A stretch of 33,147 nucleotides of DNA from UHGV virus genome UHGV-0236124. One strand, 5' to 3'. This document shows positions 1 through 33,147 of the stretch, piece by piece. The notes under the pieces were generated by a model, which did not search any database, was not told the origin of the DNA, and saw nothing but the letters and a program-made list of their open reading frames with translations. Source of the stretch: a virus. Made by a program: the position numbers and the translations under genes. Positions within the stretch are counted from its first letter, which is position 1. The number at the start of each line of letters is the position of its first letter.

Positions 1-2
1 GG

Positions 3-125
3 CATAACCTGAATCTGAGGCAGCACCTGGCACGGCTGGGACGGAAGTCGCTGTCGTTCTCAAAATCGGTGGAGCTGCATGACAAAGTCATCGGGCATTA
101 TCTGAACATAAAACACTATCAATAA
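3..125 (+). CDS. 3' end of an ORF truncated by the window start (last ~40 codons, product unknown)
   Basis: Frame 3 is open from the window edge to TAA at 123-125; no start codon in window; product not recognisable. Confidence 0.2.
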
Positions 126-146
126 GTTGGAGTCATTACCCGTGAT

Positions 147-404
147 ATGAAGAAGTACCTGGGAGAGATGAAGCGTCTGGCTGATGGGGGAGAAATGAAT
201 TTTGATGGCTATCTGGATAAGATGTCACATCTGGTGAATGAAGGAACGCTCGATCCTGATATTTTAAGCAAAATGCGAGATGCTGCACCACAATTAATTA
301 GCTTCGCGAAGTCGTTTGACCCAACCTCAAAGGAAGAGATTAAAATACTTACAGACACTTCTAAATTAATTTATGATTTGTTCGGGGTTAAATCGGAGAA
401 ATAA
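147..404 (+). CDS. hypothetical small protein (85 aa)
   Basis: ORF track; ATG start; followed by hairpin plus T-run terminator at 446-473; no recognisable family. Confidence 0.4.
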   Translation: MKKYLGEMKRLADGGEMNFDGYLDKMSHLVNEGTLDPDILSKMRDAAPQLISFAKSFDPTSKEEIKILTDTSKLIYDLFGVKSEK

Positions 405-445
405 TATGTGAAGTTCTTCGATAGTATGGAAGGCATTATATAAAA

Positions 446-473
446 GGACCCAATATTTATTGGGTTCTTTTTT
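446..473 (+). terminator. rho-independent terminator candidate
   Basis: ggacccaat-att-attgggttc stem (one G-U wobble) followed by tttttt. Confidence 0.5.
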
Positions 474-1124
474 CTCTATCAATGCTATTAGCAGGGAGAT
501 ATATCACCAGAGTTTAATGTGTGATTTTTTATTTATCGTCGAACCTGGATTGTTTATCATTGGCCTTAACAAAGTTAACGGCTAATAAGATTATTTCCAT
601 CACTTCGTGAGAGCTTCATGCCTTGAGAGGATCTCAATTTTCTTTTGCAATGAGACAGGCGCTTCCTGTTGTTATGGTATAGTACCCCGCTATTGAGCCT
701 CCTGAATAGTGATGCTGAATAACATAACCCCATGATATATCGATAAAATAATCTCTACATTTGAAAATGCACGGTAATTCTGAAATGCAAAAAATCAACC
801 AAACCAGCGCAATGCCTGAAAAAACTGACGTTCACTGGAGTGGTCGGTTTAGCGTTGCACCAATGCTCGATAGGATGTACCGTTTTTGAAAAACAACTAG
901 TTATACACTTTGTGGGAGCCTATTGGGAACCTGTTATTCTTAGAAAGCATCATTTGCTCATCACTTCAATTGACCATGATTAAAGCCAGCTATAAACTTG
1001 ACAAACAAGGTAACTAGTTGCTTAGGCCTAAGTGGGCACACCATAAGAAGCTCATGTTGGTGATGAAGCAACCCATGAAGTATCGAGAATAATTACAAAG
1101 TTCACTATCTTTGAGGTTTCTTAT

Positions 1125-1697
1125 ATGTTTTGCGAAGAAAAAGTAGCTCAAATGGCTGCATACCTACTTCTTAAGCGAGGTGGGCGCATGGCATATCTGA
1201 AATTGATGAAGCTGCTCTATCTGTCTAACCGCAAGTCGATTTTGAAGCATGGCAGGATGATCGGCGAAGATAGCCTTTACTCTATGAAATTTGGTCCAGT
1301 CATGTCGAATACGCTGAACTTGATTCGTGGTAAGGCTGAAGGTATTGGTGACTACTGGTACAACCTGATAGAGACGAACGGGCATGATGTGTTGTTGCGT
1401 TCAGATCCGAGGGAAATGGATGCAGACGAGGTCTTTGATGAGTTGAGCCGTGCAGATATCCGGATTTTAGATGAAATCTATTCTCTGTATGGGCATATGA
1501 ACCGATTTGATCTCGCAAACATGACGCATTTAGAAAGCGTTTGTCCAGAGTGGCACAATCCTGGCAATTCTCGTAAGCCTATAGACCTGAAAGAAATGCT
1601 GATCAGTGAGGGTAAAAGCGAGGATGAGGCTAATCGTATAATTGGCAAAATGGAAGAATCTCAGAAACTTAAGGAATTTTCTTTGCAATTATCATGA
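1125..1697 (+). CDS. Panacea / DUF4065 domain protein (SocA/PanA-like antitoxin-type domain)
   Basis: 190 aa; stretch AYLLLKRGGRMAYLKLMKLLYLSNRKSILKHGRMIGEDSLYSMKFGPVMSNTL resembles DUF4065 as I recall it; stop overlaps next start (ATGA at 1694-1697). Confidence 0.6.
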   Translation: MFCEEKVAQMAAYLLLKRGGRMAYLKLMKLLYLSNRKSILKHGRMIGEDSLYSMKFGPVMSNTLNLIRGKAEGIGDYWYNLIETNGHDVLLRSDPREMDADEVFDELSRADIRILDEIYSLYGHMNRFDLANMTHLESVCPEWHNPGNSRKPIDLKEMLISEGKSEDEANRIIGKMEESQKLKEFSLQLS

Positions 1698-2113
1698 CGG
1701 ATTATCAGCCATACAGGAAAGGAACTGTGCTTGCCCCAACTGGGCCATGCAATCATCTTCATGTGATTTGTAATGATCCTGTTTATTACCCCGTTAACGA
1801 TTGTTATTGTGTTTTAGTTGTTAATATTTCTAGTATCAAGGATGGTGTCCCCCACGATCCGTCTTGCGTCTTGAATTCTGGTGATCATCGCTTTATCAAG
1901 CATCCAAGTTATGTTGTTTACGCTGAAGCTATAATTTGGCGAGTGGATAACATGGTTAGAAAGCAGCGATCGGGTGAGATTTCCGTTCATGATGATATGC
2001 CAGAAGCTACATTCAATAGAATTCTGGACGGTTTTGATATATCTGATGAAGTTACGCCAAAGAACCTTAAATTTAAAAATAAATATTGCGTATCATCTAT
2101 TGATGATGAGTAA
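1694..2113 (+). CDS. hypothetical protein translationally coupled to the Panacea-domain gene (candidate toxin/effector partner)
   Basis: 139 aa ORF; ATGA overlap with upstream gene; no recognisable domain. Confidence 0.5.
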   Translation: MTDYQPYRKGTVLAPTGPCNHLHVICNDPVYYPVNDCYCVLVVNISSIKDGVPHDPSCVLNSGDHRFIKHPSYVVYAEAIIWRVDNMVRKQRSGEISVHDDMPEATFNRILDGFDISDEVTPKNLKFKNKYCVSSIDDE

Positions 2114-2152
2114 ACAACAGGAATTGTTTCGGTATAGCTTCTGGAGTTTTCT

Positions 2153-2326
2153 ATGGAAGATCAAAAAGCAACCAAGCCACAGGTTAAGTTCGACACAATG
2201 AAAGCATTCGCAGGTATGGGGGCTGCTGTTGAAGTTCTGATGAAGGCTGCTCCTAATGCGTTCACTCACGCTACTGTCTCTGGTAAAGAGCAGCAGGGTA
2301 AGCTTCGTCGTCGCAAAGCAGCATGA
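2153..2326 (+). CDS. small protein (57 aa), third gene of the cassette
   Basis: Hand-translated (below the 60-aa cutoff of the ORF track): MEDQKATKPQVKFDTMKAFAGMGAAVEVLMKAAPNAFTHATVSGKEQQGKLRRRKAA; GGAG 6 nt upstream of ATG; terminator immediately downstream. Confidence 0.4.
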   Translation: MEDQKATKPQVKFDTMKAFAGMGAAVEVLMKAAPNAFTHATVSGKEQQGKLRRRKAA

Positions 2327-2345
2327 TCATAGCTGGTGCTTTTTG

Positions 2346-2372
2346 AAAACCCGCCTTTAGGCGGGTTTTTTC
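2346..2372. terminator. bidirectional rho-independent terminator between convergent genes
   Basis: aaaacccgcc-ttta-ggcgggtttttt; A-run on one side and T-run on the other, so it can terminate both the plus-strand cassette and the minus-strand gene ending at 2374. Confidence 0.6.
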
Positions 2373-2373
2373 T

Positions 2374-2655
2374 TTAGTGATGTTCTTTGCCCTTCTGTTT
2401 GCCTGTTCTGACCTGTTCCCACTCGATACGTCCTTCTTCTCGTCTTTTGTCTATGTATTCCGCAAGATCCTGAATATTGATGCAACGTTTTGCTTTTTGT
2501 GATGTACCGATGCGATATGTAGGTACAGGCAACTTACAAGCGTTTGCTTTTGCTTCTGCTGTGGCTGGACTCATACCAAAGTATTTTTGACTAACTGCTG
2601 AGAGTTCAATGTTTGGGGTATTGAATTCAGCCATCAGTAAAAACAAGGTATTCAT
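2374..2655 (-). CDS. excisionase-like / PrtN-family small DNA-binding protein
   Basis: 93 aa; N-terminus MNTLFLLMAEF... and KLPVPTYRIG motif are typical of PrtN/Xis-like phage proteins as I recall them. Confidence 0.55.
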   Translation of the reverse strand: MNTLFLLMAEFNTPNIELSAVSQKYFGMSPATAEAKANACKLPVPTYRIGTSQKAKRCINIQDLAEYIDKRREEGRIEWEQVRTGKQKGKEHH

Positions 2656-2691
2656 ATCATTTCTCCATCATAACCGGCTGCACCCGGTGAG

Positions 2692-3507
2692 TTACTTATT
2701 CATTTCAATAATATTATTTTCTATCATTGATTTATTTAAAACCAAAGAAGGAGCAAGATGGTTGTCTATTTTAAACAATGCATAACTTTTAAACTGTTGG
2801 TGATATCCGTAACTAATAAGGATGCTAGAAAAATCTCTTAATTCATCTTCTTTTAAAAAATTAAAATGAAATGGGTTGTCACCATTTATGAACAATGAAA
2901 CATCTATTATGCAGTATTTCTCTCCGTTGTCATTTGCATAGAAAAAAATATAAGACATTCTGTTTGTTAAGACAATGCCATTAAATTTTCTTATGTCTGT
3001 AGCTATTTTGTTTTCCATGTTTGGTGCTACATATTTATTTTCAGAAATACATTTAATTTCATCTCCAGATGTCGTGATTATATAAAAATGAAACTTATCA
3101 GAAATATCTAACTTAACTACGCCATCATTATTGTAAAGGCTGCTAAATTTTGGTGGTTCAACTTTTAAAGAATCATAGTTCTTTAAAAGAAGAGGAGAGT
3201 CAAATTTAATAACTTGTAGTATCCCTTTACCTTCAACCTCCATATTGATTGAAGATATAGCAATTGCATTATCTCTTTTATTATTCAGGATTATGGTTGA
3301 TATATGCATGTCATATATTCTACTTGCATTTGCTGAATACGACACTGTCACCTTTTTTGATATTTTTTGCACGCCAAAATATATAGTGAAGGCAGCGGCA
3401 AGAATAGATAAGAATTTAATGTCAAATAAGGACCATAGCCACATTAGTTGCTCAATTGCTTCAGAGTTAATCATTTGCTTTACCATTATCGCTGTAATAC
3501 AACACAT
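2692..3507 (-). CDS. AT-rich hypothetical membrane-anchored protein (moron)
   Basis: ORF 2692..3525; N-terminal hydrophobic helix LMWLWSLFDIKFLSILAAAFTIYFGV; strongly A+T-rich codon usage unlike neighbours; start uncertain (ATGs at 3507, 3486, 3474; the 3525 start is TTG); no clear SD. Confidence 0.5.
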   Translation of the reverse strand: MCCITAIMVKQMINSEAIEQLMWLWSLFDIKFLSILAAAFTIYFGVQKISKKVTVSYSANASRIYDMHISTIILNNKRDNAIAISSINMEVEGKGILQVIKFDSPLLLKNYDSLKVEPPKFSSLYNNDGVVKLDISDKFHFYIITTSGDEIKCISENKYVAPNMENKIATDIRKFNGIVLTNRMSYIFFYANDNGEKYCIIDVSLFINGDNPFHFNFLKEDELRDFSSILISYGYHQQFKSYALFKIDNHLAPSLVLNKSMIENNIIEMNK

Positions 3508-3628
3508 GTGTGTATATATACGCAATGCAATTATTTTGCAAGTGCTTCATTTACTATCAATAGCTACGTCACGTTATTGTTTAATGGTTCTTTATAGGGG
3601 CGGCAATAGTTAAAATTATCGCTTCCGT

Positions 3629-3650
3629 AAATGCCCCCGCAGGGGCATTT
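3629..3650. repeat. perfect GC-rich hairpin (9-bp stem aaatgcccc/ggggcattt, 4-nt loop) with no adjacent T-tract
   Basis: Read directly: aaatgcccccgcaggggcattt; lies just 3' of the YfdQ-like gene on the minus strand. Confidence 0.5.
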
Positions 3651-3662
3651 GCAGTAATGAAA

Positions 3663-4487
3663 TCAGGCGGTGAAAGTACCAATAAAGGTTTCTACTTTGC
3701 TGTCTTTGAATTTCTCAACAAGCAGATCACGAAATTCGTTAGCCATTTCTTCCTGTACCGCTTCCAGCTGAATAATGCGCAGAACCAGTACAGGACGATC
3801 GCCAGTGATAATGCTGAGGCGTAATTTAAACGGACGTTCTTTCAGACCTTCAAACGGAACGCATTTAAATTCAAATGCCACTGGCATAATGTCTTTGGTC
3901 TTCGCTTCGACAGACTCCATCAGGGAGCGTTTGCCGCTGAAGTCATTATCTTCAAAATCAGCGGTCTGGTTCGCTTCAATTGTGATTTTACGGATCGCCG
4001 CAGCCGCTTTGGTTGCCTGAATGGCGTCACCATTAGCATCAAAGCCCACAAGGTAGTCGGCCCAGTCTTCAATCCATTCTGCCAGTGACTTCTGGGAGTT
4101 ACGCTCGCCATTAACAGACAACAGAGCAGAGAACGGAGCTGTCTTTTTCAGTTTGAGAGTGGCGGTGTTATCTGCGTGACCTGGTTCATCAATAGTACCC
4201 AGGTTAAGAACACTGACGGCACGCATATTATCAGCATCGATAAAGCAGCGGGTGCCTTCATCTGCAAGATCTTTAGAATAACGAGTAAAGTCATCGATGC
4301 TGGCAGTGGAAAGCGCACCACGGAAACGGAAGCGATTTAAATTTAATTTTTCCAGATCATGAATGCGGAAATTCTCAGGCAATGCCACAGCATCGGCACC
4401 AATCTTACTGATAATTTCATTAACACCCTGAGCAGAAATAAGGGCATGGATTTGATTAATTGCGGTTGCGTCTAAGTTCTGAGACAT
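3663..4487 (-). CDS. yfdQ: YfdQ-like (DUF2303-type) prophage protein
   Basis: 274 aa, same length and similar sequence to CPS-53 YfdQ as I recall it; recollection-based. Confidence 0.55.
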
Positions 4488-4552
4488 AATAAGTCCTCAC
4501 TATATAAAGATATTCAGTGATGAGATAAATAATCGGTTAATTAAGAACGATA

Positions 4553-4915
4553 TTAATGACCTGCTGCGCGGAGTTTTCCGTCAGGTTCACCGGCAAGAGT
4601 CAGTAATTGTCCCTGGTCTTCCTGCAGAATAGTCAGGCGACCACCGCGATTGACATACATCGGCGTTTCGGTGGTGTCTTCTTCGGAAATTTTCCCGCGG
4701 TTAGTCGGGCGAACATATGAGAGTTTGTGTTTGATTTTCACACGGTTCTCATCAAATGGTTCGATTTCCAGGTTGAGTGAGACCTTACCTTTGGTTTTCG
4801 TGTTCATCACACCGGAAGCGACTTCACTGAGAACTGCGCCGATTTTGGTTTCAAATACGCCGCCGTCCAGCTCCCCAATAAATGCCTGCACATCAGTACT
4901 GCGTTCGCTAGCCAT
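4553..4915 (-). CDS. YfdP-like hypothetical protein (120 aa)
   Basis: Start moved to internal ATG (MASERSTDV...) which is preceded by AGGAGCAGCAAA; the longer ORF to 5101 has no RBS and runs into the GC-rich leader. Confidence 0.5.
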   Translation of the reverse strand: MASERSTDVQAFIGELDGGVFETKIGAVLSEVASGVMNTKTKGKVSLNLEIEPFDENRVKIKHKLSYVRPTNRGKISEEDTTETPMYVNRGGRLTILQEDQGQLLTLAGEPDGKLRAAGH

Positions 4916-5524
4916 TTTGCTGCTCCTAATCATATCGACCCTGCAAGGTCGGTTGGTTTCTCCACAAAACAGAGAAGAACACCTGCGGTGGCAGCCGCCC
5001 GGATGGATTTGGTTATGAGCCCGTCGTCCGGTGATGCTCTTCTCTGTTTTGTAAAAAGAGCGGTACCAGCCGGAAGCAAGTGTACAAACTGGTACCGCCA
5101 AAGCAGTGGCTGTTGTGGTGACCGGTGCTGATCTCCGGCTTGCGGTTATTTCAGACTCTCACGGGCGTTTAATTGCCCCGCCGAACAGCTCTTTTCCGCA
5201 TTAGCTGCAATGTCTTTCGCGCATCAGCCTGCGCATTCACCACAACGCTGAGAGCACTTAGCCAGTTACGGCACCACACTTTGTCGCGGTTCCATAAATG
5301 TCCTCATCGTTGCACCCTGGTCTCTTCCCAGGCGTCAAACCGAATCGCCACGCTGGTTAGGCGTCTTATCAGCATCATCATTGACTTGCACATTCCGGCT
5401 ACCTGGTTTGTTTGCCCGAGCAAGGAGTGGATTGTCCCCTTTAACGTCCCCAGACCGCTAACGACGCATGTGCCATACGCCGTGTTACAACCAAATTTTG
5501 TTTAATCTTGCCTGTGCTGTGTTT

Positions 5525-5553
5525 CTTTTAGATACATTATGTATCCCAAAGGT
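5525..5553 (-). promoter_or_regulatory. pL-like leftward early promoter candidate with overlapping operator-like site
   Basis: Minus strand reads TTGACA-17 nt-ATAATG; imperfect operator atgtatc-ccaaa-ggtacat (5529-5547) has the same architecture as the OR palindrome. Confidence 0.4.
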
Positions 5554-5555
5554 AC

Positions 5556-5580
5556 ATTGTCAAGTATAAAAAAACCTGCC
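5556..5580 (-). terminator. terminator downstream of the repressor gene
   Basis: aacctgc-cgaa-gcaggtt hairpin with T-run on the minus strand (plus-strand aaaaaaa at 5556-5562). Confidence 0.5.
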
Positions 5581-5601
5581 GAAGCAGGTTATAAATATTG
5601 A

Positions 5602-6276
5602 TTAGGCCTTTATTATGTATCTTCTTGGTTTTCCTGAGAAAATCACTGTACCAATTATAGAGCAATTACCGTTAATCTTAATGTAAGGCTCAGGCCAGTT
5701 TGGGTTTAATGCTTTGAGATAACGCTGTGTTCCATCTTCTATCAACCGCTTGAAGGTGGTTTCGCCTGTATCGTGCATCAATGCAATAACGTCGTCACCG
5801 TGGCAGGCAGGGACTTCAGGATCAACAAAAATCATGTCTCCCGGGCGGTACTCATCAATCATTGAATCACCAATCACCCGCAAGATATAAGTCATTTCGC
5901 CACAGGGTACAGGGCAGGGATAAGTTTCTGCTGTGCTCAAATCAACCTCAGAATAGCCAACTTCTTTCCATGCTCCGGCCTGTACCCATGATATGACAGG
6001 GACTAACGTTATTTGTTTGTTAGTGATTGAAACGTCAGTTTTTTTTGTGATGTTCGTTGTCTGGTGTTCTTGATCAAGCCATCCGACAGGCAGGTCGAAA
6101 CATTTTTCGATGTGCCGTGCCATGCTGTCACCGATATTTTTAGTTGCACCATCTCCCATAAACCTGCTGGTCTGGGTTGGCTCGCGATCAATCATGGTGG
6201 CAAAGGAAGAATTCCCGCCAACACCATCTCTCAGTTTTCTGGCGTTAGACCGCCGGATGTCATGGACTGTTTTCAT
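5602..6276 (-). CDS. CI-like phage repressor (HTH plus S24 LexA-like peptidase domain)
   Basis: 224 aa; N-terminal HTH region and C-terminal ...ILRVIGDSMIDEYRPGDMIFVDPE... typical of S24 autocleaving repressors; divergent from the cro-like gene. Confidence 0.85.
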   Translation of the reverse strand: MKTVHDIRRSNARKLRDGVGGNSSFATMIDREPTQTSRFMGDGATKNIGDSMARHIEKCFDLPVGWLDQEHQTTNITKKTDVSITNKQITLVPVISWVQAGAWKEVGYSEVDLSTAETYPCPVPCGEMTYILRVIGDSMIDEYRPGDMIFVDPEVPACHGDDVIALMHDTGETTFKRLIEDGTQRYLKALNPNWPEPYIKINGNCSIIGTVIFSGKPRRYIIKA

Positions 6277-6292
6277 AAAGAAATTAAAACCT

Positions 6293-6311
6293 TTGTACCG
6301 ATAAGGTACAA
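6293..6311. promoter_or_regulatory. operator: perfect palindrome TTGTACC-GATAA-GGTACAA
   Basis: Read directly in the cI-cro intergenic region; related imperfect copies at 6343-6361 and 5529-5547. Confidence 0.55.
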
Positions 6312-6316
6312 GTATC

Positions 6317-6344
6317 TTGAAGGTTCATCTCAATCATGTAATAT
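6317..6344 (+). promoter_or_regulatory. pR-like promoter candidate
   Basis: TTGAAG-16 nt-TAATAT about 22 nt upstream of the cro-like ATG. Confidence 0.45.
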
Positions 6345-6366
6345 GTATACCGGAGGTACATATTGT

Positions 6367-6567
6367 ATGAAAGCGTATTGGGACTCTTTAACCAAAGAAC
6401 AGCAGGGTGAGTTGGCCGGAAAAGTTGGCTCAACACCAGGCTACTTACGGCTGGTTTTCAATGGTTATAAAAAAGCCAGTTTTGTGCTGGCTAAAAAACT
6501 TGAGCAATGCACGTCAGGTGCAATTACGAAATCTGACTTAAGACCGGATATCTATCCGAAAGATTAA
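6367..6567 (+). CDS. Cro-like / YdaS-family small HTH regulator
   Basis: 66 aa from internal ATG with GGAGG upstream; MKAYWDSLTKEQQGELAGKVGSTPGYLRLVFNG... resembles YdaS/Cro-type proteins; divergent from the repressor. Confidence 0.7.
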   Translation: MKAYWDSLTKEQQGELAGKVGSTPGYLRLVFNGYKKASFVLAKKLEQCTSGAITKSDLRPDIYPKD

Positions 6568-6598
6568 CAGAACACCTTCAATTTTTAACCACAGAACG

Positions 6599-7162
6599 AT
6601 GAGGCTAACCGTGGGTAAGCATCACTGGAAAGTAGAAAAACAGCCTGAGTGGTACGTGAAAGCTGTCAGAAAAACTATCGCGGCGTTGCCGGGGGGTTAC
6701 GCTGAAGCTGCTGAGTGGCTGGATGTAACAGAGAACGCTTTATTCAACCGCCTTCGTGCAGATGGCGATCAGATTTTCCCGCTGGGATGGGCAATGGTTT
6801 TACAGCGCGCGGCTGGCACTCACTACATTGCGGATGCTGTCGCACAGTCTGCTGGTGGGGTGTTCGTATCGCTTCCTGAAATTGAGGAAGTAGAGAACGC
6901 CGATATAAACCAGCGCCTGCTGGAAGTCATCGAACAGATCGGGAGTTACTCAAAGCAGATTCGTTCGGCAATCGAAGATGGGGTAGTGGAGCCACACGAG
7001 CAGACAGCAATTAATGATGAGTTGTATCTGTCAATTTCGAAGCTCCAGGAGCATGCAGCACTGGTCTACAAAATCTTTTGCGCTCCAGAAAAGAGTGACG
7101 CCCGCGAGTGTGCAGCTCCGGGCGTCGTGGCGTTTTGTGTCTGTGGAGAAACTAACGCATGA
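6599..7162 (+). CDS. YdaT-like (CII-position) regulator-domain protein
   Basis: 187 aa immediately after the cro-like gene; sequence resembles the YdaT family as I recall it; stop overlaps next start. Confidence 0.55.
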   Translation: MRLTVGKHHWKVEKQPEWYVKAVRKTIAALPGGYAEAAEWLDVTENALFNRLRADGDQIFPLGWAMVLQRAAGTHYIADAVAQSAGGVFVSLPEIEEVENADINQRLLEVIEQIGSYSKQIRSAIEDGVVEPHEQTAINDELYLSISKLQEHAALVYKIFCAPEKSDARECAAPGVVAFCVCGETNA

Positions 7163-7995
7163 ACAGTTTAACGGCAAATAACCGTTTGTCGCAACAGCTG
7201 GTGGTCAGCGTCGCTGAACACCTGTTGTTACGGCATGAATGCAGATTACCAAATCTCCTGGCTGTAAGTAACCACAGAGAACTTTACCTGACTGTGGGGG
7301 GCGAGTTGTGCAGGAACTTAACCGCTGGTTTCGTGACGGAAGAGGACTTTATGTTCATGTTATTCGTTGGGAGCCAGAAACACAGCGCGTTATCTATCTT
7401 CGCAAAGACTACCCGCATGAGTGCTTTAGTCCTTTGTGGAAATTCAGGCGTGATTTTGTTGAGTGTGAAGGACCACCAGCACATTGATTCTGCCATTCCG
7501 GGACGTTACACTGTTCAGGCACCTTATAAAGCGGGTGCTGGGATTGGCGTCCTGGAAATGTTATCGGCGATATATGACGCGCCAGCGTCTTTTTTATCGT
7601 CTGCGTCTGTGCACACCCAAATTATGGTGGGCTGGACGGGGGCACCGAAAGGTGCGCCGGTTTCCGATAACGCCGGTTACGCCAACCCCGTTCAGTTCAC
7701 CACCAGCGAAATTGGCGTTTCCGGTGGTGAAGGTAATTCACTGTTATCGGAGGCTGCCATCATGGCTACTGTCCCAGCCCTCACTCGTCTGAATGATGAA
7801 GACTTACATAAACTCAGTTATGTAACAACTGCACTACGTGCTCTGCGCAAGGTAACTCTTTCGGATCCGCAGGCGCATCAGGTTTTGGTAGAAACCCTTC
7901 TTAACTTGCAGGCTGAACGTATTCGTCTGGCGGATAAGGCTAATTTTCATATTCACCGTCTCCTGAATATCAGCGGAGGGCATCGTCATGCTTAA
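7159..7995 (+). CDS. hypothetical early-operon protein
   Basis: 278 aa; ATGA overlap with upstream gene and 8-nt overlap with downstream gene indicate translational coupling; no recognisable family. Confidence 0.45.
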   Translation: MNSLTANNRLSQQLVVSVAEHLLLRHECRLPNLLAVSNHRELYLTVGGELCRNLTAGFVTEEDFMFMLFVGSQKHSALSIFAKTTRMSALVLCGNSGVILLSVKDHQHIDSAIPGRYTVQAPYKAGAGIGVLEMLSAIYDAPASFLSSASVHTQIMVGWTGAPKGAPVSDNAGYANPVQFTTSEIGVSGGEGNSLLSEAAIMATVPALTRLNDEDLHKLSYVTTALRALRKVTLSDPQAHQVLVETLLNLQAERIRLADKANFHIHRLLNISGGHRHA

Positions 7996-8224
7996 TCCGT
8001 TGATCCTCAATATTTGCCGTTTGCTTCAGTGTAAAAAAACATCAATTCCTACAGTTGGGCAGTGGTACACCACGCCTGCAGGGCATGTTCTACGTGTTAG
8101 CCTGGTTGACCGTGAATGCCAGAAGGTGATTTGTGAACCGCTGGGCCGTAATTACCGCGTCAGTATGCCGCTTATAGTCTTTCGCTCCGGAAAAAACATG
8201 AAGCATCTCGGAGGTGCAGCATGA
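7988..8224 (+). CDS. hypothetical small protein
   Basis: 78 aa, overlaps neighbours at both ends within the tightly packed early-right operon. Confidence 0.4.
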   Translation: MLNPLILNICRLLQCKKTSIPTVGQWYTTPAGHVLRVSLVDRECQKVICEPLGRNYRVSMPLIVFRSGKNMKHLGGAA

Positions 8225-17056: not shown

Positions 17057-17228
17057 CGCGGAAAAAGGCTAGTTTTTGCATTTCCATGGCGGCGGCAGCA
17101 TGTTTGGTAATTTATTGATAATTAAAAGTTATTTCTCTTTTCACCTGTACAATATTTTTTTCTCCCTGTCATTAGACCAGTTTGCAATTAATTGAAATAT
17201 ATAAATAAACCTGATTTTTACCTGCCAG

Positions 17229-17768
17229 ATGGAGTTGCTTATGTCAAATGTGAGCGGGATCGGTGATGCTTATTACTGGAGTGTTTTTAAAATCGCCGAG
17301 GCCTTTGGGCTTCACCGGGACACAGTAAAAAAACGGCTCCTCGCGGCCAACACTCCTGTGGCTGCGACTGTCAGGGGGAACCCCGTTTACGCCCTGCAGC
17401 ATGTCGGGCCTGCCCTGTTTAGTGTGAGGCATGAGGCAGCAGACTCTGTTCATGATCCATCCCGTATGGAGCCGAAAGAGAGAAAGGACTGGTACCAGTC
17501 TGAAAATGAAAGGATCAAGCTGGAAAAGGAGCAGCGAAAACTCATCCCCGTTGATGAAGTAGTCATCGTCTATTCGTCCATGAGAAAGGCTGTCGTCCAG
17601 GTTCTGGAGACAATTCCGGATGTTCTTGAACGCGATTGCGCCCTGACTCCTCAGGCCGTCGGCGTTGTACAGCAGGCCATTGATGACCTGCGATACACTC
17701 TTCAGGAAAAATCCTACGAGGCTTGTGCTGCTGAATTAATTCCTGATGAGGAAGGAGAGAGTCTCTAG
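17229..17768 (+). CDS. terminase small subunit (Nu1-like)
   Basis: 179 aa directly upstream of the gpA-like large subunit; N-terminal wHTH-like region; start could instead be ATG at 17241. Confidence 0.7.
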   Translation: MELLMSNVSGIGDAYYWSVFKIAEAFGLHRDTVKKRLLAANTPVAATVRGNPVYALQHVGPALFSVRHEAADSVHDPSRMEPKERKDWYQSENERIKLEKEQRKLIPVDEVVIVYSSMRKAVVQVLETIPDVLERDCALTPQAVGVVQQAIDDLRYTLQEKSYEACAAELIPDEEGESL

Positions 17769-17776
17769 GAGGAATA

Positions 17777-19876
17777 ATGGGTTTTTCATCAGCCCGAAAT
17801 TTGGGAAGGGACATATCGGCAGGATTTTCCCCACCACGTCGCATGCCGATTTCGGAGGCTGTTAAAAAATTCATGCGTGTTCCCAAGGGGGCTGGTAACT
17901 CGGTGCCATGGGATCCTGAACTGACACCCTACATCATTGAGCCCATGAACTGCCTGGCATCGCGTGAATACGATGCGGTGATTTTTGTTGGTCCTGCGCG
18001 AACAGGGAAGACCATTGGTCTGATCGATGGATGGATTGTCTATACCATCGTTTGCGATCCTTCGGACATGCTCGTTGTGCAGATGACCGAAGATAAGGCC
18101 CGCGAGCATTCTAAAAAGCGCCTCGACAGAACGTTCAGAAGCAGTGCGGCGGTAAAGAAAAGAATGAGTCCACGTCGTAACGACAATAATGTTCATGATA
18201 AGACGTTCAGGGATGGCTCGTTCCTTAAAATTGGTTGGCCCTCGGTCAACATTATGTCGTCGTCGGATTACCGGTTTGTCGCCTTAACCGATTACGACCG
18301 TTTTCCGGAGAATATCGACAGCGAGGGTGATGGTTTCTCCCTGGCCTCAAAACGTACCACCACATTTATGTCCGCCGGGATGACTCTGGTGGAGAGCTCG
18401 CCGGGACGTGACATCTGCGACAGCAAATGGCGACGTAAGTCGCCTCATGAAGCGCCACCGACGACTGGTATTCTTTCCCTTTACAATCGTGGTGACCGCC
18501 GCCGCTGGTACTGGCCATGTCCGCACTGCGGTGAATATTTTCAGCCAGCCATGGATGCCATGACCGGCTACCGTAATGAACCGGATCCCTTTAAAGCCAG
18601 TGAGGCGGCGTATCTACTTTGCCCGCACTGCAGCGGCATTATCACTGCGGAGAAAAAGCGTGAGCTCAATAGTGCAGGAGTCTGGTTGCGTGAAGGTCAG
18701 GTCATTGATCGTAACGGCAACGTTTCCGGTGAACCGCGCCGCTCCCGTATCGCCAGTTTCTGGATGGAAGGGCCAGCTGCTGCGTATCAGACCTGGGCGC
18801 AACTGGTTTACAAATTACTGACTGCAGAACAGGAGTATGAAGCGACAGGAAGCGAAGAAACACTCAGGGCGGTTATCAACACCGACTGGGGATTGCCTTA
18901 TCTTCCTCGTGCCAGCATGGAGCAACGAAAAAGTGAACTGCTTGAGCAGCGGGCAGAGCCAGTTCCTTCCCGCAGTGTTCCGGATGGCGTTAATTTCCTT
19001 GTGGCGACAGTGGATGTGCAGGCGGGACGTCATCGCCGTTTTGTGGTTCAGGTAACGGGCTATGGCAGCCGTGGCGAACGCTGGATTATTGATCGTTACA
19101 ACATCACGCAGTCATTGCGCAGTGACTGCGACGGGGAGAGCCAGCGAATTGATCCGGCCAGCTATCCGGAAGACTGGGATGTCCTGCTGACGGATGTTTT
19201 TCATAAAAGCTGGCCGCTGGCCTCCGATCCTTCTCAACAAATGCGACTGATGGCAATGGCGGTGGACTCCGGCGGTGAAGACGGGGTCACTGATAATGCC
19301 TATAAATTCTGGCGTCGTTGCCGTCGTGATGGCCTTGGTAAACGTATTTACCTGTTTAAGGGTGACAGCATCCGGCGCGCAAAACTGATCAGCCGTACAT
19401 TCCCTGATAACACCGGACGAACGGGCCGCCGGGCGCAGGCCGCAGGTGATGTGCCGCTCTGGCTTCTTCAGACGGATGCCCTGAAAGACCGGGTGAATAA
19501 CGCGTTATGGCGTGACTCGCCAGGTCCAGGCTATGTGCATTTCCCTGACTGGCTGGGGAGCTGGTTTTACGACGAACTGACGTATGAAGAGCGGAGCAGT
19601 GACGGGAAATGGAGTAAGCCGGGTCGCGGTGCCAACGAAGCTTTTGACCTGATGGTGTATGCCGAGGCGCTGGTCATTCTGCATGGATACGAAAAGATCC
19701 GCTGGCCGGATGCACCGGAGTGGGCGAGCCGGGAAACCTGGCTGGAGTGTGTCCCGGACAGTACCGAACCGTCACCCTCACCGGAGCCGGTATCCACGCC
19801 TGTTAAAAAACAAAAACGGAAGAAAACAGTAACTGACGATGTTAACCCCTGGCTGACTTCCGGAGGATGGTTATGA
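17777..19876 (+). CDS. terminase large subunit (lambda gpA-like)
   Basis: 699 aa; GGAGGAATAATG start; Walker A-like GPARTGKT; gpA-type zinc-finger region WYWPCPHCGEYF. Confidence 0.9.
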   Translation: MGFSSARNLGRDISAGFSPPRRMPISEAVKKFMRVPKGAGNSVPWDPELTPYIIEPMNCLASREYDAVIFVGPARTGKTIGLIDGWIVYTIVCDPSDMLVVQMTEDKAREHSKKRLDRTFRSSAAVKKRMSPRRNDNNVHDKTFRDGSFLKIGWPSVNIMSSSDYRFVALTDYDRFPENIDSEGDGFSLASKRTTTFMSAGMTLVESSPGRDICDSKWRRKSPHEAPPTTGILSLYNRGDRRRWYWPCPHCGEYFQPAMDAMTGYRNEPDPFKASEAAYLLCPHCSGIITAEKKRELNSAGVWLREGQVIDRNGNVSGEPRRSRIASFWMEGPAAAYQTWAQLVYKLLTAEQEYEATGSEETLRAVINTDWGLPYLPRASMEQRKSELLEQRAEPVPSRSVPDGVNFLVATVDVQAGRHRRFVVQVTGYGSRGERWIIDRYNITQSLRSDCDGESQRIDPASYPEDWDVLLTDVFHKSWPLASDPSQQMRLMAMAVDSGGEDGVTDNAYKFWRRCRRDGLGKRIYLFKGDSIRRAKLISRTFPDNTGRTGRRAQAAGDVPLWLLQTDALKDRVNNALWRDSPGPGYVHFPDWLGSWFYDELTYEERSSDGKWSKPGRGANEAFDLMVYAEALVILHGYEKIRWPDAPEWASRETWLECVPDSTEPSPSPEPVSTPVKKQKRKKTVTDDVNPWLTSGGWL

Positions 19877-20085
19877 ATCAGAATGATATTGAAGCCATGA
19901 TTCAGCGTTATACGGAAGCTGAAATGGCGGTGCTGGACGGAAAATCCGTCACTTTTAATGGTCAGCAGATGACCATGGAAAACTTATCTGAGATCCGGCA
20001 GGGACGGCAGGAGTGGGAGCGCCGCCTTGCGGCTCTGATTTCACGACGACGGGGGCATCCCGGGTACCGGCTGGCGAGGTTCTGA
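19873..20085 (+). CDS. head-tail joining / head completion protein (gpW-like)
   Basis: about 70 aa; GGAGG 6 nt upstream of ATG 19873; C-terminus ...RRRGHPGYRLARF resembles lambda W C-terminus. Confidence 0.65.
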   Translation: MNQNDIEAMIQRYTEAEMAVLDGKSVTFNGQQMTMENLSEIRQGRQEWERRLAALISRRRGHPGYRLARF

Positions 20086-21560
20086 TGGCAATTCTTGATG
20101 ATGTGATTGGCGTTTTTTCACCAGGATGGAAAGCGGCAAGGCTGCGTTCCCGTGCGGTGATTCAGGCTTATGAGGCCGTAAAAACGACGCGGACACACAA
20201 AGCCCGACGGGAGAACCGAACTGCCGACCAGTTAAGCCAGTACGGGGCCGTGTCGTTACGTGAGCAGGCCCGTTACCTTGATAACAACCACGATCTGGTC
20301 ATTGGTGTATTTGACAAGCTGGAAGAACGGGTGGTGGGGAAAAACGGGATTATTGTCGAGCCACATCCGGTATTACGCAATGGGGCCATTGCCCGTGATC
20401 TGGCAGCGGAGATACGCACCCGATGGAGTGAATGGTCTGTCAGTCCGGAAGTCACCGGGCAGTTTACCCGTCCGATGCTGGAACGTCTGATGCTGCGTAC
20501 CTGGCTGCGCGATGGTGAGGTGTTTGCCCAGATGGTTTCCGGGCGCATAAACAGCCTGACGCCTTCTGCCGGTGTTCATTTCTGGCTGGAGGCGCTCGAG
20601 CCGGACTTTATTCCCATGACCAGTGATGAGAGCAACAGGCTGAATCAGGGCGTGTTTGTTGATGACTGGGGGCGTCCCGAAAAATATCTGGTGTATAAAA
20701 GCCGTCCCGTATCCGGGCGGCAGATGGAAACCAAAGAAGTGGATGCAGAGCGAATGCTGCATCTTAAATTTGTTCGCCGTCTGCACCAGATGCGCGGGAC
20801 GTCTTTATTGTCCGGTGTGCTGATCCGCCTCAGCGCCCTGAAAGAGTATGAAGATTCTGAGCTGACTGCAGCAAGGGTCGCCGCTGCTCTGGGGATGTAC
20901 ATCCGCAAAGGCGACGGACAGAGCTATGAAACGGATGGTAATGACAGCAAGGAGAATGAACGCGAGCTTACCATTCAGCCAGGCATTATTTACGACGATC
21001 TGAAACCCGGCGAAGAAATCGGAATGGTGAAGTCGGATCGCCCAAATCCTAACCTTGAAACTTTTCGTAATGCTCAGTTGCGTGCCGTGGCGGCGGGCAG
21101 TCGTCTGAGTTTTTCCAGTACAGCGCGCAACTATAACGGCACTTACAGCGCCCAGCGTCAGGAGCTGGTTGAATCCACTGATGGCTACCTGATCCTGCAG
21201 GACTGGTTTATTGGTGCCGTCACCCGCCCGATGTATCGTGCCTGGCTGAAACAGGCTGTGGCATCCGGTGTTATCAGGCTACCCCGCGATCTTGACCGTT
21301 CTTCACTGTATACCGCGGTGTATTCCGGACCGGTGATGCCGTGGATTGACCCTGTTAAGGAGGCTGAGGCCTGGAAAATCCAGATTCGTGGTGGAGCGGC
21401 GACAGAATCAGACTGGGTACGTGCAGGTGGTCGTAATCCGGATGATGTCAAACGTCGGCGCAAGGCCGAAATTGATGAAAACCGCAAGCTGGACCTGGTA
21501 TTTGATACCGATCCGGCCAGTGATAAAGGAGGCAGCAGTGCCGCAACGAAACGACAGTAG
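20085..21560 (+). CDS. portal protein (lambda gpB-like)
   Basis: ATG overlapping the W stop (TGATG); 491 aa; position and size fit a portal. Confidence 0.8.
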   Translation: MAILDDVIGVFSPGWKAARLRSRAVIQAYEAVKTTRTHKARRENRTADQLSQYGAVSLREQARYLDNNHDLVIGVFDKLEERVVGKNGIIVEPHPVLRNGAIARDLAAEIRTRWSEWSVSPEVTGQFTRPMLERLMLRTWLRDGEVFAQMVSGRINSLTPSAGVHFWLEALEPDFIPMTSDESNRLNQGVFVDDWGRPEKYLVYKSRPVSGRQMETKEVDAERMLHLKFVRRLHQMRGTSLLSGVLIRLSALKEYEDSELTAARVAAALGMYIRKGDGQSYETDGNDSKENERELTIQPGIIYDDLKPGEEIGMVKSDRPNPNLETFRNAQLRAVAAGSRLSFSSTARNYNGTYSAQRQELVESTDGYLILQDWFIGAVTRPMYRAWLKQAVASGVIRLPRDLDRSSLYTAVYSGPVMPWIDPVKEAEAWKIQIRGGAATESDWVRAGGRNPDDVKRRRKAEIDENRKLDLVFDTDPASDKGGSSAATKRQ

Positions 21561-23565
21561 CCGCAGTACACCGACGACCAGTCCGAAGAATAATTCCTGG
21601 TTCAGGATGCAGGCTGGTCACCAGAGTGACGCGGATATTTATATTTATGACGAGATTGGTTTCTGGGGTGTTACAGCGAAGCAGTTTATCAGTGATCTGA
21701 ATGCACTGGGCGATATCACCCACATTAATCTCCATATCAATTCACCGGGTGGCGATGTCTTTGAAGGCATCGCCATTTTTAATGCGCTGAAAACACATGG
21801 TGCGTCCATTACCGTTTATGTCGACGGTGTGGCGGCATCAATGGCGTCGGTCATTGCGATGGTGGGAAACCCGGTCATTATGCCGGAAAACACCTTCATG
21901 ATGATTCATAAACCATTTGGCTTTACGGGCGGTGATGCGGAGGACATGCGCACCTATGCCGACCTGCTCGATAAAGTTGAGGCGGTTCTGTTACCCGCTT
22001 ATGCACAGAAAACCGGGAAAACCACCGATGAAATTGCTGCCATGCTGGCGGATGAGACCTGGATGTCCGGTGCCGAATGTCTGGCACAGGGATTTGCTGA
22101 TCAGGTGACACCAGCCGTTAAGGCAATGGCATGTATTCAGTCAAAACGTACAGAGGAATTTAAAAAGATGCCGGAATCCATTCGAAACATGATTACTCCG
22201 CCACGCAACAGTGCTCCACGCGTACAGGATGATGAACCTGCAGCCTCCCGGACGCCAGTGCAGGCAGCAGCACCCGTGGTGGATGAAAACAGTATCCGTG
22301 CGCAGGTACTGGCAGAGCAAAAAGCGCGTGTAAACGGTATTAATGATCTGTTTGCCATGTTTGGCGGGCGTTATCAGATGCTGCAGGCCCAGTGTCTTGC
22401 CGATCCTGAATGTTCGCTGGAGCAGGCCCGTGAAAAGCTGTTGAACGAGATGGGGCGCGAGTCCACGCCATCCAATAAAAATACCCCGGCTCATATTTAT
22501 GCCGGTAACGGTAATTTTGTGGGGGACGGGATCCGCCAGGCGCTGATGGCGCGTGCCGGATTTGAAAAAAACGAACGTGATAATGTCTACAACGGGATGA
22601 CCCTGCGTGAATATGCCCGTATGTCACTAACTGAACGGGGTATTGGGGTTTCCGGTTATAACCCGATGCAGATGGTCGGTGCGGCGTTCACACACAGTAC
22701 GTCTGACTTCGGTAATATTCTGCTGGATGTTGCGAACAAAGCCATTCTGCAGGGCTGGGAAGATGCCCCTGAAACCTATGAACAGTGGACGCGGAAAGGT
22801 CAGTTGTCTGATTTTAAAATTGCCCATCGTGTGGGTATGGGGGGCTTCAGTGCTCTGCGTCAGGTGCGTGAAGGGGCGGAATATAAATACGTCACCACCG
22901 GAGATAAACAGGCCACTATTGCACTGGCGACCTATGGCGAGCTGTTCAGTATCACCCGTCAGGCCATTATCAATGATGATCTGAATATGCTGACCGATGT
23001 CCCGATGAAACTGGGCCGTGCGGCGAAATCCACTATTGCCGATCTGGTTTATGCCATTCTGACGTCTAACCCGAAAATCTCCACAGATAATGTAAGTCTG
23101 TTCGATAAAGCGAAACATGCAAACGTACTGGAGAGCGCTGCAATGGACGTGGCATCGCTGGATAAAGCCCGCCAGTTGATGCGCGTTCAGAAAGAGGGGG
23201 AGCGTCATCTGAATATTCGTCCTGCGTTCGTACTGGTACCGACGGCGATGGAGTCTGTTGCTAACCAGGTCATTCGCTCCTCAAGTGTCAAGGGGGCTGA
23301 CATTAACGCCGGTATTATTAACCCGGTGAAAGATTTTGCGACCGTTATTGCAGAGCCTCGTCTTGATGATAACAGCCAGACCACCTTCTACCTGGCTGCG
23401 TCAAAAGGCTCCGATACGATTGAAGTGGCTTATCTCAACGGTGTGGATACGCCATATATTGATCAGATGGAGGGCTTCAGTGTGGATGGCGTGACAACGA
23501 AAGTGCGTATTGACGCCGGTGTCGCGCCAGTTGATCACCGCGGTCTGGTGAAATGTACGGCGTAA
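21538..23565 (+). CDS. prohead protease (ClpP/S49-like) fused to major capsid protein
   Basis: GTG at 21538 preceded by AAGGAGG; N-terminal ClpP-like region (IYIYDEIGFWG...INSPGGDVFEGIAIFNAL...MASVIAM) and a C-terminal capsid-like domain in one 675-aa ORF; alternative start ATG 21607. Confidence 0.75.
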   Translation: MPQRNDSSRSTPTTSPKNNSWFRMQAGHQSDADIYIYDEIGFWGVTAKQFISDLNALGDITHINLHINSPGGDVFEGIAIFNALKTHGASITVYVDGVAASMASVIAMVGNPVIMPENTFMMIHKPFGFTGGDAEDMRTYADLLDKVEAVLLPAYAQKTGKTTDEIAAMLADETWMSGAECLAQGFADQVTPAVKAMACIQSKRTEEFKKMPESIRNMITPPRNSAPRVQDDEPAASRTPVQAAAPVVDENSIRAQVLAEQKARVNGINDLFAMFGGRYQMLQAQCLADPECSLEQAREKLLNEMGRESTPSNKNTPAHIYAGNGNFVGDGIRQALMARAGFEKNERDNVYNGMTLREYARMSLTERGIGVSGYNPMQMVGAAFTHSTSDFGNILLDVANKAILQGWEDAPETYEQWTRKGQLSDFKIAHRVGMGGFSALRQVREGAEYKYVTTGDKQATIALATYGELFSITRQAIINDDLNMLTDVPMKLGRAAKSTIADLVYAILTSNPKISTDNVSLFDKAKHANVLESAAMDVASLDKARQLMRVQKEGERHLNIRPAFVLVPTAMESVANQVIRSSSVKGADINAGIINPVKDFATVIAEPRLDDNSQTTFYLAASKGSDTIEVAYLNGVDTPYIDQMEGFSVDGVTTKVRIDAGVAPVDHRGLVKCTA

Positions 23566-23587
23566 ACGTCGCAGACAACAACTCTGA

Positions 23588-23608
23588 TGGCCCGTAAGGG
23601 CTTTTTTT
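23588..23608 (+). terminator. weak terminator candidate after the capsid gene
   Basis: gcccgtaagggc followed by ttttttt. Confidence 0.35.
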
Positions 23609-23651
23609 GTACCTGAAATCAGCCCCTGAACGGGGCTGTGCGGAGACAGTT

Positions 23652-23975
23652 ATGGCAAAGAATTTTGTAGAAGAAGGAAAAACGGTGGCGATTGTTGCCA
23701 GTGCAGCCATCAGCAGCGGAGATCTGGTGCAGGTGGGCGATGTTTTTGCGGTGGCGCTGACCGATATTCCACAGGGTGAAACAGGCGACGGCATGACCGA
23801 AGGTGTGTTTATGCTGCCTAAGCTGAAAACGGATGACATGAAAACGGGTAAGAAGGTTTATCTGAAGTCCGGAAAAGTTCAGCTGACTAACAGCGGCTCT
23901 GATCCGCTGGTCGGGGTTGTCTGGGCAGATGCCGGAACCAGTGCAGAAGAAGTGCCGGTAAAACTCAATGTCTGA
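23652..23975 (+). CDS. head decoration / capsid-associated small protein (DUF2190-like)
   Basis: 107 aa immediately after the capsid gene; GGAG upstream of the ATG. Confidence 0.55.
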   Translation: MAKNFVEEGKTVAIVASAAISSGDLVQVGDVFAVALTDIPQGETGDGMTEGVFMLPKLKTDDMKTGKKVYLKSGKVQLTNSGSDPLVGVVWADAGTSAEEVPVKLNV

Positions 23976-24243
23976 TCCCTTTTCCCGGCTGGCAGCGCGT
24001 ATGGATGCTATCACGGTTAGAAAGATGGGAAAGACAGCCTCGATTAATGATGTCGATATGACTGTGATCCCGGGAGAAACACTGGCAGAGCTGAATGCTC
24101 TGTCCGGACCTGCGGTCTCTCTGGTGGTGTTTTCTTCGGGATACCGCCCACGGCGCGGGGATCGCGTTGTTTATGACGGACAACAATGGACGGTCACACG
24201 GCATGAACGTTTTAACGGTAAGCCAATGATCTTTATTGAGTAA
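23968..24243 (+). CDS. head-tail joining protein (lambda FII-like)
   Basis: 91 aa; ...SLVVFSSGYRPRRGDRVVYDGQQWTV resembles the lambda FII pattern; overlaps the previous stop. Confidence 0.55.
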   Translation: MSDPFSRLAARMDAITVRKMGKTASINDVDMTVIPGETLAELNALSGPAVSLVVFSSGYRPRRGDRVVYDGQQWTVTRHERFNGKPMIFIE

Positions 24244-24254
24244 AGAGGTGTGGG

Positions 24255-24833
24255 ATGAAGGGGCTTGAGAATGCCATCCGTAATCTGAACAGCCTTGATA
24301 CCCGTATGGTGCCACAGGCCAGCGCATGGGCGATAAACCGTGTGGCACAGAAAGCGGTCTCGGTCGCCACCCGGCAGGTTGCCGGGAATACCGTTGCGGG
24401 AGATAACCAGGTGAAAGGGATCCCCCTGAAACTGGTACGTCAGCGTGTCCGGGTGTTTAAAGCCAGTCCGTCAGGAAAAATGACGGCCAGGATCCGCGTT
24501 AACCGGGGCAATCTGCCCGCTATTAAGCTGGGGACAGCCCGGGTCAGACTGGCCCGGCGTGGTGGAAAACTGCAGTACCGTGGCAGTGTGCTGAAGGTGG
24601 GTAAATATCTTTTCCGGGATGCGTTTATTCAGCAACTGGCGAATGGTCGCTGGCATGTGATGCGGCGTATTGATGGCAAAAATCGTTACCCCATTGATGT
24701 GGTGAAAGTCCCGCTGTCCGGACCGCTGACACAGGCATTTGAAGATGCCCGCGACCGCATTATTGCTGCGGAAATGCCGAAACAGCTGGGGTATGCACTG
24801 AAACAACAACTGAGGTTATGGCTGACCCGATGA
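24255..24833 (+). CDS. minor tail protein Z-like
   Basis: 192 aa, same length as lambda Z (recalled); N-terminus MKGLENAIRNL... Confidence 0.75.
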   Translation: MKGLENAIRNLNSLDTRMVPQASAWAINRVAQKAVSVATRQVAGNTVAGDNQVKGIPLKLVRQRVRVFKASPSGKMTARIRVNRGNLPAIKLGTARVRLARRGGKLQYRGSVLKVGKYLFRDAFIQQLANGRWHVMRRIDGKNRYPIDVVKVPLSGPLTQAFEDARDRIIAAEMPKQLGYALKQQLRLWLTR

Positions 24834-25231
24834 ACCGACATACACAAATCCGCCAGGCCGTACTGGCACGCCTTCGGGAACAGTGTGGAGACAGCGCCAC
24901 GTTTTTTGACGGGCTTCCGGCATTTATTGATGCACAGGAACTGCCTGCCGTGGCGGTGTGGCTGAGTGATGCTCAGTACACCGGAAAAATGACGGATGAA
25001 GATGACTGGCAGGCTGTTCTGCATATTGCTGTCTTCATCCGGGCACAGGCACCGGATTCAGAGCTGGATATGTGGATGGAGAGCACCATTTTCCCGGCCC
25101 TGAATGATATACCGGCACTTTCCGGACTCATCGACACCCTGATCCCTCTCGGTTTTAACTATCAACGTGATAATGAGATGGCCACCTGGGCGATGGCGGA
25201 AATCACGTACCAGATCACGTACACGAATTAA
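24830..25231 (+). CDS. minor tail protein U-like (tail terminator)
   Basis: ATGA overlap with Z; MNRHTQIRQAVLARL...ATFFDGLPAFIDAQELPAVAVWL resembles lambda U; alternative start 24818. Confidence 0.75.
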   Translation: MNRHTQIRQAVLARLREQCGDSATFFDGLPAFIDAQELPAVAVWLSDAQYTGKMTDEDDWQAVLHIAVFIRAQAPDSELDMWMESTIFPALNDIPALSGLIDTLIPLGFNYQRDNEMATWAMAEITYQITYTN

Positions 25232-25242
25232 AGGAGGTGGCA

Positions 25243-25986
25243 ATGACCACACCAAATCCACTGGCAAAAACGAAAGGTGCGGGAACGACGTTCTGGATGT
25301 ACACCGGCAAGGGCGATGCGTTTGCGAACCCTTTATCGGACACTGACTGGCTGCGTCTTGCGATGGTGAAGGATCTGCAACCTGGCGAAATGACCGCTGA
25401 TGCAGAAGATGACACTTATCTCGATGATGAAGATGCAGACTGGAAAACGACAACCCAGGGGCAGAAATCCGTTGGTGATACTTCGGCGACGCTGGCCTGG
25501 CGTCCGGGTGACAGCGGGCAGAAAAAACTGGTTCAGTTGTTCGACTCCGGTGAAGTCTGCGCGTTTCGTATCAAATATCCCAACGGCACTGTTGATGTTT
25601 TCCGTGGCTGGCTGAGCTCACTGGGTAAAACCATTGCCTCAAAAGACGTGATGACCCGCACAGTGAAAATCAGCGGTGTGGGGCGTCCGTATCTGGCAGA
25701 GGAAGGCACTGAAACAGTGAGCGTTACCGGGCTGACGGTGGCACCGGCATCTGCCAGTGTAAAAGTGGGAGCAACCACCACGCTGACCTTTACAGTAAAA
25801 CCTGACGGAGCCAGTGACAAAGCGATCAGTGTGCATTCGACAGATCCACAGACTGCCACGGTGACCCTGAACGGGCTTGTGGCCACGGTGAAAGGCGTGA
25901 AGCAGGGCAGTGTCAGCATTGTGGGCATGACTTCTGACGGCGATTTTGTGGCAGTGGCTGCGGTGGCTGTCAGCGCCGCAGGTTAA
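25243..25986 (+). CDS. major tail protein V-like with C-terminal Ig-like domain
   Basis: AAGGAGG 5 nt upstream; KGAGTTFWMYTG...ANPLSDTDWLRLA; C-terminal Ig-like extension. Confidence 0.85.
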   Translation: MTTPNPLAKTKGAGTTFWMYTGKGDAFANPLSDTDWLRLAMVKDLQPGEMTADAEDDTYLDDEDADWKTTTQGQKSVGDTSATLAWRPGDSGQKKLVQLFDSGEVCAFRIKYPNGTVDVFRGWLSSLGKTIASKDVMTRTVKISGVGRPYLAEEGTETVSVTGLTVAPASASVKVGATTTLTFTVKPDGASDKAISVHSTDPQTATVTLNGLVATVKGVKQGSVSIVGMTSDGDFVAVAAVAVSAAG

Positions 25987-26043
25987 CAGGACGATACTCA
26001 TCATTTGCCCCGGTTATCCGGGGCTTTTTTGCAGGTGGAGAAC

Positions 26044-26433
26044 ATGATGTTTCTGAAACAGGGCACGTTTAATTATGAAAAGCAGTCCGTGGTGCTCAGT
26101 GAGCTGTCCGGGCTGCAGAGAATTGAATATCTGGCGTTTGTTCAGCAGCGAACGGCAAAGTTTGATGCCGAAGAGGGAGAACTGCCGGAGGCTGAACGAC
26201 AGATTGCTTTTCTGCGGATGGGGATGGATATCAATGCCTGGCTGGTTTCCCGCTCACTGTGGAATGCGGAACAGTCTCAGGATGTTGAGACGCTTTGCGC
26301 ATCCGTTATTACAACATGGTCGTATGATGCCCTGGGAGCGGGGGCGGAGATGGTTCTGTCGCTGAGCGGTATGGGAGTCATTGAGAATGCCGGGGATTTG
26401 GAGCATGAGGTGCTGACGCCGGAAAAGTCCTGA
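26044..26433 (+). CDS. tail assembly chaperone G-like
   Basis: MMFLKQGTFNYEKQSVVLSELSGLQRIEYLAF resembles lambda G; terminates just after the slippery site. Confidence 0.8.
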   Translation: MMFLKQGTFNYEKQSVVLSELSGLQRIEYLAFVQQRTAKFDAEEGELPEAERQIAFLRMGMDINAWLVSRSLWNAEQSQDVETLCASVITTWSYDALGAGAEMVLSLSGMGVIENAGDLEHEVLTPEKS

Positions 26434-26771
26434 CGCGGGAAATGCAGTTTGTCATGCGGCTTGCCCGGGAGTTCCGGCGGGCAGACTGGCGGCGGATGCT
26501 GTCGGAAATGTCGGCCACTGAGCTTGGTGAGTGGGGCGATTATTTCCGGATGCAGAGCTTCAGTGATGTGTGGATGGATGCGCAGTTTGCCTCGCTGAAG
26601 GCATTGATCGTGAGAATGGTGTCCGGTAGCAGTGATGCTGCGGTGGCTGATTTCAGCCTTTTACCGGAAGAGAACGGGATACCGGAGCGAACGGACGAAG
26701 AACTGATGCATCTTGGGGAAGGTATTTCCGGAGGTGTGCGTTATGGACCAGATAGCCAACCTGGTCATTGA
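26044..26771 (+). CDS. tail assembly chaperone GT fusion via programmed -1 frameshift
   Basis: T frame (26442..26771 in the ORF track) is -1 relative to G and open back to 26409; slippery G GAA AAG at 26421-26427 at the end of G. Confidence 0.6.
26421..26427 (+). other. -1 ribosomal frameshift slippery site (G GAA AAG)
   Basis: A-site AAG to AAA re-pairing is possible; lambda uses G GGA AAG at the equivalent position. Confidence 0.5.
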
Positions 26772-29700
26772 TTTGGGGATTGATGCGGCAGAGTTTAAAA
26801 ATGAAATTCCCCGTATCAAAAACCTTCTGAATGGTGCAGCCAGCGATGCAGAACGGTCTTCTGCCCGTATGCAGCGTTTTATGGAGCGTCAGACTCAGGC
26901 CGCCCGGCAGACAACGCAGGCAGCTTCTTCGGCTGCAACAGCCGCATCCGTCCATGCGCAGACGGTGGAGAAGAACGCACAGGCTCATGAACGCATGGCC
27001 CGCGAGGTGGAGAAAACCCGCCAGCGCATGGAGGCACTGAGCCAGAAAATGCGCGAGGAACAGGCGCAGGCCATGGCTCTGGCGGAGGCTCAGGATAAAG
27101 CGGCTGCTGCGTTTTATCGTCAGATTGACAGTGTGAAACAGGCCAGTGCGGGGCTGCAGGAATTACAGCGTATTCAGCAGCAGATCCGACAGGCCAGAAA
27201 CAGTGGCGGGATTGGTCAGCAGGATTATCTGGCGCTGATTTCTGAGGTTACTGCGAAAACTCGTGTTCTTACACAGGCTGAGGAAGAGGCTACCCGACAG
27301 AAAGTGGCGTTTATCCGTCAGCTTAAAGAGCAGGCAACCCGCCAGAATCTTTCTTCTTCTGAGTTGCTTCGTGCTAAGGCTGCCCAGCTGGGGGTAAGCA
27401 GTGCTGCAGAAGTGTATATCCGCAAAATGGAGCAGGCAGGAAAAGCCACGCATTCGCTGGGTCTGAAAAGTGCAGCGGCCCGCCAGGAGATAGGCGTTCT
27501 GATAGGTGAACTGGCTCGCGGCAATTTAGGTGCGCTGAGGGGATCCGGGATAACGCTGGCTAACCGTGCCGGATGGATAGACACACTGATGTCACCGAAA
27601 GGCATGATGCTGGGCTGGGTTATTGGCGGTATTGCCGCGGCCGTCTATGGTCTGGGTAAAGCCTGGTATGATGGTCAGAAGGAGGGGGAAGAATTTAACC
27701 GCCAGTTGTCGCTGACGGGGCATTATGCCGGAGTCACTGCCGGGCAGCTGTGGACGCTCAGTCGTGCTATTTCCGGGAATGGTATCACGCAACATGCTGC
27801 AGCCGGTGCGCTGGCTCAGGTGGTGGGGAGTGGTGCATTTCGTGGAAACGATATCGGTATGGTGGCGAGAGCTGCCGCACAGATGGAGCGATCGGTTGGC
27901 CAGTCGGTCAGCGATACCATAAATCAGTTTAAGCGGCTGAAGGATGATCCTGTAAATGCCGCGAAGGCTCTGGACAATGAGCTGCATTTTCTTACTGCCA
28001 CTCAGCTTGAGCAGATACGTGTCCTTGGGGATCAGGGACGGTCCAGTGATGCTGCACGGATAGCCATGTCTGCACTGGCAGAGGAAACCGGTCGGCGTAC
28101 TGCGGATATTGATAATAACCTCAATGCGCTTGGCAGTACGCTGAAGTATCTGTCTGATTTGTGGAGTCGTTTCTGGGATGCGGCCATGAATATTGGTCGT
28201 GAAGACTCGCTGGATGAACAGATTGCCGCTTTACAGGAGAAAGTGTCGCGGGCGAAAAGACTCCCCTGGACGGCATCATCTTCTCAGGTTGAATACGATC
28301 AGCAGCGTCTTAACGATCTTCAGGAGAAAAAACGCCAGAAGGATTTGCAGGATGCAAAAGAGCAGGCAGAGCGGAATTATCAGGAGCAACAGAAACGACG
28401 TAATGCTGAAAATGCTGCACTGAACCGGATGAATGAAACGGAAGCAGCACGACATCAGCGTGAAATTGCGCGTATTAATGCCATGCAGTACGCCGACCAG
28501 GCTGTCAGGGATGCGGCGATACAACGTGAAAATGAACGTTACGAGAAAGCCCTGGCATCCGGTAAGAAAAAAACACGCGAAACCCGTAATGATGAGGCCA
28601 CCCGGTTATTGCTGCAGTACAGTCAGCAACAGGCACAGGTGGAAGGGCAGATTGCTGCTGCAAGACAGTCAGCAGGCATTGCCACTGAAAAGATGACAGA
28701 AGCGCATAAACAGCTTCTGGCTCTGCAGCAGCGCATCAGCGACCTGGACGGGAAAAAACTGACGGCAGATGAAAAGAGTGTGCTGGCCCGTAAAGATGAA
28801 CTGATTCAGGCACTGACGCTGCTGGATGTAAAACAGCAGGAGCTTCAGAAACAGACGGCACTCAACGAGCTGAAGAAAAAAACAATTCAGCTGACCAGTC
28901 AACTGGCTGAAGAAGAGCGCGCTCAGCGTCAGCAACATGACCTGGATATCGCCACGGTGGGTATGGGTGATCAGCAGAGGCAGCGATATCAGGTACAACT
29001 GAGTCTTCGCCAGAAATACCAGCAACAGCTGGAGCAGTTGAGGCGGGATAGTGAGCAGAAAGGGACATATAACACGGATGACTACAGAAAGGCCGAGCAG
29101 GCGCTGACGGAGAGCCTGAACCGACAACTGAATGAGAATCGCCGTTATTGGCAACAGCTTGAAATTGCTCAGGGTAACTGGAAAAACGGTGCTATGCGGG
29201 CGTTTCAGAATTTCACGGCAGATGCGGATAATGCGGCAGGCACTGCTGAGCAGATGCTTACAGCGGCATTTAACAGTGCAGGTAATGCACTGGCAACGTT
29301 CTGTACTACCGGAAAACTGAACTTCAAATCTTTTACCGCCTCGCTCCTTTCTGATCTGGCAAAAATCATGGCTCAGATGTCCATGATGCAGGCAGTTAAG
29401 GGGATTGGTTCGGCGTTTGGCTGGGGGAGTGCAGCAACTGCCAGTGTGACGCCCAATGCTGATGGTGGTGTTTATCAGTCTGCTGATTTGAGTCGCTACA
29501 GTGGCACGGTGGTTAACCGTCCGACGTTTTTTGCTTTTGCAAAAGGTGCAGGTGTGATGGGGGAAGCTGGGCCTGAAGCCATTCTGCCTCTGCGTCGTGG
29601 TGCTGACGGTAAGCTGGGGGTTGTGGCGGATATTGGTGGTTCAGGTATGGCGATGTTTGCCCCGCAGTACAACATCGAGATCAATAACGATGGCACGAAC

Positions 29701-29817
29701 GGGCAGATAGGTCCGGCTGCCCTGAAGGTGGTTTATGACCTCGGGAAAAAAGCAGCAGCGGACTTTATGCAACAGCAGGCCCGTGATGGTGGTCGGTTAA
29801 GTGGAGCATATCGGTAA
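26743..29817 (+). CDS. tail tape measure protein (H-like)
   Basis: about 1024 aa; GGAGGTG 6 nt upstream of ATG 26743; long Q/A/R-rich coiled-coil body; between GT and M. Confidence 0.85.
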   Translation: MDQIANLVIDLGIDAAEFKNEIPRIKNLLNGAASDAERSSARMQRFMERQTQAARQTTQAASSAATAASVHAQTVEKNAQAHERMAREVEKTRQRMEALSQKMREEQAQAMALAEAQDKAAAAFYRQIDSVKQASAGLQELQRIQQQIRQARNSGGIGQQDYLALISEVTAKTRVLTQAEEEATRQKVAFIRQLKEQATRQNLSSSELLRAKAAQLGVSSAAEVYIRKMEQAGKATHSLGLKSAAARQEIGVLIGELARGNLGALRGSGITLANRAGWIDTLMSPKGMMLGWVIGGIAAAVYGLGKAWYDGQKEGEEFNRQLSLTGHYAGVTAGQLWTLSRAISGNGITQHAAAGALAQVVGSGAFRGNDIGMVARAAAQMERSVGQSVSDTINQFKRLKDDPVNAAKALDNELHFLTATQLEQIRVLGDQGRSSDAARIAMSALAEETGRRTADIDNNLNALGSTLKYLSDLWSRFWDAAMNIGREDSLDEQIAALQEKVSRAKRLPWTASSSQVEYDQQRLNDLQEKKRQKDLQDAKEQAERNYQEQQKRRNAENAALNRMNETEAARHQREIARINAMQYADQAVRDAAIQRENERYEKALASGKKKTRETRNDEATRLLLQYSQQQAQVEGQIAAARQSAGIATEKMTEAHKQLLALQQRISDLDGKKLTADEKSVLARKDELIQALTLLDVKQQELQKQTALNELKKKTIQLTSQLAEEERAQRQQHDLDIATVGMGDQQRQRYQVQLSLRQKYQQQLEQLRRDSEQKGTYNTDDYRKAEQALTESLNRQLNENRRYWQQLEIAQGNWKNGAMRAFQNFTADADNAAGTAEQMLTAAFNSAGNALATFCTTGKLNFKSFTASLLSDLAKIMAQMSMMQAVKGIGSAFGWGSAATASVTPNADGGVYQSADLSRYSGTVVNRPTFFAFAKGAGVMGEAGPEAILPLRRGADGKLGVVADIGGSGMAMFAPQYNIEINNDGTNGQIGPAALKVVYDLGKKAAADFMQQQARDGGRLSGAYR

Positions 29818-30146
29818 TGGAGACGTTTCACTGGAAAGTGCGCCCGGATATGAATGTGGTATCAGAGCCGAAAGTGGTGACAGTGAAGCTGGGCGATGGT
29901 TATGAACAGCGTCGTGCGGCGGGACTGAATAACCAGTTGTCGACTTACAGCGTGACAATACGTGTTCGTAAATGTGAACACCCATCTTTAAAAGCCTTTC
30001 TGGAACGGCACGGTGGCGTCCGCGCATTTCAGTGGACGCCACCTTATGACTGGAAACCGATTAGGGTGGTTTGTCGTAAATGGTCGGCAAGCGTGGGGGC
30101 GCTGTGGGTAACCATAACGGCAGATTTTGAACAGGTCGTGGCATAG
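29817..30146 (+). CDS. minor tail protein M-like
   Basis: 109 aa as in lambda M; METFHWKVRPDMNVVSEPKV... Confidence 0.85.
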   Translation: METFHWKVRPDMNVVSEPKVVTVKLGDGYEQRRAAGLNNQLSTYSVTIRVRKCEHPSLKAFLERHGGVRAFQWTPPYDWKPIRVVCRKWSASVGALWVTITADFEQVVA

Positions 30147-30155
30147 GAGGCTCTG

Positions 30156-30854
30156 ATGCAGGATATTCCACAGGAAACACATCATGAGACGACACGCATC
30201 ACTCAGTCAGCCCAGGTGGTGCTCTGGGAAATCGATCTGACAGAGGTCGGTGGTGAACGTTATTTTTTCTGTAATGAGCAGAACGAAAAAGGTGAGCCGG
30301 TTACCTGGCAGGGGCGGCAGTATCAGGCATACCCCATTCAGGGGACGGGATTTGAACTGAACGGCAAGGGCAGTGCTGCCCGTCCGACACTGACGGTTTC
30401 TAACCTGCACGGCATGGTCACCGGGATGGCGGAAGACCTGCAGAGTCTGGTCGGCGGAACGGTGGTCAGGCGTAAGGTTTACGCCCGTTTTCTGGATGCG
30501 GTGAACTTCGTCAACGGAAACAGCGACGCCGATCCGGAGCAGGAGGTGATCAGCCGCTGGCGCATCGAGCAGTGCAGCGAACTGAGTGCGGTCAGTGCCT
30601 CCTTTGTGTTGTCCACACCGACGGAAACGGATGGCGCTGTTTTTCCGGGACGTATCATGCTGGCCAACACCTGCACCTGGACCTATCGCGGTGATGAGTG
30701 CGGTTATCACGGTCCGGCAGTCGCGGATGAATATGACCAGCCGACGTCCGATATCACGAAGGATAAATGCAGCAAATGCCTGAGCGGCTGTAAGTTTCGC
30801 AATAACGTCGGCAACTTTGGCGGCTTCCTTTCCATTAACAAACTTTCGCAGTAA
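30156..30854 (+). CDS. minor tail protein L-like
   Basis: 232 aa as in lambda L; conserved Cys cluster CTWTYRGDECGY...CSKCLSGC. Confidence 0.9.
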   Translation: MQDIPQETHHETTRITQSAQVVLWEIDLTEVGGERYFFCNEQNEKGEPVTWQGRQYQAYPIQGTGFELNGKGSAARPTLTVSNLHGMVTGMAEDLQSLVGGTVVRRKVYARFLDAVNFVNGNSDADPEQEVISRWRIEQCSELSAVSASFVLSTPTETDGAVFPGRIMLANTCTWTYRGDECGYHGPAVADEYDQPTSDITKDKCSKCLSGCKFRNNVGNFGGFLSINKLSQ

Positions 30855-30858
30855 TCCC

Positions 30859-31602
30859 ATGACAGAGACAGAATCAGCGATTCTGGCGCACGCCCGGCGA
30901 TGTGCGCCAGCGGAGTCGTGCGGCTTCGTGGTGAGAACGCCGGAGGGGGAAAGATATTTTCCCTGCGTGAATATCTCCGGTGAGCCGGAGGAGTATTTCC
31001 GGATGTCTCCGGAGGACTGGCTGCAGGCAGAAATGCAGGGTGAGATTGTGGCGCTGGTCCACAGTCACCCCGGTGGTCTGCCCTGGCTGAGTGAGGCCGA
31101 TCGGCGGCTGCAGGTGCAGAGTGATTTGCCGTGGTGGCTGGTCTGCCGGGGGGCGATTTACAAGTTCCGCTGTGTGCCACATCTTACCGGGCGGCGCTTT
31201 GAGCACGGGGTGACGGACTGTTACACGCTGTTCCGGGATGCTTACCATCTGGCGGGGATTGAGATGCCGGATTTTCATCGCGAGGATGACTGGTGGCGTA
31301 ACGGTCAGAATCTCTATCTGGATAATCTGGAGGCCACAGGGCTGTATCAGGTGCCGTTGTCAGCGGCGCAGCCGGGCGATGTGCTGCTGTGCTGTTTTGG
31401 TTCATCGGTGCCGAATCATGCCGCCATTTACTGTGGTGACGGCGAGCTGCTGCACCATATTCCTGAACAACTGAGCAAACGAGAGAGGTATACCGACAAA
31501 TGGCAGCGACGCACACACTCCCTCTGGCGTCACCGGGCATGGCACGCATCTGCCTTTACGGGGATTTACAACGATTTGGTCGCCGCATCGACCTTCGTGT
31601 GA
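30859..31602 (+). CDS. tail tip assembly protein K-like (MPN/JAMM plus NlpC/P60-like)
   Basis: ATG 5 nt after the L stop; JAMM motif HSHPGG...SEAD; C-terminal Cys/His; internal alternative start at 31003. Confidence 0.8.
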   Translation: MTETESAILAHARRCAPAESCGFVVRTPEGERYFPCVNISGEPEEYFRMSPEDWLQAEMQGEIVALVHSHPGGLPWLSEADRRLQVQSDLPWWLVCRGAIYKFRCVPHLTGRRFEHGVTDCYTLFRDAYHLAGIEMPDFHREDDWWRNGQNLYLDNLEATGLYQVPLSAAQPGDVLLCCFGSSVPNHAAIYCGDGELLHHIPEQLSKRERYTDKWQRRTHSLWRHRAWHASAFTGIYNDLVAASTFV

Positions 31603-32141
31603 AAACGGGGGCTGAAGCCATCCGGGCGCTGGCCACGCAGCTTCCGGCGTTTCGCCAGAAACTGAATGAGGGCTGGTATCAGGTGCGCATTTCCGGGCGT
31701 GATGCAGGCGAAAACGAATTATCTGCCCGTCTTAATGAGCCGCTGGCAAATGGTGCCGTGATCCACATCGTACCGCGTCTGGCGGGTGCCAAAAGTGGCG
31801 GTATTTTTCAGGCAGTGCTGGGTGCGGCGCTAATTGCTACGGCAATCTGGATGCCGGGGCTTAGTATTGTTGCAAGTAATCTCATGTTCTCTCTTGGGGC
31901 AGGTATGGTTTTAGGCGGTGTTGCGCAGATGCTGGCACCGAAAGCCAAAACGCCTAAAGTGTCAGCCACTGATAACGGTAAGCAAAATACCTATTTTTCC
32001 TCATTGGATAACATGGTTGCCCAGGGCAATGTCCTGCCTGTTCTGTACGGTGAAATGCGCGTTGGGTCACGTGTGGCATCTCAGGAGATCAGCACGGCAG
32101 ATGAAGGGGATGGTGGTCAGGTTGTGGTAATTGGGCGGTAA
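31500..32141 (+). CDS. tail tip assembly protein I-like
   Basis: 213 aa; MAATHTLPLASPGMARICLYGDLQRF... and C-terminal ...NTYFSSLDNMVAQGNVLPVLYGEMRVGSRV match lambda I; overlaps the K 3' end as in lambda. Confidence 0.85.
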   Translation: MAATHTLPLASPGMARICLYGDLQRFGRRIDLRVKTGAEAIRALATQLPAFRQKLNEGWYQVRISGRDAGENELSARLNEPLANGAVIHIVPRLAGAKSGGIFQAVLGAALIATAIWMPGLSIVASNLMFSLGAGMVLGGVAQMLAPKAKTPKVSATDNGKQNTYFSSLDNMVAQGNVLPVLYGEMRVGSRVASQEISTADEGDGGQVVVIGR

Positions 32142-32213
32142 TATTATTTACTCATGTTCTAACTGATTTAATATTTATATCGAACACTGATAATTATTCT
32201 GTTGGTTAGCTAT

Positions 32214-32552
32214 ATGAACAAAACGATTTTATTCTGCACGATTATTGCCTTAACAGGATGTAAATCTTTGGATTACGTAAAATCCGGCAAGCCTGTAATG
32301 GAAGGTAATTCATTAAAAAATATTGATGAATTGTCAGGCTGCATATCCAGACAATGGGCTGGTAATGGAACACCTATAACATCCATTCCTATTGAGAATG
32401 GGGTAAGCCTTTTAGTTCCACAGGCTATGGGTGGGTATGATGTTGTGCTTGATATCAAAAAAGCAGGAAATGGCAGTAGTTTTACTCTTTATGAACGCGT
32501 ACCAGCATTAACGCCAAAAATTTTTGCTGATAGTGTTAATGCATGTAAATAA
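32214..32552 (+). CDS. lipoprotein (moron between I and J)
   Basis: MNKTILFCTIIALTGCKS signal peptide with lipobox L-T-G-C; A+T-rich; own terminator downstream. Confidence 0.6.
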   Translation: MNKTILFCTIIALTGCKSLDYVKSGKPVMEGNSLKNIDELSGCISRQWAGNGTPITSIPIENGVSLLVPQAMGGYDVVLDIKKAGNGSSFTLYERVPALTPKIFADSVNACK

Positions 32553-32576
32553 TAGTTAATCCTGCCGTAACTCATG

Positions 32577-32604
32577 AGCCGCCTTTTGGGCGGCTTTGTT
32601 GTTT
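32577..32604 (+). terminator. intrinsic terminator after the I-J lipoprotein moron
   Basis: agccgcc-ttttg-ggcggct followed by ttgttgttt. Confidence 0.5.
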
Positions 32605-32618
32605 ATGGAGTGTGAGGA

Positions 32619-33147
32619 ATGGGTAAAGGTAGCAGTAAGGGGCATACCCCGCGCGAAGCGAAGGACAACCTGAAGTCCACGCAGTTGCTGAGTGTGATCG
32701 ATGCCATCAGCGAAGGGCCGATTGAAGGTCCGGTGGATGGATTAAAAAGCGTGCTGCTGAACAGTACGCCAGTGCTGGACAGTGAGGGGAATACCAATAT
32801 CTCCGGTGTCACGGTGGTGTTCCGGGCCGGTGAGCAGGAGCAGACACCGCCGGAGGGATTTGAATCCTCTGGCTCCGAGACGGTGCTGGGTACGGAAGTG
32901 AAATACGACACGCCGATCACCCGGACCATCACGTCGGCAAACATTGACCGACTGCGTTTTACCTTCGGCGTGCAGGCACTGGTGGAAACCACCTCAAAGG
33001 GGGACAGGAATCCGTCGGAAGTCCGCCTGCTGGTTCAGATCCAGCGTAATGGTGGCTGGGTGACGGAAAAAGACATCACCATTAAGGGCAAAACCACCTC
33101 GCAGTATCTGGCCTCGGTGGTGGTGGGTAACCTGCCGCCGCGCCCGT
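32619..33147 (+). CDS. host specificity / central tail fibre protein J, 5' part (truncated by window end)
   Basis: MGKGSSKGHTPREAKDNLKSTQLLSVIDAISEGPIEGPVDGLKSVLLNSTPVLD... matches the lambda J N-terminus as I recall it; runs off the window. Confidence 0.9.
   Translation, partial: MGKGSSKGHTPREAKDNLKSTQLLSVIDAISEGPIEGPVDGLKSVLLNSTPVLDSEGNTNISGVTVVFRAGEQEQTPPEGFESSGSETVLGTEVKYDTPITRTITSANIDRLRFTFGVQALVETTSKGDRNPSEVRLLVQIQRNGGWVTEKDITIKGKTTSQYLASVVVGNLPPRP

What the first reader, a model, noticed from the sequence alone, without database searches (positions are those of the whole stretch)
998..2372. Three-gene accessory cassette led by a Panacea/DUF4065 protein: candidate novel toxin-antitoxin or defence module
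A DUF4065/Panacea-type protein (1125-1697) is translationally coupled (ATGA overlap) to an unrecognisable 139-aa protein (1694-2113), followed by a 57-aa ORF with its own RBS (2153-2326) and a bidirectional terminator. A perfect 12-bp palindrome CTTAGGCCTAAG (1021-1032) sits about 95 bp upstream, as expected for an autoregulated TA operator. Panacea-domain antitoxins are reported to pair with many unrelated toxin families, so the unrecognised partner could be a new toxin or effector. The cassette occupies the position next to the excisionase-like gene where an integrase would be expected.
Basis: partly seen in the sequence, partly recalled or inferred. Interest (0 to 1): 0.75.

Follow-up and report, generated by a model that had tools for sequence, protein, structure and literature searches.

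The report
Prophage PanA–PanT toxin–antitoxin gene pair
This is a two-gene toxin–antitoxin module, a Panacea-domain antitoxin paired with a MazF-fold toxin, carried as swappable cargo beside the attachment site of an E. coli prophage; the gene-pair family was already catalogued and one relative validated in 2022, so it is a new member of a known kind.

Summary
Gene 1 is a Panacea/DUF4065 protein (PF13274, E 1.8e-18).

Gene 2 is 57% identical to WP_101821906.1. Kurata et al. 2022 list that protein in PanT cluster T6, the cluster of the validated Pseudomonas moraviensis PanAT pair (toxic, neutralised, forms a complex, blocks translation). The toxin family is therefore already known.

The unit is two genes, not three:
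- Panacea and gene 2 sit adjacent in 24 of 26 genomes and 9 of 9 phages.
- The 57-aa gene occurs only in this E. coli phage lineage and persists where other cargo fills the slot.

The palindrome is no more than chance gives and is absent from the closest cassettes. A TTGACC-17-TA(A/G)ACT promoter is conserved instead.

The integrase lies at the other prophage end, beside dusA. In the excised phage it adjoins the cassette across attP.

Verdict: a real type II PanAT module, probably for prophage defence or addiction. Modest interest.

The parts
767..932 (+). Displaced 5' fragment of dusA (767-871) plus shared attachment-site flank. This is the left border of the prophage and the left limit of sequence shared with prophages that carry other cargo.
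   Evidence: PGAP annotates a partial tRNA-dihydrouridine synthase here. The sequence is identical in strains YD786 and O157:H7 up to about window position 932 and diverges after that.
933..2140 (+). Swappable cargo segment of about 1.2 kb: promoter, leader, panA and panT.
   Evidence: The breakpoints against prophages with a different 177-aa cargo gene lie at about 932/933 on the left and about 2140 on the right, just before the gene-3 RBS. GC is 41-44%.
970..998 (+). Sigma-70-like promoter of the cassette: TTGACC, 17 nt, TAAACT.
   Evidence: The consensus scan scores it 9 of 12. The same TTGACC-17-TA(A/G)ACT element is present upstream of the closest cassettes in Kosakonia (L009) and Pluralibacter (L010), although the flanking sequence has diverged. 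Activity was not measured.
1021..1032 (.). Perfect 12-bp palindrome CTTAGGCCTAAG in the predicted 5' leader. Its function is doubtful.
   Evidence: It is present, but there are 9 such palindromes in the window against about 8 expected. It is absent from the closest homologous cassettes. The leader RNA fold is unremarkable, z = -0.37.
1125..1697 (+). panA: stand-alone Panacea/DUF4065 antitoxin, 190 aa.
1694..2113 (+). panT: MazF/Kid/CcdB-fold toxin of PanT cluster T6, 139 aa. It overlaps the panA stop by ATGA.
2153..2326 (+). 57-aa backbone ORF (phrog_2741) of unknown function. It is probably co-transcribed with whatever cargo lies upstream and is not part of the TA module.
   Evidence: phrog_2741, E 8e-36. 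It is conserved together with the excisionase gene in 550 E. coli genomes, against 208 for the pair. It also occurs in phage mEp460. It is absent next to the pair in other genera.
2345..2370 (.). Intrinsic terminator hairpin shared by the convergent gene 3 (+) and xis (-) transcripts.
   Evidence: An 11-bp stem with 6 G-C pairs, a 4-nt loop and a T-run. Only sub-threshold Rfam matches occur here, of the kind generic terminators give.
2374..2655 (-). PrtN-family excisionase gene of the prophage (context, not part of the module).
   Evidence: PF11112, E 3.1e-23. phrog_1300 'excisionase', E 1.1e-39.

Best explanation
Window 933-2140 is a self-contained two-gene type II toxin-antitoxin cargo module (PanAT). 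It belongs to a lambdoid prophage integrated at dusA.

A cassette-borne sigma-70 promoter (970-998) is inferred to drive a bicistronic mRNA. panA (1125-1697) encodes a stand-alone Panacea-domain antitoxin. panT (1694-2113) is translationally coupled to it through the ATGA overlap and encodes a toxin with the MazF/Kid/CcdB fold that belongs to PanT cluster T6.

By analogy with the validated T6 pair from Pseudomonas moraviensis, free PanT arrests growth by blocking translation. The most likely mechanism is RNA cleavage, which has not been demonstrated for any T6 member. PanA neutralises PanT by direct protein-protein binding, as the structurally related DarG C-terminal domain does with DarT.

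The module sits next to attP in a slot where related phages carry other cargo. Its likely role in the lysogen is therefore abortive-infection-type defence against other phages, prophage addiction, or both. This role is inferred, not shown.

The 57-aa gene and the terminator downstream belong to the phage backbone.
For: Shown here:
- Gene 1 matches the Panacea domain.
- Gene 2 has a MazF-type fold by two independent methods applied to a model of pLDDT 92.
- Gene 2 is 57% identical to WP_101821906.1. Kurata 2022 Dataset S1 lists that protein as a T6 PanT paired with PanA WP_101821908.1.
- The Pantoea septica LMG 5345 locus L014 also carries the pair with the -4 overlap given in that dataset.
- Panacea and gene 2 are adjacent on the same strand in 24 of 26 species genomes spanning Alpha-, Beta- and Gammaproteobacteria; the other two loci are truncated. 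They are adjacent in 9 of 9 phage genomes.
- Identities of the two proteins co-vary across loci, r = 0.93, and the ATGA overlap recurs in 13 of 25 loci.
- The same pair occupies a quite different prophage position in Enterobacter, between tail genes, so it moves as a unit.
- The slot is variable: 550 E. coli genomes have gene 3 plus xis, and 208 have the pair.
- The promoter element is conserved in three contexts.

From the literature:
- The T6 representative PanT(Pse. mor.) is toxic in E. coli, is neutralised by its PanA, co-purifies with it, and specifically blocks 35S-methionine incorporation (PMC8832971).
- Its PanA N-terminus, MIFSEQKVAQ, matches the gene-1 subfamily.
Against: - No experiment exists on this E. 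coli pair.
- Two other Panacea pairs from E. coli and a Salmonella phage (cluster T1) were not toxic in E. coli. T1 is unrelated to gene 2.
- Gene 2 and 59 family members give no Pfam PemK/MazF hit. A profile comparison with MazF, Kid and EndoA is insignificant.
- The family-conserved residues (H21, D55, C58, H65) are not the MazF Arg/Thr catalytic pair, so an RNase mechanism is not secured.
- No PADLOC defence model matches. No anti-phage phenotype has been reported for any T6 pair in the papers I found.
- The promoter match is no better than shuffled sequence gives in a single scan. Only its conservation supports it.
Confidence: 0.8

Rival explanations
1. Three-gene novel defence or TA cassette. 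Panacea, an unprecedented effector and the 57-aa protein act together, and the 12-bp palindrome serves as an autoregulatory operator.
Against: Gene 3 does not travel with the pair in any other genus. It persists in about 340 E. coli genomes that carry different cargo. The right breakpoint lies upstream of its RBS. The effector is a known PanT family. The palindrome occurs at chance frequency and is absent from the 83-87% identical cassettes. T6-linked PanAs are listed as 'noNTD', and Panacea is judged unlikely to be an autoregulator (PMC10440598).
Confidence: 0.05
2. PanT uses the MazF-type barrel for different chemistry, not as an RNase. One possibility is a Cys-His-Asp or metal-dependent enzyme that modifies a translation component. 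Another is a CcdB-like gyrase poison.
Against: MazF-family RNases outrank CcdB in both fold searches. The T6 representative blocks translation specifically, not replication, which argues against gyrase poisoning.
Confidence: 0.12
3. The pair is an inert or decaying passenger: a TA-like gene pair with no toxicity in its native host, as reported for the cluster T1 Panacea pairs of E. coli MOD1 and phage Emek.
For: Two enterobacterial Panacea pairs tested by Kurata et al. were 'not toxic'. There is no PADLOC match.
Against: Both ORFs are intact, and the segment matches at 98% or higher nucleotide identity in nearly all of the 208 E. coli genomes that carry it. Both proteins are conserved and co-diverge down to about 30% identity across three proteobacterial classes, with the overlap preserved. 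This implies purifying selection on the pair. The non-toxic T1 toxins are unrelated to gene 2, whereas the T6 representative is toxic in E. coli.
Confidence: 0.08

Closest known systems
PanA-PanT(Pse. mor.) of Pseudomonas moraviensis, PanT cluster T6 (Kurata et al. 2022, PNAS, PMC8832971)
   Same: The architecture is the same: a stand-alone Panacea antitoxin first, and a toxin of about 130-140 aa overlapping it by 1-4 nt. Both toxins belong to cluster T6: gene 2 is 57% identical to the listed T6 member WP_101821906.1. The PanA subfamily is the same, with N-terminus MIFSEQKVAQ against MFCEEKVAQ. That toxin was predicted by HHpred to be EndoA/PemK/MazF-like, which matches the fold found here.
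   Different: This copy is carried by an E. coli lambdoid prophage next to attP, whereas the P. moraviensis pair was flagged 'NotPhage'. I could not obtain the P. moraviensis sequence, so identity to it is unknown. This copy is untested.
MazEF / Kid-Kis (PemIK) type II TA systems (Pfam PemK_toxin family)
   Different: There is no sequence-level match to the PemK/MazF profile. The antitoxin is a Panacea domain, not an AbrB/SpoVT-type MazE or Kis. The conserved residues are His, Asp, Cys and His rather than Arg and Thr. Gene 2 has an extra C-terminal helix at residues 122-131.
DarTG: the C-terminal toxin-binding domain of DarG (PDB 7YK3)
   Different: DarG also carries a macrodomain enzyme, and its toxin is a DNA ADP-ribosyltransferase. 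Here there is no macrodomain, and the toxin has the MazF fold.
SocAB type VI TA of Caulobacter crescentus
   Same: SocA is the founding Panacea-domain antitoxin. Some annotations call gene 1 'SocA family'.
   Different: The NCBIfam SocA equivalog scores 13.5 bits against a cut-off of 190. The partner is not SocB. SocA acts as a ClpXP adaptor (my own knowledge), whereas PanAT pairs tested so far act by direct binding.

Membership tests
PanA (Panacea/DUF4065 antitoxin, Pfam PF13274) | Significant match to the SocA_Panacea profile above Pfam's gathering score | tested here: met
   67.9 bits against a cut-off of 25.7, E 1.8e-18, residues 27-137.
PanA (Panacea/DUF4065 antitoxin, Pfam PF13274) | [quoted passage not shown] | tested here: met
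   The arrangement holds in 24 of 26 species genomes and 9 of 9 phages. Gaps range from -29 to +62 nt, and the gap is -4 in 13 of 25 loci.
PanA (Panacea/DUF4065 antitoxin, Pfam PF13274) | Neutralises its cognate toxin and forms a complex with it | not testable with these tools
   This needs co-expression and pull-down experiments.
PanT cluster T6 (Kurata et al. 2022) | Sequence homology to a listed T6 toxin | tested here: met
   P0289 is WP_101821906.1, which Dataset S1 lists as T6. It is 57% identical to gene 2 over 93% of its length and scores E 2.8e-42 against the family profile. The L014 pair from Pantoea septica LMG 5345 matches the dataset's -4 overlap.
PanT cluster T6 (Kurata et al. 2022) | Predicted EndoA/PemK/MazF-like structure | tested here: met
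PanT cluster T6 (Kurata et al. 2022) | Toxic on expression, with specific inhibition of translation | not testable with these tools
   This has been shown only for the P. moraviensis member.
MazF/PemK endoribonuclease family (Pfam PemK_toxin) | Match to the PemK/MazF sequence profile | tested here: not met
   Gene 2 gives no hit at E <= 1. None of 60 diverse family members hits at E <= 0.1. hhalign against MazF, Kid and EndoA gives probability below 1%.
MazF/PemK endoribonuclease family (Pfam PemK_toxin) | Catalytic Arg (R29 in E. coli MazF) and Thr/Ser (T52) | tested here: inconclusive
   No conserved Arg was found; the conserved residues are H21, D55, C58 and H65. By eye, 'VVNISS' lines up with MazF 'VPCTT' and 'NHLHVICNDP' with 'GHRPAVVLSP'. 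No significant alignment or coordinate overlay was available to confirm this.
MazF/PemK endoribonuclease family (Pfam PemK_toxin) | Cognate antitoxin of the MazE, Kis or PemI type | tested here: not met
   The upstream gene is a Panacea-domain protein.
SocAB type VI TA | SocA equivalog score, with SocB as partner | tested here: not met
   NF047745 scores 13.5 bits against a cut-off of 190. The partner has the MazF fold.
Catalogued anti-phage defence systems (PADLOC-DB v2) | Match of any component to a PADLOC model | tested here: not met
   No hits at E <= 1 for genes 1-3 or the two neighbouring genes.

The most novel reading that the evidence does not exclude
The T6 PanT family has at least 2,700 clusters at 50% identity and no Pfam model. 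It may use the MazF-type barrel with a different active site: an invariant His plus conserved Asp, Cys and His. These could form a metal centre or a Cys-His-Asp triad. The toxin would then block translation by chemistry other than MazF-style metal-independent RNA cleavage. In this prophage it would act as a phage-triggered abortive-infection effector, with Panacea as the sensor.
Probability: 0.12. Interest if true: 0.6.

Novelty: new member of a known kind. Interest (0 to 1): 0.3.

Why it matters
The practical value is mostly in annotation:
- About 4% of complete E. coli genomes (208 of 5,426) carry this pair labelled 'Panacea domain-containing protein' plus 'hypothetical protein'. The toxin start is often miscalled, 11 codons too short.
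- Linking it to the validated T6 PanAT family gives these genes a name and a testable function.

It also marks the stretch between the dusA attachment site and the 57-aa gene/xis as a cargo-exchange slot in dusA-integrating lambdoid phages. That slot is a sensible place to look for further defence genes.

The toxin family is large and has no Pfam model. Its conserved residues do not look like MazF's, so its biochemistry is still worth settling. None of this opens a new category.

Tried and rejected
1. Sequence searches with gene 2 gave only chance-level hits. I tried Pfam, NCBIfam, PADLOC and PDB sequences, both as a single sequence and as a profile.
2. I tested whether gene 2 belongs to Kurata's cluster T1, the cluster of the 'not toxic' E. 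coli MOD1 and phage Emek pairs. hhalign against Emek orf161 gave probability 0.2%, so I rejected this.
3. Residue-level mapping onto MazF by hhalign was insignificant. Catalytic-residue equivalence therefore rests on alignment by eye only.
4. I looked for a conserved operator.
   - Upstream regions of 23 homologous cassettes share no palindrome.
   - The closest two cassettes lack the CTTAGGCCTAAG site.
5. The leader RNA showed nothing. The fold has z = -0.37 and no Rfam family reaches threshold; only sub-threshold terminator-like matches occur at 2275-2500.
6. The search for related loci with the wide alignment A3 failed for lack of a conserved stretch. It worked with A1.
7. Neither the NetFlax (Ernits 2023) supplementary files held here nor a search for the two E. 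coli protein accessions in the Kurata files gave a hit.
8. I could not obtain the P. moraviensis PanT sequence itself. I could not co-fold PanA with PanT, and I had no access to model coordinates to measure whether H21, D55, C58 and H65 cluster.

Full report
**Where the window comes from.** The region is 100% identical to E. coli chromosomes. In strain 6409 it is the left end of a lambdoid prophage of about 44 kb.
- Window 1-~140 is an IS1 end. It truncates a DUF2713 gene, whose remnant is at 147-404.
- Window 767-871 is a displaced 5' fragment of dusA, marking the attachment junction.
- The cassette follows, then a convergent PrtN-family excisionase gene at 2374-2655 (PF11112, E 3e-23; phrog_1300 'excisionase').

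**Check of the observation.**
- Gene 1 (1125-1697) matches Pfam SocA_Panacea at 67.9 bits against a cut-off of 25.7.
- Gene 2 starts at ATG 1694 inside ATGA. PGAP prefers GTG 1727.
- The 12-bp palindrome exists, but the window holds nine perfect 12-bp palindromes against about eight expected.

**What gene 2 is.** It has no significant hit in Pfam, NCBIfam, PADLOC or PDB sequences. Its only family match is an uncharacterised PHROG.
- An AlphaFold2 model built on 48 homologues is confident: pLDDT 92.4, pTM 0.85.
- The Foldseek top 50 hits are all MazF.
- The family is large: 2,719 representatives at 50% clustering with E <= 1e-3. None of 60 diverse members hits a Pfam model.

**Link to published work.** Kurata et al. 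2022 (PMC8832971) catalogued 88 toxin clusters paired with Panacea antitoxins.
- Their cluster T6 is annotated 'EndoA/PemK/MazF-family RNAses' by HHpred. It lists WP_101821906.1 from 'Yersiniaceae bacterium 2016Iso4' and a pair from Pantoea septica LMG 5345.
- My homologue P0289 is WP_101821906.1. It is 57% identical to gene 2.
- Locus L014 is the Pantoea septica LMG 5345 pair, with the -4 overlap given in the dataset. L013 reproduces the dataset's -1.
- Gene 2 is therefore a T6 PanT.
- The validated T6 representative comes from P. moraviensis. It is toxic in E. coli, is neutralised by its PanA, co-purifies with it, and specifically blocks 35S-methionine incorporation.
- The N-terminus the authors restored to that PanA, MIFSEQKVAQ, is the N-terminus of Pseudomonas members of the gene-1 subfamily. 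It is close to the MFCEEKVAQ of gene 1.
- Cluster T1 includes the 'not toxic' E. coli MOD1 and phage Emek pairs. It is unrelated to gene 2.

**The unit is two genes.**
- A Panacea gene lies directly upstream of the gene-2 homologue, on the same strand, in 24 of 26 species genomes. These span Alpha-, Beta- and Gammaproteobacteria, and the two exceptions are truncated contigs.
- The same holds in all nine phage genomes that carry gene 2.
- The two proteins co-diverge, r = 0.93.
- In Enterobacter prophages the same pair sits between tail genes, with no gene-3 homologue nearby.
- Gene 3 plus xis occurs in 550 complete E. coli genomes, while the pair occurs in 208.
- Where the pair is absent, a different 177-aa ORF without any Pfam match fills the slot.
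- The homology breakpoints lie at about 932/933 and about 2140, the latter just before the gene-3 RBS. Gene 3 is therefore backbone, and 933-2140 is the mobile cargo.

**Regulation.** A TTGACC-17-TAAACT element at 970-998 lies inside the cargo. It is conserved as TTGACC-17-TAGACT upstream of the closest cassettes in Kosakonia and Pluralibacter, although the flanks have diverged. More distant enterobacterial cassettes carry TTGACT-17-(C/G)ATAAT. I infer a cassette-borne promoter and a leader of about 120 nt.

**The integrase question.** The tyrosine integrase lies at the far prophage end, divergent from the intact dusA. In the circular genome of the induced phage Lys8385Vzw the order is int (-), then panA-panT-gene 3 (+), then xis (-), with about 450 bp between int and panA, where attP must lie. 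The cassette thus sits between int and xis beside attP, a classic cargo position. No integrase is missing.

**Mechanism and its limits.**
- Shown: domain identity, fold, family membership, conserved synteny and coupling, and cargo mobility.
- Inferred from the validated relative: toxicity through a block of translation, and neutralisation by binding.
- Inferred from context only: a role in defence or prophage addiction.
- Not secured: RNase chemistry. The residues conserved across the wide family are H21 (invariant), D55, C58 and H65, plus S72 and Y76, not MazF's Arg/Thr. Profile alignment to MazF failed.

**Verdict.** This is a real PanAT toxin-antitoxin module and a new, untested E. coli prophage member of a family catalogued and partly validated in 2022. 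Interest is modest.

Noticed in passing
window 1-404: An IS1 end (1-~140) abuts the C-terminal 85 codons of a DUF2713 gene (147-404). In this strain IS1 has therefore disrupted the chromosomal gene just outside the prophage. In strain 6409 the same gene is only frameshifted.
   Followed up: partly
L035:2781-3314 and L036:2784-3317 (same slot as window 933-2140): In roughly 340 other E. coli genomes, including O157:H7, the slot between the dusA fragment and gene 3 holds a single 177-aa ORF (WP_000956557.1) with no Pfam match. It is alternative cargo of unknown function in the same hotspot.
   Followed up: partly
window 2692-3525 (-): A 277-aa ORF (260 aa in PGAP) next to xis has very low GC (28-30%) and a hydrophobic N-terminus. 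It matches phrog_14996 but no Pfam, NCBIfam or PADLOC model. Related prophages carry a 3'-5' exonuclease gene at this position, so it looks like a second variable cargo gene.
   Followed up: partly
L037:18578-22106 (NZ_CP010371.1 4348577-4352105; beyond the window): The opposite prophage end carries a reverse-transcriptase gene, a SLATT-domain gene and dinI next to the integrase and the intact dusA. This appears to be a retron- or DRT-like defence cargo, so both ends of the prophage carry accessory modules.
   Followed up: no
window 1694-1727: RefSeq/PGAP starts gene 2 at GTG 1727 (128 aa, WP_014640052.1). This removes 11 residues that are conserved across the family and hides the ATGA overlap with panA.
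   Followed up: yes
window 1694-2113 (protein residues 21, 55, 58, 65): Across 60 diverse family members H21 is invariant, and D55, C58 and H65 are at least 90% conserved. This set suggests a metal site or a Cys-His-Asp triad rather than the MazF Arg/Thr active site.
   Followed up: partly
L002-L007:3432-4453: In Enterobacter prophages the same panA-panT pair (about 73% identical) is inserted between the tail genes K (JAB/NlpC-P60) and I/J. It has its own upstream 14-bp palindrome, TATAGCTAGCTATA. The pair therefore moves between quite different prophage positions.
   Followed up: partly

Follow-up and report, generated by a model that had tools for sequence, protein, structure and literature searches.

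A predicted PrtN/RdfN-type excisionase gene at the attL end of a lambdoid prophage integrated in dusA

Host boundary, attachment site and cassette at the left end

The window, which is the whole stretch of DNA analysed, comprises 33,147 nucleotides of the virus genome UHGV-0236124. Its left part holds host DNA, the attachment site attL, a plus-strand cassette and a minus-strand run of genes separated by short gaps (yfdP, yfdQ, an ORF of 277 amino acids and xis), of which xis is the last (Table 1). A GGAG sequence is found 7 nt 5' of the xis ATG. The initial annotation described this gene as excisionase-like and without a neighboring integrase, and this was borne out, as the largest ORFs in 1-2370 encode 190 and 139 amino acids and both are on the plus strand. 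It also took the whole of 1-2370 as prophage DNA carrying plus-strand accessory genes, a description that holds for 871-2370 but not for 1-870, where IS1, yjbM and dusA are located.

Table 1. Features in the left part of the window. Strand: +, plus; -, minus;., not stranded.
Feature	Position	Strand	Evidence or remark
Right end of IS1 inserted in host yjbM	1-140	.	Match features 'IS1-like element IS1A family transposase'; host-side, outside the prophage
3' part of host yjbM (DUF2713), truncated by IS1	141-404	+	Pfam PF10897, E=2.7e-55
Orphaned 5' end of host dusA, 35 codons	767-870	+	Translation MHGNSEMQKINQTSAMPEKTDVHWSGRFSVAPMLD, then diverges
attL core ATGCTCGA	863-870	.	Common to attL, attR and phage attP
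Conserved P' arm of the attachment site	871-934	.	Identical or near-identical to attP of mEp460 and Lys8385Vzw
Panacea/SocA-domain antitoxin-like gene, first of the cassette	1125-1697	+	Pfam PF13274, E=1.8e-18
139-aa ORF, 4-nt overlap with the antitoxin stop	1694-2113	+	phrog_19071, E=3e-31
57-aa ORF kept in the slot in related phages	2153-2326	+	phrog_2741, E=8e-36
Terminator-like hairpin between the convergent cassette and xis	2345-2370	+	11-bp stem, 6 GC pairs, then T-run
xis, PrtN/RdfN-family recombination directionality factor (predicted excisionase)	2374-2655	-	93 aa, ATG start
Upstream co-oriented genes: 277-aa low-GC ORF, yfdQ (DUF2303), yfdP	2692-4915	-	ORFs, Pfam, RefSeq annotation of a relative
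Candidate early-left promoter pL	5536-5563	-	TTGACA-16-CATAAT, 11 of 12 matches
LexA-like (S24 peptidase) CI repressor, ymfK type	5602-6276	-	Pfam PF00717, E=1.4e-26; annotated as LexA family

The prophage-free strain BDSF8-3 matches window positions 1-870 at 100%, including the IS1 junction, and then continues into an intact dusA. Consequently, the host/phage junction lies at 870/871 and the prophage starts at 871. The same IS1 insertion in yjbM is carried by this prophage-free strain at 100% identity, so the insertion, which lies 730 nt before the start of the prophage, is unconnected with it. Relatives without IS1 match the window only from position 141, and they annotate a DUF2713 protein where the yjbM remnant covers only profile positions 151-235 of the 235 of PF10897. 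The translation of the dusA remnant ends with RFSVAPMLD before the frame breaks, and the corresponding piece in a relative is labelled in RefSeq as 'tRNA-dihydrouridine synthase, incomplete, missing C-terminus'. When junction-spanning queries were applied to 5,426 complete E. coli genomes, the IS1 insertion in yjbM and the prophage were found in one piece in none of them. A deletion mediated by IS1 was considered and rejected, the host DNA from IS1 to attL being intact.

The attL core was obtained from alignments of the attL of the window, the attR of E. coli strain 6409 and the attP of mEp460 and Lys8385Vzw, and the phage attP corresponds to the left arm of attR joined to the window from position 863 onward. 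The dusA remnant abuts phage DNA at 871, as in elements integrated at the 5' end of dusA, and the site is intact and identical to that of the relatives. The initial annotation had considered that an integrase gene and attL might turn up just beyond the left edge and would then speak against its reading; this is wrong, as attL is inside the window, and the prophage boundary can thus be placed there. The P' arm holds a tandem of GGGAGCC (914-920) and GGGAACC (925-931) plus the palindrome GTTTTTGAAAAAC, while the attP of mEp460 diverges from the window beyond about +70. The 11-mer TGGGAACCTGT of the P' arm recurs at -149 in the other arm, where two more GGGAACC copies are located at -136 and -164. 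These GGGAGCC/GGGAACC motifs are candidate integrase arm sites with a putative binding role. Across the window GGGAACC shows no overall enrichment (2 matches against 3.7 expected), so that it is the clustering in both att arms, and nothing else about the motif, that is suggestive. Unlike mEp460, the deposited record of Lys8385Vzw has two tandem copies of the ATGCTCGA core at attP; the duplication may be genuine or may have arisen in the assembly of a prophage-derived record.

Between attP and xis lies the plus-strand cassette. Its second gene, the 139-aa ORF, had no match in Pfam, NCBIfam or PADLOC, and by its arrangement with the antitoxin-like gene it is a candidate cognate toxin. The other cassette genes and the 277-aa ORF were likewise without a PADLOC or NCBIfam match, and Xis had none in NCBIfam. 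At the place equivalent to the third gene, mEp460 and Lys8385Vzw have an ORF of 174 nt. The hairpin that closes the cassette is predicted to terminate cassette transcripts; when read on the minus strand it is followed only by UUUUC, and it is therefore expected to be weaker for the xis transcript. The complete three-gene Panacea cassette is shared by the window and Lys8385Vzw, while the slot is occupied elsewhere by a hypothetical gene and a YafO toxin (strain wlxctx60) or by single other ORFs (mEp460 and 1720a-02), and it is empty in the Yersinia phage YeP1 and in 11 Enterobacterales loci. Since the cargo is variable and can be absent, the cassette is a secondary, derived insertion into the gap between xis and attP.

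The xis product and its family

The only Pfam match of the xis product is PF11112 (PyocinActivator/PrtN; E=3.1e-23, 82.1 bits against a cut-off of 24.2), spanning residues 3-74 of the protein and positions 1-73 of the 74 of the profile, which places it among the small proteins of about 75-95 amino acids with this domain. It also matches PHROG 1300, 'excisionase' (E=1.1e-39), and PF11112 is present in all 36 of its database homologues (36/36). Proteins of the isolated coliphages mEp460, SKA5 and Lys8385Vzw are 97-99% identical to Xis, the range being 96.6-98.9% when the Stx2 phage 1720a-02, at 96.6%, is included. A more distant homologue, with 61% identity, is a PrtN protein of 76 amino acids from V. 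cholerae, which has the same length as the published RdfN and may correspond to it. The contig of this protein carries zur, the PrtN gene, an OLD/UvrD pair and an MpsA-like Integrase_1 gene, and its context is an SGI1-like island beside zur.

The AlphaFold model of Xis (pLDDT 89.6) has the excisionase/MerR-like winged-helix fold, with a helix-turn-helix and a β-wing. Its structural neighbours include RdfS, Pukovnik Xis, Tn916 Xis and, as the closest of them, P2 Cox, which has only 11% sequence identity to it; a sequence search of the PDB with Xis gave no match even at E<=10. As described by Durand et al. (2021, PMC8409611), RdfN is a PF11112 protein of 76 amino acids that is necessary for the excision of a V. 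cholerae dusA element, RdfN and Int are sufficient to excise a mini-element in E. coli, and rdfN homologues are ubiquitous, though divergent, in dusA elements. From its family and these experiments on relatives, the protein encoded here is predicted to be an excision factor.

PrtN of Pseudomonas switches on the pyocin genes, and it could be argued that the protein of the window likewise serves mainly to activate transcription, with no part in excision. The pyocin activator gave the Pfam family its name, the fold class of the model also includes transcription regulators such as BldC and the MerR proteins, and P2 Cox is itself a repressor as well as an excision factor. However, one dusA element has been shown to rely on a member of the family as its only excision factor (PMC8409611), and in siphoviruses, myoviruses and non-tailed phages the gene is always found beside the attachment site and varies together with the dusA-type integrase. 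Moreover, the prophage has its own Q-type antiterminator for the late genes. A main role as an activator is thus very unlikely. Regarding Cox, the likeness is limited: its gene heads the lytic operon and its product doubles as the lytic repressor, neither of which applies to Xis of the window.

The integrase gene at the opposite end of related prophages

As the initial annotation had proposed, the window was compared with related prophages, and a tyrosine recombinase was found at the far end beside dusA, not to the left of xis. Window positions 141-33147 align with a prophage of E. coli strain 6409 in a single alignment of 99.92% identity, with 24 mismatches and one gap, and the prophage of strain YJ3 is 100% identical to both window ends. 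Past the window, these two prophages continue with tail fibre genes and a reverse-transcriptase/SLATT pair and end with dinI, a tyrosine recombinase of 365 amino acids (PF00589) and dusA. The integrase gene of strain 6409 is intact and located, by the coordinates of that strain, about 10.2-11.3 kb past the right edge of the window. The dusA gene at the attR of strain 6409 has a phage-supplied 5' end, as is also seen at the attP of mEp460 and Lys8385Vzw, and the 88-bp spacer between int and dusA' holds three GGGAACC motifs in the relatives. In strain 6409, the reverse transcriptase between the tail fibre genes and dinI-int is of a defence type (PADLOC RT_UG17, E=1e-158) and is accompanied by a SLATT protein.

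Near-identical prophages are present in at least 65 complete E. coli genomes, and an intact integrase of this length and family is seen next to dusA in prophages that match the window at 99.9-100% identity. The last complete ORF of the window ends at 32552. The int gene of this particular copy falls outside the window; by comparison with the near-identical prophages, it has presumably been retained.

The initial annotation had suggested that int was lost or displaced in a defective prophage, and the deletion or displacement could be ascribed, for instance, to IS1, leaving the excisionase orphaned. The IS1 end is indeed 730 nt away from the prophage, the window has no integrase gene, and it stops short of the right end of this copy. 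Nevertheless, nothing has been deleted on the left, because positions 1-870, with the IS1 junction, are identical to a prophage-free strain with an intact dusA, and attL is intact and the same as in the relatives. In addition, a prophage collinear with the window, at 99.92% identity, has an intact int at its other end, and in no integrated member of this phage family does int adjoin xis. Decay of the prophage is therefore a highly improbable explanation for the isolated excisionase gene, and it is not supported by the comparison.

The position of attP accounts for the arrangement. In the virion genomes of mEp460 and Lys8385Vzw, the order is exonuclease, xis, an opposite-strand cassette, attP, int and dinI. 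YeP1 lacks a cassette, and only 280 bp, which include attP, separate its co-oriented xis and int. The two genes are co-oriented and 0.3-1.7 kb apart in the circular genomes, and, as attP is between them, xis invariably ends up at attL and int at attR after integration. Accordingly, in the integrated state xis is 1.5 kb inside attL and int just inside attR, about 41 kb apart.

The same split is seen in other phages that are unrelated to this one. A myovirus-type prophage of strain wlxctx60 has the order dusA', two-gene cassette and PrtN gene at one end and dinI, int and dusA at the other, and in both the Morganella phage IME1369_02 and a non-tailed Vibrio prophage the integrase and PrtN-type genes occupy opposite ends. 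In the prophage-ordered record of phage 1720a-02, int is at 194-1291 and the PrtN gene at 45572-45856. This phage (Phi-stx2dact) inserts at a point 100 bp into dusA, re-forms attP when induced and needs int for its excision (PMC6328086). The Int proteins of the group formed by mEp460, Lys8385Vzw, SKA5 and 1720a-02 are 98-99% identical to that of the twin prophage of the window, and the identities of Int and Xis fall together across dusA phages (Int 99/98/69/68/56%, Xis 97/54/47/48%). The Vibrio phage 10N.261.45.F7_PE001 is a 13.7-kb non-tailed (double jelly-roll) prophage with a PrtN-type xis and an integrase of 56% identity. Its lytic operon starts with xis, which faces away from the gene of a LexA-like repressor, and its att end carries a YafO toxin.

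Morons inserted between xis and int had been offered as another cause of the separation. Such genes do lie between the two in the circular genome, but they are not the cause, as attP lies between them too. That the cassette was recently inserted into a lambda-like adjacent xis-int pair, the separation being due to the morons alone, can be dismissed almost entirely: the cassette is variable and absent in YeP1 and 11 Enterobacterales loci, but without it attP is still in the 280-bp gap of YeP1, and the integrated copies have the dusA remnant 64-147 nt after xis. YeP1 and the cassette-less loci thus indicate that it is where attP lies, and not the cassette, that puts the two genes at opposite prophage ends.

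For a broader view of the family, an alignment-based scan of one genome per species gave 80 loci from other species with a PrtN-type xis, in which a dusA remnant was recognized by the DusA N-terminal motif S-[VI]-A-P-M-L-D within 10 kb of xis. The motif was found in 41 of the 80 loci, against about 0.4 expected by a rough estimate. Among these 41, the geometry of the window, with a truncated remnant on the opposite strand just past xis, occurs in 15 Enterobacterales loci, the distance between remnant and xis being 64-147 nt in 11 of them and 1.1-1.36 kb in the four with a cassette. In Vibrio, Photobacterium and Colwellia, the remnant is upstream of xis and on the same strand, as in the non-tailed prophage. 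The loci of Pectobacterium fontis and Proteus terrae have xis and int adjacent but convergent, beside a full-length dusA, which suggests very small or heavily deleted dusA elements.

In the other 39 of the 80 loci, from other genera, no dusA remnant was found, and for this reason the PrtN family is not exclusive to dusA, being used with at least one other att/integrase class. A tRNA gene was beside xis in none of these 39 loci; seven of them have one, at least 1.8 kb away. Many carry tandem AGCACCCC(N3)AGCACCCC repeats 60-110 nt after xis, which, by analogy with the GGGAACC repeats of the window, suggests a second integrase/att class with the same excision-factor family.

Proposed control of xis and comparison with known modules

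Taken together, the ORF at 2374-2655 is, with high probability, the RdfN/PrtN-type excisionase gene of a lambdoid prophage that seems to be complete and has inserted into the 5' end of dusA in the host. In circular form, its genome would run from the early-left operon through xis, the opposite-strand cargo cassette, attP and int to dinI, and in the integrated form int would be just inside attR, divergent from the reconstituted dusA and about 10 kb to the right of the window. Such an arrangement has been known before, as dusA-specific prophages with Int(dusA) and an RdfN-type factor are a described class.

Regarding the early-left operon, the candidate pL is located just downstream of the repressor gene and of a terminator-like hairpin of that gene. 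A 20-bp palindrome, ATGTAyC..GGTACAT (5538-5557), is found within the pL spacer, and three more copies are present in the cI-cro region (6292-6361). Judged by these consensus and repeat matches, the layout looks like the oL/oR arrangement of lambda, with pL/oL under the same repressor as pR, and CI is presumed to control pL and hence xis. Within the operon, the 277-aa ORF (2692-3525, minus strand) has a GC content of about 0.32, compared to about 0.50 for the phage, and matches only phrog_14996; related phages carry an exonuclease gene of 573 nt at this place, and the ORF is probably an accessory gene that was acquired or exchanged here.

Durand et al. (2021, PMC8409611) left open what drives rdfN in prophage-type dusA elements. 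Here, xis closes an operon for which the candidate promoter shares its operator with the cI-cro region, which points to SOS control of rdfN through the LexA-like repressor in a lambdoid dusA prophage. The switch would then proceed as follows: self-cleavage of the LexA-like CI during the SOS response would free the operator-covered pL (about 5563-5536), and the leftward transcript of yfdP, yfdQ, the 277-aa ORF and xis would supply Xis. Int would be provided from its own promoter in the int-dusA' spacer, with its three arm-type motifs. Xis, as a small winged-helix DNA bender, would bind an att arm, turning Int from integration to the excision reaction between attL and attR.

A further and rather unlikely reading combines two additional roles. 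The PrtN-type factor, near the GGGA(A/G)CC motifs, would also silence the divergent int and the phage-borne dusA' promoters, tying the expression of a host tRNA-modification enzyme to prophage induction, and the gap between attP and xis would be a dedicated slot for toxin-antitoxin cargo, whose convergent transcription would damp leaky expression of xis in the lysogen. The layout behind it consists of convergent genes that share the hairpin between the cassette and xis and of arm motifs inside the int-dusA' spacer.

Compared to the int-xis system of lambda, the module proposed here likewise has a tyrosine integrase and a small winged-helix factor, with xis in a repressor-controlled leftward early operon. 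Nevertheless, the two genes of lambda adjoin and overlap each other and share a transcript, and attP is not between them but to one side, which keeps both at one prophage end. In the window, no int ORF is found near xis, and in the phage genomes attP is between the two genes and not outside a cassette with xis just upstream of int.

Among the closest described modules is that of RdfN and Int(dusA) from IMEVchUSA3 (PMC8409611), which also has a small PF11112 protein, in its case the proven excision factor, targets the 5' end of dusA and has no xis directly downstream of int. It brings a replacement dusA 5' end with a promoter, and a substitute 5' end is seen in the relatives of the window. Unlike the element of the window, which is a tailed lambdoid prophage, IMEVchUSA3 is a mobilizable island, and its rdfN is under an AcaCD-dependent promoter, whereas xis of the window belongs to an early-left operon that appears to be controlled by a repressor. 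The proteins also differ, since the 93 amino acids of Xis include an extra basic C-terminal tail compared to the 76 of RdfN.

The DAI elements described by Farrugia et al. (2015, PMC4482086) share the single site in the 5' end of dusA, the imperfect direct repeats as attL and attR and, as seen in the relatives of the window, an integrase gene adjoining dusA; with about 44 kb, the element of the window is within their range of 30-60 kb. That study gives a 21-bp att consensus and names no excision factor, the words 'excisionase' and 'xis' being absent from its text (PMC4482086). Near-identical Xis proteins and, for the twin prophage, Int proteins are shared with mEp460, Lys8385Vzw, SKA5 and 1720a-02, and the order xis, cassette, attP, int and dinI with mEp460, Lys8385Vzw and 1720a-02. 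These four phages are mosaic relatives, with early and structural genes that are partly different, and mEp460 and 1720a-02 have different cargo in the slot.

The premise that int of lambdoid prophages is always next to xis has exceptions in KplE1, HK620, Sf6 and CUS-3, where the transcription of int and of the recombination directionality factor gene is uncoupled (Panis et al. 2010, PMC2951348). In KplE1, HK620 and Sf6, the int promoter is within the att arm and int is autoregulated, and autoregulation is predicted for the 'opposite-divergent' layout of int and target (PMC2951348); by resemblance, int of the phage in the window may be autoregulated as well. As in the KplE1 module (IntS-TorI), int and xis are on opposite sides of attP, int would be uncoupled from the excision-factor gene and the switch would rest on the expression of the excision factor. 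However, the target is the protein-coding gene dusA and not tRNA-argW, and PF11112 is the only Pfam match of the factor, which is of the PrtN and not the TorI family. Thus, the module works like that of KplE1 but is no member of that family, as the excision-factor family differs and the target is not a tRNA gene. For genome annotation, this means that an apparently orphan excisionase at one end of a dusA or KplE1-like prophage is normal and no sign of decay.

What the first reader, a model, noticed from the sequence alone, without database searches (positions are those of the whole stretch)
2692..3525. Strongly AT-rich membrane-anchored protein inserted in the early-left arm
This roughly 270-aa ORF has markedly lower GC than its neighbours, a single N-terminal transmembrane helix and no recognisable domain, and is followed by a GC-rich perfect hairpin (3629-3650). 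Composition and position (the accessory region between xis and the early-left genes) are typical of horizontally acquired superinfection-exclusion or abortive-infection genes.
Basis: partly seen in the sequence, partly recalled or inferred. Interest (0 to 1): 0.6.

Follow-up and report, generated by a model that had tools for sequence, protein, structure and literature searches.

The report
AT-rich membrane-anchored prophage cargo gene
A real, horizontally swapped, very AT-rich gene in an E. coli prophage encodes a membrane-anchored protein of unknown function whose relatives sit in phage-defence hotspots of prophages, integrons, plasmids and satellites, so it is a good but untested candidate for a new phage-exclusion gene.

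Summary
A minus-strand gene (2692-3474, 260 aa from the ATG; the 277-aa TTG reading is too long) has 28.9% GC against a 50% window mean, the lowest of any equal-length stretch. It has one N-terminal TM helix and matches no Pfam, NCBIfam, PADLOC or PDB entry. It is not a simple insertion. A ~925-bp cassette (about 2688-3612) replaces about 3 kb of ordinary early-left genes found in sister dusA prophages. The hairpin at 3629-3650 belongs to the conserved yfdQ module and lies upstream of the gene. The family is real: 221 representative clusters of uniform length, dN/dS 0.34, confident AF2 models. It is spread across Proteobacteria, always as a lone gene in mobile-element cargo positions: next to xis/int, at prophage ends, in the P2 gpQ-gpA (old/tin) hotspot, as a Vibrio integron cassette, on small plasmids and directly beside RosmerTA. 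Its GC is 11-20 points below its flanks in all 13 loci measured. The predicted topology puts an Ig-like domain and a C-terminal domain with no structural neighbour in the cytoplasm. The TM helix is the most conserved segment. The best reading (about 0.55) is a single-protein phage-exclusion module acting at the inner membrane. No function has been demonstrated.

The parts
2692..3474 (-). Coding sequence of the AT-rich gene, 260 aa (identical to RefSeq WP_047654657.1, 'hypothetical protein'); member of PHROG 14996 (unknown function)
   Evidence: GC 28.9%; dN/dS 0.34 against the 93%-identical allele
3364..3420 (-). Residues 19-37: the single TM helix with its juxtamembrane lysine. This is among the most conserved segments of the family (F29, small residue at position 30 in 100% of members, Y32, F33, small residue at position 34 in 84%, K37 in 97%)
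3052..3348 (-). Residues 43-141: Ig-like beta-sandwich domain with a conserved N65-x-K67-D68 loop, plus P94, K98, E101 and S111
2695..3009 (-). Residues 156-260: compact alpha/beta C-terminal domain with no structural neighbour in the PDB
3475..3612 (-). 138 bp of cassette-specific upstream DNA carried along with the gene. It contains two weak sigma-70-like matches (3560-3533 and 3514-3485), which is no more than chance gives
2688..3612 (.). The swapped cassette. Homology to sister dusA prophages ends at ~2687 on the xis side and at ~3613 on the yfdQ side
   Evidence: alternative contents of the slot
3629..3650 (.). Perfect 9-bp GC-rich hairpin immediately after the yfdQ stop codon. It is part of the conserved yfdQ module, not of the cassette
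2656..2687 (-). Conserved xis leader (RBS and a small hairpin), shared with prophages that carry a 3'-5' exonuclease gene instead of the target
2374..2655 (-). Excisionase (PrtN/PyocinActivator family, PHROG 1300), downstream of the target and in the same direction
2345..2370 (.). Intrinsic-terminator-like hairpin, called on the + strand, lying between the convergent 57-aa ORF (+) and xis (-); it is read as bidirectional by inference and would then end the target-xis transcription unit
3663..4487 (-). yfdQ (DUF2303), the conserved early-left gene upstream of the cassette

Best explanation
The gene is a stand-alone cargo ('moron') module of mobile genetic elements. It encodes an inner-membrane protein with a short N-terminal tail outside the cell, one conserved TM helix, and two cytoplasmic domains: an Ig-like beta-sandwich and a C-terminal alpha/beta domain with no structural neighbour. 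Most likely it protects the lysogen, and so the prophage, from other phages by acting at the inner membrane. My preferred mechanism is that the cytoplasmic domains recognise a phage component or an entry event at the membrane. The TM helices then pack through their conserved small-xxx-small and aromatic face, and either breach the membrane barrier (abortive infection, about 60% of this reading) or block genome translocation (exclusion without cell death, about 40%). What is shown: the gene is real and under purifying selection, it was acquired horizontally as a cassette, it works without a conserved partner, and it sits in cargo or defence positions. What is inferred: the topology, the oligomerisation, the trigger and the defence phenotype.
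For: The gene is real: there are 221 representative clusters, nearly all 235-275 aa; dN/dS is 0.34; AF2 pLDDT is 80 for the whole protein and 93.5 for the C-terminal domain. It is a cassette: the borders are sharp, it is present in 99 of about 741 genomes with the same xis, and its GC is 11-20 points below its flanks in all 13 loci measured, including Pseudomonas at 47% against 67%. It is autonomous: no neighbour is conserved, it is a lone opposite-strand gene in Pseudomonas, Acinetobacter and IMG/VR prophages, and it is a single-gene attC-bracketed integron cassette in V. parahaemolyticus. It sits in defence-type locations. One is the P2-like gpQ-gpA interval, which Rousset et al. 2022 (PMC9122126) describe as the old/tin hotspot, where more than a third of cloned systems were active. 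It lies directly downstream of a complete RosmerTA. It is next to xis/int in at least three prophage lineages and in an isolated Acinetobacter phage. It is at prophage ends after the lysis genes. It is beside a RES-domain protein in what I infer, from the primase and AlpA genes alone, to be a P4-like element, and among MazEF and other TA modules on plasmids. The host prophage also carries a Panacea-domain antitoxin-like pair and, outside the window, a SLATT plus reverse-transcriptase pair. For a base rate, about a third of unknown-function integron cassettes gave phage resistance, and about a third of those have TM helices (bioRxiv 10.1101/2024.07.02.601719). Topology: 60 of 70 members have more K/R on the C-terminal side of the TM helix (2.53 against 0.74). 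The TM helix and the juxtamembrane linker are the most conserved regions (1.73 and 1.84 bits against 1.40 overall).
Against: There is no sequence or structural similarity to any known defence, Sie or Abi protein. No conserved residue pattern suggests an activity. Promoter-like sites upstream are no more frequent than chance. In this window the gene lies inside the pL-type operon directly upstream of xis, so it may be expressed only on induction and not in the lysogen. The association with defence genes is anecdotal (about 20 contexts) and not a statistical enrichment, and cargo hotspots also hold non-defence genes. The topology rests only on the positive-inside rule.
Confidence: 0.55

Rival explanations
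1. It is an early lytic-cycle gene of the phage itself. It would be transcribed from pL upon induction together with xis, and would act on the host membrane (host takeover, exclusion of secondary infection during lytic growth, or anti-defence) and not protect the lysogen.
For: In the window it occupies the place of ordinary early-left genes (yfdR ... 3'-5' exonuclease) and points the same way as yfdQ and xis, with the xis leader kept intact. There is no convincing promoter of its own. In Klebsiella and in L026/L027 it sits co-directionally in a nin-type early region.
Against: Homologs occur where no phage lytic programme exists: in a chromosomal integron cassette, on non-mobilizable small plasmids and beside a Tn7-like transposon. 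In several prophages it is the only gene on its strand and so needs its own promoter.
Confidence: 0.12
2. It is a mobile-element cargo gene with a function other than defence, for example an envelope or stress-fitness factor for the host, a plasmid or prophage maintenance (addiction) function, or interference with other mobile elements such as conjugation.
For: It is spread over very different elements and hosts. It often lies next to TA modules and recombinases and less often next to classical defence systems. In the cited screens, roughly two thirds of hotspot or cassette genes showed no defence activity.
Against: There is no signal peptide or periplasmic domain to suggest a surface function, and no partner gene as a TA system would need. 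It recurs in slots where phage-exclusion genes are the best documented cargo.
Confidence: 0.25
3. It is not a functional gene: a chance ORF in AT-rich junk DNA, or a decaying remnant.
For: The extreme AT content and the lack of any annotation might suggest this.
Against: There are 221 homologous clusters of conserved length across Proteobacteria, dN/dS is 0.34, the AF2 models are confident, and the gene is intact in 99 complete E. coli genomes.
Confidence: 0.02

Closest known systems
Prophage 'morons' (extra transcription units in lambdoid phages such as HK97/HK022, as defined by Hendrix and colleagues; from established knowledge)
   Same: It is present in some sister prophages and absent from others at the same position, its base composition differs sharply from its flanks, and it is a single gene carried with its own upstream DNA.
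   Different: Its own promoter and terminator are not demonstrated. Here it replaces about 3 kb of genes and is not simply added between two genes. The same family also travels as an integron cassette and on plasmids.
Membrane-anchored superinfection-exclusion proteins encoded in the lysogeny module: lactococcal Sie2009 type, S. thermophilus TP-J34 Ltp, P22 SieA, T4 Imm/Sp, HK97 gp15 (from established knowledge, not retrieved here)
   Same: It is a small stand-alone prophage gene beside int/xis or the repressor, with an N-terminal membrane anchor and AT-rich composition.
   Different: There is no sequence similarity (Pfam negative for 70 members). Here the bulk of the protein is predicted to be cytoplasmic, whereas several of those proteins act on the outer face of the membrane. 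It is also larger, at 260 aa with two folded domains.
Transmembrane phage-resistance integron cassettes (BRiCs such as Deva and BrcWGS21; Kieffer et al., bioRxiv 10.1101/2024.07.02.601719)
   Same: These are single-gene cassettes with no known domain and TM helices. Deva is proposed to block genome injection and BrcWGS21 to form a membrane pore. A homolog of the target is itself an integron cassette.
   Different: Those cassettes come from mobile integrons, whereas the homolog is in a Vibrio chromosomal integron.
Cargo of the P2 gpA-gpQ (old/tin) hotspot (Rousset et al. 2022, PMC9122126)
   Same: The Providencia stuartii homolog lies between portal gpQ and replication gene A of a P2-like prophage.
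   Different: It is unrelated in sequence to Old, Tin or the other systems in PADLOC. The window's own copy is in a lambdoid dusA prophage and not in a P2-like phage.
Lactococcal AbiP and CBASS Cap15-type TM-plus-beta-domain effectors (recalled from the literature; a lead only)
   Same: The architecture is a TM anchor plus a cytoplasmic beta-rich domain. Cap15 acts by oligomerisation and membrane disruption. AbiP, as I recall it, is a membrane-anchored single-gene Abi of about 250 aa.
   Different: There is no PADLOC hit to CBASS effectors. Cap15 needs a cyclic-nucleotide signal from a partner enzyme, whereas this gene has no partner.

Membership tests
PHROG 14996 (phage protein family of unknown function) | Full-length match to the family profile | tested here: met
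   E 2.9e-178, residues 18-277 of the long ORF against profile positions 1-260 of 260
Known and candidate anti-phage defence proteins (PADLOC-DB v2.0.0) | Significant match to any of the 5,027 models | tested here: not met
   No family at E <= 0.1
Any curated protein domain family (Pfam-A, NCBIfam), including whatever Sie, Imm or Abi models those libraries hold | Match above the curated cut-off | tested here: not met
   Only Ig_TMEM131L_3 at E 0.013, 16 bits against a 28-bit cut-off; NCBIfam none; none shared among 70 family members
Moron (autonomous extra gene in a prophage) | Present or absent among otherwise collinear sister prophages, with sharp borders | tested here: met
   Borders at ~2688 and ~3612; 99 of about 741 genomes with the same xis carry it, and the others carry yfdR...exonuclease
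Moron (autonomous extra gene in a prophage) | Base composition unlike the surrounding phage genes | tested here: met
   28.9% against 50% GC, z = -3.6; 11-20 points below flanks in all 13 loci measured
Moron (autonomous extra gene in a prophage) | Own promoter and terminator, giving expression from the repressed prophage | tested here: inconclusive
   Promoter-like hexamers occur at chance frequency (5 found, 6.6 expected). There is no terminator between the gene and xis. The lone opposite-strand arrangement in other prophages implies an own promoter there
Integron gene cassette (applies to the Vibrio homolog P0192) | A single ORF bracketed by attC recombination sites within an array of such repeats | tested here: met
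   22 copies of a TAACAAAC...GGCGTTA repeat in L038; copies at 8862-8997 and 9743-9879 bracket the gene at 9001-9804
Superinfection-exclusion protein (functional class) | Blocks genome entry of a superinfecting phage without killing the cell | not testable with these tools
   Needs infection, adsorption and DNA-entry assays
Abortive-infection protein (functional class) | Infected cells die or arrest without releasing phage; protection is lost at high multiplicity of infection | not testable with these tools
   Needs liquid infection assays at low and high multiplicity, plus membrane-potential assays
Periplasm-facing signal-anchor protein (the alternative topology) | More positive charges on the N-terminal side of the hydrophobic segment | tested here: not met
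   N-side flank K/R 0.74 (D/E 1.74) against C-side flank K/R 2.53; 60 of 70 members favour C-in

The most novel reading that the evidence does not exclude
This is the founding member of a previously unrecognised single-protein anti-phage system. It is a membrane-anchored sensor-effector whose cytoplasmic C-terminal domain has no structural neighbour in the PDB. It is carried interchangeably by lambdoid and P2-like prophages, chromosomal integrons, small plasmids and satellites across Gamma- and Betaproteobacteria.
Probability: 0.45. Interest if true: 0.6.

Novelty: new member of a known kind. Interest (0 to 1): 0.42.

Why it matters
If the protein does exclude phages, it adds a compact one-gene defence family to the catalogue. 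That family is invisible to PADLOC and has a domain with no structural neighbour. The E. coli/Shigella cluster alone has about 500 member sequences. The family would also be a clear case of the same defence gene moving between prophage hotspots, integron cassettes and plasmids. In practice, such prophage genes affect the host range of therapeutic phages in E. coli, Shigella, Klebsiella, Acinetobacter and Vibrio. If it is not a defence gene, it is still a well-defined, widely mobile orphan family worth a phenotype screen.

Tried and rejected
- Fold search against AFDB50 was not available.
- Profile searches against PDB sequences were empty.
Single-protein scans of IMG/VR with P0029 and P0047 found nothing. 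The species-representative genome scan found only one locus.
- tblastn of the E. coli protein against INPHARED phages found nothing; only the Vibrio homolog picked up one Acinetobacter phage.
- Literature: no paper cites WP_047654657. HepS (PMC13043305) is an unrelated HEPN nuclease. The V. parahaemolyticus integron screen (Getz et al. 2025, doi 10.1038/s41564-025-01927-7) is not held, and the Vibrio cluster carries no VP1817-type tag, so a link to an already tested cassette could be neither shown nor excluded.
- PADLOC on the large neighbours in L048, L031 and L043 was negative.
- Rfam found no structured RNA in the cassette.
- The upstream regions of homologs share no conserved promoter.
- I considered and rejected a terminator role for the 3629-3650 hairpin in relation to this gene, because it lies upstream, belongs to yfdQ and has no U-tract.
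- I considered and rejected the 277-aa TTG start.

Full report
**1. Checking the observation**

The ORF listing gives 2692..3525, 277 aa, from a TTG. Three lines of evidence put the real start at the ATG at 3474, giving 260 aa:
- PHROG 14996 aligns from residue 18 across its whole 260-position profile (E 2.9e-178).
- RefSeq annotates exactly 2692-3474 in the 100%-identical E. coli YJ3 chromosome (WP_047654657.1).
- All homologs start at the corresponding methionine.

The GC content is 28.9% (GC3 26.1%). Neighbouring genes have 39-52%, and the window mean is 50.0%. No other 783-nt stretch in the window is as low (z = -3.6).

There is one hydrophobic segment, at about residues 19-35, inside a predicted helix at 4-38.

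Pfam, NCBIfam, PADLOC and PDB sequence searches give nothing significant.

The hairpin at 3629-3650 is a perfect 9-bp stem with a 4-nt loop. In context it folds at -19.5 kcal/mol, z = -3.6.

**2. Two corrections to the anatomy**

First, the hairpin does not belong to this gene. On the coding strand it lies upstream, directly after the yfdQ stop codon. It also falls inside the block that is 97-98% identical in about 2,760 complete E. coli genomes, including K-12 CPS-53. That homology begins at about window position 3613. The hairpin has no U-tract and was not called a terminator on either strand.

Second, the gene is not inserted between pre-existing genes. About 741 genomes carry the same PrtN-type xis, and only 99 carry the target. 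In the others, the xis-yfdQ interval holds about 3 kb of ordinary early-left genes: yfdR 5'-deoxynucleotidase, ea22-like, DUF551, a methyltransferase or PAPS-reductase, and a 3'-5' exonuclease.

The xis leader is conserved up to ~2687 and diverges exactly at the target's stop codon. The swapped unit is therefore about 2688-3612, which is the ORF plus 138 bp of its own upstream DNA.

**3. The host element**

The element is an apparently complete lambdoid siphovirus prophage of about 44 kb, integrated in dusA. A displaced dusA 5' fragment lies at about window 767-871. The integrase is at the far end, next to intact dusA and outside the window.

The prophage carries other cargo:
- A Panacea-domain protein with an overlapping small ORF (1125-2113), in a second variable slot next to xis. 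Sister prophages hold a YafO-type TA there.
- A SLATT plus reverse-transcriptase pair next to int.

**4. The gene is real and defines a family**

A word-indexed search found only 11 clusters, all in Enterobacteriaceae. The exhaustive profile search found 221 representative clusters at E <= 1e-3, and almost all are 235-275 aa.

Named members come from E. coli/Shigella, Citrobacter, Klebsiella, Hafnia, Providencia, Buttiauxella, Vibrio, Acinetobacter, Pseudomonas, Achromobacter, Burkholderia and a Syntrophobacteraceae MAG. All are annotated as hypothetical.

dN/dS between the two E. coli alleles is 0.34. It is about 0.16 in the TM and Ig-like parts and 0.61 in the C-terminal part, but that rests on only 14 non-synonymous and 5 synonymous changes.

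**5. Structure**

AF2 (pLDDT 80) predicts an N-terminal helix, a beta-sandwich at residues 43-141, and an alpha/beta domain.

The conserved positions are K37, N65, K67, D68, P94, K98, E101, S111, C142, Y179, G194 and N205. They do not form a recognisable catalytic motif.

**6. Topology and the TM helix**

In 60 of 70 members there are more K/R residues on the C-terminal flank of the hydrophobic segment (mean 2.53 against 0.74), and the N-terminal flank is acidic. By the positive-inside rule, the short N-tail faces out and both folded domains are cytoplasmic. This is a prediction, not a measurement.

The TM helix and the juxtamembrane linker are the most conserved parts of the protein, at 1.73 and 1.84 bits against 1.40 overall. 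Position 30 is a small residue in 100% of members and position 34 in 84%. F29, Y32 and F33 are conserved, and K37 is present in 97%. A plain anchor would not need this level of conservation. I infer specific helix packing, either self-association or binding to a membrane partner.

**7. Genomic context of homologs**

No neighbour is conserved across contexts, so the gene acts alone. Every context examined is a cargo position of a mobile element, except the Buttiauxella locus L031, whose nature remains unclear:
- Target then xis then int, in three different prophage lineages (WIN/L016, L002/L028, L023/L024) that carry different xis/int genes.
- Next to int, on the opposite strand, in the isolated Acinetobacter phage vB_AbaM_ABMM1.
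- A nin-type region in Klebsiella and in L026/L027.
- A lone opposite-strand gene in a Pseudomonas P22-like prophage.
- The last gene after the lysis cassette at prophage ends in Acinetobacter and in a metagenome contig.
- Between portal gpQ and replication gene A of a P2-like Providencia prophage. Rousset et al. describe this interval as the old/tin defence hotspot (PMC9122126).
- An attC-bracketed single-gene cassette in a V. parahaemolyticus chromosomal integron.
- Beside a RES-domain protein in an element of B. pseudomallei that I take to be P4-like, an inference from its primase and AlpA genes only.
- Beside a Tn7-like transposon.
- On small plasmids, next to MazEF or 'mobile mystery protein A/B'.

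In L026 (and L027, which shares those ORFs) a complete RosmerTA system lies immediately upstream (RmrT 9e-26, RmrA 6e-107).

In all 13 loci measured, the gene is 11-20 GC points below its flanks.

**8. Interpretation**

The pattern is a one-gene unit that hops between the recognised cargo or defence slots of unrelated mobile elements. It is strongly AT-biased and has a conserved membrane helix. This is what prophage-borne phage-exclusion genes typically look like.

Published screens give a prior of about one third for unknown genes in such slots. Recurrence in several independent slots raises that figure. I put about 0.55 on a phage-exclusion role at the inner membrane. Within that, I lean towards an abortive, membrane-compromising mechanism over a pure entry block, for two reasons. 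Nearly all of the protein is predicted to be cytoplasmic, and the family works in hosts as different as Vibrio, Acinetobacter and Burkholderia. The second point argues against dependence on a host-specific receptor.

The rival explanations are:
- An early lytic-cycle function (0.12). The operon position in this window favours it, but the integron and plasmid copies argue against it.
- Another cargo function (0.25).
- A non-gene (0.02), which is effectively refuted.

**9. Limits**

No homology to any characterised defence protein was found, and no experiment exists. Promoter-like sites upstream occur at chance frequency. The association with defence genes comes from about 20 contexts and is not a statistical test.

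The sequences of recently screened integron cassettes could not be compared, so prior characterisation under another name cannot be excluded.

**10. Verdict**

The gene is a new, uncharacterised member of a familiar kind, the prophage or mobile-element moron that is a candidate for phage exclusion. It is of moderate interest and is a cheap, well-defined target for a phage-challenge experiment.

Noticed in passing
window 1125-2113 (+): A Panacea/SocA-like domain protein (1125-1697, Pfam E 1.8e-18) has a 4-bp overlap with a 139-aa ORF (1694-2113; RefSeq starts it at 1727). This is a candidate PanA-type antitoxin/toxin pair. It occupies a second variable slot between the displaced dusA fragment and xis; sister prophages carry a YafO-type TA or a different gene there.
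   Followed up: partly
window ~767-871 (+): A displaced 5' fragment of dusA marks one end of a dusA-integrated lambdoid prophage. The integrase lies at the other end, next to intact dusA and outside the window, so int and xis are at opposite ends of the prophage.
   Followed up: partly
window 2345-2370: A strong GC-rich hairpin with a T-run (GAAAACCCGCC-TTTA-GGCGGGTTTTT) lies between the convergent 57-aa ORF (+) and xis (-). It is probably a bidirectional terminator. It also gives the only, sub-threshold, Rfam hits in the region.
   Followed up: no
window 3613-3662: The yfdQ 3' hairpin block is conserved at 97-98% identity in about 2,760 complete E. coli genomes whatever gene follows it. This suggests a conserved RNA 3'-end or recombination boundary of the yfdQ module.
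   Followed up: no
E. coli YJ3 NZ_AP023226.1 4466308-4468678 (same prophage, outside the window; L032 6309-8679): Next to the integrase sit a DinI-like gene, a SLATT-domain gene and a reverse-transcriptase gene. This is a retron- or DRT-like defence-type cargo at the other end of the same prophage.
   Followed up: no
E. coli E89 NZ_CP121157.1 4392499-4394335: In this strain the cassette region is split by an IS1X2 insertion: two pieces at 99.9% identity with an IS1 transposase between them (hit H4).
   Followed up: no
L026 4067-5798 (and L027): A complete RosmerTA system (RmrT plus RmrA) lies inside a prophage nin-type region, directly upstream of the family homolog.
   Followed up: yes
L048 (Acinetobacter towneri plasmid pTT1-3-3) 7842-12576 (-): Two large adjacent hypothetical proteins (883 and 694 aa), plus an AAA ATPase pair, flank the homolog and have no PADLOC hit. 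They could be an uncharacterised multi-gene system.
   Followed up: partly
L003-L006 (Klebsiella prophage) 8776-9117 (+): A 113-aa ORF starts 2 nt after the homolog's stop codon in all four Klebsiella loci. It is not found next to homologs elsewhere, so it is probably unrelated, but it could be a lineage-specific partner.
   Followed up: partly

Follow-up and report, generated by a model that had tools for sequence, protein, structure and literature searches.

The interval studied here (positions 4916-5524) belongs to the viral genome UHGV-0236124, whose whole analysed stretch of 33,147 nt we call the window, and it lies between a repressor gene and the first leftward gene, both on the minus strand. 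The gene for the cI-like S24 repressor (5602-6276) is followed by its own terminator (5590-5573), and directly 3' of this terminator stands a pL-like sigma-70-type promoter (5563-5536, minus strand), composed of TTGACA at 5563-5558, a 16-nt spacer and CATAAT at 5541-5536; a promoter is annotated at the same position in phage Ayreon. An Stx2c phage, mEp460 and cdtI, like Ayreon, have this immunity region. A first-pass annotation of the window had placed this promoter at 5525-5553, which is the right site on the right strand, except that the span omits the -35 hexamer. An operator-like inverted repeat (5520-5556) overlaps the promoter. From the promoter position the transcript is predicted to start near 5529, and its first 45 nt or so (5529-5484) are rich in A and for the most part remain unpaired on folding. 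At the far end, the first leftward gene (4553-4915, minus strand, phrog_204) begins, as annotated, at 4915 with an ATG (4915-4913) behind the Shine-Dalgarno sequence AGGAG (4927-4923). It is a homologue of SfV orf32 and ST64B sb37.

The interval between these two landmarks has a GC content of 52-54%, against about 40-45% on either flank, and the GC profile, the ORF list and the fold statistics agree with its earlier description as GC-rich, ORF-free and structured. The transcribed strand indeed carries no long ORF; the short ones measure 24-49 aa instead of the 10-30 aa given before, and there is in addition one TTG-started frame (4553-5101, 182 aa), which prolongs the first leftward gene upstream in the same frame. 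The 110-aa ORF on the plus strand exists and starts with TTG. When the minus-strand transcript was folded, the whole 631 nt proved more stable than shuffled sequences (z = -3.4), as did module B and both hairpins near the first gene described below, and the search for conserved structure in relatives returned stem covariation and compensatory changes. These results support the view of a non-coding interval whose transcribed strand carries conserved, structured RNA. It is not a single untranslated leader, as which it had been read: the minus strand consists of five parts, namely module C, a connector helix, module B, a hairpin with a U-run and a 25-bp hairpin. Their distribution among phages is mosaic, each segment occurring independently of the others. 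The segment 4916-5100 is common to SfV and ST64B, the segment at about 5111-5259 to P1 variants, and that at about 5240-5483 to TL-2011b, typing phage 9, P1, SPN1S and Tyrion. Nor are the modules specific to leaders: they occur mid-operon in P1 and beside tRNA genes in virulent and Uetake-type phages, and some copies have a -10-like box just 5' or a terminator-like hairpin just 3' of them.

Module C (5494-5312, minus strand) is a multi-hairpin RNA of about 185 nt, which we delimited by a conservation profile and by alignments with P1, typing phage 9, Tyrion, SPN1S, BUCT711 and mEp390. Its hairpin H1 (5482-5462; 8 bp, loop GGCAC) is followed by helix H2 (5455-5450 with 5406-5401), which encloses a variable hairpin, by the invariant GGUAGCCGGAAUGUGCAAG (5403-5385) with a variable hairpin next to it, by H4 (5364-5350, loop CUAACCA) and by H6 (5332-5316, CCUGG-GAAGAGA-CCAGG). 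All elements that define the family, H1 with GGCAC, H2 around the variable hairpin, GGUAGCCGGAAUGUGCAAG, H4 with the loop NNNACCA and H6 with GAAGAGA, are found at 5482-5316. Compensatory changes occur in H1, H2, H4 and H6, and pairing lies above that of all 500 partner shuffles; the long invariant stretches carry no covariation information. Because a thermodynamic signal against shuffles is absent (z = -0.2), the case for module C is entirely comparative. We found C in 1833 of 5426 complete E. coli genomes, unannotated among the matches listed, and also in Uetakeviruses, in the pL leader of mEp390 together with a different repressor, and in several unrelated contigs 220-520 nt 5' of B.

The connector domain (5311-5244, minus strand) is formed by AACGAUGAGGACAUU (5311-5297), which pairs with AGUGCUCUCAGCGUU (5258-5244) and encloses about 38 nt (z = -2.2 against shuffles). 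The inserts that this helix encloses in relatives are larger and contain T-arm-like hairpins, and the 3' strand of the helix adjoins either module B or a real tRNA-Arg; in the alignment the same 3' strand precedes tRNA-Arg in SPN1S and BUCT711. Behind this strand, B occupies tRNA slots. The complementary upstream strand is present in 36 of 47 leader variants, which lends the helix moderate support.

Module B (5247-5111, minus strand) is a three-way-junction, tRNA-shaped RNA. Its closing stem (GUUGUGGUGA / UCACCACAAC; 5246-5237 with 5121-5112) leads through the junction AAU to the hairpin GCGC-AGGCUGAU-GCGC (5234-5219), a variable arm of 79 nt (5218-5140) and the hairpin GCCGG-AGAUCAGCA-CCGGU (5139-5121). 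The two hairpin loops are complementary (GCUGA/UCAGC) and near-invariant across the family; since they do not vary, a contact between them is neither supported nor refuted by covariation. A covariance model, R1, which was built from other B subtypes without the sequence type of the window, gave its sole match in the window here (74.9 bits, E = 2e-18). Divergent subtypes score lower, the SfV/ST64B type reaching only 23-25 bits. The features of the family are complete at 5247-5111: the closing stem, AAU, the 4-bp hairpin with AGGCUGAU, a variable insert, and the 5-bp hairpin with its UCAGC loop, stacked on the closing stem. For the closing stem we anchored elements on the loop sequences only and obtained 36 distinct stem sequences, in which 52 of the 56 non-consensus strands are complementary to their partner, compared with a mean of 10.7 and a maximum of 18 after shuffling. 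Double changes were also seen in 14 of 21 base pairs among copies preselected for pairing; as this selection required pairing, the loop-anchored test is the only unbiased one. The fold of B itself lies at z = -2.0 against shuffles. Module B is a bona fide RNA family and an autonomous module.

The family is widespread. An exact B 25-mer occurs in at least 120 IMG/VR contigs, and at least 120 species genomes, drawn from several proteobacterial classes, share an exact 19-mer; these samples required exact anchors and are therefore biased toward conserved cores. B is found in Gamma-, Beta- and Alphaproteobacteria and in about one fifth of complete E. coli genomes. Family-wide, its hypervariable arm ranges from 12 to 175 nt and the whole element from 60 to 210 nt. 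Some copies follow directly on -10-like boxes, and some, in other contigs, are followed a short distance downstream by a terminator-like hairpin with a U-run. The genes downstream of B and C are many and unrelated, in some contigs no closely following gene was found for B, and tandem copies of the modules occur. In many contigs B stands 20-40 nt 5' of a ribosome-binding site, a placement that fits a role in cis at least as well as one in trans.

The likeness of B to tRNA and to tRNA-like RNAs, such as the tRNA-like domain of tmRNA and the bacterial Y RNA YrlA, lies in its 7-bp closing stem, the short junction, a 4-bp hairpin with an 8-nt loop at the D position and a 5-bp hairpin at the T position that stacks on the closing stem, with a large insertion at the place of the anticodon arm. 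It differs from tRNA in having neither T-loop nor D-loop consensus, CCA or anticodon loop, and the elbow is replaced by the two Watson-Crick complementary loops. ARAGORN and the Rfam models for tRNA, tmRNA and Y RNA did not detect B. More broadly, ARAGORN returned no tRNA and no tmRNA in the window; cmscan with Rfam 15 gave nothing in the interval at gathering or at permissive cut-offs, nothing over B or C in the window at E <= 10, nothing for B and C at four other loci at E <= 0.01 and no match for a 62-nt minimal B. String searches of the literature for the invariant cores of the modules led to no paper. As side observations, one copy of B (L219) carries a tRNA-like sequence in its variable arm, an ARAGORN tmRNA call spans B in swi2, and a weak alpha_tmRNA match lies upstream of B in Magnus; the two latter do not cover B as such. 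Other candidate identities were discarded. A hammerhead-like CUGAUG/GAAA in B lacks a GAAA conserved across the family, and integron attC-like ends show the GTT/AAC motifs in reversed order. The EHEC/EPEC prophage sRNAs AgvB and AsxR are Rfam families with no match in the interval, and the Pas sRNAs are located in late regions.

Between module B and the first leftward gene, three hairpins follow one another (4916-5100), and this segment travels with the orf32/sb37 homologues in SfV, ST64B and phiNP. The first is an intrinsic-terminator-like element (5099-5051, minus strand) with a 13-bp GC-rich stem and the tail UCUUUUUAC (5059-5051), so that the stem runs into UCUUUUU. The ggtaccag/ctggtacc repeat that had been noticed before is present as GCGGTACCAG/CTGGTACCGC at 5060-5069/5089-5098 and forms the perfect arms of this stem. 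The hairpin is more stable than shuffles (z = -4.0), and together with its U-run it is kept in SfV, phiNP and ST64B; in ST64B the stem is entirely different (GUCGGCGUC/GACGCCGAC), while the tail CCUUUUUAC is the same. With its GC-rich hairpin, U-run and conserved structure, the element has the properties of a predicted intrinsic (Rho-independent) terminator. A simple terminator scan had missed it because its loop, of 15 nt (MFE) to 19 nt, exceeds the 3-8 nt allowed in that scan. Next comes a long hairpin (5052-4964, minus strand) with 25-nt arms (5052-5028 and 4988-4964) and a structured 39-nt apex. A perfect 14-bp pair had been reported at 4954-4967 and 5029-5042; the repeat is real, those positions are off by 10 nt, and the true one has a perfect 15-bp core (4964-4978/5038-5052) inside the 25-nt arms 4964-4988/5028-5052. 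None of 200 shuffles was as stable (z = -8.2), and in ST64B and phiNP the hairpin is kept with a G-C to A-U double change and few mismatches. RNase III substrates comprise about two turns of uninterrupted double-stranded RNA. A continuous stem of 21 bp is predicted within 5052-4964 and kept in relatives, which makes the long hairpin a candidate site for double-strand-specific processing of the RNase III type before the first gene, at which cleavage may take place. A short hairpin, CGACCUUGCAGGGUCG (4953-4934, minus strand), separates it from the Shine-Dalgarno sequence.

With a conserved terminator-like hairpin between promoter and first gene, read-through matters, and the first-pass annotation had considered a put-like element of the HK022 type, or another structured RNA, plausible. 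We found no support for put in sequence, architecture or a second copy. Blastn of the 620-nt leader against HK022 21000-32500 at word size 7 gave only chance matches of 14-21 nt, and the B model had no match at the HK022 loci. The put element is a two-stem RNA of about 70 nt that begins at +3 of the PL transcript, and each of the two early operons has a copy (PMC9378689). In our interval we saw no two-stem element of about 70 nt at the 5' end of the transcript, where the first conserved helix starts at 5482. By self-comparison and motif searches, C, B and the hairpins each occur only once in the 33-kb window, with no further copy downstream of pR. As judged from these comparisons, membership of the modules in the put family is not supported. 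HK022 put and the interval have in common that an N-less lambdoid phage encodes an RNA in cis in its early operon, placed before terminators, and C is likewise promoter-proximal in part of its family; the modules here differ in their size of 135-190 nt, in their architecture and in occurring outside leaders too. In line with the earlier statement that an N-type gene is absent, a Pfam scan of the neighbours, which was not exhaustive, returned no N-like protein. SfV orf33, which lies in an alternative module, was discarded as an N analogue, not being arginine-rich.

Known antitermination signals were likewise not found in the interval. A lambda-type nut site would consist of a CGCUCUUA-like boxA and a boxB with a GNRA-like pentaloop, together with N; the loop of H6 in module C is the 7-nt GAAGAGA, and the boxA-like CGCTCTTTTTAC at 5062-5051, the sole exact match in the window and not above chance, becomes CGUCCUUUUU / CGACCUUUUU in SfV and ST64B. 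We rejected the boxA reading of CGCUCUUUUUAC after the terminator-like hairpin, because it is not conserved while the hairpin and its U-run are. A boxA of the rrn/CRISPR type, UGCUCUUUAACAA-like, single-stranded and ahead of long untranslated RNA, is not present either: upstream of B, the UGCUCUUU-containing AGUGCUCU(N3)CGUUG is a 3' helix strand whose partner is CAACG(N3)AGAGCAUU, and as one strand of the connector helix AGUGCUCUUUCCGUU is no free boxA.

The closest positional counterpart is the lambda N leader with nutL, boxC and its large stem-loop, which occupies the same place between pL and the first gene. In lambda, RNase III cleaves this stem-loop, which precedes the N ribosome-binding site, and here, too, a long perfect duplex stands just before a ribosome-binding site. 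In one lambda-like contig, B sits alongside nutL and N, between the two, and takes the place of the inner part of the stem-loop that leads up to the N ribosome-binding site; its flanks are those of the lambda leader, with the boxB hairpin and the GGGGUGUG/CACACC stem among them. The stem interior of lambda itself is no B element (no match of the B model at E <= 1). Our interval differs from the lambda leader by the lack of an N gene and by its boxA-like CGCUCUUUUUAC not being kept in relatives. Other phage RNAs are comparable by context. GOLLD and ROOL (500-800 nt, both Rfam families) are structured phage RNAs found beside tRNA genes, as are the stable RNAs C and D of T4. Like B and C they are phage-borne and tRNA-adjacent, a likeness of context only: GOLLD and ROOL are not matched by the interval, and B measures 60-210 nt and C about 185 nt. 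Small RNAs of the DicF type resemble the interval as non-coding RNAs inside a repressor-controlled prophage early operon, and in the ban operon of P1 a dicF-like region and three tRNAs share one strand with B and C; DicF has no sequence or Rfam relation to the modules.

We propose, at about even probability and on the strength of the sequence comparisons, that the interval combines a cluster of immediate-early non-coding RNAs with a regulatory 5' UTR that is gene-specific. Once the repressor leaves the pL-like promoter, RNA polymerase would transcribe about 480 nt that fold into the autonomous modules C, connector helix and tRNA-shaped B, each closed by its own helix. Most transcripts would then meet the conserved hairpin and U-run at 5099-5051, and RNAs stopped there, or cut at the closing helices by host nucleases of a double-strand- or tRNA-processing type, would yield C and B as stable small RNAs. 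Polymerases that read through would go on to transcribe the 25-bp hairpin and, behind it, the ribosome-binding site that serves the orf32/sb37-type gene, so that early-left expression would be gated by read-through and possibly also by processing at the 25-bp hairpin. What the comparisons establish are the modules, their covariation, their movement between contexts and the conservation of the terminator-like element; transcription from the pL-like promoter, termination, processing and any role in trans we infer. With somewhat less than even confidence, we further suggest that B represents an undescribed, Proteobacteria-wide class of tRNA-shaped phage RNAs in early leaders that acts in trans on a host component, with C as a second class travelling along. 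B could then be released by its own start and terminator, by RNase III-type stems or from tRNA-type slots, and might target a tRNA-binding or RNA-processing factor or a defence system. Our guess is that B engages a conserved host factor that recognises tRNA-like shapes and that the hypervariable arm is a cargo or specificity element.

A different reading, which we regard as possible and on the unlikely side, is protein-independent processive antitermination in cis, put-like in action and not in ancestry: nascent C, perhaps also B, would bind the elongating polymerase or block Rho and so carry it past the terminator and the untranslated stretch into the early-left genes. This would fit the lack of an N-like gene among the neighbours scanned, the conserved terminator-like hairpin between C/B and the first gene, and the long invariant unpaired stretches of C, as expected of a protein- or polymerase-binding surface. 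In 138 distinct contexts, untranslated RNA of 75-955 nt, in most cases 400-900 nt, separates C from the first ORF found 3' of it, and none of these ORFs looked N-like. C also recurs just 3' of repressor-controlled early promoters, as in mEp390, with operator-like palindromes upstream of some copies, and a strict-rule scan found promoter-like sites upstream in 45 of 168 cases against about 24 in shuffles. This enrichment is only modest, for which reason we do not claim that C is always promoter-proximal; just about a quarter of the copies have such a promoter near. Antitermination is further disfavoured by the missing similarity to HK022 and the missing partner copy in the rightward operon, by the distance of about 45 nt that separates the beginning of C from the predicted transcript start in this phage, and by the P1 copy, which lies between trnI and ban about 2.4 kb from Pban. 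Moreover, B co-exists with nutL and N in the lambda-like contig, and elsewhere a terminator-like hairpin comes soon after B. We consider it distinctly unlikely that the interval is purely a cis-regulatory 5' UTR of the orf32/sb37 gene, comparable to the lambda N leader and serving mRNA processing, stability and translation without a separate RNA product that matters. The position of B inside the stem-loop between nutL and the N ribosome-binding site, its closeness to ribosome-binding sites in many contigs and the joint inheritance of 4916-5100 with the orf32/sb37 homologues speak for such a role; here, however, 200-570 nt and a terminator-like element separate B and C from the ribosome-binding site, and both modules stand beside many unrelated genes, tRNAs or tandem copies, or where no near gene was found. 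The 5' UTR reading is probably right for 4916-5100 and not for 5111-5494.

That B, C and the connector are functionless spacers or pseudo-tRNAs of a decayed phage tRNA island, spread by recombination with tRNA clusters, seems improbable to us. In its favour, tRNA genes accompany the elements in P1, in Uetakeviruses and in a T1-like phage, the connector inserts of relatives contain T-arm-like hairpins, and ARAGORN gives no tRNA in the window. Against it, the stems covary around loops that stay strictly conserved in Gamma-, Beta- and Alphaproteobacteria alike, which argues for purifying selection on the fold; C and B are kept in a third and a fifth of complete E. coli genomes, and in early leaders B lies far from any tRNA. 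An unrecognised small protein, N-like or other, is the alternative to which we give almost no credence. Short ORFs exist, and several phage records annotate hypothetical proteins here, each a different one, yet homologues show indels of every length class. The insert lengths of B modulo 3 are distributed 43/34/30, stops close all three sense frames in 75 of 107 B variants and 151 of 184 C variants, and the spacers of C vary in 1-nt steps. Stem changes are compensatory, and SfV orf33 is not arginine-rich. On this analysis of frames, stops and spacer lengths we rejected a coding role of the interval.

N-type antiterminators are absent from many temperate enterobacterial phages, whose handling of early transcription is poorly understood. 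In the phage studied here, the place of nutL and N of lambda is filled by portable RNA modules, which are very common, about one complete E. coli genome in three having C and about one in five B, yet are missing from annotations and from Rfam. Should B and C be stable early RNAs, they would be candidates for functions in host take-over or counter-defence; if they act in cis, they would represent a new way of achieving read-through in the absence of N. In both cases they are concrete elements in the well-studied phages P1, SfV, the Stx2c phages and mEp460, and several annotated hypothetical proteins, including upl/plp of P1, may overlie RNA genes.

The genome is a lambdoid prophage of the SfV/cdtI/Ayreon/mEp460/Stx2c-phage group; by megablast, 4400–6400 is 95–98% identical to SfV, cdtI, Ayreon, mEp460 and Stx2c-type phages. 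On the minus strand, the S24-type repressor gene (5602–6276) is followed by a terminator (5590–5573) and by a promoter, TTGACA-16-CATAAT (5563..5536), which an inverted repeat overlaps. The direct repeat ATTATGTATC occurs at 5536–5545, in the pL-like −10/operator region, and 76 nt apart at 5612–5621, within the 3′ end of the repressor gene, where it forms an inverted repeat with 5530–5540; this extra copy may be an additional operator. The rightward genes are, in order, cro and those for a CII-like protein, an Ash-family ORF, a replication protein and a PerC-like protein. Leftward, the first gene (4553–4915, minus strand; 120 aa, function unknown; SfV orf32, ST64B sb37, phrog_204) precedes YfdQ/DUF2303. 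We found no N-like protein in the neighbourhood of the repressor, rightward and first leftward genes, in agreement with the first-pass annotation. Elsewhere, matches to isrK (7519–7595, 59 bits) and C4 antisense RNA (7620–7707, 82.8 bits), both on the plus strand and at Rfam gathering level, lie inside a 278-aa ORF (7159–7995) whose residues 117–210 match the Ash family and which is annotated "immunity region" in SfV and Ayreon. The arrangement is suggestive of a P1/P7 immI-like RNA switch that overlaps, or takes the place of, part of the ORF. Just past YfdQ, the ORF at 2692–3525 (minus strand, 277 aa, phrog_14996, function unknown) has a GC content of 27–33% versus 40–55% in the prophage and looks like an acquired accessory (moron-type) gene.

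The roughly 600-nt gap between promoter and first leftward gene is real: its transcribed strand carries nothing but short ORFs and one TTG-started, in-frame upstream extension of the first gene. Its GC content is indeed raised (52–54%), the GGTACC-containing repeat lies where it had been placed (5060–5069/5089–5098), and the "perfect 14-bp pair" exists, although 10 nt from its assigned position, as a perfect 15-bp core (4964–4978/5038–5052) in 25-nt arms. Folding of the minus strand, as had been proposed, gave z = −3.4 for the 631-nt RNA; by piece, the values were −8.2 for the long hairpin, −4.0 for the hairpin with U-run, −2.0 for a module that we call B, −0.2 for a second module, C, and −2.2 for the connector between them. 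Comparison with phage records showed that this leader is a mosaic, whose relatives differ from stretch to stretch: 4916–5100 is common to SfV, SfIV, ST64B and phiNP, ~5111–5259 to some P1 variants, and ~5240–5483 to TL-2011b, O157 typing phage 9, P1, D6, SPN1S and Tyrion. Phages as diverse as Klebsiella Ackermannviridae, a T1-like phage and phages of Edwardsiella, Cronobacter and Erwinia match a ~40-nt core (5218–5258) at ~92%. SfV has 788 nt including orf33 in place of 5100–5506; orf33 is not N-like and was rejected as an N analogue.

Module C (5494–5312, minus strand) has a conserved core of helices: H1 is an 8-bp hairpin with loop GGCAC, H2 flanks a variable hairpin, the invariant 19-mer GGUAGCCGGAAUGUGCAAG and a second variable hairpin follow, H4 has a 7-nt loop with an ACCA end, and H6 is CCUGG-GAAGAGA-CCAGG. 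Exact-anchor scans of IMG/VR furnished at least 195 distinct sequences, in 75 clusters below 90% identity among the matches listed. With strands taken by loop anchors only and pairing not required, all four helices paired above all 500 partner shuffles, and each showed compensatory changes (H1 position 5, G-C 13 and A-U 9; H2, U-A/C-G; H4 position 3, C-G 18 and G-C 10; H6, C-G/U-A and G-C/C-G). Of 5426 complete E. coli genomes, 1833 carry C, in chromosomes as well as P1-like plasmids, and it is without annotation among the matches listed. It occupies the trnI–ban gap in P1 and the terminase–portal gap, upstream of tRNA-Arg(TCT), in Uetakeviruses, while in mEp390 it lies in the leader again, downstream of a different repressor. 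Promoter-like sites upstream of C are modestly enriched (45/168 vs ~24 in shuffles). The first ORFs 3′ of C mostly begin 400–900 nt on and are diverse, none having an arginine-rich N terminus. In several otherwise different contigs, C lies 220–520 nt upstream of B.

Module B (5247–5111, minus strand) consists of a closing stem of at least 7 bp, an AAU junction, a 4-bp hairpin with loop AGGCUGAU, an insert of 12–175 nt showing no conservation, and a 5-bp hairpin with UCAGC in its loop, stacked directly on the closing stem. At least 120 IMG/VR contigs contain its exact 25-mer GTGGTGAATGCGCAGGCTGATGCGC, and those listed form 91 clusters below 85% identity; searching by the 3′ half GCCGGAGATCAGCACCGG gave at least a second set, with differing 5′ halves, among the matches listed. 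When elements were anchored on loops only, 69 of 75 distinct combinations kept at least 6/7 closing-stem pairs, with 36 different stem sequences, and 52 of 56 non-consensus strands were complementary to the opposite strand, against a mean of 10.7 and a maximum of 18 in shuffles. Pair counting showed double changes in 14 of 21 pairs, among them every closing-stem and D-position pair; since the sample had been preselected for pairing, these serve as illustration and not as a test. The GCUGA and UCAGC loops of B are mutually complementary, and a loop–loop contact is predicted; because both are essentially invariant, they lend it no covariation support. A covariance model built from 30 sequences of other subtypes, with the window subtype left out, gave the window copy a score of 74.9 bits (E = 2e-18) and had no second match in the window; elsewhere it picked up the SfV/ST64B variant at the same position weakly (23–25 bits), a tandem pair in phage Magnus and an additional weak copy in P1, and nothing in lambda or HK022.

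The 19-nt B core is exact in at least 120 species-representative genomes; those among the matches listed include Enterobacterales, Pseudomonas, Xanthomonadales, Burkholderiales, Rhodocyclales, Rhizobiales and others, and 76 of the 97 listed genome copies with a recognisable 3′ half have at least 6/7 closing-stem pairs. A minority of the 19-mer matches do not form the fold and resemble unrelated coding sequence, and binning artefacts could account for a few in non-proteobacterial MAGs. Xanthomonadales, Burkholderiales and Methylobacterium genomes also have exact copies of the 19-mer AATGCGCAGGCTGATGCGC in another setting that is similar among them (loci L458, L471, L475, L496, L507, L517, L518, L524, L526, L528 and L551), laid out as CATGTCGATCGCCAG, 19-mer, 23 nt, GCCGGACATCAGCTCGGC with the closing stem absent; this looks like a conserved coding region. 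At least 1034 of the 5426 E. coli genomes carry the window subtype, which is without annotation among the matches listed. In some contigs B is placed right behind −10-like boxes, where it would be the transcript 5′ end; in some it is followed after 15–40 nt by a hairpin and U-run. It also lies 20–40 nt 5′ of the ribosome-binding sites of various early genes (e.g. for SSB, a RecT-like protein, polymerase-like proteins and orf32 homologues), and several of these genes encode lambda-N-like or P22-gp24-like arginine-rich proteins. At locus L152 the lambda leader itself flanks B, in the order start site, boxB hairpin, G/U-rich stem strand, B, CACACCACCAAAGCUAACUGACAGGAGG-ATG, so that B substitutes for the interior of the large nutL–N stem-loop. 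Pseudomonas-type copies have a closing stem lengthened to ~25 bp. In P1 (AF234172), the strong copy (75.7 bits; minus strand of the locus, about 3776–3879) spans the upl/plp junction on the strand of the ban operon, and the weak one is at 3493–3618. The operon order is thus dicF-like, tRNA-Asn, tRNA-Thr, B, tciABC, trnI, C, ban, and upl and plp, annotated in the opposite direction, may in part lie over an RNA gene. In one IMG/VR contig (L219), a tRNA-like unit, AGCUCAAUCGGUAGAGCU ... CUGGUUCGAUUCCAG, is nested in the variable arm of B. The Magnus copies (Klebsiella phage; 1295–1400 and 1440–1530) sit in a 1-kb stretch annotated with tiny ORFs only, just downstream of a weak alpha_tmRNA match. 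An ARAGORN "tmRNA" call in phage swi2 (1258–1632) covers B and a neighbouring tRNA-Met and is probably an artefact of tRNA-like pieces.

The connector (5311–5244, minus strand) is a helix between the conserved tail that follows C (CAACGAUGAGAGCAUU in relatives) and AGUGCUCU(N3)CGUUG, immediately 5′ of B; the inserts that it encloses in relatives are larger and contain T-arm-like hairpins. The 3′ strand of the helix adjoins B in Tyrion and the window, and a genuine tRNA-Arg in SPN1S and BUCT711. A complementary upstream strand, with bulges, is present in 36 of 47 leader variants, which gives the helix moderate support. The UGCUCUUU motif was dropped as a free boxA because it is paired as one strand of this helix.

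The proximal part (5099–4913, minus strand) contains, 3′ of B, a 13-bp GC-rich hairpin, UCUUUUUAC, a 25-bp hairpin, a short hairpin and AGGAG-N7-ATG, an arrangement that goes along with orf32/sb37 homologues in the alignment with SfV, ST64B and phiNP. In ST64B the terminator stem is wholly replaced (GUCGGCGUC/GACGCCGAC) with the tail CCUUUUUAC unchanged, and pairing in the long hairpin persists through one double change from G-C to A-U; the boxA-like CGCUCUUUUUAC is not kept in this comparison. Because hairpin, tail and long-hairpin pairing are kept and CGCUCUUUUUAC is not, we read 5099–5051 as a conserved intrinsic terminator and 5052–4964 as a candidate double-strand processing site, and infer both activities. 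A stop-free in-frame extension of the first gene from TTG 5101 (4553–5101, minus strand, 182 aa) crosses the hairpin region and could make gene callers mis-start it; homologues and AGGAG at 4927–4923 support ATG 4915 as its start. We rejected the interval as protein-coding: indels fall in all length classes (43/34/30 over the three residue classes for B inserts, single-nucleotide steps for C spacers), stops occur in all three sense frames in 75 of 107 B and 151 of 184 C variants, and ORF annotations are inconsistent between phage records.

The first-pass annotation had suggested an element like put, the antitermination RNA of HK022, or another structured RNA. The leader is unlike put in sequence, position, size and duplication, and Rfam 15 gave no match to B or C even in permissive scans. 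ARAGORN found nothing in the window, the AgvB, AsxR and Pas sRNAs are unrelated, and the invariant B and C strings appear in no paper of the searchable literature; both could be among the unnamed candidate structured RNAs of a large viral catalogue (PMC10690425). The best-supported reading, to which we give about an even chance, is that the leader would be a fusion of two parts, an immediate-early cluster of non-coding RNAs (C, connector, B) with a conserved terminator at its end, and the regulatory 5′ UTR for the first early-left gene. The main rival, that C and perhaps B promote terminator or Rho read-through in cis, seems to us unlikely; were it true, the functional idea of the first-pass annotation would be upheld, and the put relationship would not. 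B and C are autonomous and mobile, turn up in tRNA slots, and occur behind −10-like boxes or ahead of terminator-like hairpins, which suggests that they would be made as discrete RNA products. Their loops are invariant across bacterial classes and hence point to something conserved that would recognise them.

Follow-up and report, generated by a model that had tools for sequence, protein, structure and literature searches.

The 33,147-nucleotide stretch of the viral genome UHGV-0236124 analyzed here (hereafter referred to as the window) contains a cI-like gene on the minus strand and a cro-like gene on the plus strand, which diverge across a 90-bp gap (6277–6366) carrying a perfect palindrome. 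This locus raises the question of whether the palindrome and its imperfect relatives are the operators of the repressor or some other element, and of how they are arranged with respect to the early promoters. The locus is very probably the early control region of a lambdoid prophage of the e14/SfV immunity type, in which 17-bp repeats would serve as the operators of a lambda-type switch. This is an ordinary lambdoid operator set, in a prophage immunity module that is very common in E. coli and was already annotated. Added here are a corrected map of five sites, a consensus for the 17-bp core, a predicted promoter geometry and a cross-genus footprint. The resulting map (five 17-bp sites, three promoters and the consensus TGTACC-N5-GGTACA) is cleaner than those before it and carries little weight as a discovery. 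It may be of use for predicting superinfection immunity groups among phages of the SfV, cdtI and Stx2c types, for interpreting the K-12 “YmfT” expression module and for designing binding experiments on YmfK and YmfT, the likely controllers of the SOS-inducible division inhibitor YmfM.

Genes and known relatives of the immunity module

The original prediction described 6277–6366 as a cI-cro switch region, and the flanking genes, encoding an S24 repressor on one side and a small helix-turn-helix Cro protein on the other, bear this out. The repressor belongs to PHROG 4 (transcriptional repressor); its residues 93–212 match the Pfam family Peptidase_S24 (E=1.4e-26), and its C-terminal domain aligned with lambda cI in a search of the PDB (E=1.7e-9). 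Ala100-Gly101, Ser138 (in GDSM) and Lys176 (in FKRL) were read from the sequence and aligned to lambda cI; with this Ala-Gly site and Ser/Lys dyad, the protein would be capable of LexA-like self-cleavage. When a profile of the N-terminal 92 residues was compared with the PDB, residues 1–76 matched 5D50 (E=3.9e-5), and the phage CI structure 7NKV was a weaker match. Among solved structures, the 5D50 protein (Rep of Salmonella phage SPC32H) comes closest to the N-terminal DNA-binding domain of the repressor, with a similarity that is weak and limited to the N-terminus. It is inactivated by an antirepressor, whereas the repressor of the window has a full S24 self-cleavage domain. The Cro protein belongs to PHROG 35 (transcriptional repressor, E=3e-15), and its Pfam matches, to YdaS_toxin and HTH_3, were below the threshold. 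The motifs PTQ-x-SR of the repressor and GYLRL-x-F-x-G of Cro, predicted to be the recognition helices on the analogy of other helix-turn-helix repressors, were kept in every full-length sequence of the cross-genus set described below.

The module has close relatives in well-known elements. The repressor is identical to K-12 YmfK (CohE) at 221 of 224 residues (99%), and Cro to K-12 YmfT (CroE) at 65 of 66 (98%). The 1.1-kb module is 95–98% identical in cdtI, Ayreon, 2H10, SfV, SfIV and Stx2c-converting phages, and alignments placed the same operator half-sites at the same positions in e14, SfV and Ayreon. In e14 of MG1655, the DNA of the module is 96% identical over 900 bp, and the operator half-sites differ at only two positions, site C having TGTACA rather than TGTATA and the right half of OL2 GGTACA rather than GATACA; the spacer of site A is GTTAA in e14 and GATAA in the window. 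The module was found in 1324 of 5426 complete E. coli genomes (about a quarter), and the RefSeq gene names in the matching genomes are ymfK and ymfT.

The operator region has been annotated since 2002, in the GenBank record of SfV (U82619), the “putative operator region” of which (26377–26445, 69 bp) corresponds, counting from the cI start codon, to 6293–6361 of the window, the very interval singled out in the original prediction. Full-text searches of the literature, covering SfV, Stx2c, cdtI and e14, found no experimental mapping of these operators, and the searchable literature yielded no footprint, gel-shift or ChIP evidence of binding for a YmfK-type repressor or a YmfT-type Cro. The gene ymfT is one of the targets of the Reg-Seq preprint, which gives no sites for it. 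In the abstract of the 2004 e14 paper, the binding sites of the repressor and Cro were reportedly identified by similarity to SfV. The cohE gene has been described as encoding a CI-like, SOS-responsive repressor “likely” to control the division inhibitor gene ymfM, and YmfK has been listed as an “SOS-sensitive repressor”; the YmfT regulon, labeled “putative”, is an e14 gene set that becomes active when fur is deleted and when cells are exposed to peroxide stress. The biology of e14, in terms of both the SOS response of cohE and the induction of this gene set, fits the reading of the locus as a switch.

Downstream from cro, the gene at 6599–7162 (+) encodes a clear CII-like regulator (Pfam Phage_CP76, PHROG 101, NCBIfam phage_reg_YmfL); according to the SfIV genome paper, SfV-type phages have no cII. 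The start of the next ORF (7159–7995, +) overlaps the end of this ymfL-like gene, the position occupied by ymfM in e14, and a pairwise comparison showed its first 90 or so residues to be similar to YmfM, the cell-division inhibitor of e14 (E=1e-7, 32% identity over 99 aa). Side by side within this 278-aa ORF, which is labeled “immunity region” in the SfV and Ayreon records, lie Rfam matches above the gathering score to isrK (7519–7595, +; 59 bits) and the C4 antisense RNA (7620–7707, +; 82.8 bits). They may constitute a second immunity layer, based on an antisense RNA of the P1 type, and it may be that only part of the long ORF is a real gene. The sequence CTGTAAGTAACCACAG (7262–7277), some 240 nt upstream of isrK, fits the LexA-box skeleton CTGT-N8-ACAG and may link the isrK/C4 region directly to the SOS response.

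Putative operator sites, predicted promoters and their geometry

A perfect 7-5-7 inverted repeat (TTGTACCGATAAGGTACAA, TTGTACC-GATAA-GGTACAA) is present at 6293–6311, as originally described. The outermost T/A of its 7-mers was not kept across loci, with T, G or C found to the left of site A, and for this reason we define the operator core as a 6-5-6 element of 17 bp, TGTACC-N5-GGTACA. The palindrome alone proves nothing, because about two perfect repeats with 7-bp arms and a 5-nt spacer are expected by chance in 33 kb (4^-7 × 33147). The degenerate pattern TGTAY-N7-RTACA had three exact matches in the window (5540, 6294 and 6344), all at the two early promoter regions, versus 0.06 expected, and none of 100 shuffled sequences reached three. 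As this pattern was derived from the window's own sites, and was therefore circular, a matrix derived exclusively from strong sites in the related prophages of other genera was run over the 33-kb window. The five sites listed in Table 1 took the first five ranks; the next match, at 12738–12754, scored 6.8 bits, which is below the chance level, and was rejected as a further site. The score of OR-B was lower than the mean best score of shuffled windows (9.4 bits); its position, register and conservation argue for a site. A hypothesis-free search for repeats yielded one family (D1), with copies at 5538, 6292, 6309 and 6342 (spacings of 754, 17 and 33), and paired 5520–5537 with 5539–5556, that is, OL2 with OL1, as an inverted repeat (I1).

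These results modify the earlier map. The imperfect copy at the −10 region of pR (ATGTATACCGGAGGTACAT, 6343–6361) is present, but with a core of 17 bp (6-5-6) rather than 19 bp. The copy placed at pL (5529–5547, TAGATACATTATGTATCCC) proved to be an inverted repeat in the opposite, tail-to-tail sense, consisting of the right half of OL2, the −10 hexamer of pL and the left half of OL1; it was absent from the 15 best matrix scores. The true copies at pL are 5539–5557 (core 5540–5556) and a weaker core at 5520–5536, the original coordinates being 10 bp off and in the wrong register. The repeat family is real, but has five members rather than three, with three sites instead of two in OR, where OR-B had been overlooked, and two in OL. 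The locus has the layout expected of a lambdoid switch, with several related, partly two-fold symmetric sites over divergent promoters (three, within 6294–6360) and a further group of operators where early transcription starts leftward (OL1 and OL2 over pL).

Table 1. Genes, putative operators, predicted promoters and terminator of the early control region. Scores are those of the matrix built from prophages of other genera, with the rank in the window.
Feature	Position	Strand	Description	Score (rank)
OL2	5520–5536		TGTTTC-TTTTA-GATACA, weak	12.1 bits (4)
pL	5536–5563	−	TTGACA 5563–5558, 16-nt spacer, CATAAT 5541–5536; 11/12 consensus matches	
OL1	5540–5556		TGTATC-CCAAA-GGTACA	22.4 bits (2)
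Intrinsic terminator after cI	5573–5590	−	7-bp stem and T run; annotated terminator in the SfV and Ayreon records	
cI-like repressor gene	5602–6276	−	ORF, 224 aa; N-terminal helix-turn-helix, C-terminal S24 (LexA/UmuD-type) self-cleaving domain	
Predicted pRM	6283–6311	−	TTGTAC 6311–6306, 17-nt spacer, TTTAAT 6288–6283; poor −35	
OR-A	6294–6310		TGTACC-GATAA-GGTACA	23.0 bits (1)
OR-B	6311–6327		AGTATC-TTGAA-GGTTCA, weak, abuts A	8.7 bits (5)
Predicted pR	6317–6344	+	TTGAAG 6317–6322, 16-nt spacer, TAATAT 6339–6344; start ~6351	
OR-C	6344–6360		TGTATA-CCGGA-GGTACA	18.6 bits (3)
cro-like gene	6367–6567	+	ORF, 66 aa; small helix-turn-helix protein	

The pR-like promoter reported beside the palindrome was found as described, upstream of the cro ATG at 6367. 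It has eight of 12 consensus matches, under the cut-off of a consensus scan; its TTG and its −10 element are kept in 17 related loci, with a constant gap of 16 nt between sites B and C. The pL promoter is invariant in the related loci and, after coordinate conversion, its bases are the same as those of the promoter annotated in the record of phage Ayreon. The minus-strand sequence also suggests a promoter, pRM, for cI. Its −10 block, nnTAAT in the minus-strand reading (aTTa.a when read on the plus strand), is 6 nt away from the ATG of cI in all loci, and there is no ribosome-binding site upstream of this ATG; the predicted transcript therefore begins with the A of the start codon (6276) and would be a leaderless cI mRNA.

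All five sites overlap promoter elements. OR-A has its center at −26 of the predicted pRM, the −35 element of which is provided by the right half of the site. OR-B is centered at −43 of the predicted pRM and at −32 of the predicted pR, the TTG of the pR −35 element falling within its spacer. OR-C, centered at +2 of the predicted pR, begins at the last base of the −10 element, spans the predicted start and includes GGAGG (6352–6356), the ribosome-binding site of cro. OL1 (center at −19 of the predicted pL) fills the spacer between the −35 and −10 elements, and OL2 (center at +2) extends from the last base of the −10 element across the predicted start; OL2 at pL and OR-C at pR therefore have the same geometry. 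The centers of sites A and B, which are contiguous, are 17 bp apart, and those of sites B and C are 33 bp apart.

Two other interpretations of the repeats as sequence elements were considered. A terminator scan lists the palindrome on the minus strand (6311–6293) as a 7-bp stem with three G-C pairs, followed by AGGTTTTAAT, and it might therefore act as an RNA hairpin or intrinsic terminator rather than as a protein-binding site. We give this almost no credence, and reject it: the short stem is rich in A-T pairs, the T-rich tail has not been conserved (other loci have, for example, CAATGTTTAAT), no tail follows the half-sites at the four other places where they are found, and the palindrome is positioned at the promoter of cI rather than at the end of a transcription unit. 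The operators were also rejected as LexA boxes: their spacing differs, and CTGT-N8-ACAG matches the window only at 7262 and 14129 (two matches versus 0.49 expected).

A terminator-like hairpin with a T run was seen on the minus strand inside cro (6474–6492), where it could stop antisense transcription coming from the right. On the other side of the module, about 430 nt (5101–5529, −) separate the predicted start of pL from the first sizeable minus-strand ORF (4553–5101), and contain only tiny ORFs. No N-like antiterminator was recognized near pL, the ORFs 5173–5505 and 4553–5101 having no family match, and an Rfam search of 4900–6700 at a permissive threshold returned only a chance-level match, so that neither the repeats nor the long pL leader are explained by an RNA element.

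Conservation across genera and viral contigs

When one genome was scanned for each species, 16 prophages were found to encode a repressor 73–87% identical to that of the window, in hosts including Atlantibacter, Leclercia, Pseudocitrobacter, Klebsiella, Phytobacter, Enterobacter, Trabulsiella, Pantoea, Kluyvera, Limnobaculum, Rahnella, Edwardsiella and others. The cI-cro alignments of this cross-genus set contained no indels from site A to site C. The pairwise identity of 17 sequences was 0.98 for the half-sites of A and 0.96 for those of OL1, versus 0.36 for the spacers of these two sites and 0.48 for the third positions of cI codons 1–70. Conserved half-sites around a freely drifting center are the signature of an operator for a dimeric helix-turn-helix protein, and the sequences of this putative operator family display it. 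The right half of OL2 was conserved (0.96), its left half poorly so (0.53). The right half of OR-C was invariant across the related loci, and its spacer, which has to accommodate the ribosome-binding site of cro (GGAGG), is held to c.GGA. The register of OR-B was fixed; its spacer keeps TTG because these bases belong to the −35 element of pR, and its right half was GGTTCA in all 18 aligned sequences.

The viral contigs of IMG/VR were scanned with site A and the A/B junction, and at least 120 stretches matched. Among the matches listed, 118 of 120 stretches encoded a member of the repressor family (65–100% identity); of the other two, one ends at the end of its contig and the second (L037), with an unrelated downstream sequence, is probably a chance match. 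Among these matches, 61 distinct viral-contig variants were counted, and in two of them, from two lineages, the right half of OR-B was the consensus GGTACA, which supports the view that OR-B is a true, deliberately weak member of the family. In one uncultured member of the Enterobacteriaceae (L013), an additional well-formed site (TGTACC-AAGTT-GGTTCG) was observed to the left of its OL2 position, and some lineages may have three OL sites.

The conservation of the palindrome in phages with the same repressor was the check proposed with the original prediction; among the matches listed the two occurred together in the 118 stretches mentioned above, and the prediction was therefore not refuted. 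The conservation of the half-sites despite the drift of spacers and synonymous positions, together with this co-occurrence, supports the TGTACC/GGTACA inverted repeats as the putative operator family of the cI-like repressor and, as had been proposed, as its likely operator specificity. The repeats might instead be bound by a protein other than cI or Cro, either the CII-like regulator of the YmfL type encoded just downstream or a host factor, given that the identity of the binding protein is deduced from sequence. This is most improbable: the sites would occlude all three early promoters, which is the layout of a repressor and not of an activator, and they track the repressor family across both genera and viral contigs.

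Comparison with lambda, proposed working of the switch and surroundings

The OR/OL-cI-Cro switch of lambda is the basis for the comparison. The window resembles lambda in its divergent cI and cro genes, in its partly symmetric 17-bp operators, with three in OR and a cluster at pL, in its S24 self-cleaving repressor, in the position of the middle site near −42/−43 of pRM, and in the predicted leaderless cI mRNA. It differs in that its DNA-binding domain has no detectable sequence relation to that of lambda, the only N-terminal matches in the PDB being 5D50 and 7NKV, and in the sequence of its half-sites. The centers of the lambda OR sites are about 23–24 bp apart in both pairs, rather than 17 bp (A/B) and 33 bp (B/C). 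The third site of the window lies over the start of pR and the ribosome-binding site, not over the −10 element and spacer; only two OL sites were seen; and the best palindrome is proximal to pRM.

The analysis establishes the sites with their geometry and cross-genus conservation, the identities of the genes and the cleavage motifs; we infer the actual binding of the sites, the order and cooperativity of their occupancy, the activation of pRM and the transcription start points. A dimer of the cI-like repressor (YmfK/CohE type) would place one helix-turn-helix in each 6-bp half-site, without base-by-base reading of the 5-bp center, and a Cro dimer (YmfT/CroE type) presumably uses the same half-sites. 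In the lysogen, the repressor would shut down pL and pR, the latter serving cro, the ymfL-like regulator and the replication genes, with dimers on B/C and OL1/OL2 blocking pR and pL, respectively; site C would cover both the start of pR and the cro ribosome-binding site. The repressor bound to B would be placed to stimulate pRM, approximately as the lambda repressor bound to OR2 does at PRM. Site A covers the −35 element and spacer of pRM, and its occupation would shut this promoter, allowing the repressor to tune the production of its own leaderless transcript. Following DNA damage, RecA-stimulated self-cleavage at Ala100-Gly101 would remove the repressor, and pR and pL would fire; during lytic growth, Cro on the same sites would shut pRM.

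The lambda-like order of occupancy assumed here may be wrong, because it is the perfect site that covers pRM, which inverts the affinity order of the lambda repressor, and because A and B abut. The sites may thus be operators with a logic unlike that of lambda, in which A is the primary repressor site and negative autoregulation is strong, or in which A and B are filled in alternation or non-cooperatively. In favor of this, no lineage has a better site than A, the centers of the contiguous A and B are 17 bp apart as opposed to 33 bp for B and C, and the weak B has kept GGTTCA throughout the aligned sequences and in 59 of the 61 viral-contig variants among the matches listed. There is also a precedent, as the repressor of phage 933W is reported to bind adjacent sites without cooperativity (PMC3317979). 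Against this, affinities cannot be obtained from sequence, since spacer composition and flanks count too; the center of B at −43 of the predicted pRM is appropriate for activation of the lambda type; and a strong site A is equally well explained by Cro, because the pRM-proximal site of lambda is the preferred Cro site. We therefore consider a departure from lambda logic to be possible, though rather unlikely. The more specific proposal that the e14-type switch is wired differently from that of lambda, with its strongest operator over pRM and fused to a weak B, and with C 33 bp away, is put forward tentatively and with similar doubt; if true, this very common E. coli module would be a distinct, uncharacterized variant of the bistable switch. 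The lambda-type switch remains our preferred reading.

The prophage as a whole is a mosaic. To the left of OL, the DNA of e14 and SfV is unrelated to that of the window, with a mosaic junction near 5510–5516. In SfV (L001), e14 (L027) and many prophages of other genera (L006–L012, L016 and L020), a conserved G+C-rich block of about 60 nt (…GAATCATCCGGTCATTCATACGCCACCGGCGGCTACTTCGTGGGCGTCCTGCCTGT…) directly adjoins OL on its left; the window has an unrelated A+T-rich sequence in its place (approximately 5480–5516). This block would form the beginning of the pL transcript, where it could fold; neither in SfV nor in L008 did it match an Rfam family at the gathering threshold. The best phage matches to positions 1–25000, which included PhiR40_1 and other ECOR13-derived phages, Ayreon, mEp460 and Stx2c phages, covered 45–68% of the query at 96–99% identity. 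Phage mEp460 has the flanks in common with the window but a different immunity cassette, with no more than 53 matching bases in 5450–6600.

Follow-up and report, generated by a model that had tools for sequence, protein, structure and literature searches.

A late-operon gene from a lambdoid Escherichia coli (pro)phage that very probably belongs to the known family of ClpP-like prohead protease/major capsid protein fusions

A sequence-only reading of the viral genome UHGV-0236124 (33,147 nucleotides, the whole stretch being referred to here as the window) proposed that a single open reading frame, at positions 21538-23565, carries a ClpP/S49-like protease, a linker and a capsid-like domain one after the other, and that the window has no separate scaffold or capsid gene. 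The locus thus raises the question of whether this frame is a genuine three-part gene, what each of its parts is, and whether the arrangement is new. The gene, its parts and its neighbors lie on the plus strand. Only one ORF covers the gene (21346..23565); counted from its first TTG it has 739 codons, a length that cannot be due to chance in DNA of 52% G+C. Within it, the coding sequence 21538..23565 runs from GTG 21538 to the TAA stop codon at 23563-23565 and encodes 675 residues, so that both ends of the size range given earlier (675-739 residues) correspond to possible starts of the same frame. The sequence supports GTG 21538 as the likely start in preference to ATG 21607 (Met24), because of the strong ribosome binding site, the invariance of the residues upstream of Met24, and the Ile that the homologous protein of Salmonella phage Gifsy-2 has, instead of Met, opposite Met24. 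The Shine-Dalgarno sequence AAGGAGG (21526..21532) lies 5 nt 5' of the GTG, and its pairing with the anti-Shine-Dalgarno sequence (-11.6 kcal/mol) is the best among all in-frame starts of the gene; residues 17-23 (K..SWFR) are invariant across 22 homologues. The same coordinates are given by RefSeq/PGAP for a 100%-identical E. coli copy. A scan for sigma-70 promoters between 21000 and 24300 found none, which is consistent with transcription from a late promoter far upstream. None of the ORFs contained in the gene in antisense or in other frames (193, 128, 120, 117 and 113 residues) had a Pfam match, and we dismissed them as mechanical ORFs.

The protein is very probably an intact member of the family curated as "ClpP-like prohead protease/major capsid protein fusion", of the type called "tripartite capsid gene" in Gifsy-2, with a maturation mechanism assigned by homology. 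On the corresponding NCBIfam model (NF045540), whose cutoff is 475 bits, it reaches 985 (E 2e-296), and the alignment covers model positions 2-651 of 652 in a single stretch; PHROG 133 also matches the protein over its full length. Identical DNA is present in RefSeq E. coli genomes, where the product bears the family name (WP_086714422.1), and the gene has a match in 2125 of 5426 complete E. coli genomes. Deposited phages phi458, mEp460, cdtI, Tritos and Ayreon carry it at 98-99% nucleotide identity over all 2028 bases, and the records of several of them give a laboratory strain of E. coli as host. The present copy belongs to a lambdoid E. coli (pro)phage from the mEp460/cdtI group and lies within its late operon. 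The fusion architecture is therefore already known, both curated and experimentally described, and there is nothing new in this copy.

Profile searches of the kind that the sequence-only reading had proposed matched protease, fusion and capsid models alike. The N-terminal domain (residues 31-195, 21628..22122) is a predicted ClpP-like serine protease of the MEROPS S14 type, with conserved Ser101 and His124. It matches Pfam CLP_protease (E 4.9e-36) and the NCBIfam model "head maturation protease, ClpP-related" (NF045542, E 3e-64, 216 bits against a cutoff of 120), as well as solved ClpP chains (E 1e-15). Of the earlier ClpP/S49-like assignment, the ClpP/S14 half is borne out and the S49 half is not, the S49 (SppA) model remaining below threshold at 22 bits against a cutoff of 155. 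Alignment to the solved ClpP 1y7o places Ser101 (codon 21838-21840) within an AASM motif and His124 (21907-21909) within a MIH.P motif, and assigns the third position to Asp172/Glu173 (22051-22056).

The protease domain is followed by a variable, partly helical region of ~125 residues that no family model covers on its own (residues 196-320, 22123..22497), delimited by conservation, indels and predicted helices, as expected from the linker that had been proposed between the two domains. Across 80 sequences its column conservation is 0.2-0.38, with gaps, compared with 0.4-0.8 in the flanking domains. Residues 223-248 (22204-22281) are hypervariable, rich in Ala, Pro and Val, and marked by indels, and residues 249-304 (22282-22449) are better conserved and helical; the helices predicted at 250-273, 276-288 and 294-304 are the sole part of the AlphaFold model with pLDDT of 60-82. 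The linker may plausibly act as an internal scaffold, comparable to a delta domain.

The remainder of the protein (residues ~321-675, 22498..23562) matches capsid proteins, in agreement with the capsid-like domain read from the sequence. Pfam Phage_capsid_4 (PF25209) covers residues 377-672 (22666-23553) with an E-value of 2e-54, and the Mu-like gpT family (PF10124) matches with an E-value of 4e-8. The major capsid protein of phage JBD30 (8rkc) is found at E 3e-4 with the single sequence and at E 8e-12 with a profile of the domain, and the same profile finds the solved chain 9jod at E 1.6e-9; as many as 10640 representative clusters are homologous at E<=1e-3. The JBD30 capsid protein has a canonical HK97 fold (PMC11445458). 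AlphaFold2 models had a mean pLDDT of 35.5 for the full protein and 32.0 for residues 301-675, too low to show the fold, because the input alignments contained only relatives at least 75% identical; it is the profile match to the JBD30 protein that supports assigning the HK97 fold. Judging from these profile matches, the C-terminal domain is a homologue of capsid proteins of the Mu-gpT type, whose fold is known to be that of HK97.

The neighboring genes complete the head module. Upstream, a portal gene of the lambda family (20085..21560; Pfam Phage_portal_2, E 2e-82) overlaps the fusion gene by 23 nt; its product shares 64% identity with the portal of Gifsy-2 and 22% with lambda B. Downstream lies a gene for a 107-residue DUF2190/Phage_cement_2 protein (23652..23975; PF09956, E 1.4e-20), which RefSeq names "DUF2190 family protein" and which is 61% identical to Gifsy-2 STM1034. 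Its syntenic counterpart in Pseudomonas phage MD8 carries the annotation "head decoration protein". This 107-residue protein is likely a capsid decoration (cement) protein; a role like that of lambda gpD is suggested by the family name, synteny and the literature, and a comparison with solved structures, lambda gpD included, gave no significant match. As the sequence-only reading had held, neither the ORF list nor the annotation places any gene besides the fusion between the portal and cement-protein genes, and hence no separate scaffold or capsid gene. Between the fusion and the cement-protein gene, a terminator scan and RNA folding (-30.2 kcal/mol, z -2.4) point to a two-hairpin region (23589..23638). 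The first hairpin (23589-23609, GGCCC-GTAA-GGGCT followed by T7) is putatively terminator-like, and the second (23620-23638) has the form CAGCCCC-TGAAC-GGGGCTG. Both are also found in Gifsy-2, where the second differs in sequence yet still pairs.

Could the single frame nevertheless be an artifact, in which a protease-scaffold gene and a capsid gene were joined by a sequencing error, a recent frameshift or the loss of a stop codon in a decaying prophage? Artifactual fusions do exist in the databases at this very locus, as 1159-residue "proteins" of portal, protease and capsid produced by independent 1-nt frameshifts, and some short capsid-only homologues are remnants of deleted prophages. The frame analyzed here, however, contains no stop or frameshift, and none separates protease from capsid in its homologues either: 21 proteins at 76-99% identity and 79 more distant representatives (below 60% identity) are all one polypeptide. 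The continuous frame recurs, identical or nearly so, in 2017 complete E. coli genomes, and it is found as well in the deposited phages, in Gifsy-2 and in MD8. Moreover, the curated model spans the fusion end to end without a break, and the alignment of close homologues shows that the linker varies through in-frame indels only. An artifactual join thus has virtually no probability, and we consider it effectively refuted already. The 1159-residue entries also led us to consider programmed frameshifting between portal and protease, which we rejected since the position of the frame switch varies by entry, the pattern that separate 1-nt errors or mutations typically leave. The short capsid-only homologues (350-470 residues) were examined as candidates for relatives that are unfused by nature. 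One comes from a deleted prophage, where it adjoins integrase genes, one is on a 1.5-kb contig and a third on an odd 5.6-kb contig without a protease, and an unfused ancestral state is not established.

Two other readings accept the single frame and concern what is made of it. The ClpP-like domain might be a degenerate, noncatalytic assembly domain, with processing left to a host protease or not occurring at all. The third residue of the triad is indeed not a clean match, since it is Glu173 that stands opposite the ClpP Asp, with Asp172 beside it, and the activity of this copy is predicted only. The conservation across 80 diverse fusion proteins nonetheless makes degeneration very improbable: Ser101 and His124 are invariant in all 80, 74 have Glu or Asp at position 173, and the S-x-G-G of the oxyanion region (Ser69, Gly71, Gly72) is retained in 78-79; in addition, the domain passes the model for ClpP-related head maturation proteases well above its cutoff. 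The other reading is that, at least in the enterobacterial and Pseudomonas branch, the gene is expressed in nested form like lambda C/Nu3, with a candidate internal start at Met211 (ATG 22168, preceded by GAGGAA at 22153-22158), just C-terminal to the protease domain. This would yield a 465-residue scaffold-capsid protein besides the full-length product, most shell subunits would lack the protease, and the ratio of protease to capsid could be tuned rather than fixed at 1:1. Met211 is invariant across 22 close homologues in spite of the variable linker around it, and E. coli phages, Gifsy-2 and MD8 all retain the Met211-Pro212 pair together with a Shine-Dalgarno-like GAGGAA, GAGGAG or CAGGAG 9 nt before it; nested or shared protease/scaffold genes have a precedent in lambda and P2 (PMC8508860). 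The pairing at this site is modest, however (-6.0 kcal/mol, when the 5th percentile of all gene positions is -8.5), the Shine-Dalgarno-like sequence also has an explanation in conserved Glu-Glu-Phe codons, and a Met-Pro motif at 211-212 occurs in only 4 of the 80 diverse family members. We therefore regard a nested product as unlikely, though less so than a degenerate protease.

We return to the reading of the gene as encoding a protease/scaffold/capsid polyprotein, which nothing in the sequence contradicts, and for which the family and general HK97-like head assembly suggest the following course. About 415 copies of the fusion protein would co-assemble on the portal through their capsid domains to form a T=7 procapsid; the linker, in the manner of lambda Nu3 or the delta domain of HK97, would serve as a scaffold from within and keep the protease inside the shell. 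Assembly would bring the proteases together, and the polyprotein would then be cut between linker and capsid domain; the proteases would digest the N-terminal parts, whose fragments would exit the shell. A gpA-type terminase would package DNA and thereby expand the shell, and trimers of the 107-residue DUF2190 protein would bind, like lambda gpD, at the three-fold sites. With enzyme, scaffold and shell made from a single gene, their stoichiometry would be fixed at 1:1:1.

As a discovery the locus carries little weight, being a textbook-level variant of head assembly with a family model, a RefSeq name and a 69%-identical homologue studied by cryo-EM. Its value lies mainly in annotation, given that phage records label the gene inconsistently; the labels, some from older annotations, include "protease/scaffold protein", "scaffold protein", "Nu3", "C", "protease C", "major head protein" and "Clp protease". 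Automated capsid-protein finders can also miss the gene, Gifsy-2 being among the phages whose HK97-fold capsid protein went unretrieved in one such study (PMC8814770).

Among known systems, the closest are the E. coli phages mEp460, cdtI, phi458, Tritos and Ayreon and the RefSeq entry, which carry the same gene (98.3-100% nucleotide identity) with essentially no difference. The Gifsy-2 protein STM1034.3n likewise joins a ClpP-like protease, a central region and a capsid domain in one ORF and is 69% identical over 668 residues. Gene order agrees between the two phages throughout the block that begins with the small terminase subunit and ends with the tape measure: both terminase subunits, a W-like protein, the portal of the lambda family, the fusion, the 107-residue DUF2190 protein, and then Z, U, V, G, T and H, which are lambda-like. 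These neighbors are 40-73% identical. The Gifsy-2 protein differs in its annotated length of 696 residues, in its N-terminal extension, in a longer linker and in an insertion at the junction of linker and capsid domain, and its host is Salmonella. The tripartite type was reportedly first studied in this phage, by cryo-EM, by Effantin and colleagues in 2010; the protein reportedly matures by proteolysis to a capsid protein of ~35-40 kDa, and trimers decorate the T=7 heads. PMC8814770 gives T=7 for Gifsy-2, and PMC8538268 cites the work on its tripartite capsid gene (Effantin et al. 2010, Virology 402:355-365). Pseudomonas phage MD8 is syntenic with the window gene for gene across the head module. 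Its gp5 is also a three-part single gene, followed by the head decoration gene, and the authors propose that it provides protease, scaffold and capsid protein (PMC8508860). It is 56.5% identical over 97% of the query and differs in its length of 693 residues, its diverged linker and the genus of its host.

Further away, the same capsid clade is joined to three different protease families, relatives having Peptidase_S78 (HK97-type) or Peptidase_S49 (lambda C-type) in front instead. In the family NF045541 ("prohead protease/major capsid protein fusion protein", type 2, scaf_prot_MCP2) the linker and capsid are homologous, the window protein spanning positions 176-630 of 634 of the model (E 4.5e-120), whereas the N-terminal protease is not ClpP-like; the score, 402 bits, is under the cutoff of 525, and the protein is not a member. 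HK97 has a separate S78 protease gene and a covalent chainmail without a decoration protein. Its gp4/gp5 pair resembles the fusion in having a scaffold that is built into the capsid polypeptide, the delta domain of gp5 (PMC8508860), and that a phage protease cuts away once the shell has assembled. Comparison of HK97 gp4/gp5 with the fusion protein detected no sequence similarity.

The comparison with lambda bears out the head-tail mosaicism that had been proposed. Like lambda, the window has a terminase and a portal of the lambda family upstream, a small capsid-stabilizing protein, and lambda-like tail genes downstream. Identity to the lambda proteins is 50-55% for Z, U and V of the tail, compared with only 24% for the large terminase subunit and 22% for the portal, and BLASTP against lambda C, Nu3, D, E, FI and FII gave no match, so that the head module is not of the lambda type. 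The lambda protease C is a ClpP-clan (S49) enzyme whose gene is shared with the scaffold Nu3. Lambda has four head genes, arranged C/Nu3, D, E, with a separate capsid protein E, and its decoration gene precedes the capsid gene instead of following it. The combination of this head module with a lambda-like tail is also found in Gifsy-2, cdtI and mEp460, and the mosaic is therefore old and shared rather than particular to the window.

The gene at 21538-23565 (+) encodes a protease/capsid fusion, which is real, and the interpretation of the sequence-only reading is right; the arrangement has been described and curated before and is very common. The product scores 985 bits against a cutoff of 475 with NCBIfam NF045540 ([quoted passage not shown]) and matches PHROG 133 across its full length. 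RefSeq holds E. coli chromosomal copies 100% identical to the 2028-base gene, under the NF045540 name and with identical boundaries. A match is found in 2125 of 5426 complete E. coli genomes, 2017 of them covering at least 80% of the gene, and the deposited phage genomes phi458, mEp460, cdtI, Tritos, Ayreon and HannyBb carry it at 98-99% identity. GenBank annotation of phage copies is inconsistent, the labels including "Nu3", "head-tail preconnector protease C", "protease/scaffold protein", "major head protein", "major capsid protein" and "head maturation protease".

The long open frame spans 21346-23565 (+), 739 codons from the first TTG. We place the start at the GTG at 21538 (+) because it lies 5 nt 3' of AAGGAGG (21526-21532), the strongest ribosome-binding site among all in-frame starts of the gene (-11.6 kcal/mol), because residues 17-23, ahead of the next Met, are conserved in the alignment of close homologues, and because that Met is missing from the Gifsy-2 homologue. 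The product is then 675 aa long, ending at a TAA at 23563-23565, which confirms the single reading frame proposed earlier for protease and capsid. The gene shares a 23-nt overlap with the portal gene, which ends at 21560, and is followed by an 86-nt gap and a 107-aa gene (23652-23975, +). Antisense and off-frame ORFs within it gave no family match, and it is the sole gene-like feature between the portal gene and the 107-aa gene, in agreement with the claim that there is no separate scaffold or capsid gene. An artefactual fusion, with a frameshift or stop hidden between protease and capsid, is excluded: neither was found there, the NCBIfam fusion model aligns in one stretch (positions 2-651 of 652), and the frame runs uninterrupted in 21 relatives (76-99% identity), in Gifsy-2, in Pseudomonas phage MD8 and in 79 representatives with less than about 60% identity. 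Several 1159-aa database "proteins" (P0003, P0006 and P0008-P0013) consist of portal, protease and capsid joined, which is made possible by the +1 frame being open for 64 codons ahead of 21538. The switch from portal frame to fusion frame occurs at positions that differ between entries; programmed frameshifting at the overlap (21340-21560) was therefore rejected, and the entries are attributed to independent 1-nt frameshifts or errors.

A ClpP-like domain, a linker that is variable and helical, and a capsid domain of the Mu gpT type are joined in one polypeptide. The N-terminal domain (residues about 31-195) is, as had been read, a ClpP-like serine protease: it matches Pfam CLP_protease (E 4.9e-36), NCBIfam "head maturation protease, ClpP-related" (216 bits, cutoff 120) and solved ClpP chains (E 1e-15). 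Alignment to ClpP places Ser101 in a G-x-A-A-S-M motif and His124 in M-I-H-x-P, where ClpP has its catalytic Ser and His. All 80 diverse fusion proteins compared keep both residues, and position 173 is acidic in 74 of the 80. The domain is apparently active; that it is non-catalytic is unlikely, since the invariant Ser and His speak against it.

The capsid-like C-terminal domain (residues about 321-675) was likewise recovered, with matches to Pfam Phage_capsid_4 (E 2e-54, residues 377-672) and Mu-like gpT (E 4e-8). AlphaFold models of the fusion protein were unusable (pLDDT 35.5 and 32.0) because only close relatives were supplied as input. As a single sequence, the capsid domain alone matched the capsid protein of Pseudomonas phage JBD30 (8rkc/8rkx, titled "Mu GpT domain-containing protein") at E 3e-4; the 21-sequence profile A3 of this domain reached E 8e-12 for the same protein and 1.6e-9 for a second solved major capsid protein (9jod). 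The JBD30 protein has the canonical HK97 fold (PMC11445458), and these matches support a predicted HK97 fold for the capsid domain.

Between these domains, the linker (residues 196-320) is the least conserved part of the protein, with a column identity of 0.2-0.38 and many gaps across the 80 diverse fusion proteins. Residues 223-248 are Ala/Pro/Val-rich, with in-frame indels that differ even between close relatives; residues 249-304 are helical and form the sole segment that AlphaFold modelled with moderate confidence. Three homologues (P0072, P0085 and P0086) are 82-86% identical overall and 90-97% over residues 301-675, and this greater likeness of the C-terminal part suggests recombination breakpoints near the linker, by which related prophages would swap their protease and capsid halves. 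Met211-Pro212 lies just past the protease domain with a Shine-Dalgarno-like GAGGAA (22153-22158) 9 nt upstream (together 22153-22170), an arrangement conserved in E. coli phages, in Gifsy-2 and in Pseudomonas MD8, and would fit a nested internal start; we nevertheless hold such a start very improbable, as the ribosome-site pairing is weak, the GAGGAA is accounted for by conserved Glu-Glu-Phe codons and the Met-Pro motif occurs in just 4 of 80 wider family members. The region could be such a start or a plain conserved peptide motif, SKR.EEF..MP.

Searched exhaustively with HMMER, the capsid domain matches 10640 representative clusters at E<=1e-3, of which 2696 reach E<=1e-30. The best 148 of the 10640 are mostly 620-800 aa long and have the capsid domain at their C-terminus, and 82 of these 148 have an N-terminal domain homologous to the ClpP-like protease of the window. 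Ten long homologues lacking that domain were sampled from the 148: Peptidase_S78 (HK97-type) is present in five and Peptidase_S49 (lambda C-type) in two, another two gave no protease hit in Pfam, and P0121 is a chimera of terminase and capsid. Peptidase_S78 carriers include P0142, P0150, P0184 and P0201; Peptidase_S49 carriers include P0190 and P0240. A second NCBIfam fusion family, NF045541, scores below its cutoff and aligns just to the linker and capsid regions of the fusion protein. Since the Phage_capsid_4 clade is fused to S14 ClpP-like, S78 and S49 proteases, the one-gene design is typical of the clade, while the protease module is exchanged between lineages. The three protease types are unrelated or distantly related. 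Capsid-only copies also occur. One of 411 aa (relative locus L004, 5001-6236) adjoins integrase and excisionase genes and is therefore read as a deleted prophage remnant. Another, of 362 aa (L005, 4353-5441), follows small genes including an HTH regulator on a 5.6-kb JGI metagenome contig with no terminase, portal or protease, and could belong to a satellite-like element.

The cement-family gene directly downstream encodes the 107-aa DUF2190 protein (PF09956, E 1.4e-20), 61% identical to Gifsy-2 STM1034. By homology to Gifsy-2 and analogy with HK97 and lambda, a T=7 procapsid would form from the polyprotein on the portal, with the linker as an internal scaffold that brings the protease inside. 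Packed closely together, the proteases would cleave away and degrade the N-terminal 300-380 residues, the shell would expand through DNA packaging, and trimers of the DUF2190 protein would stabilise the three-fold sites. Two stem-loops lie in the 86-nt gap: a terminator-like hairpin at 23589-23609 (GGCCC/GGGCT, then T7) and a 7-bp hairpin at 23620-23638, just 5' of the cement gene ribosome site. Both are found in Gifsy-2, where the second differs in sequence yet still pairs; their role may be to adjust the expression of capsid relative to cement, or to make the mRNA more stable.

Elsewhere in the window, a SocA/Panacea-domain gene (1125-1697, +; Pfam E 1.8e-18) overlaps a 139-aa ORF with no Pfam match (1694-2113, +). 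The pair looks like a Panacea-type toxin-antitoxin and sits in the low-G+C (37-42%) left end. Within 12041-16415, which includes the Q antiterminator (12041-12835), a 141-aa ORF with no family match (13116-13541; 40.6% G+C) and a gene for an N6/N4 DNA methylase (14119-15171; Pfam E 2e-42) occupy a moron position between Q and the lysis genes. This segment is missing from the E. coli SCEC020023 prophage, whose late region is otherwise 99.6% identical and which has an SDH-family Clp-fold proteinase in its place.

Compared with lambda, the window tail proteins are 50-55% identical to Z, U and V, 33-38% to G and T and 25% to H, whereas the large terminase subunit (24%) and portal (22%) are lambda-family at the Pfam level, and C, Nu3, D, E, FI and FII had no BLASTP match in the window. 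The proposed head-tail mosaicism thus holds, with the break sharpest in the protease-scaffold-decoration-capsid-connector block. Gifsy-2, cdtI and mEp460 combine the same head with a lambda-like tail, which makes this a long-established module arrangement. The whole Gifsy-2 virion module is syntenic with the window (40-73% protein identity), in the order small and large terminase subunits, W-like protein, portal, fusion gene, DUF2190 protein, 91-aa protein, then Z, U, V, G, T and H; its STM1034.3n product is 69% identical to the window fusion protein over 668 aa. Effantin et al. reportedly found that the Gifsy-2 gene codes for a ClpP-like protease and the capsid protein, with a central domain of ~200 residues that may act as a scaffold, and are said to have modelled the T=7 capsids with HK97 gp5 and lambda gpD. 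That study of the gene is referenced in PMC8538268 and PMC8814770, of which the latter gives the Gifsy-2 capsid as T=7 and the former describes a trimeric extra protein at every three-fold axis. The gp5 protein of Pseudomonas phage MD8, 56% identical to the window fusion protein, has independently been described as yielding protease, scaffold and capsid protein from a single gene (PMC8508860).

What the first reader, a model, noticed from the sequence alone, without database searches (positions are those of the whole stretch)
26409..26445. G/GT programmed -1 frameshift with a non-canonical slippery heptamer
The T frame is open from 26409 and in the -1 frame relative to G. The only slippery sequence at the overlap is G GAA AAG (26421-26427), versus G GGA AAG in lambda. 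P-site re-pairing is imperfect, so frameshift efficiency may differ.
Basis: partly seen in the sequence, partly recalled or inferred. Interest (0 to 1): 0.4.

Follow-up and report, generated by a model that had tools for sequence, protein, structure and literature searches.

The report
Tail chaperone G/GT frameshift site
This is the ordinary lambda-type tail-chaperone (G/GT) -1 frameshift site of a common E. coli prophage; its slightly off-consensus slippery sequence G GAA AAG is widespread among the relatives sampled and is already annotated as a slip site in phage N15.

Summary
Observation confirmed. G (26044/26047-26433, Pfam Phage_TAC_2) ends CCG GAA AAG TCC TGA. The T frame (Pfam Phage_tail_T) is open from 26409, lies at -1 to G, and overlaps it by 25 nt. 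AAG (26425-26427) is the only overlap codon whose tRNA can re-pair cognately at -1.

Interpretation supported. Lambda's G GGA AAG sits at the homologous position. In 467 related loci (28 clusters) an in-frame A_AAR is always at that spot. Purifying selection switches from the G frame to the T frame exactly there. 18 of 28 clusters, including Gifsy-2 with the identical site, have no start codon for T.

It is not new. G GAA AAG is the commonest variant sampled (14 of 28 clusters; phi80, Gifsy-2, mEp460, cdtI). The N15 GenBank record annotates exactly this heptamer as the -1 slippery sequence.

I found no downstream RNA structure. An upstream SD-like GAGGUG lies at the right spacing, but it shows no selection once amino-acid composition is controlled.

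In vitro data (Peng 2019) show G GAA AAG slips less than G GGA AAG, so efficiency is probably low. It has not been measured in this context.

RefSeq and GenBank annotate T as a separate 109-aa ORF. The GT fusion is absent from a 15-billion-protein collection, which is an annotation gap rather than a discovery.

The parts
25237..25986 (+). Major tail tube protein gene (lambda V homologue). The ORF runs from GTG 25237; PGAP calls 25243-25986.
   Evidence: Pfam Phage_TTP_12 6.4e-67 plus Big_2; PGAP annotation of the identical prophage.
26007..26030 (+). Terminator-like GC hairpin followed by T6, between V and G.
   Evidence: Scan hit with 7 GC pairs. The same position is annotated as a rho-independent terminator in the mEp460, Ayreon and N15 records.
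26044..26433 (+). Tail assembly chaperone G. Start is ATG 26044 or 26047 (PGAP uses 26047); stop is TGA 26431-26433.
   Evidence: Pfam Phage_TAC_2 7.4e-40; 33% identity to lambda G and 55% to Gifsy-2 G.
26407..26412 (+). SD-like GAGGUG, 9-10 nt 5' of the heptamer. A possible local stimulator, but not supported as a conserved element.
   Evidence: Anti-SD duplex -9.2 kcal/mol. The spacing falls in the 9-14 nt range reported for -1 stimulation. GAGG is invariant in the 108 close relatives examined. No excess over synonymous-codon resampling: 15% of resamples match the window, and family Wilcoxon p=0.47.
26409..26771 (+). T reading frame, -1 relative to G. It is open from 26409, with its stop at 26769-26771.
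   Evidence: Pfam Phage_tail_T 5.1e-15; frame geometry.
26421..26427 (+). Shift site G_GAA_AAG. tRNA-Lys re-pairs AAG->AAA. tRNA-Glu moves GAA->GGA with a central G.U.
   Evidence: Homologous to lambda G_GGA_AAG. Invariant in the window's cluster. The same heptamer is annotated as the slip site in N15.
26427..26771 (+). T-domain coding part of the predicted GT fusion. GT = 26044/26047..26427 joined to 26427..26768, giving 242/241 aa with junction ...LTPEK|VLTREMQF...
   Evidence: Translation. Codon-position variability shows the T frame is the selected frame from nt 7 of the heptamer onward.
26442..26444 (+). ATG used as the start of a stand-alone T in public annotation. A second ATG lies at 26454.
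   Evidence: PGAP and GenBank CDS. Anti-SD duplex is only -1.1 kcal/mol for 26442 and -4.0 for 26454, against -7.0 for the G start. 22 of 28 clusters have no ATG in the stretch from the opening of the T frame to the LAREF motif.
26743..29817 (+). Tape measure protein gene (lambda H homologue); it overlaps the end of T by 29 nt.
   Evidence: Pfam TMP_2 2.3e-49, Tape_meas_lam_C, TMP_4.

Best explanation
This is the G/GT tail assembly chaperone recoding site of a mEp460/cdtI-type lambdoid prophage of E. coli. Most ribosomes translate G and terminate at TGA 26431. A small fraction slip back one nucleotide at G_GAA_AAG (26421-26427). tRNA-Lys (mnm5s2UUU) moves from AAG to AAA. tRNA-Glu either re-pairs weakly with GGA or simply lets go of the shared A. 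Translation then continues with GUC CUG ACG... to give a ~242-aa GT fusion (junction ...LTPEK-VLTRE...). By analogy with lambda, the G part binds the tape measure protein and the T part recruits the major tail protein, and GT is needed in small amounts relative to G. Shown here: homology, geometry, position of the site, its conservation, the switch of the selected frame at the site, and the absence of T start codons in most relatives. Inferred: that the shift occurs in this phage, its efficiency (probably low, at or below lambda's few percent), and whether one or two tRNAs slip.
For: G and T are Pfam Phage_TAC_2 and Phage_tail_T and lie between the V and H homologues. T is at -1 to G with a 25-nt overlap, and AAG is the only cognate re-pairing codon in it. 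Lambda's G GGA AAG aligns to the same position, and T homology (GKV...E..F..LARE) starts exactly there. In all 467 loci (28 clusters) an A_AAR lies in the G frame inside the overlap at that spot. Heptamer nt 4-6 are invariant. Variability peaks at codon position 3 of the G frame upstream (0.41/0.41/0.65) and of the T frame downstream (0.24/0.20/0.43). 18 of 28 clusters have no ATG, GTG or TTG for T; this includes Gifsy-2, which has the identical CCG GAA AAG TCC TGA. The records that carry the heptamer are deposited as complete phage genomes: N15 and phi80 and mEp460 and Ayreon. The N15 record annotates GGAAAAG as the 'slippery sequence for -1 translational frameshift', and the Gifsy-2 record calls its T 'part of G+G' frameshift hybrid protein'. 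A_AAG is the most shift-prone tetramer in E. coli, and NNA_AAG sites are used by IS1222 and occur in B. subtilis cdd.
Against: There is no direct evidence of a GT product for this phage. In a reconstituted system AUG GAA AAG gave mainly 0-frame product, whereas G GGA AAG shifted readily. Tetramer motifs without a stimulator were barely above background in vivo (0.147% against 0.112%). No downstream structure was found (z=-1.0; family mean z=+0.37). The upstream SD-like element shows no sign of selection. The window, unlike most relatives, has two in-frame ATGs just after the G stop, so some free T cannot be excluded.
Confidence: 0.85

Rival explanations
1. T is made on its own, as public annotation implies, by initiation or termination-reinitiation at ATG 26442 (8 nt after the G stop) or ATG 26454. 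No frameshift would be needed.
For: Two in-frame ATGs exist. ATG 26454 has a modest SD-like match (-4.0 kcal/mol). Closeness to the G stop would allow coupling. RefSeq PGAP and the phage records annotate a 109-aa T, and that protein is on record on at least 1000 contigs.
Against: 18 of 28 related clusters have no ATG, GTG or TTG in that stretch and 22 of 28 have no ATG. Gifsy-2, with the same slip context, has none. ATG 26442 is CTG in the nearest other cluster, from Citrobacter. The T frame is under coding constraint from the heptamer onward, upstream of these ATGs. The SD for ATG 26442 is negligible (-1.1 kcal/mol). In lambda the T domain acts only when tethered to G (review). Gene callers need a start codon, so the annotation is not independent evidence.
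Confidence: 0.07
2. The site is a decayed or non-functional remnant. GGA->GAA weakened lambda's heptamer and this prophage makes too little GT.
For: G GAA AAG is much less slippery than G GGA AAG in vitro. No stimulatory element was detected.
Against: The heptamer is invariant in the window's cluster and present in 14 of 28 clusters. It occurs in records deposited as complete phage genomes, several with a named E. coli host (N15, phi80, mEp460, Ayreon, cdtI). The module is in 1848 of 5426 complete E. coli genomes at 95% identity or more. Decay would produce scattered variants, not conservation.
Confidence: 0.04
3. The frame change happens at the RNA level: RNA polymerase slips on the A run and inserts or deletes an A.
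For: The site contains a short A run (AAAA).
Against: Four A's is far shorter than the runs of about 9 or more reported for productive transcriptional slippage (general knowledge; the held review was not checked on this point). Variants such as G GCA AAA and G GTA AAG have only three or four A's. The conserved phase of A_AAR relative to the G codons is a translational feature, not a transcriptional one.
Confidence: 0.01

Closest known systems
Bacteriophage lambda G/GT programmed -1 frameshift (G_GGA_AAG; Levin, Hendrix & Casjens 1993; Xu, Hendrix & Duda 2004, 2013, 2014)
   Same: The G and T proteins are homologous (33% and 38% identity; same Pfam families). The gene order V-G-T-H is the same. 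T is at -1 to G. The shift site is at the homologous position. The A-site codon is the same (AAG->AAA). No downstream structure was detected here.
   Different: The P-site codon is GAA (Glu) rather than GGA (Gly), so -1 re-pairing has a central G.U instead of being near-cognate. The G stop follows after 1 codon rather than 5. T is shorter (114 aa against 144 aa after the junction).
Phage N15 genes 14/15 (GenBank NC_001901)
   Same: The heptamer GGAAAAG is identical, lies in the homologous G/T overlap, and is explicitly annotated 'slippery sequence for -1 translational frameshift'. T is 43% identical. phi80 and mEp043 share this arrangement.
   Different: Five codons lie between AAG and the G stop in N15 and phi80, against one here. 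There is no SD-like element upstream in N15 or phi80.
Salmonella phage Gifsy-2 STM1039/STM1041.1n
   Same: The local sequence CCG GAA AAG TCC TGA is identical. G is 55% and T 52% identical. The record describes T as part of a G+G' frameshift hybrid protein.
   Different: Gifsy-2 has no in-frame start codon after the site, whereas the window has two ATGs.
NNA_AAG hexanucleotide / A_AAG tetranucleotide -1 shift sites (IS1222 G_CGA_AAG, B. subtilis cdd A_CGA_AAG; Licznar 2003, Sharma 2014, as summarised in Atkins 2016)
   Same: tRNA-Lys slips from AAG to AAA while the 5' codon's tRNA cannot re-pair cognately. This is what the site works like.
   Different: Those cases rely on, or were assayed with, a downstream pseudoknot or hairpin, and none is detectable here. 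In this window the first heptamer base (G) still allows partial P-site re-pairing.
E. coli dnaX A_AAA_AAG
   Same: The same A-site lysine slip, and an SD-like sequence about 10 nt upstream.
   Different: dnaX has a fully slippery P-site codon, a required downstream stem-loop and an efficiency of about 50-80%. Here the P-site match is partial, no stem-loop is seen, and the SD-like element is not supported as a selected feature.

Membership tests
Lambda-type tail assembly chaperone G/GT -1 frameshift | Gene pair located between the major tail protein gene and the tape measure gene. | tested here: met
   V homologue 25237-25986, G, T, then H homologue 26743-29817.
Lambda-type tail assembly chaperone G/GT -1 frameshift | Upstream ORF homologous to gpG and downstream ORF homologous to gpT. 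| tested here: met
   PF06894 7.4e-40 and PF06223 5.1e-15; BLASTP to lambda G 1.4e-16 and T 2.5e-27.
Lambda-type tail assembly chaperone G/GT -1 frameshift | T frame is -1 relative to G and overlaps its 3' end. | tested here: met
   25-nt overlap, 26409-26433.
Lambda-type tail assembly chaperone G/GT -1 frameshift | A shift-prone site in the overlap, at the position homologous to lambda's, where the A-site tRNA can re-pair at -1. | tested here: met
   G_GAA_AAG at 26421-26427 aligns with lambda G_GGA_AAG. A_AAR is present in 467 of 467 loci.
Lambda-type tail assembly chaperone G/GT -1 frameshift | T has no translation start of its own. | tested here: inconclusive
   The window has ATGs at 26442 and 26454 with weak SD matches (-1.1 and -4.0 kcal/mol). 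18 of 28 related clusters have no start codon at all.
Lambda-type tail assembly chaperone G/GT -1 frameshift | A GT fusion protein is made at a few percent of G and is required for tail assembly. | not testable with these tools
   Needs Western blot, mass spectrometry, a reporter or genetics. The GT sequence is absent from the protein collection, which reflects annotation only.
Canonical X_XXY_YYZ tandem-slippage heptamers | Both the P-site and A-site tRNAs can re-pair cognately or by wobble at -1 (XXX and YYY triplets). | tested here: not met
   The A site is fine (AAG->AAA). The P site moves GAA->GGA, a second-position G.U. The site is therefore intermediate between a heptamer and a hexamer motif.
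NNA_AAG hexanucleotide / Z_ZZN tetranucleotide -1 motifs | A_AAG in the zero frame with a 5' codon that cannot re-pair cognately. | tested here: met
   GAA_AAG. Family variants G_GCA_AAA, G_GUA_AAG and A/C_GAA_AAG show that P-site re-pairing is dispensable in relatives.
NNA_AAG hexanucleotide / Z_ZZN tetranucleotide -1 motifs | A flanking stimulator (downstream structure or upstream SD) raises shifting above background. | tested here: inconclusive
   No downstream structure and no Rfam match. An SD-like GAGGUG is present at 9-10 nt, but it shows no excess over synonymous resampling.

The most novel reading that the evidence does not exclude
Across lambda-type G/T chaperone genes of Enterobacterales, the selected element may be just the single-tRNA-Lys slip A_AAR. 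In the 28 clusters the 5' codon is GAA, GCA, GUA, GGA or AAA, and heptamer base 1 is G, A or C, so P-site re-pairing looks dispensable. Canonical heptamers like lambda's are then the minority (5 of 28 clusters). Switching the 5' codon could be how these phages tune the G:GT ratio without any RNA structure. If so, the textbook lambda site would be atypical of its own family, and the family would be a natural series for measuring how P-site codon identity sets -1 efficiency in vivo.
Probability: 0.3. Interest if true: 0.35.

Novelty: already known. Interest (0 to 1): 0.15.

Why it matters
The practical value is for annotation. This G/T module is present in about a third of complete E. coli genomes (1848 of 5426). 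RefSeq and GenBank records annotate it as two separate genes, with T starting at an ATG that most relatives lack. The predicted 242-aa GT fusion is absent from a 15-billion-protein collection. Marking the slippage would correct a very large number of records. Scientifically it adds little. The G/GT frameshift is a textbook case, and this exact heptamer is already marked as the slip site in N15. The family survey offers a modest lead on how weak, stimulator-free slip sites are tuned.

Tried and rejected
1. Downstream stimulatory RNA structure. Folding 26428-26540 gave z=-1.04. The +4..+63 segments of 20 cluster representatives gave a mean z of +0.37. There was no Rfam match. Rejected.

2. Upstream SD-like stimulator. 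Compared with G-gene background, SD-like strength 6-20 nt upstream looked enriched (Mann-Whitney p=1e-4). The effect vanished when the amino-acid sequence was held fixed and synonymous codons were resampled (Wilcoxon p=0.47; 15% of resamples matched the window). N15 and phi80, which have the same heptamer, have no such element. I treat it as a by-product of the acidic C-terminal tail of G. A local effect of GAGGUG in this phage is not excluded.

3. Other shift sites in the 25-nt overlap. None has re-pairing potential.

4. Stop-codon-assisted ('shifty stop') slippage. This is plausible for the 11 clusters in which TAG or TAA directly follows AAR. It does not apply here, because UCC intervenes and tRNA-Ser cannot re-pair on GUC.

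5. Finding the GT fusion in protein databases. Exact look-up of both start variants found nothing.

6. Reading Xu et al. 2004 and Licznar et al. 2003. Neither is held. Their content is cited only through the Atkins 2016 review, or marked as my own recollection.

Full report
WHAT IS THERE

The window is a lambdoid prophage of E. coli. The 1001-base stretch around the finding is 97-99.7% identical to 17 phage records, including Ayreon, mEp460 and cdtI. The 728-base G-T stretch is found in 1848 of 5426 complete E. coli genomes. Bases 141-24000 match strain YJ3 at 100%.

The finding lies between two tail genes. Upstream is the major tail tube gene (25237-25986; Pfam Phage_TTP_12, 6e-67). Downstream is the tape measure gene (26743-29817; TMP_2, 2e-49). 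The two ORFs between them are homologues of lambda G and T:
- 26044-26430 matches Phage_TAC_2 (7e-40).
- The frame open from 26409 matches Phage_tail_T (5e-15).

G ends ...GAG GTG CTG ACG CCG GAA AAG TCC TGA, with the stop at 26431-26433. The T frame is at -1 to G. It follows a TGA at 26406-26408 and runs to 26771, so the overlap is 25 nt.

GGAAAAG occupies 26421-26427 in phase G_GAA_AAG. Among the overlap codons, only AAG->AAA re-pairs cognately at -1. GAA->GGA gives two Watson-Crick pairs and a central G.U. Every other codon matches at no more than one position.

The heptamer on its own is not significant. It occurs 10 times in the window against 5.2 expected. Its phase, location and conservation are what matter.

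COMPARATIVE EVIDENCE

In lambda, G_GGA_AAG lies at the homologous position, and the T-frame alignment with the window starts right there and is ungapped (GKVFDGELSFALKLARE against GKVLTREMQFVMRLARE).

I collected 467 loci encoding relatives of T from genomes, viral contigs and named phages. They fall into 28 clusters at 85% T-domain identity. Every locus has an in-frame A_AAR in the G/T overlap at the homologous place. The commonest heptamer per cluster is distributed as follows:

| Heptamer | Clusters | Examples |
|---|---|---|
| GGAAAAG | 14 | window, phi80, N15, Gifsy-2, Proteus, Klebsiella, Citrobacter, Sodalis |
| GGCAAAA | 5 | |
| GGGAAAG | 2 | lambda |
| AAAAAAG | 2 | Stx phages |
| AGAAAAG (with CGAAAAG) | 2 | |
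| GGTAAAG | 1 | |
| GGAAAAA | 1 | |
| GGGAAAA | 1 | |

Heptamer positions 4-6 are invariant, and position 3 is the most variable. Upstream of the site, variability peaks at the third codon position of the G frame (0.41/0.41/0.65). From nt 7 onward it peaks at the third position of the T frame (0.24/0.20/0.43). The selected reading frame therefore switches at the heptamer.

Within the window's own cluster (109 loci; 108 were scanned) the heptamer never varies, and no column varies from -4 to +8.

THE INDEPENDENT-START RIVAL

Public records annotate T as a 109-aa protein starting at ATG 26442. That sequence is on at least 1000 contigs, whereas the predicted GT fusion is not in the collection at all.

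Several results argue against an independent start:
- 18 of 28 clusters have no ATG, GTG or TTG between the opening of the T frame and the conserved LAREF motif, and 22 have no ATG.
- Gifsy-2 has the identical CCG GAA AAG TCC TGA and no start codon.
- ATG 26442 has essentially no SD match (-1.1 kcal/mol, against -7.0 for the G start).
- ATG 26442 is CTG in the nearest other cluster.

Some free T made by reinitiation in this particular phage cannot be excluded. It cannot be how the family makes T.

MECHANISM AND LIKELY EFFICIENCY

A_AAG is the most shift-prone tetramer in E. coli, because the single tRNA-Lys reads AAA better than AAG. NNA_AAG sites, in which the 5' tRNA cannot re-pair, are used by IS1222 and occur in B. 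subtilis cdd.

The exact sequence AUG GAA AAG was used by Peng et al. 2019 as the 'less slippery' comparison to G GGA AAG. They attributed this to the second-position mismatch of tRNA-Glu on GGA, and it gave mainly 0-frame product. Tetramers without a stimulator were barely above background in vivo.

I found no downstream structure and no Rfam match. An SD-like GAGGUG sits 9-10 nt upstream, within the 9-14 nt range reported for -1 stimulation. An apparent family-wide enrichment of such elements disappeared once the amino-acid sequence was held fixed, so I do not claim it as a stimulator.

The shift is therefore probably inefficient, at or below lambda's few percent. That would still fit the biology, since lambda needs G:GT of about 30:1. 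Whether one tRNA or two slip cannot be resolved here. The family variants with no P-site re-pairing potential (G_GCA_AAA, G_GUA_AAG, A/C_GAA_AAG) suggest that the lysine slip is the essential event.

COMPARISON WITH WHAT IS KNOWN

This is a member of the lambda-type G/GT recoding family. Every sequence-testable defining feature is met, except that the window has potential start codons for T.

It is not a canonical X_XXY_YYZ site. It behaves as an intermediate between the heptamer class and the NNA_AAG hexamer class.

It is not new. The N15 GenBank record marks GGAAAAG at 10027-10033 as the 'slippery sequence for -1 translational frameshift'. The Gifsy-2 record calls its T 'part of G+G' frameshift hybrid protein'. 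phi80 carries the same heptamer.

VERDICT

The useful outputs are two. The first is an annotation correction: GT is missing from RefSeq and GenBank for a module present in about a third of complete E. coli genomes. The second is the side observation that lambda's canonical heptamer is the minority form among the relatives sampled. That sampling is biased towards Enterobacterales and towards the queries I chose.

Noticed in passing
window 26007-26030: A strong terminator-like hairpin (7 GC pairs followed by T6) lies between the major tail gene V and G. The same position is annotated as a rho-independent terminator in the mEp460, Ayreon and N15 records. It may lower transcription of G/T/H relative to V.
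   Followed up: partly
window 26442-26771, and the RefSeq/GenBank records seen: T is annotated everywhere as a stand-alone 109-aa protein with no ribosomal slippage. The predicted 241/242-aa GT fusion is absent from a 15-billion-protein collection, while the 109-aa form is on at least 1000 contigs.
   Followed up: yes
related loci L003-L467: The G stop codon lies 0 codons (11 clusters), 1 codon (9) or 5 codons (8) after the AAR codon, and never at any other distance. Where it follows directly (AAG UAG or AAG UAA), slow termination could help a P-site tRNA-Lys slip ('shifty stop'). The fixed distances may instead simply reflect conserved T-frame residues.
   Followed up: partly
related loci, clusters L406 and L303: Close relatives (at least 85% T identity) differ in heptamer type: 31 A_AAA_AAG against 30 G_GGA_AAG in one cluster, and 51 G_GAA_AAG against 1 G_GGA_AAA in the phi80 cluster. 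Slip-site variants therefore interconvert readily.
   Followed up: no
window 26407-26412: SD-like GAGGUG lies 9-10 nt upstream of the heptamer, and GAGG is invariant in the 108 close relatives examined. It is not enriched beyond what the acidic G tail's amino-acid sequence predicts.
   Followed up: yes
window 21538-23565: A single ORF encodes a ClpP-like prohead protease fused to the major capsid protein (PGAP name). The mechanical ORF list extends it to a TTG at 21346.
   Followed up: no
window about 768-872 and 1125-1697: The left end of the window holds a partial tRNA-dihydrouridine synthase gene fragment, which may mark the prophage attachment site. Next to it is a Panacea-domain protein gene.
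   Followed up: no
window 23871-23877 and 27439-27445, among others: GGAAAAG occurs 10 times in the window against 5.2 expected (5 of 100 shuffles reach 10). The copy at 23871 is in phase GGA_AAA_G near the end of the DUF2190 head gene. I did not examine whether any other copy sits at a gene overlap.
   Followed up: no

Follow-up and report, generated by a model that had tools for sequence, protein, structure and literature searches.

A mobile lipoprotein gene between tail genes I and J of a lambdoid prophage is very probably uncoupled from the receptor-binding domain of J

Does the small lipoprotein encoded between the tail genes I and J of a lambdoid prophage block the receptor recognised by the adjacent J protein, as proposed in an earlier note on this DNA, or does it act in some other way? 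To our knowledge, the characterised exclusion lipoproteins (Cor, Llp and Lpp010/021) are all receptor-matched and encoded beside the receptor-binding gene. The DNA in question, here referred to as the window, is the whole 33,147-nucleotide stretch of the virus genome UHGV-0236124; it covers the greater part of a lambdoid prophage that has dusA as its integration site and is 100% identical to a prophage of Escherichia coli YJ3. The junction between I and J is composed of the following features:

31539..32141, + strand: tail assembly gene I (Pfam Lambda_tail_I, E 1.7e-23; RefSeq annotation of the identical YJ3 DNA)
32142..32213, + strand: A+T-rich leader of the insert, 72 nt (no homology to the lambda spacer; weak Shine-Dalgarno sequence)
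32214..32552, + strand: lipoprotein gene, 112 amino acids plus stop codon (list of open reading frames; PHROG 914; family alignments; AlphaFold2)
32553..32575, + strand: 3' end of the inserted DNA, without a counterpart in lambda (alignments with lambda, Tritos and PhiR40_1)
32576..32606, + strand: terminator-like hairpin and T-rich tail (terminator scan; folding; homologous hairpin in insert-free spacers)
32607..32618, + strand: ribosome-binding region of J, with GAGG at 32614-32617 (from the sequence; near-identical in lambda)
32619..33147, + strand: 5' end of the tail-tip and host-specificity gene J, which continues beyond the window (Pfam FNIII-A_GpJ)

Gene I, whose start position was taken from the annotation of the identical prophage of E. 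coli YJ3, encodes a protein 78% identical to lambda I and ends with a TAA stop codon at 32139-32141, and J begins with an ATG at 32619. The segment between them, described in the earlier note as about 480 bp of A+T-rich DNA, indeed comprises 477 bases with a GC content of 0.35-0.41, compared with about 0.55 in its flanks (0.345-0.415 over 32100-32600 versus 0.53-0.62 in I and J). The I-J gap in lambda is short, as was also claimed, consisting of 60 bp (15445-15504) without the lipoprotein gene. In the alignment, homology to lambda stops directly after the stop codon of I and resumes at about 32572-32576, the DNA that is extra with respect to lambda thus amounting to about 430 bp (approximately 32142-32572) in place of about 25 bp. 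The I-J spacers of Tritos and PhiR40_1, likewise of 60 bp, are also free of the insert. When we searched for empty sites among the closest I alleles with a query representing the moron-deleted junction, the insert was still present in all top matches, and lambda, Tritos and PhiR40_1 were therefore taken as the empty sites. The gene, inserted between genes that are adjacent in these three relatives, differing in base composition from its neighbours and present at several junctions across its family (see below), bears out the earlier description of it as a moron, i.e. a mobile accessory gene. The I-J junction also takes unrelated insertions in another phage group, as in phage mEp021, where an HNH endonuclease gene has been annotated at this position (locus L091, 3959-4525).

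The length, coordinates and lipobox (LTGC) of the putative lipoprotein had all been given correctly before. Its N-terminus, MNKTILFCTIIALTGC followed by KSLD, consists of a charged n-region, a hydrophobic h-region and the lipobox; the signal peptide predicted from the sequence covers residues 1-15, the codon of the acylation-site Cys16 lies at 32259-32261, and position +2 is taken by Lys. Conserved Cys43 and Cys111 belong to a mature domain of 97 amino acids. The protein matches PHROG 914, a family with no assigned function, over its full length (E 5.7e-33, residues 1-112 on profile positions 1-118 of 118), as do all 60 aligned relatives that were compared with the same profile, and an exhaustive profile search recovered 116 representative clusters at E<=1e-3, nearly all with proteins of 105-125 amino acids. 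Alignments of 53 and of 60 members show three invariant cysteines, namely that of the lipobox, Cys43 and Cys111, alongside the nearly invariant Pro27, Trp48 and Gly63. The full-length PHROG match, the number of clusters and the invariant cysteines together indicate that the open reading frame is a real gene rather than a chance frame.

A lipobox-type motif is found in all 53 aligned members, provided that the standard pattern [LVI][ASTVI][GAS]C is broadened or the motif LMGC of Fraca and LMessi is accepted. None of the 53 has Asp at +2, where A, K, T, S, V, G, E, L or I occurs. According to the E. coli Lol-avoidance rule, Asp at +2 keeps a lipoprotein from being sorted to the outer membrane. 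By this rule the family is predicted to consist of outer-membrane lipoproteins, and we infer that the product of the window gene is lipidated and located in that membrane. AlphaFold2 returned the same topology with eight sequences (pLDDT 82) and with 60 (pLDDT 90.5), i.e. an alpha/beta fold with a short helix after the signal peptide, then one strand and a long helix, and finally four further strands before the C-terminal helix. The two long helices carry the two conserved cysteines, suggesting that these form a disulfide; a Cys43-Cys111 bond would probably staple the mature domain.

Searches for known relatives were largely unrewarding. No Pfam family matched the lipoprotein at E<=1, the sole NCBIfam match (VirB7, E 0.08) was confined to the signal peptide, the anti-phage defence models of PADLOC-DB 2.0 yielded no family at E<=1, and a profile search of PDB sequences gave no match. 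At the structural level, Foldseek found nothing in the PDB at E<=1e-3, and the search of BFVD retrieved only an uncharacterised Pseudomonas phage protein. The resemblance to Francisella Flpp3/DUF3568, the former being the closest solved fold, and to the N-terminal domain of BamC is one of fold only (6-10% identity, Foldseek E 1e-2). Members of the family are named 'hypothetical protein', 'phage protein' or 'lipoprotein' throughout the source databases, and we found nothing specific on this gene or family in the literature. One candidate homologue, P0030, was dismissed as spurious; it is a repetitive protein of 1047 amino acids, rich in Thr and Ser, with five matched stretches.

The insert is common in E. 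coli. Of 5426 complete E. coli genomes, 334 (about 6%) contain the 561-bp segment with the insert and around 4200 have a lambda-type I-J junction, and prophages bearing the insert were found in isolates from humans, livestock and birds; at the DNA level, the segment occurs in no deposited phage genome of the phage-record collection that we searched. The exact lipoprotein sequence is found on at least 1000 contigs, and only a few copies are frameshifted or truncated (P0002, P0013, L065-L067). In IMG/VR, 58 loci encode a full-length protein at least 98% identical to that of the window between I and J, with a tape-measure protein often only 24-27% identical to its window counterpart and an M protein 54-57% identical, meaning that a near-identical gene sits in mosaic backgrounds. 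The same ranges hold among the prophages with near-identical K, I, lipoprotein and N-terminus of J (in the window, M is at 29817-30146 and H at 26713-29817), which points to mosaic breakpoints near either end of the L-K-I-lipoprotein block. In four of the insert-bearing IMG/VR loci (L014, L016, L019 and L025), tblastn coordinates indicate some 1.5-1.7 kb of extra DNA between L and K.

More distant homologues (22-58% identity) lie outside the I-J junction. Most often the gene directly follows K: it occupies the K-I junction in Fraca, LMessi, a Kluyvera prophage and the loci L068, L076, L077, L079, L087 and L090, and in L082 it is located directly between K and a putative J, its start overlapping with the stop of K; the gap to K is short or overlapping in both L008 and L082. 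A third position, between the G/T chaperone gene and the tape-measure gene (G/T-H), is used in Enterobacter/Citrobacter-type prophages, whose protein is 50% identical to that of the window (P0009). With few exceptions, the family thus keeps to siphophage tail operons of the lambda tip type (M-L-K-I-J), in which it occurs at three junctions. Some short metagenomic contigs yielded no informative neighbourhood. In all eight other prophage contexts that were measured, the GC content of the gene is below that of its flanks, markedly so in most of them (0.38-0.43 versus 0.50-0.54), which fits a mobile accessory gene. A narrow-alignment locus search of species-representative genomes found one locus only, that in Kluyvera.

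An exception to the phage context is a chromosomal homologue, 38% identical, between a yidB-like gene and the gene for ecotin in CP001560.1, which we take to be Shimwellia blattae; its GC content is like that of its surroundings. The neighbourhood of this copy (L080 and L081, 5001-5339) is of a non-prophage kind and includes copC/copD/yebY, the yidB-like gene, ecotin and an ABC transporter. The phage family may descend from a cellular gene represented by this chromosomal copy.

No conserved partner gene emerged among the small open reading frames beside the homologues in Fraca/LMessi, L087 and L079, which are unrelated to one another. The one in LMessi (L004, 5647-5994) encodes a second, unrelated lipoprotein (MRKFLSILACSLIIVGC...), is located between K and I directly before the family member, and is annotated in Fraca (L003, 5725-5994) from an internal start and hence without a signal peptide. 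In the metagenomic phages L087 and L088 (approximately 400-4950), a block of about 4.5 kb with genes for Arc-like repressors and for Bro-N, KilA-N/ANT or pRha-type antirepressors is inserted between K and the lipoprotein-I-J genes, and looks like an immI-like regulatory region within the tail operon. The window itself carries further accessory genes, namely one for a Panacea-domain protein near its left end (1125-1697) and one for a DNA methyltransferase before the lysis genes (14119-15171), and the YJ3 prophage additionally includes, beyond the window and beside the integrase gene, a reverse transcriptase and SLATT-domain pair that is possibly a defence system (L092, 20808-22707).

The hairpin downstream of the gene deserves separate treatment, as it had been regarded as the insert's own terminator. 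A terminator scan placed it at 32576-32596 (GAGCCGCC TTTT GGGCGGCTT, followed by a T-rich tail), and a 58-nt stretch including it folds with -22 kcal/mol (z -3.6). Lambda has an equivalent at the same place, AACCGCC-TGCG-GGCGGTT-TTGTCATTT, which aligns with it base for base, one stem pair showing a compensatory change from G:C to A:T. Homologous hairpins are also present in the insert-free I-J spacers of Tritos and PhiR40_1, and HK97-like phages with the lipoprotein gene elsewhere still have a hairpin and T-run in this spacer. Being located inside the region shared with lambda and present without the insert, the hairpin is a resident feature of the junction rather than part of the newcomer, and the gene landed just 5' of it. 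In all family copies examined, at all three types of junction, a hairpin and T-run nevertheless lie 10-30 nt downstream of the gene and are followed by the start of the next tail gene.

A GC-rich hairpin with a T-run, followed by TATGG and the start of J, is a conserved element of the I-J spacers of lambda-like and HK97-like phages with or without the lipoprotein gene (window 32576-32606; lambda, L002, about 766-790; L003 7009-7035; also L005, L008, L076 and L090). Located within the late tail operon and directly in front of J, this element, which resembles an intrinsic terminator, could serve in attenuation, in mRNA stabilisation or as a joint for recombination. In Fraca (L003), the hairpin after the lipoprotein gene (6354-6373, AAGCCACCttcgGGTGGCTTTTTTTATGGAG) nearly duplicates the one in the phage's own I-J spacer (about 7010-7029, AAGCCACCcccgGGTGGCTTTTTTTATGGGC), suggesting that the gene travels with, or recombines at, hairpins, which may serve as joints for its shuffling.

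Sequences upstream of the gene are less telling. The promoter scan of the window found no sigma-70 consensus promoter upstream of the lipoprotein gene on the + strand, and in three other family contexts there were no promoter sites or chance-level numbers only; on visual inspection, the most promising element is GATAAT at 32189-32194, which resembles a -10 box but is preceded by a poor -35 element. Comparison with Rfam gave sub-threshold chance matches only. In the Enterobacter-type copy (L005, L069), the Shine-Dalgarno sequence GGAGGT can pair, as judged by eye, with ACCTCC seven bases upstream, about 30 nt before the lipoprotein start; this could be a candidate translation-masking hairpin.

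The crucial point is the relationship of the gene to J. The J protein of YJ3 has 1165 amino acids. A comparison of the 36 insert-bearing loci with a complete J revealed four C-terminal types of the protein (A-D), 88-98% identical to one another over the first 900 amino acids and 15-60% identical over the last 130, i.e. the receptor-binding part, where they share 22-42% identity with lambda J (35% in the case of YJ3, whose J is of type B). The reference lipoprotein allele occurs together with J types A, B and C, and the commonest variant, I58L, with all four. The lipoprotein stays conserved while the adjoining receptor-binding domain is swapped, and the idea that it is matched to the specificity of J is contradicted by identical alleles next to at least four receptor-binding domains. 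Adjacency to J, the other clue invoked in the earlier note, loses its weight too, as the divergent homologues are mostly located at K-I or G/T-H and one resides in a non-prophage chromosome. It is thus very probable that the lipoprotein gene is genuine and mobile and that it is not coupled to the receptor-binding domain of J.

How does this family compare with known exclusion systems? Cor (phi80, N15, HK022 and mEp167; PHROG 1119) and T5 Llp, both of which block FhuA, are likewise small lipoproteins that phages encode in their tail and host-recognition region and that bear signals for sorting to the outer membrane. The similarity to proteins of this kind that the earlier note had suggested looking for is limited to the signal peptide and lipobox: the hhalign alignment with Fraca Cor spans 29 columns corresponding to the signal peptide, the lipobox and a few residues beyond, and those with T5 Llp (23 columns; query confirmed to be 100% identical to T5) and with Lpp010 and Lpp021 of the mEpimmI phages (17 and 20 columns) cover the signal peptide only. 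The window protein does not match PHROG 1119, which is touched by two of 60 family members (E ~5e-4), and no Llp chain was among the structural matches listed from the PDB, which presumably holds structures of the Llp-FhuA complex. The precursors of Cor, Llp, Lpp010 and Lpp021 have 72-82 amino acids as opposed to 112 here, the mature domain of Cor and Llp has about 60 compared with 97, and the predicted alpha/beta fold differs. Moreover, the Cor gene lies downstream of J, whereas the present family is found upstream of it or farther away. Fraca carries both cor and a gene of the PHROG 914 family, which is thus, at least in this phage, not simply the equivalent of Cor.

Lpp010 and Lpp021 (82 and 72 amino acids) are also encoded in the structural gene cluster of temperate coliphages with an M-L-K-I-J-type tip, but downstream of J on the opposite strand, and show no similarity to the present family in the mature domain. 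Both exclude their cognate phages when expressed from a plasmid, Lpp010 additionally excluding lambda (PMC11893012), and together with Cor and Llp, Lpp010 provides a precedent for tail-region prophage lipoproteins that exclude phages (PMC11893012; PMC9586334). A different kind of precedent is the moron gene 15 of HK97, a proven exclusion gene in the slot between the G/T chaperone and tape-measure genes (PMC3594210). Like the family studied here, it is a small envelope-targeted accessory gene inserted between essential siphophage tail genes, it occupies the same slot as the P0009 branch, and it has chromosomal relatives outside prophages. Exclusion by gp15 depends on the tail region of the incoming phage and leaves the receptor unblocked, and the lack of linkage to the receptor-binding domain of J would suggest something similar here; gp15 is, however, a YebO-like inner-membrane protein rather than a lipoprotein and has no sequence relationship to our family. 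As judged by sequence comparison, the family falls outside every characterised exclusion family.

The explanation that we tentatively prefer, with odds somewhat short of even, is that the protein provides an envelope-level block to other phages, or protects progeny, at a step that is conserved or independent of the receptor; such a step is suggested by the uncoupling of the gene from the receptor-binding domain of J. The moron occupies the I-J spacer of the prophage at dusA, directly on the 5' side of the resident hairpin. Its product would be exported as a precursor by Sec, lipidated at Cys16 and cleaved by signal peptidase II along the standard pathway, and, having Lys and not Asp at +2, would reach the outer membrane by way of Lol. 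In its mature form, the protein would be a compact alpha/beta domain of 97 residues, probably stapled by the Cys43-Cys111 disulfide, and the block would be aimed at a conserved or receptor-independent step and not at the receptor of the neighbouring J. Expression and anti-phage activity are inferred in this scheme, and superinfection exclusion is a reasonable hypothesis.

A less likely alternative, though the one to be taken most seriously, is that the protein is a lysogenic-conversion factor acting for the benefit of the bacterium, for example in resistance to serum or complement, in tolerance of envelope stress or in colonisation, in the manner of Bor and Lom of lambda. Lambda Bor/Iss is also an outer-membrane lipoprotein moron of lambdoid prophages, but bor lies near the lysis genes and not in the tail operon, and the lack of any Pfam match, in a database that presumably contains the Lambda_Bor model, means that similarity to Bor is missing. 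Envelope morons of lambdoid phages are known, as exemplified by bor (PMC3594210), and in this prophage lom is located just downstream of J (YJ3 locus). The notion of a conversion factor gains from the chromosomal, non-prophage homologue, from the closest solved fold being that of Flpp3, called a virulence determinant in its PDB entry, and from the prophage's presence in human, livestock and bird isolates. It sits less easily with the strikingly narrow setting of the family, which keeps to tail operons of a single tip type whereas morons usually lie near lysis or immunity genes, and with the absence of an evident promoter.

That missing promoter would instead suit a late lytic-cycle function exerted together with the tail genes, such as assisting release or masking receptors and envelope debris to spare the progeny. 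Debris masking of this kind is a second role proposed for T5 Llp. The gene is on the same strand as, and within, the late operon, the gap to K is short or overlapping in L008 and L082, and the next tail gene starts at once after the lipoprotein gene. We nevertheless consider this function rather unlikely: the persistently low GC content and the patchy occurrence among near-identical prophages indicate a dispensable accessory gene, a terminator-like hairpin follows every copy, and most lambda-type phages do without the gene.

A more specific mechanism, to which we attach little probability, is that a periplasm-facing lipoprotein intercepts not the receptor but a conserved part of the incoming lambda-type tail tip, candidates being the NlpC/P60-JAB protein K and the ejected I or H. 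The logic would resemble that of T4 Spackle or HK97 gp15, exclusion would not depend on the receptor-binding domain of J, and the pairing with K, the gene that most often precedes the lipoprotein gene, would be like that of an effector and its immunity protein.

Still less probable is the reading from which we started, that of a Cor/Llp-type plug of the specific outer-membrane receptor of the adjacent J, co-inherited with the specificity of J. Its attraction is that a lipoprotein with an outer-membrane sorting signal is encoded beside the host-specificity gene, for which Cor, Llp and Lpp010/Lpp021 are precedents. It is hard to reconcile with identical alleles accompanying four receptor-binding domains that differ as much as described above, with homologues usually residing at K-I or G/T-H, away from J, with Fraca also carrying cor, with the absence of mature-domain similarity to Cor, Llp, Lpp010 and Lpp021, and with the position of the genes for Cor, Lpp010 and Lpp021 downstream, not upstream, of J. 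Finally, a decaying or unexpressed remnant without function, to which the weak Shine-Dalgarno sequence, the lack of a promoter here and the few frameshifted or truncated copies might point, is highly improbable given the conservation of at least 98% of amino acids over dozens of mosaic prophage backgrounds, the exact sequence recurring on a thousand or more contigs, the motifs and cysteines kept down to 20-30% identity, and the confident fold prediction.

Envelope lipoproteins encoded by phages are among the simplest means by which a resident phage can alter the susceptibility of its host to others, and the family described here is a common one, occurring in 6% of complete E. coli genomes as well as in Enterobacter, Citrobacter, Kluyvera and more distant bacteria. 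No lipoprotein of a lambdoid phage has been reported to exclude lambda, according to PMC11893012. If the protein excludes phages, it would do so by a logic different from that of Cor, Llp and Lpp010/021, and the gap noted in that study would be filled; if it proved to intercept the tail tip, it would be the first lambdoid lipoprotein shown to exclude lambda-type phages and would represent a new exclusion mechanism. If it does not exclude phages, it would be a lysogenic-conversion factor hitherto overlooked in E. coli from clinical and livestock sources.
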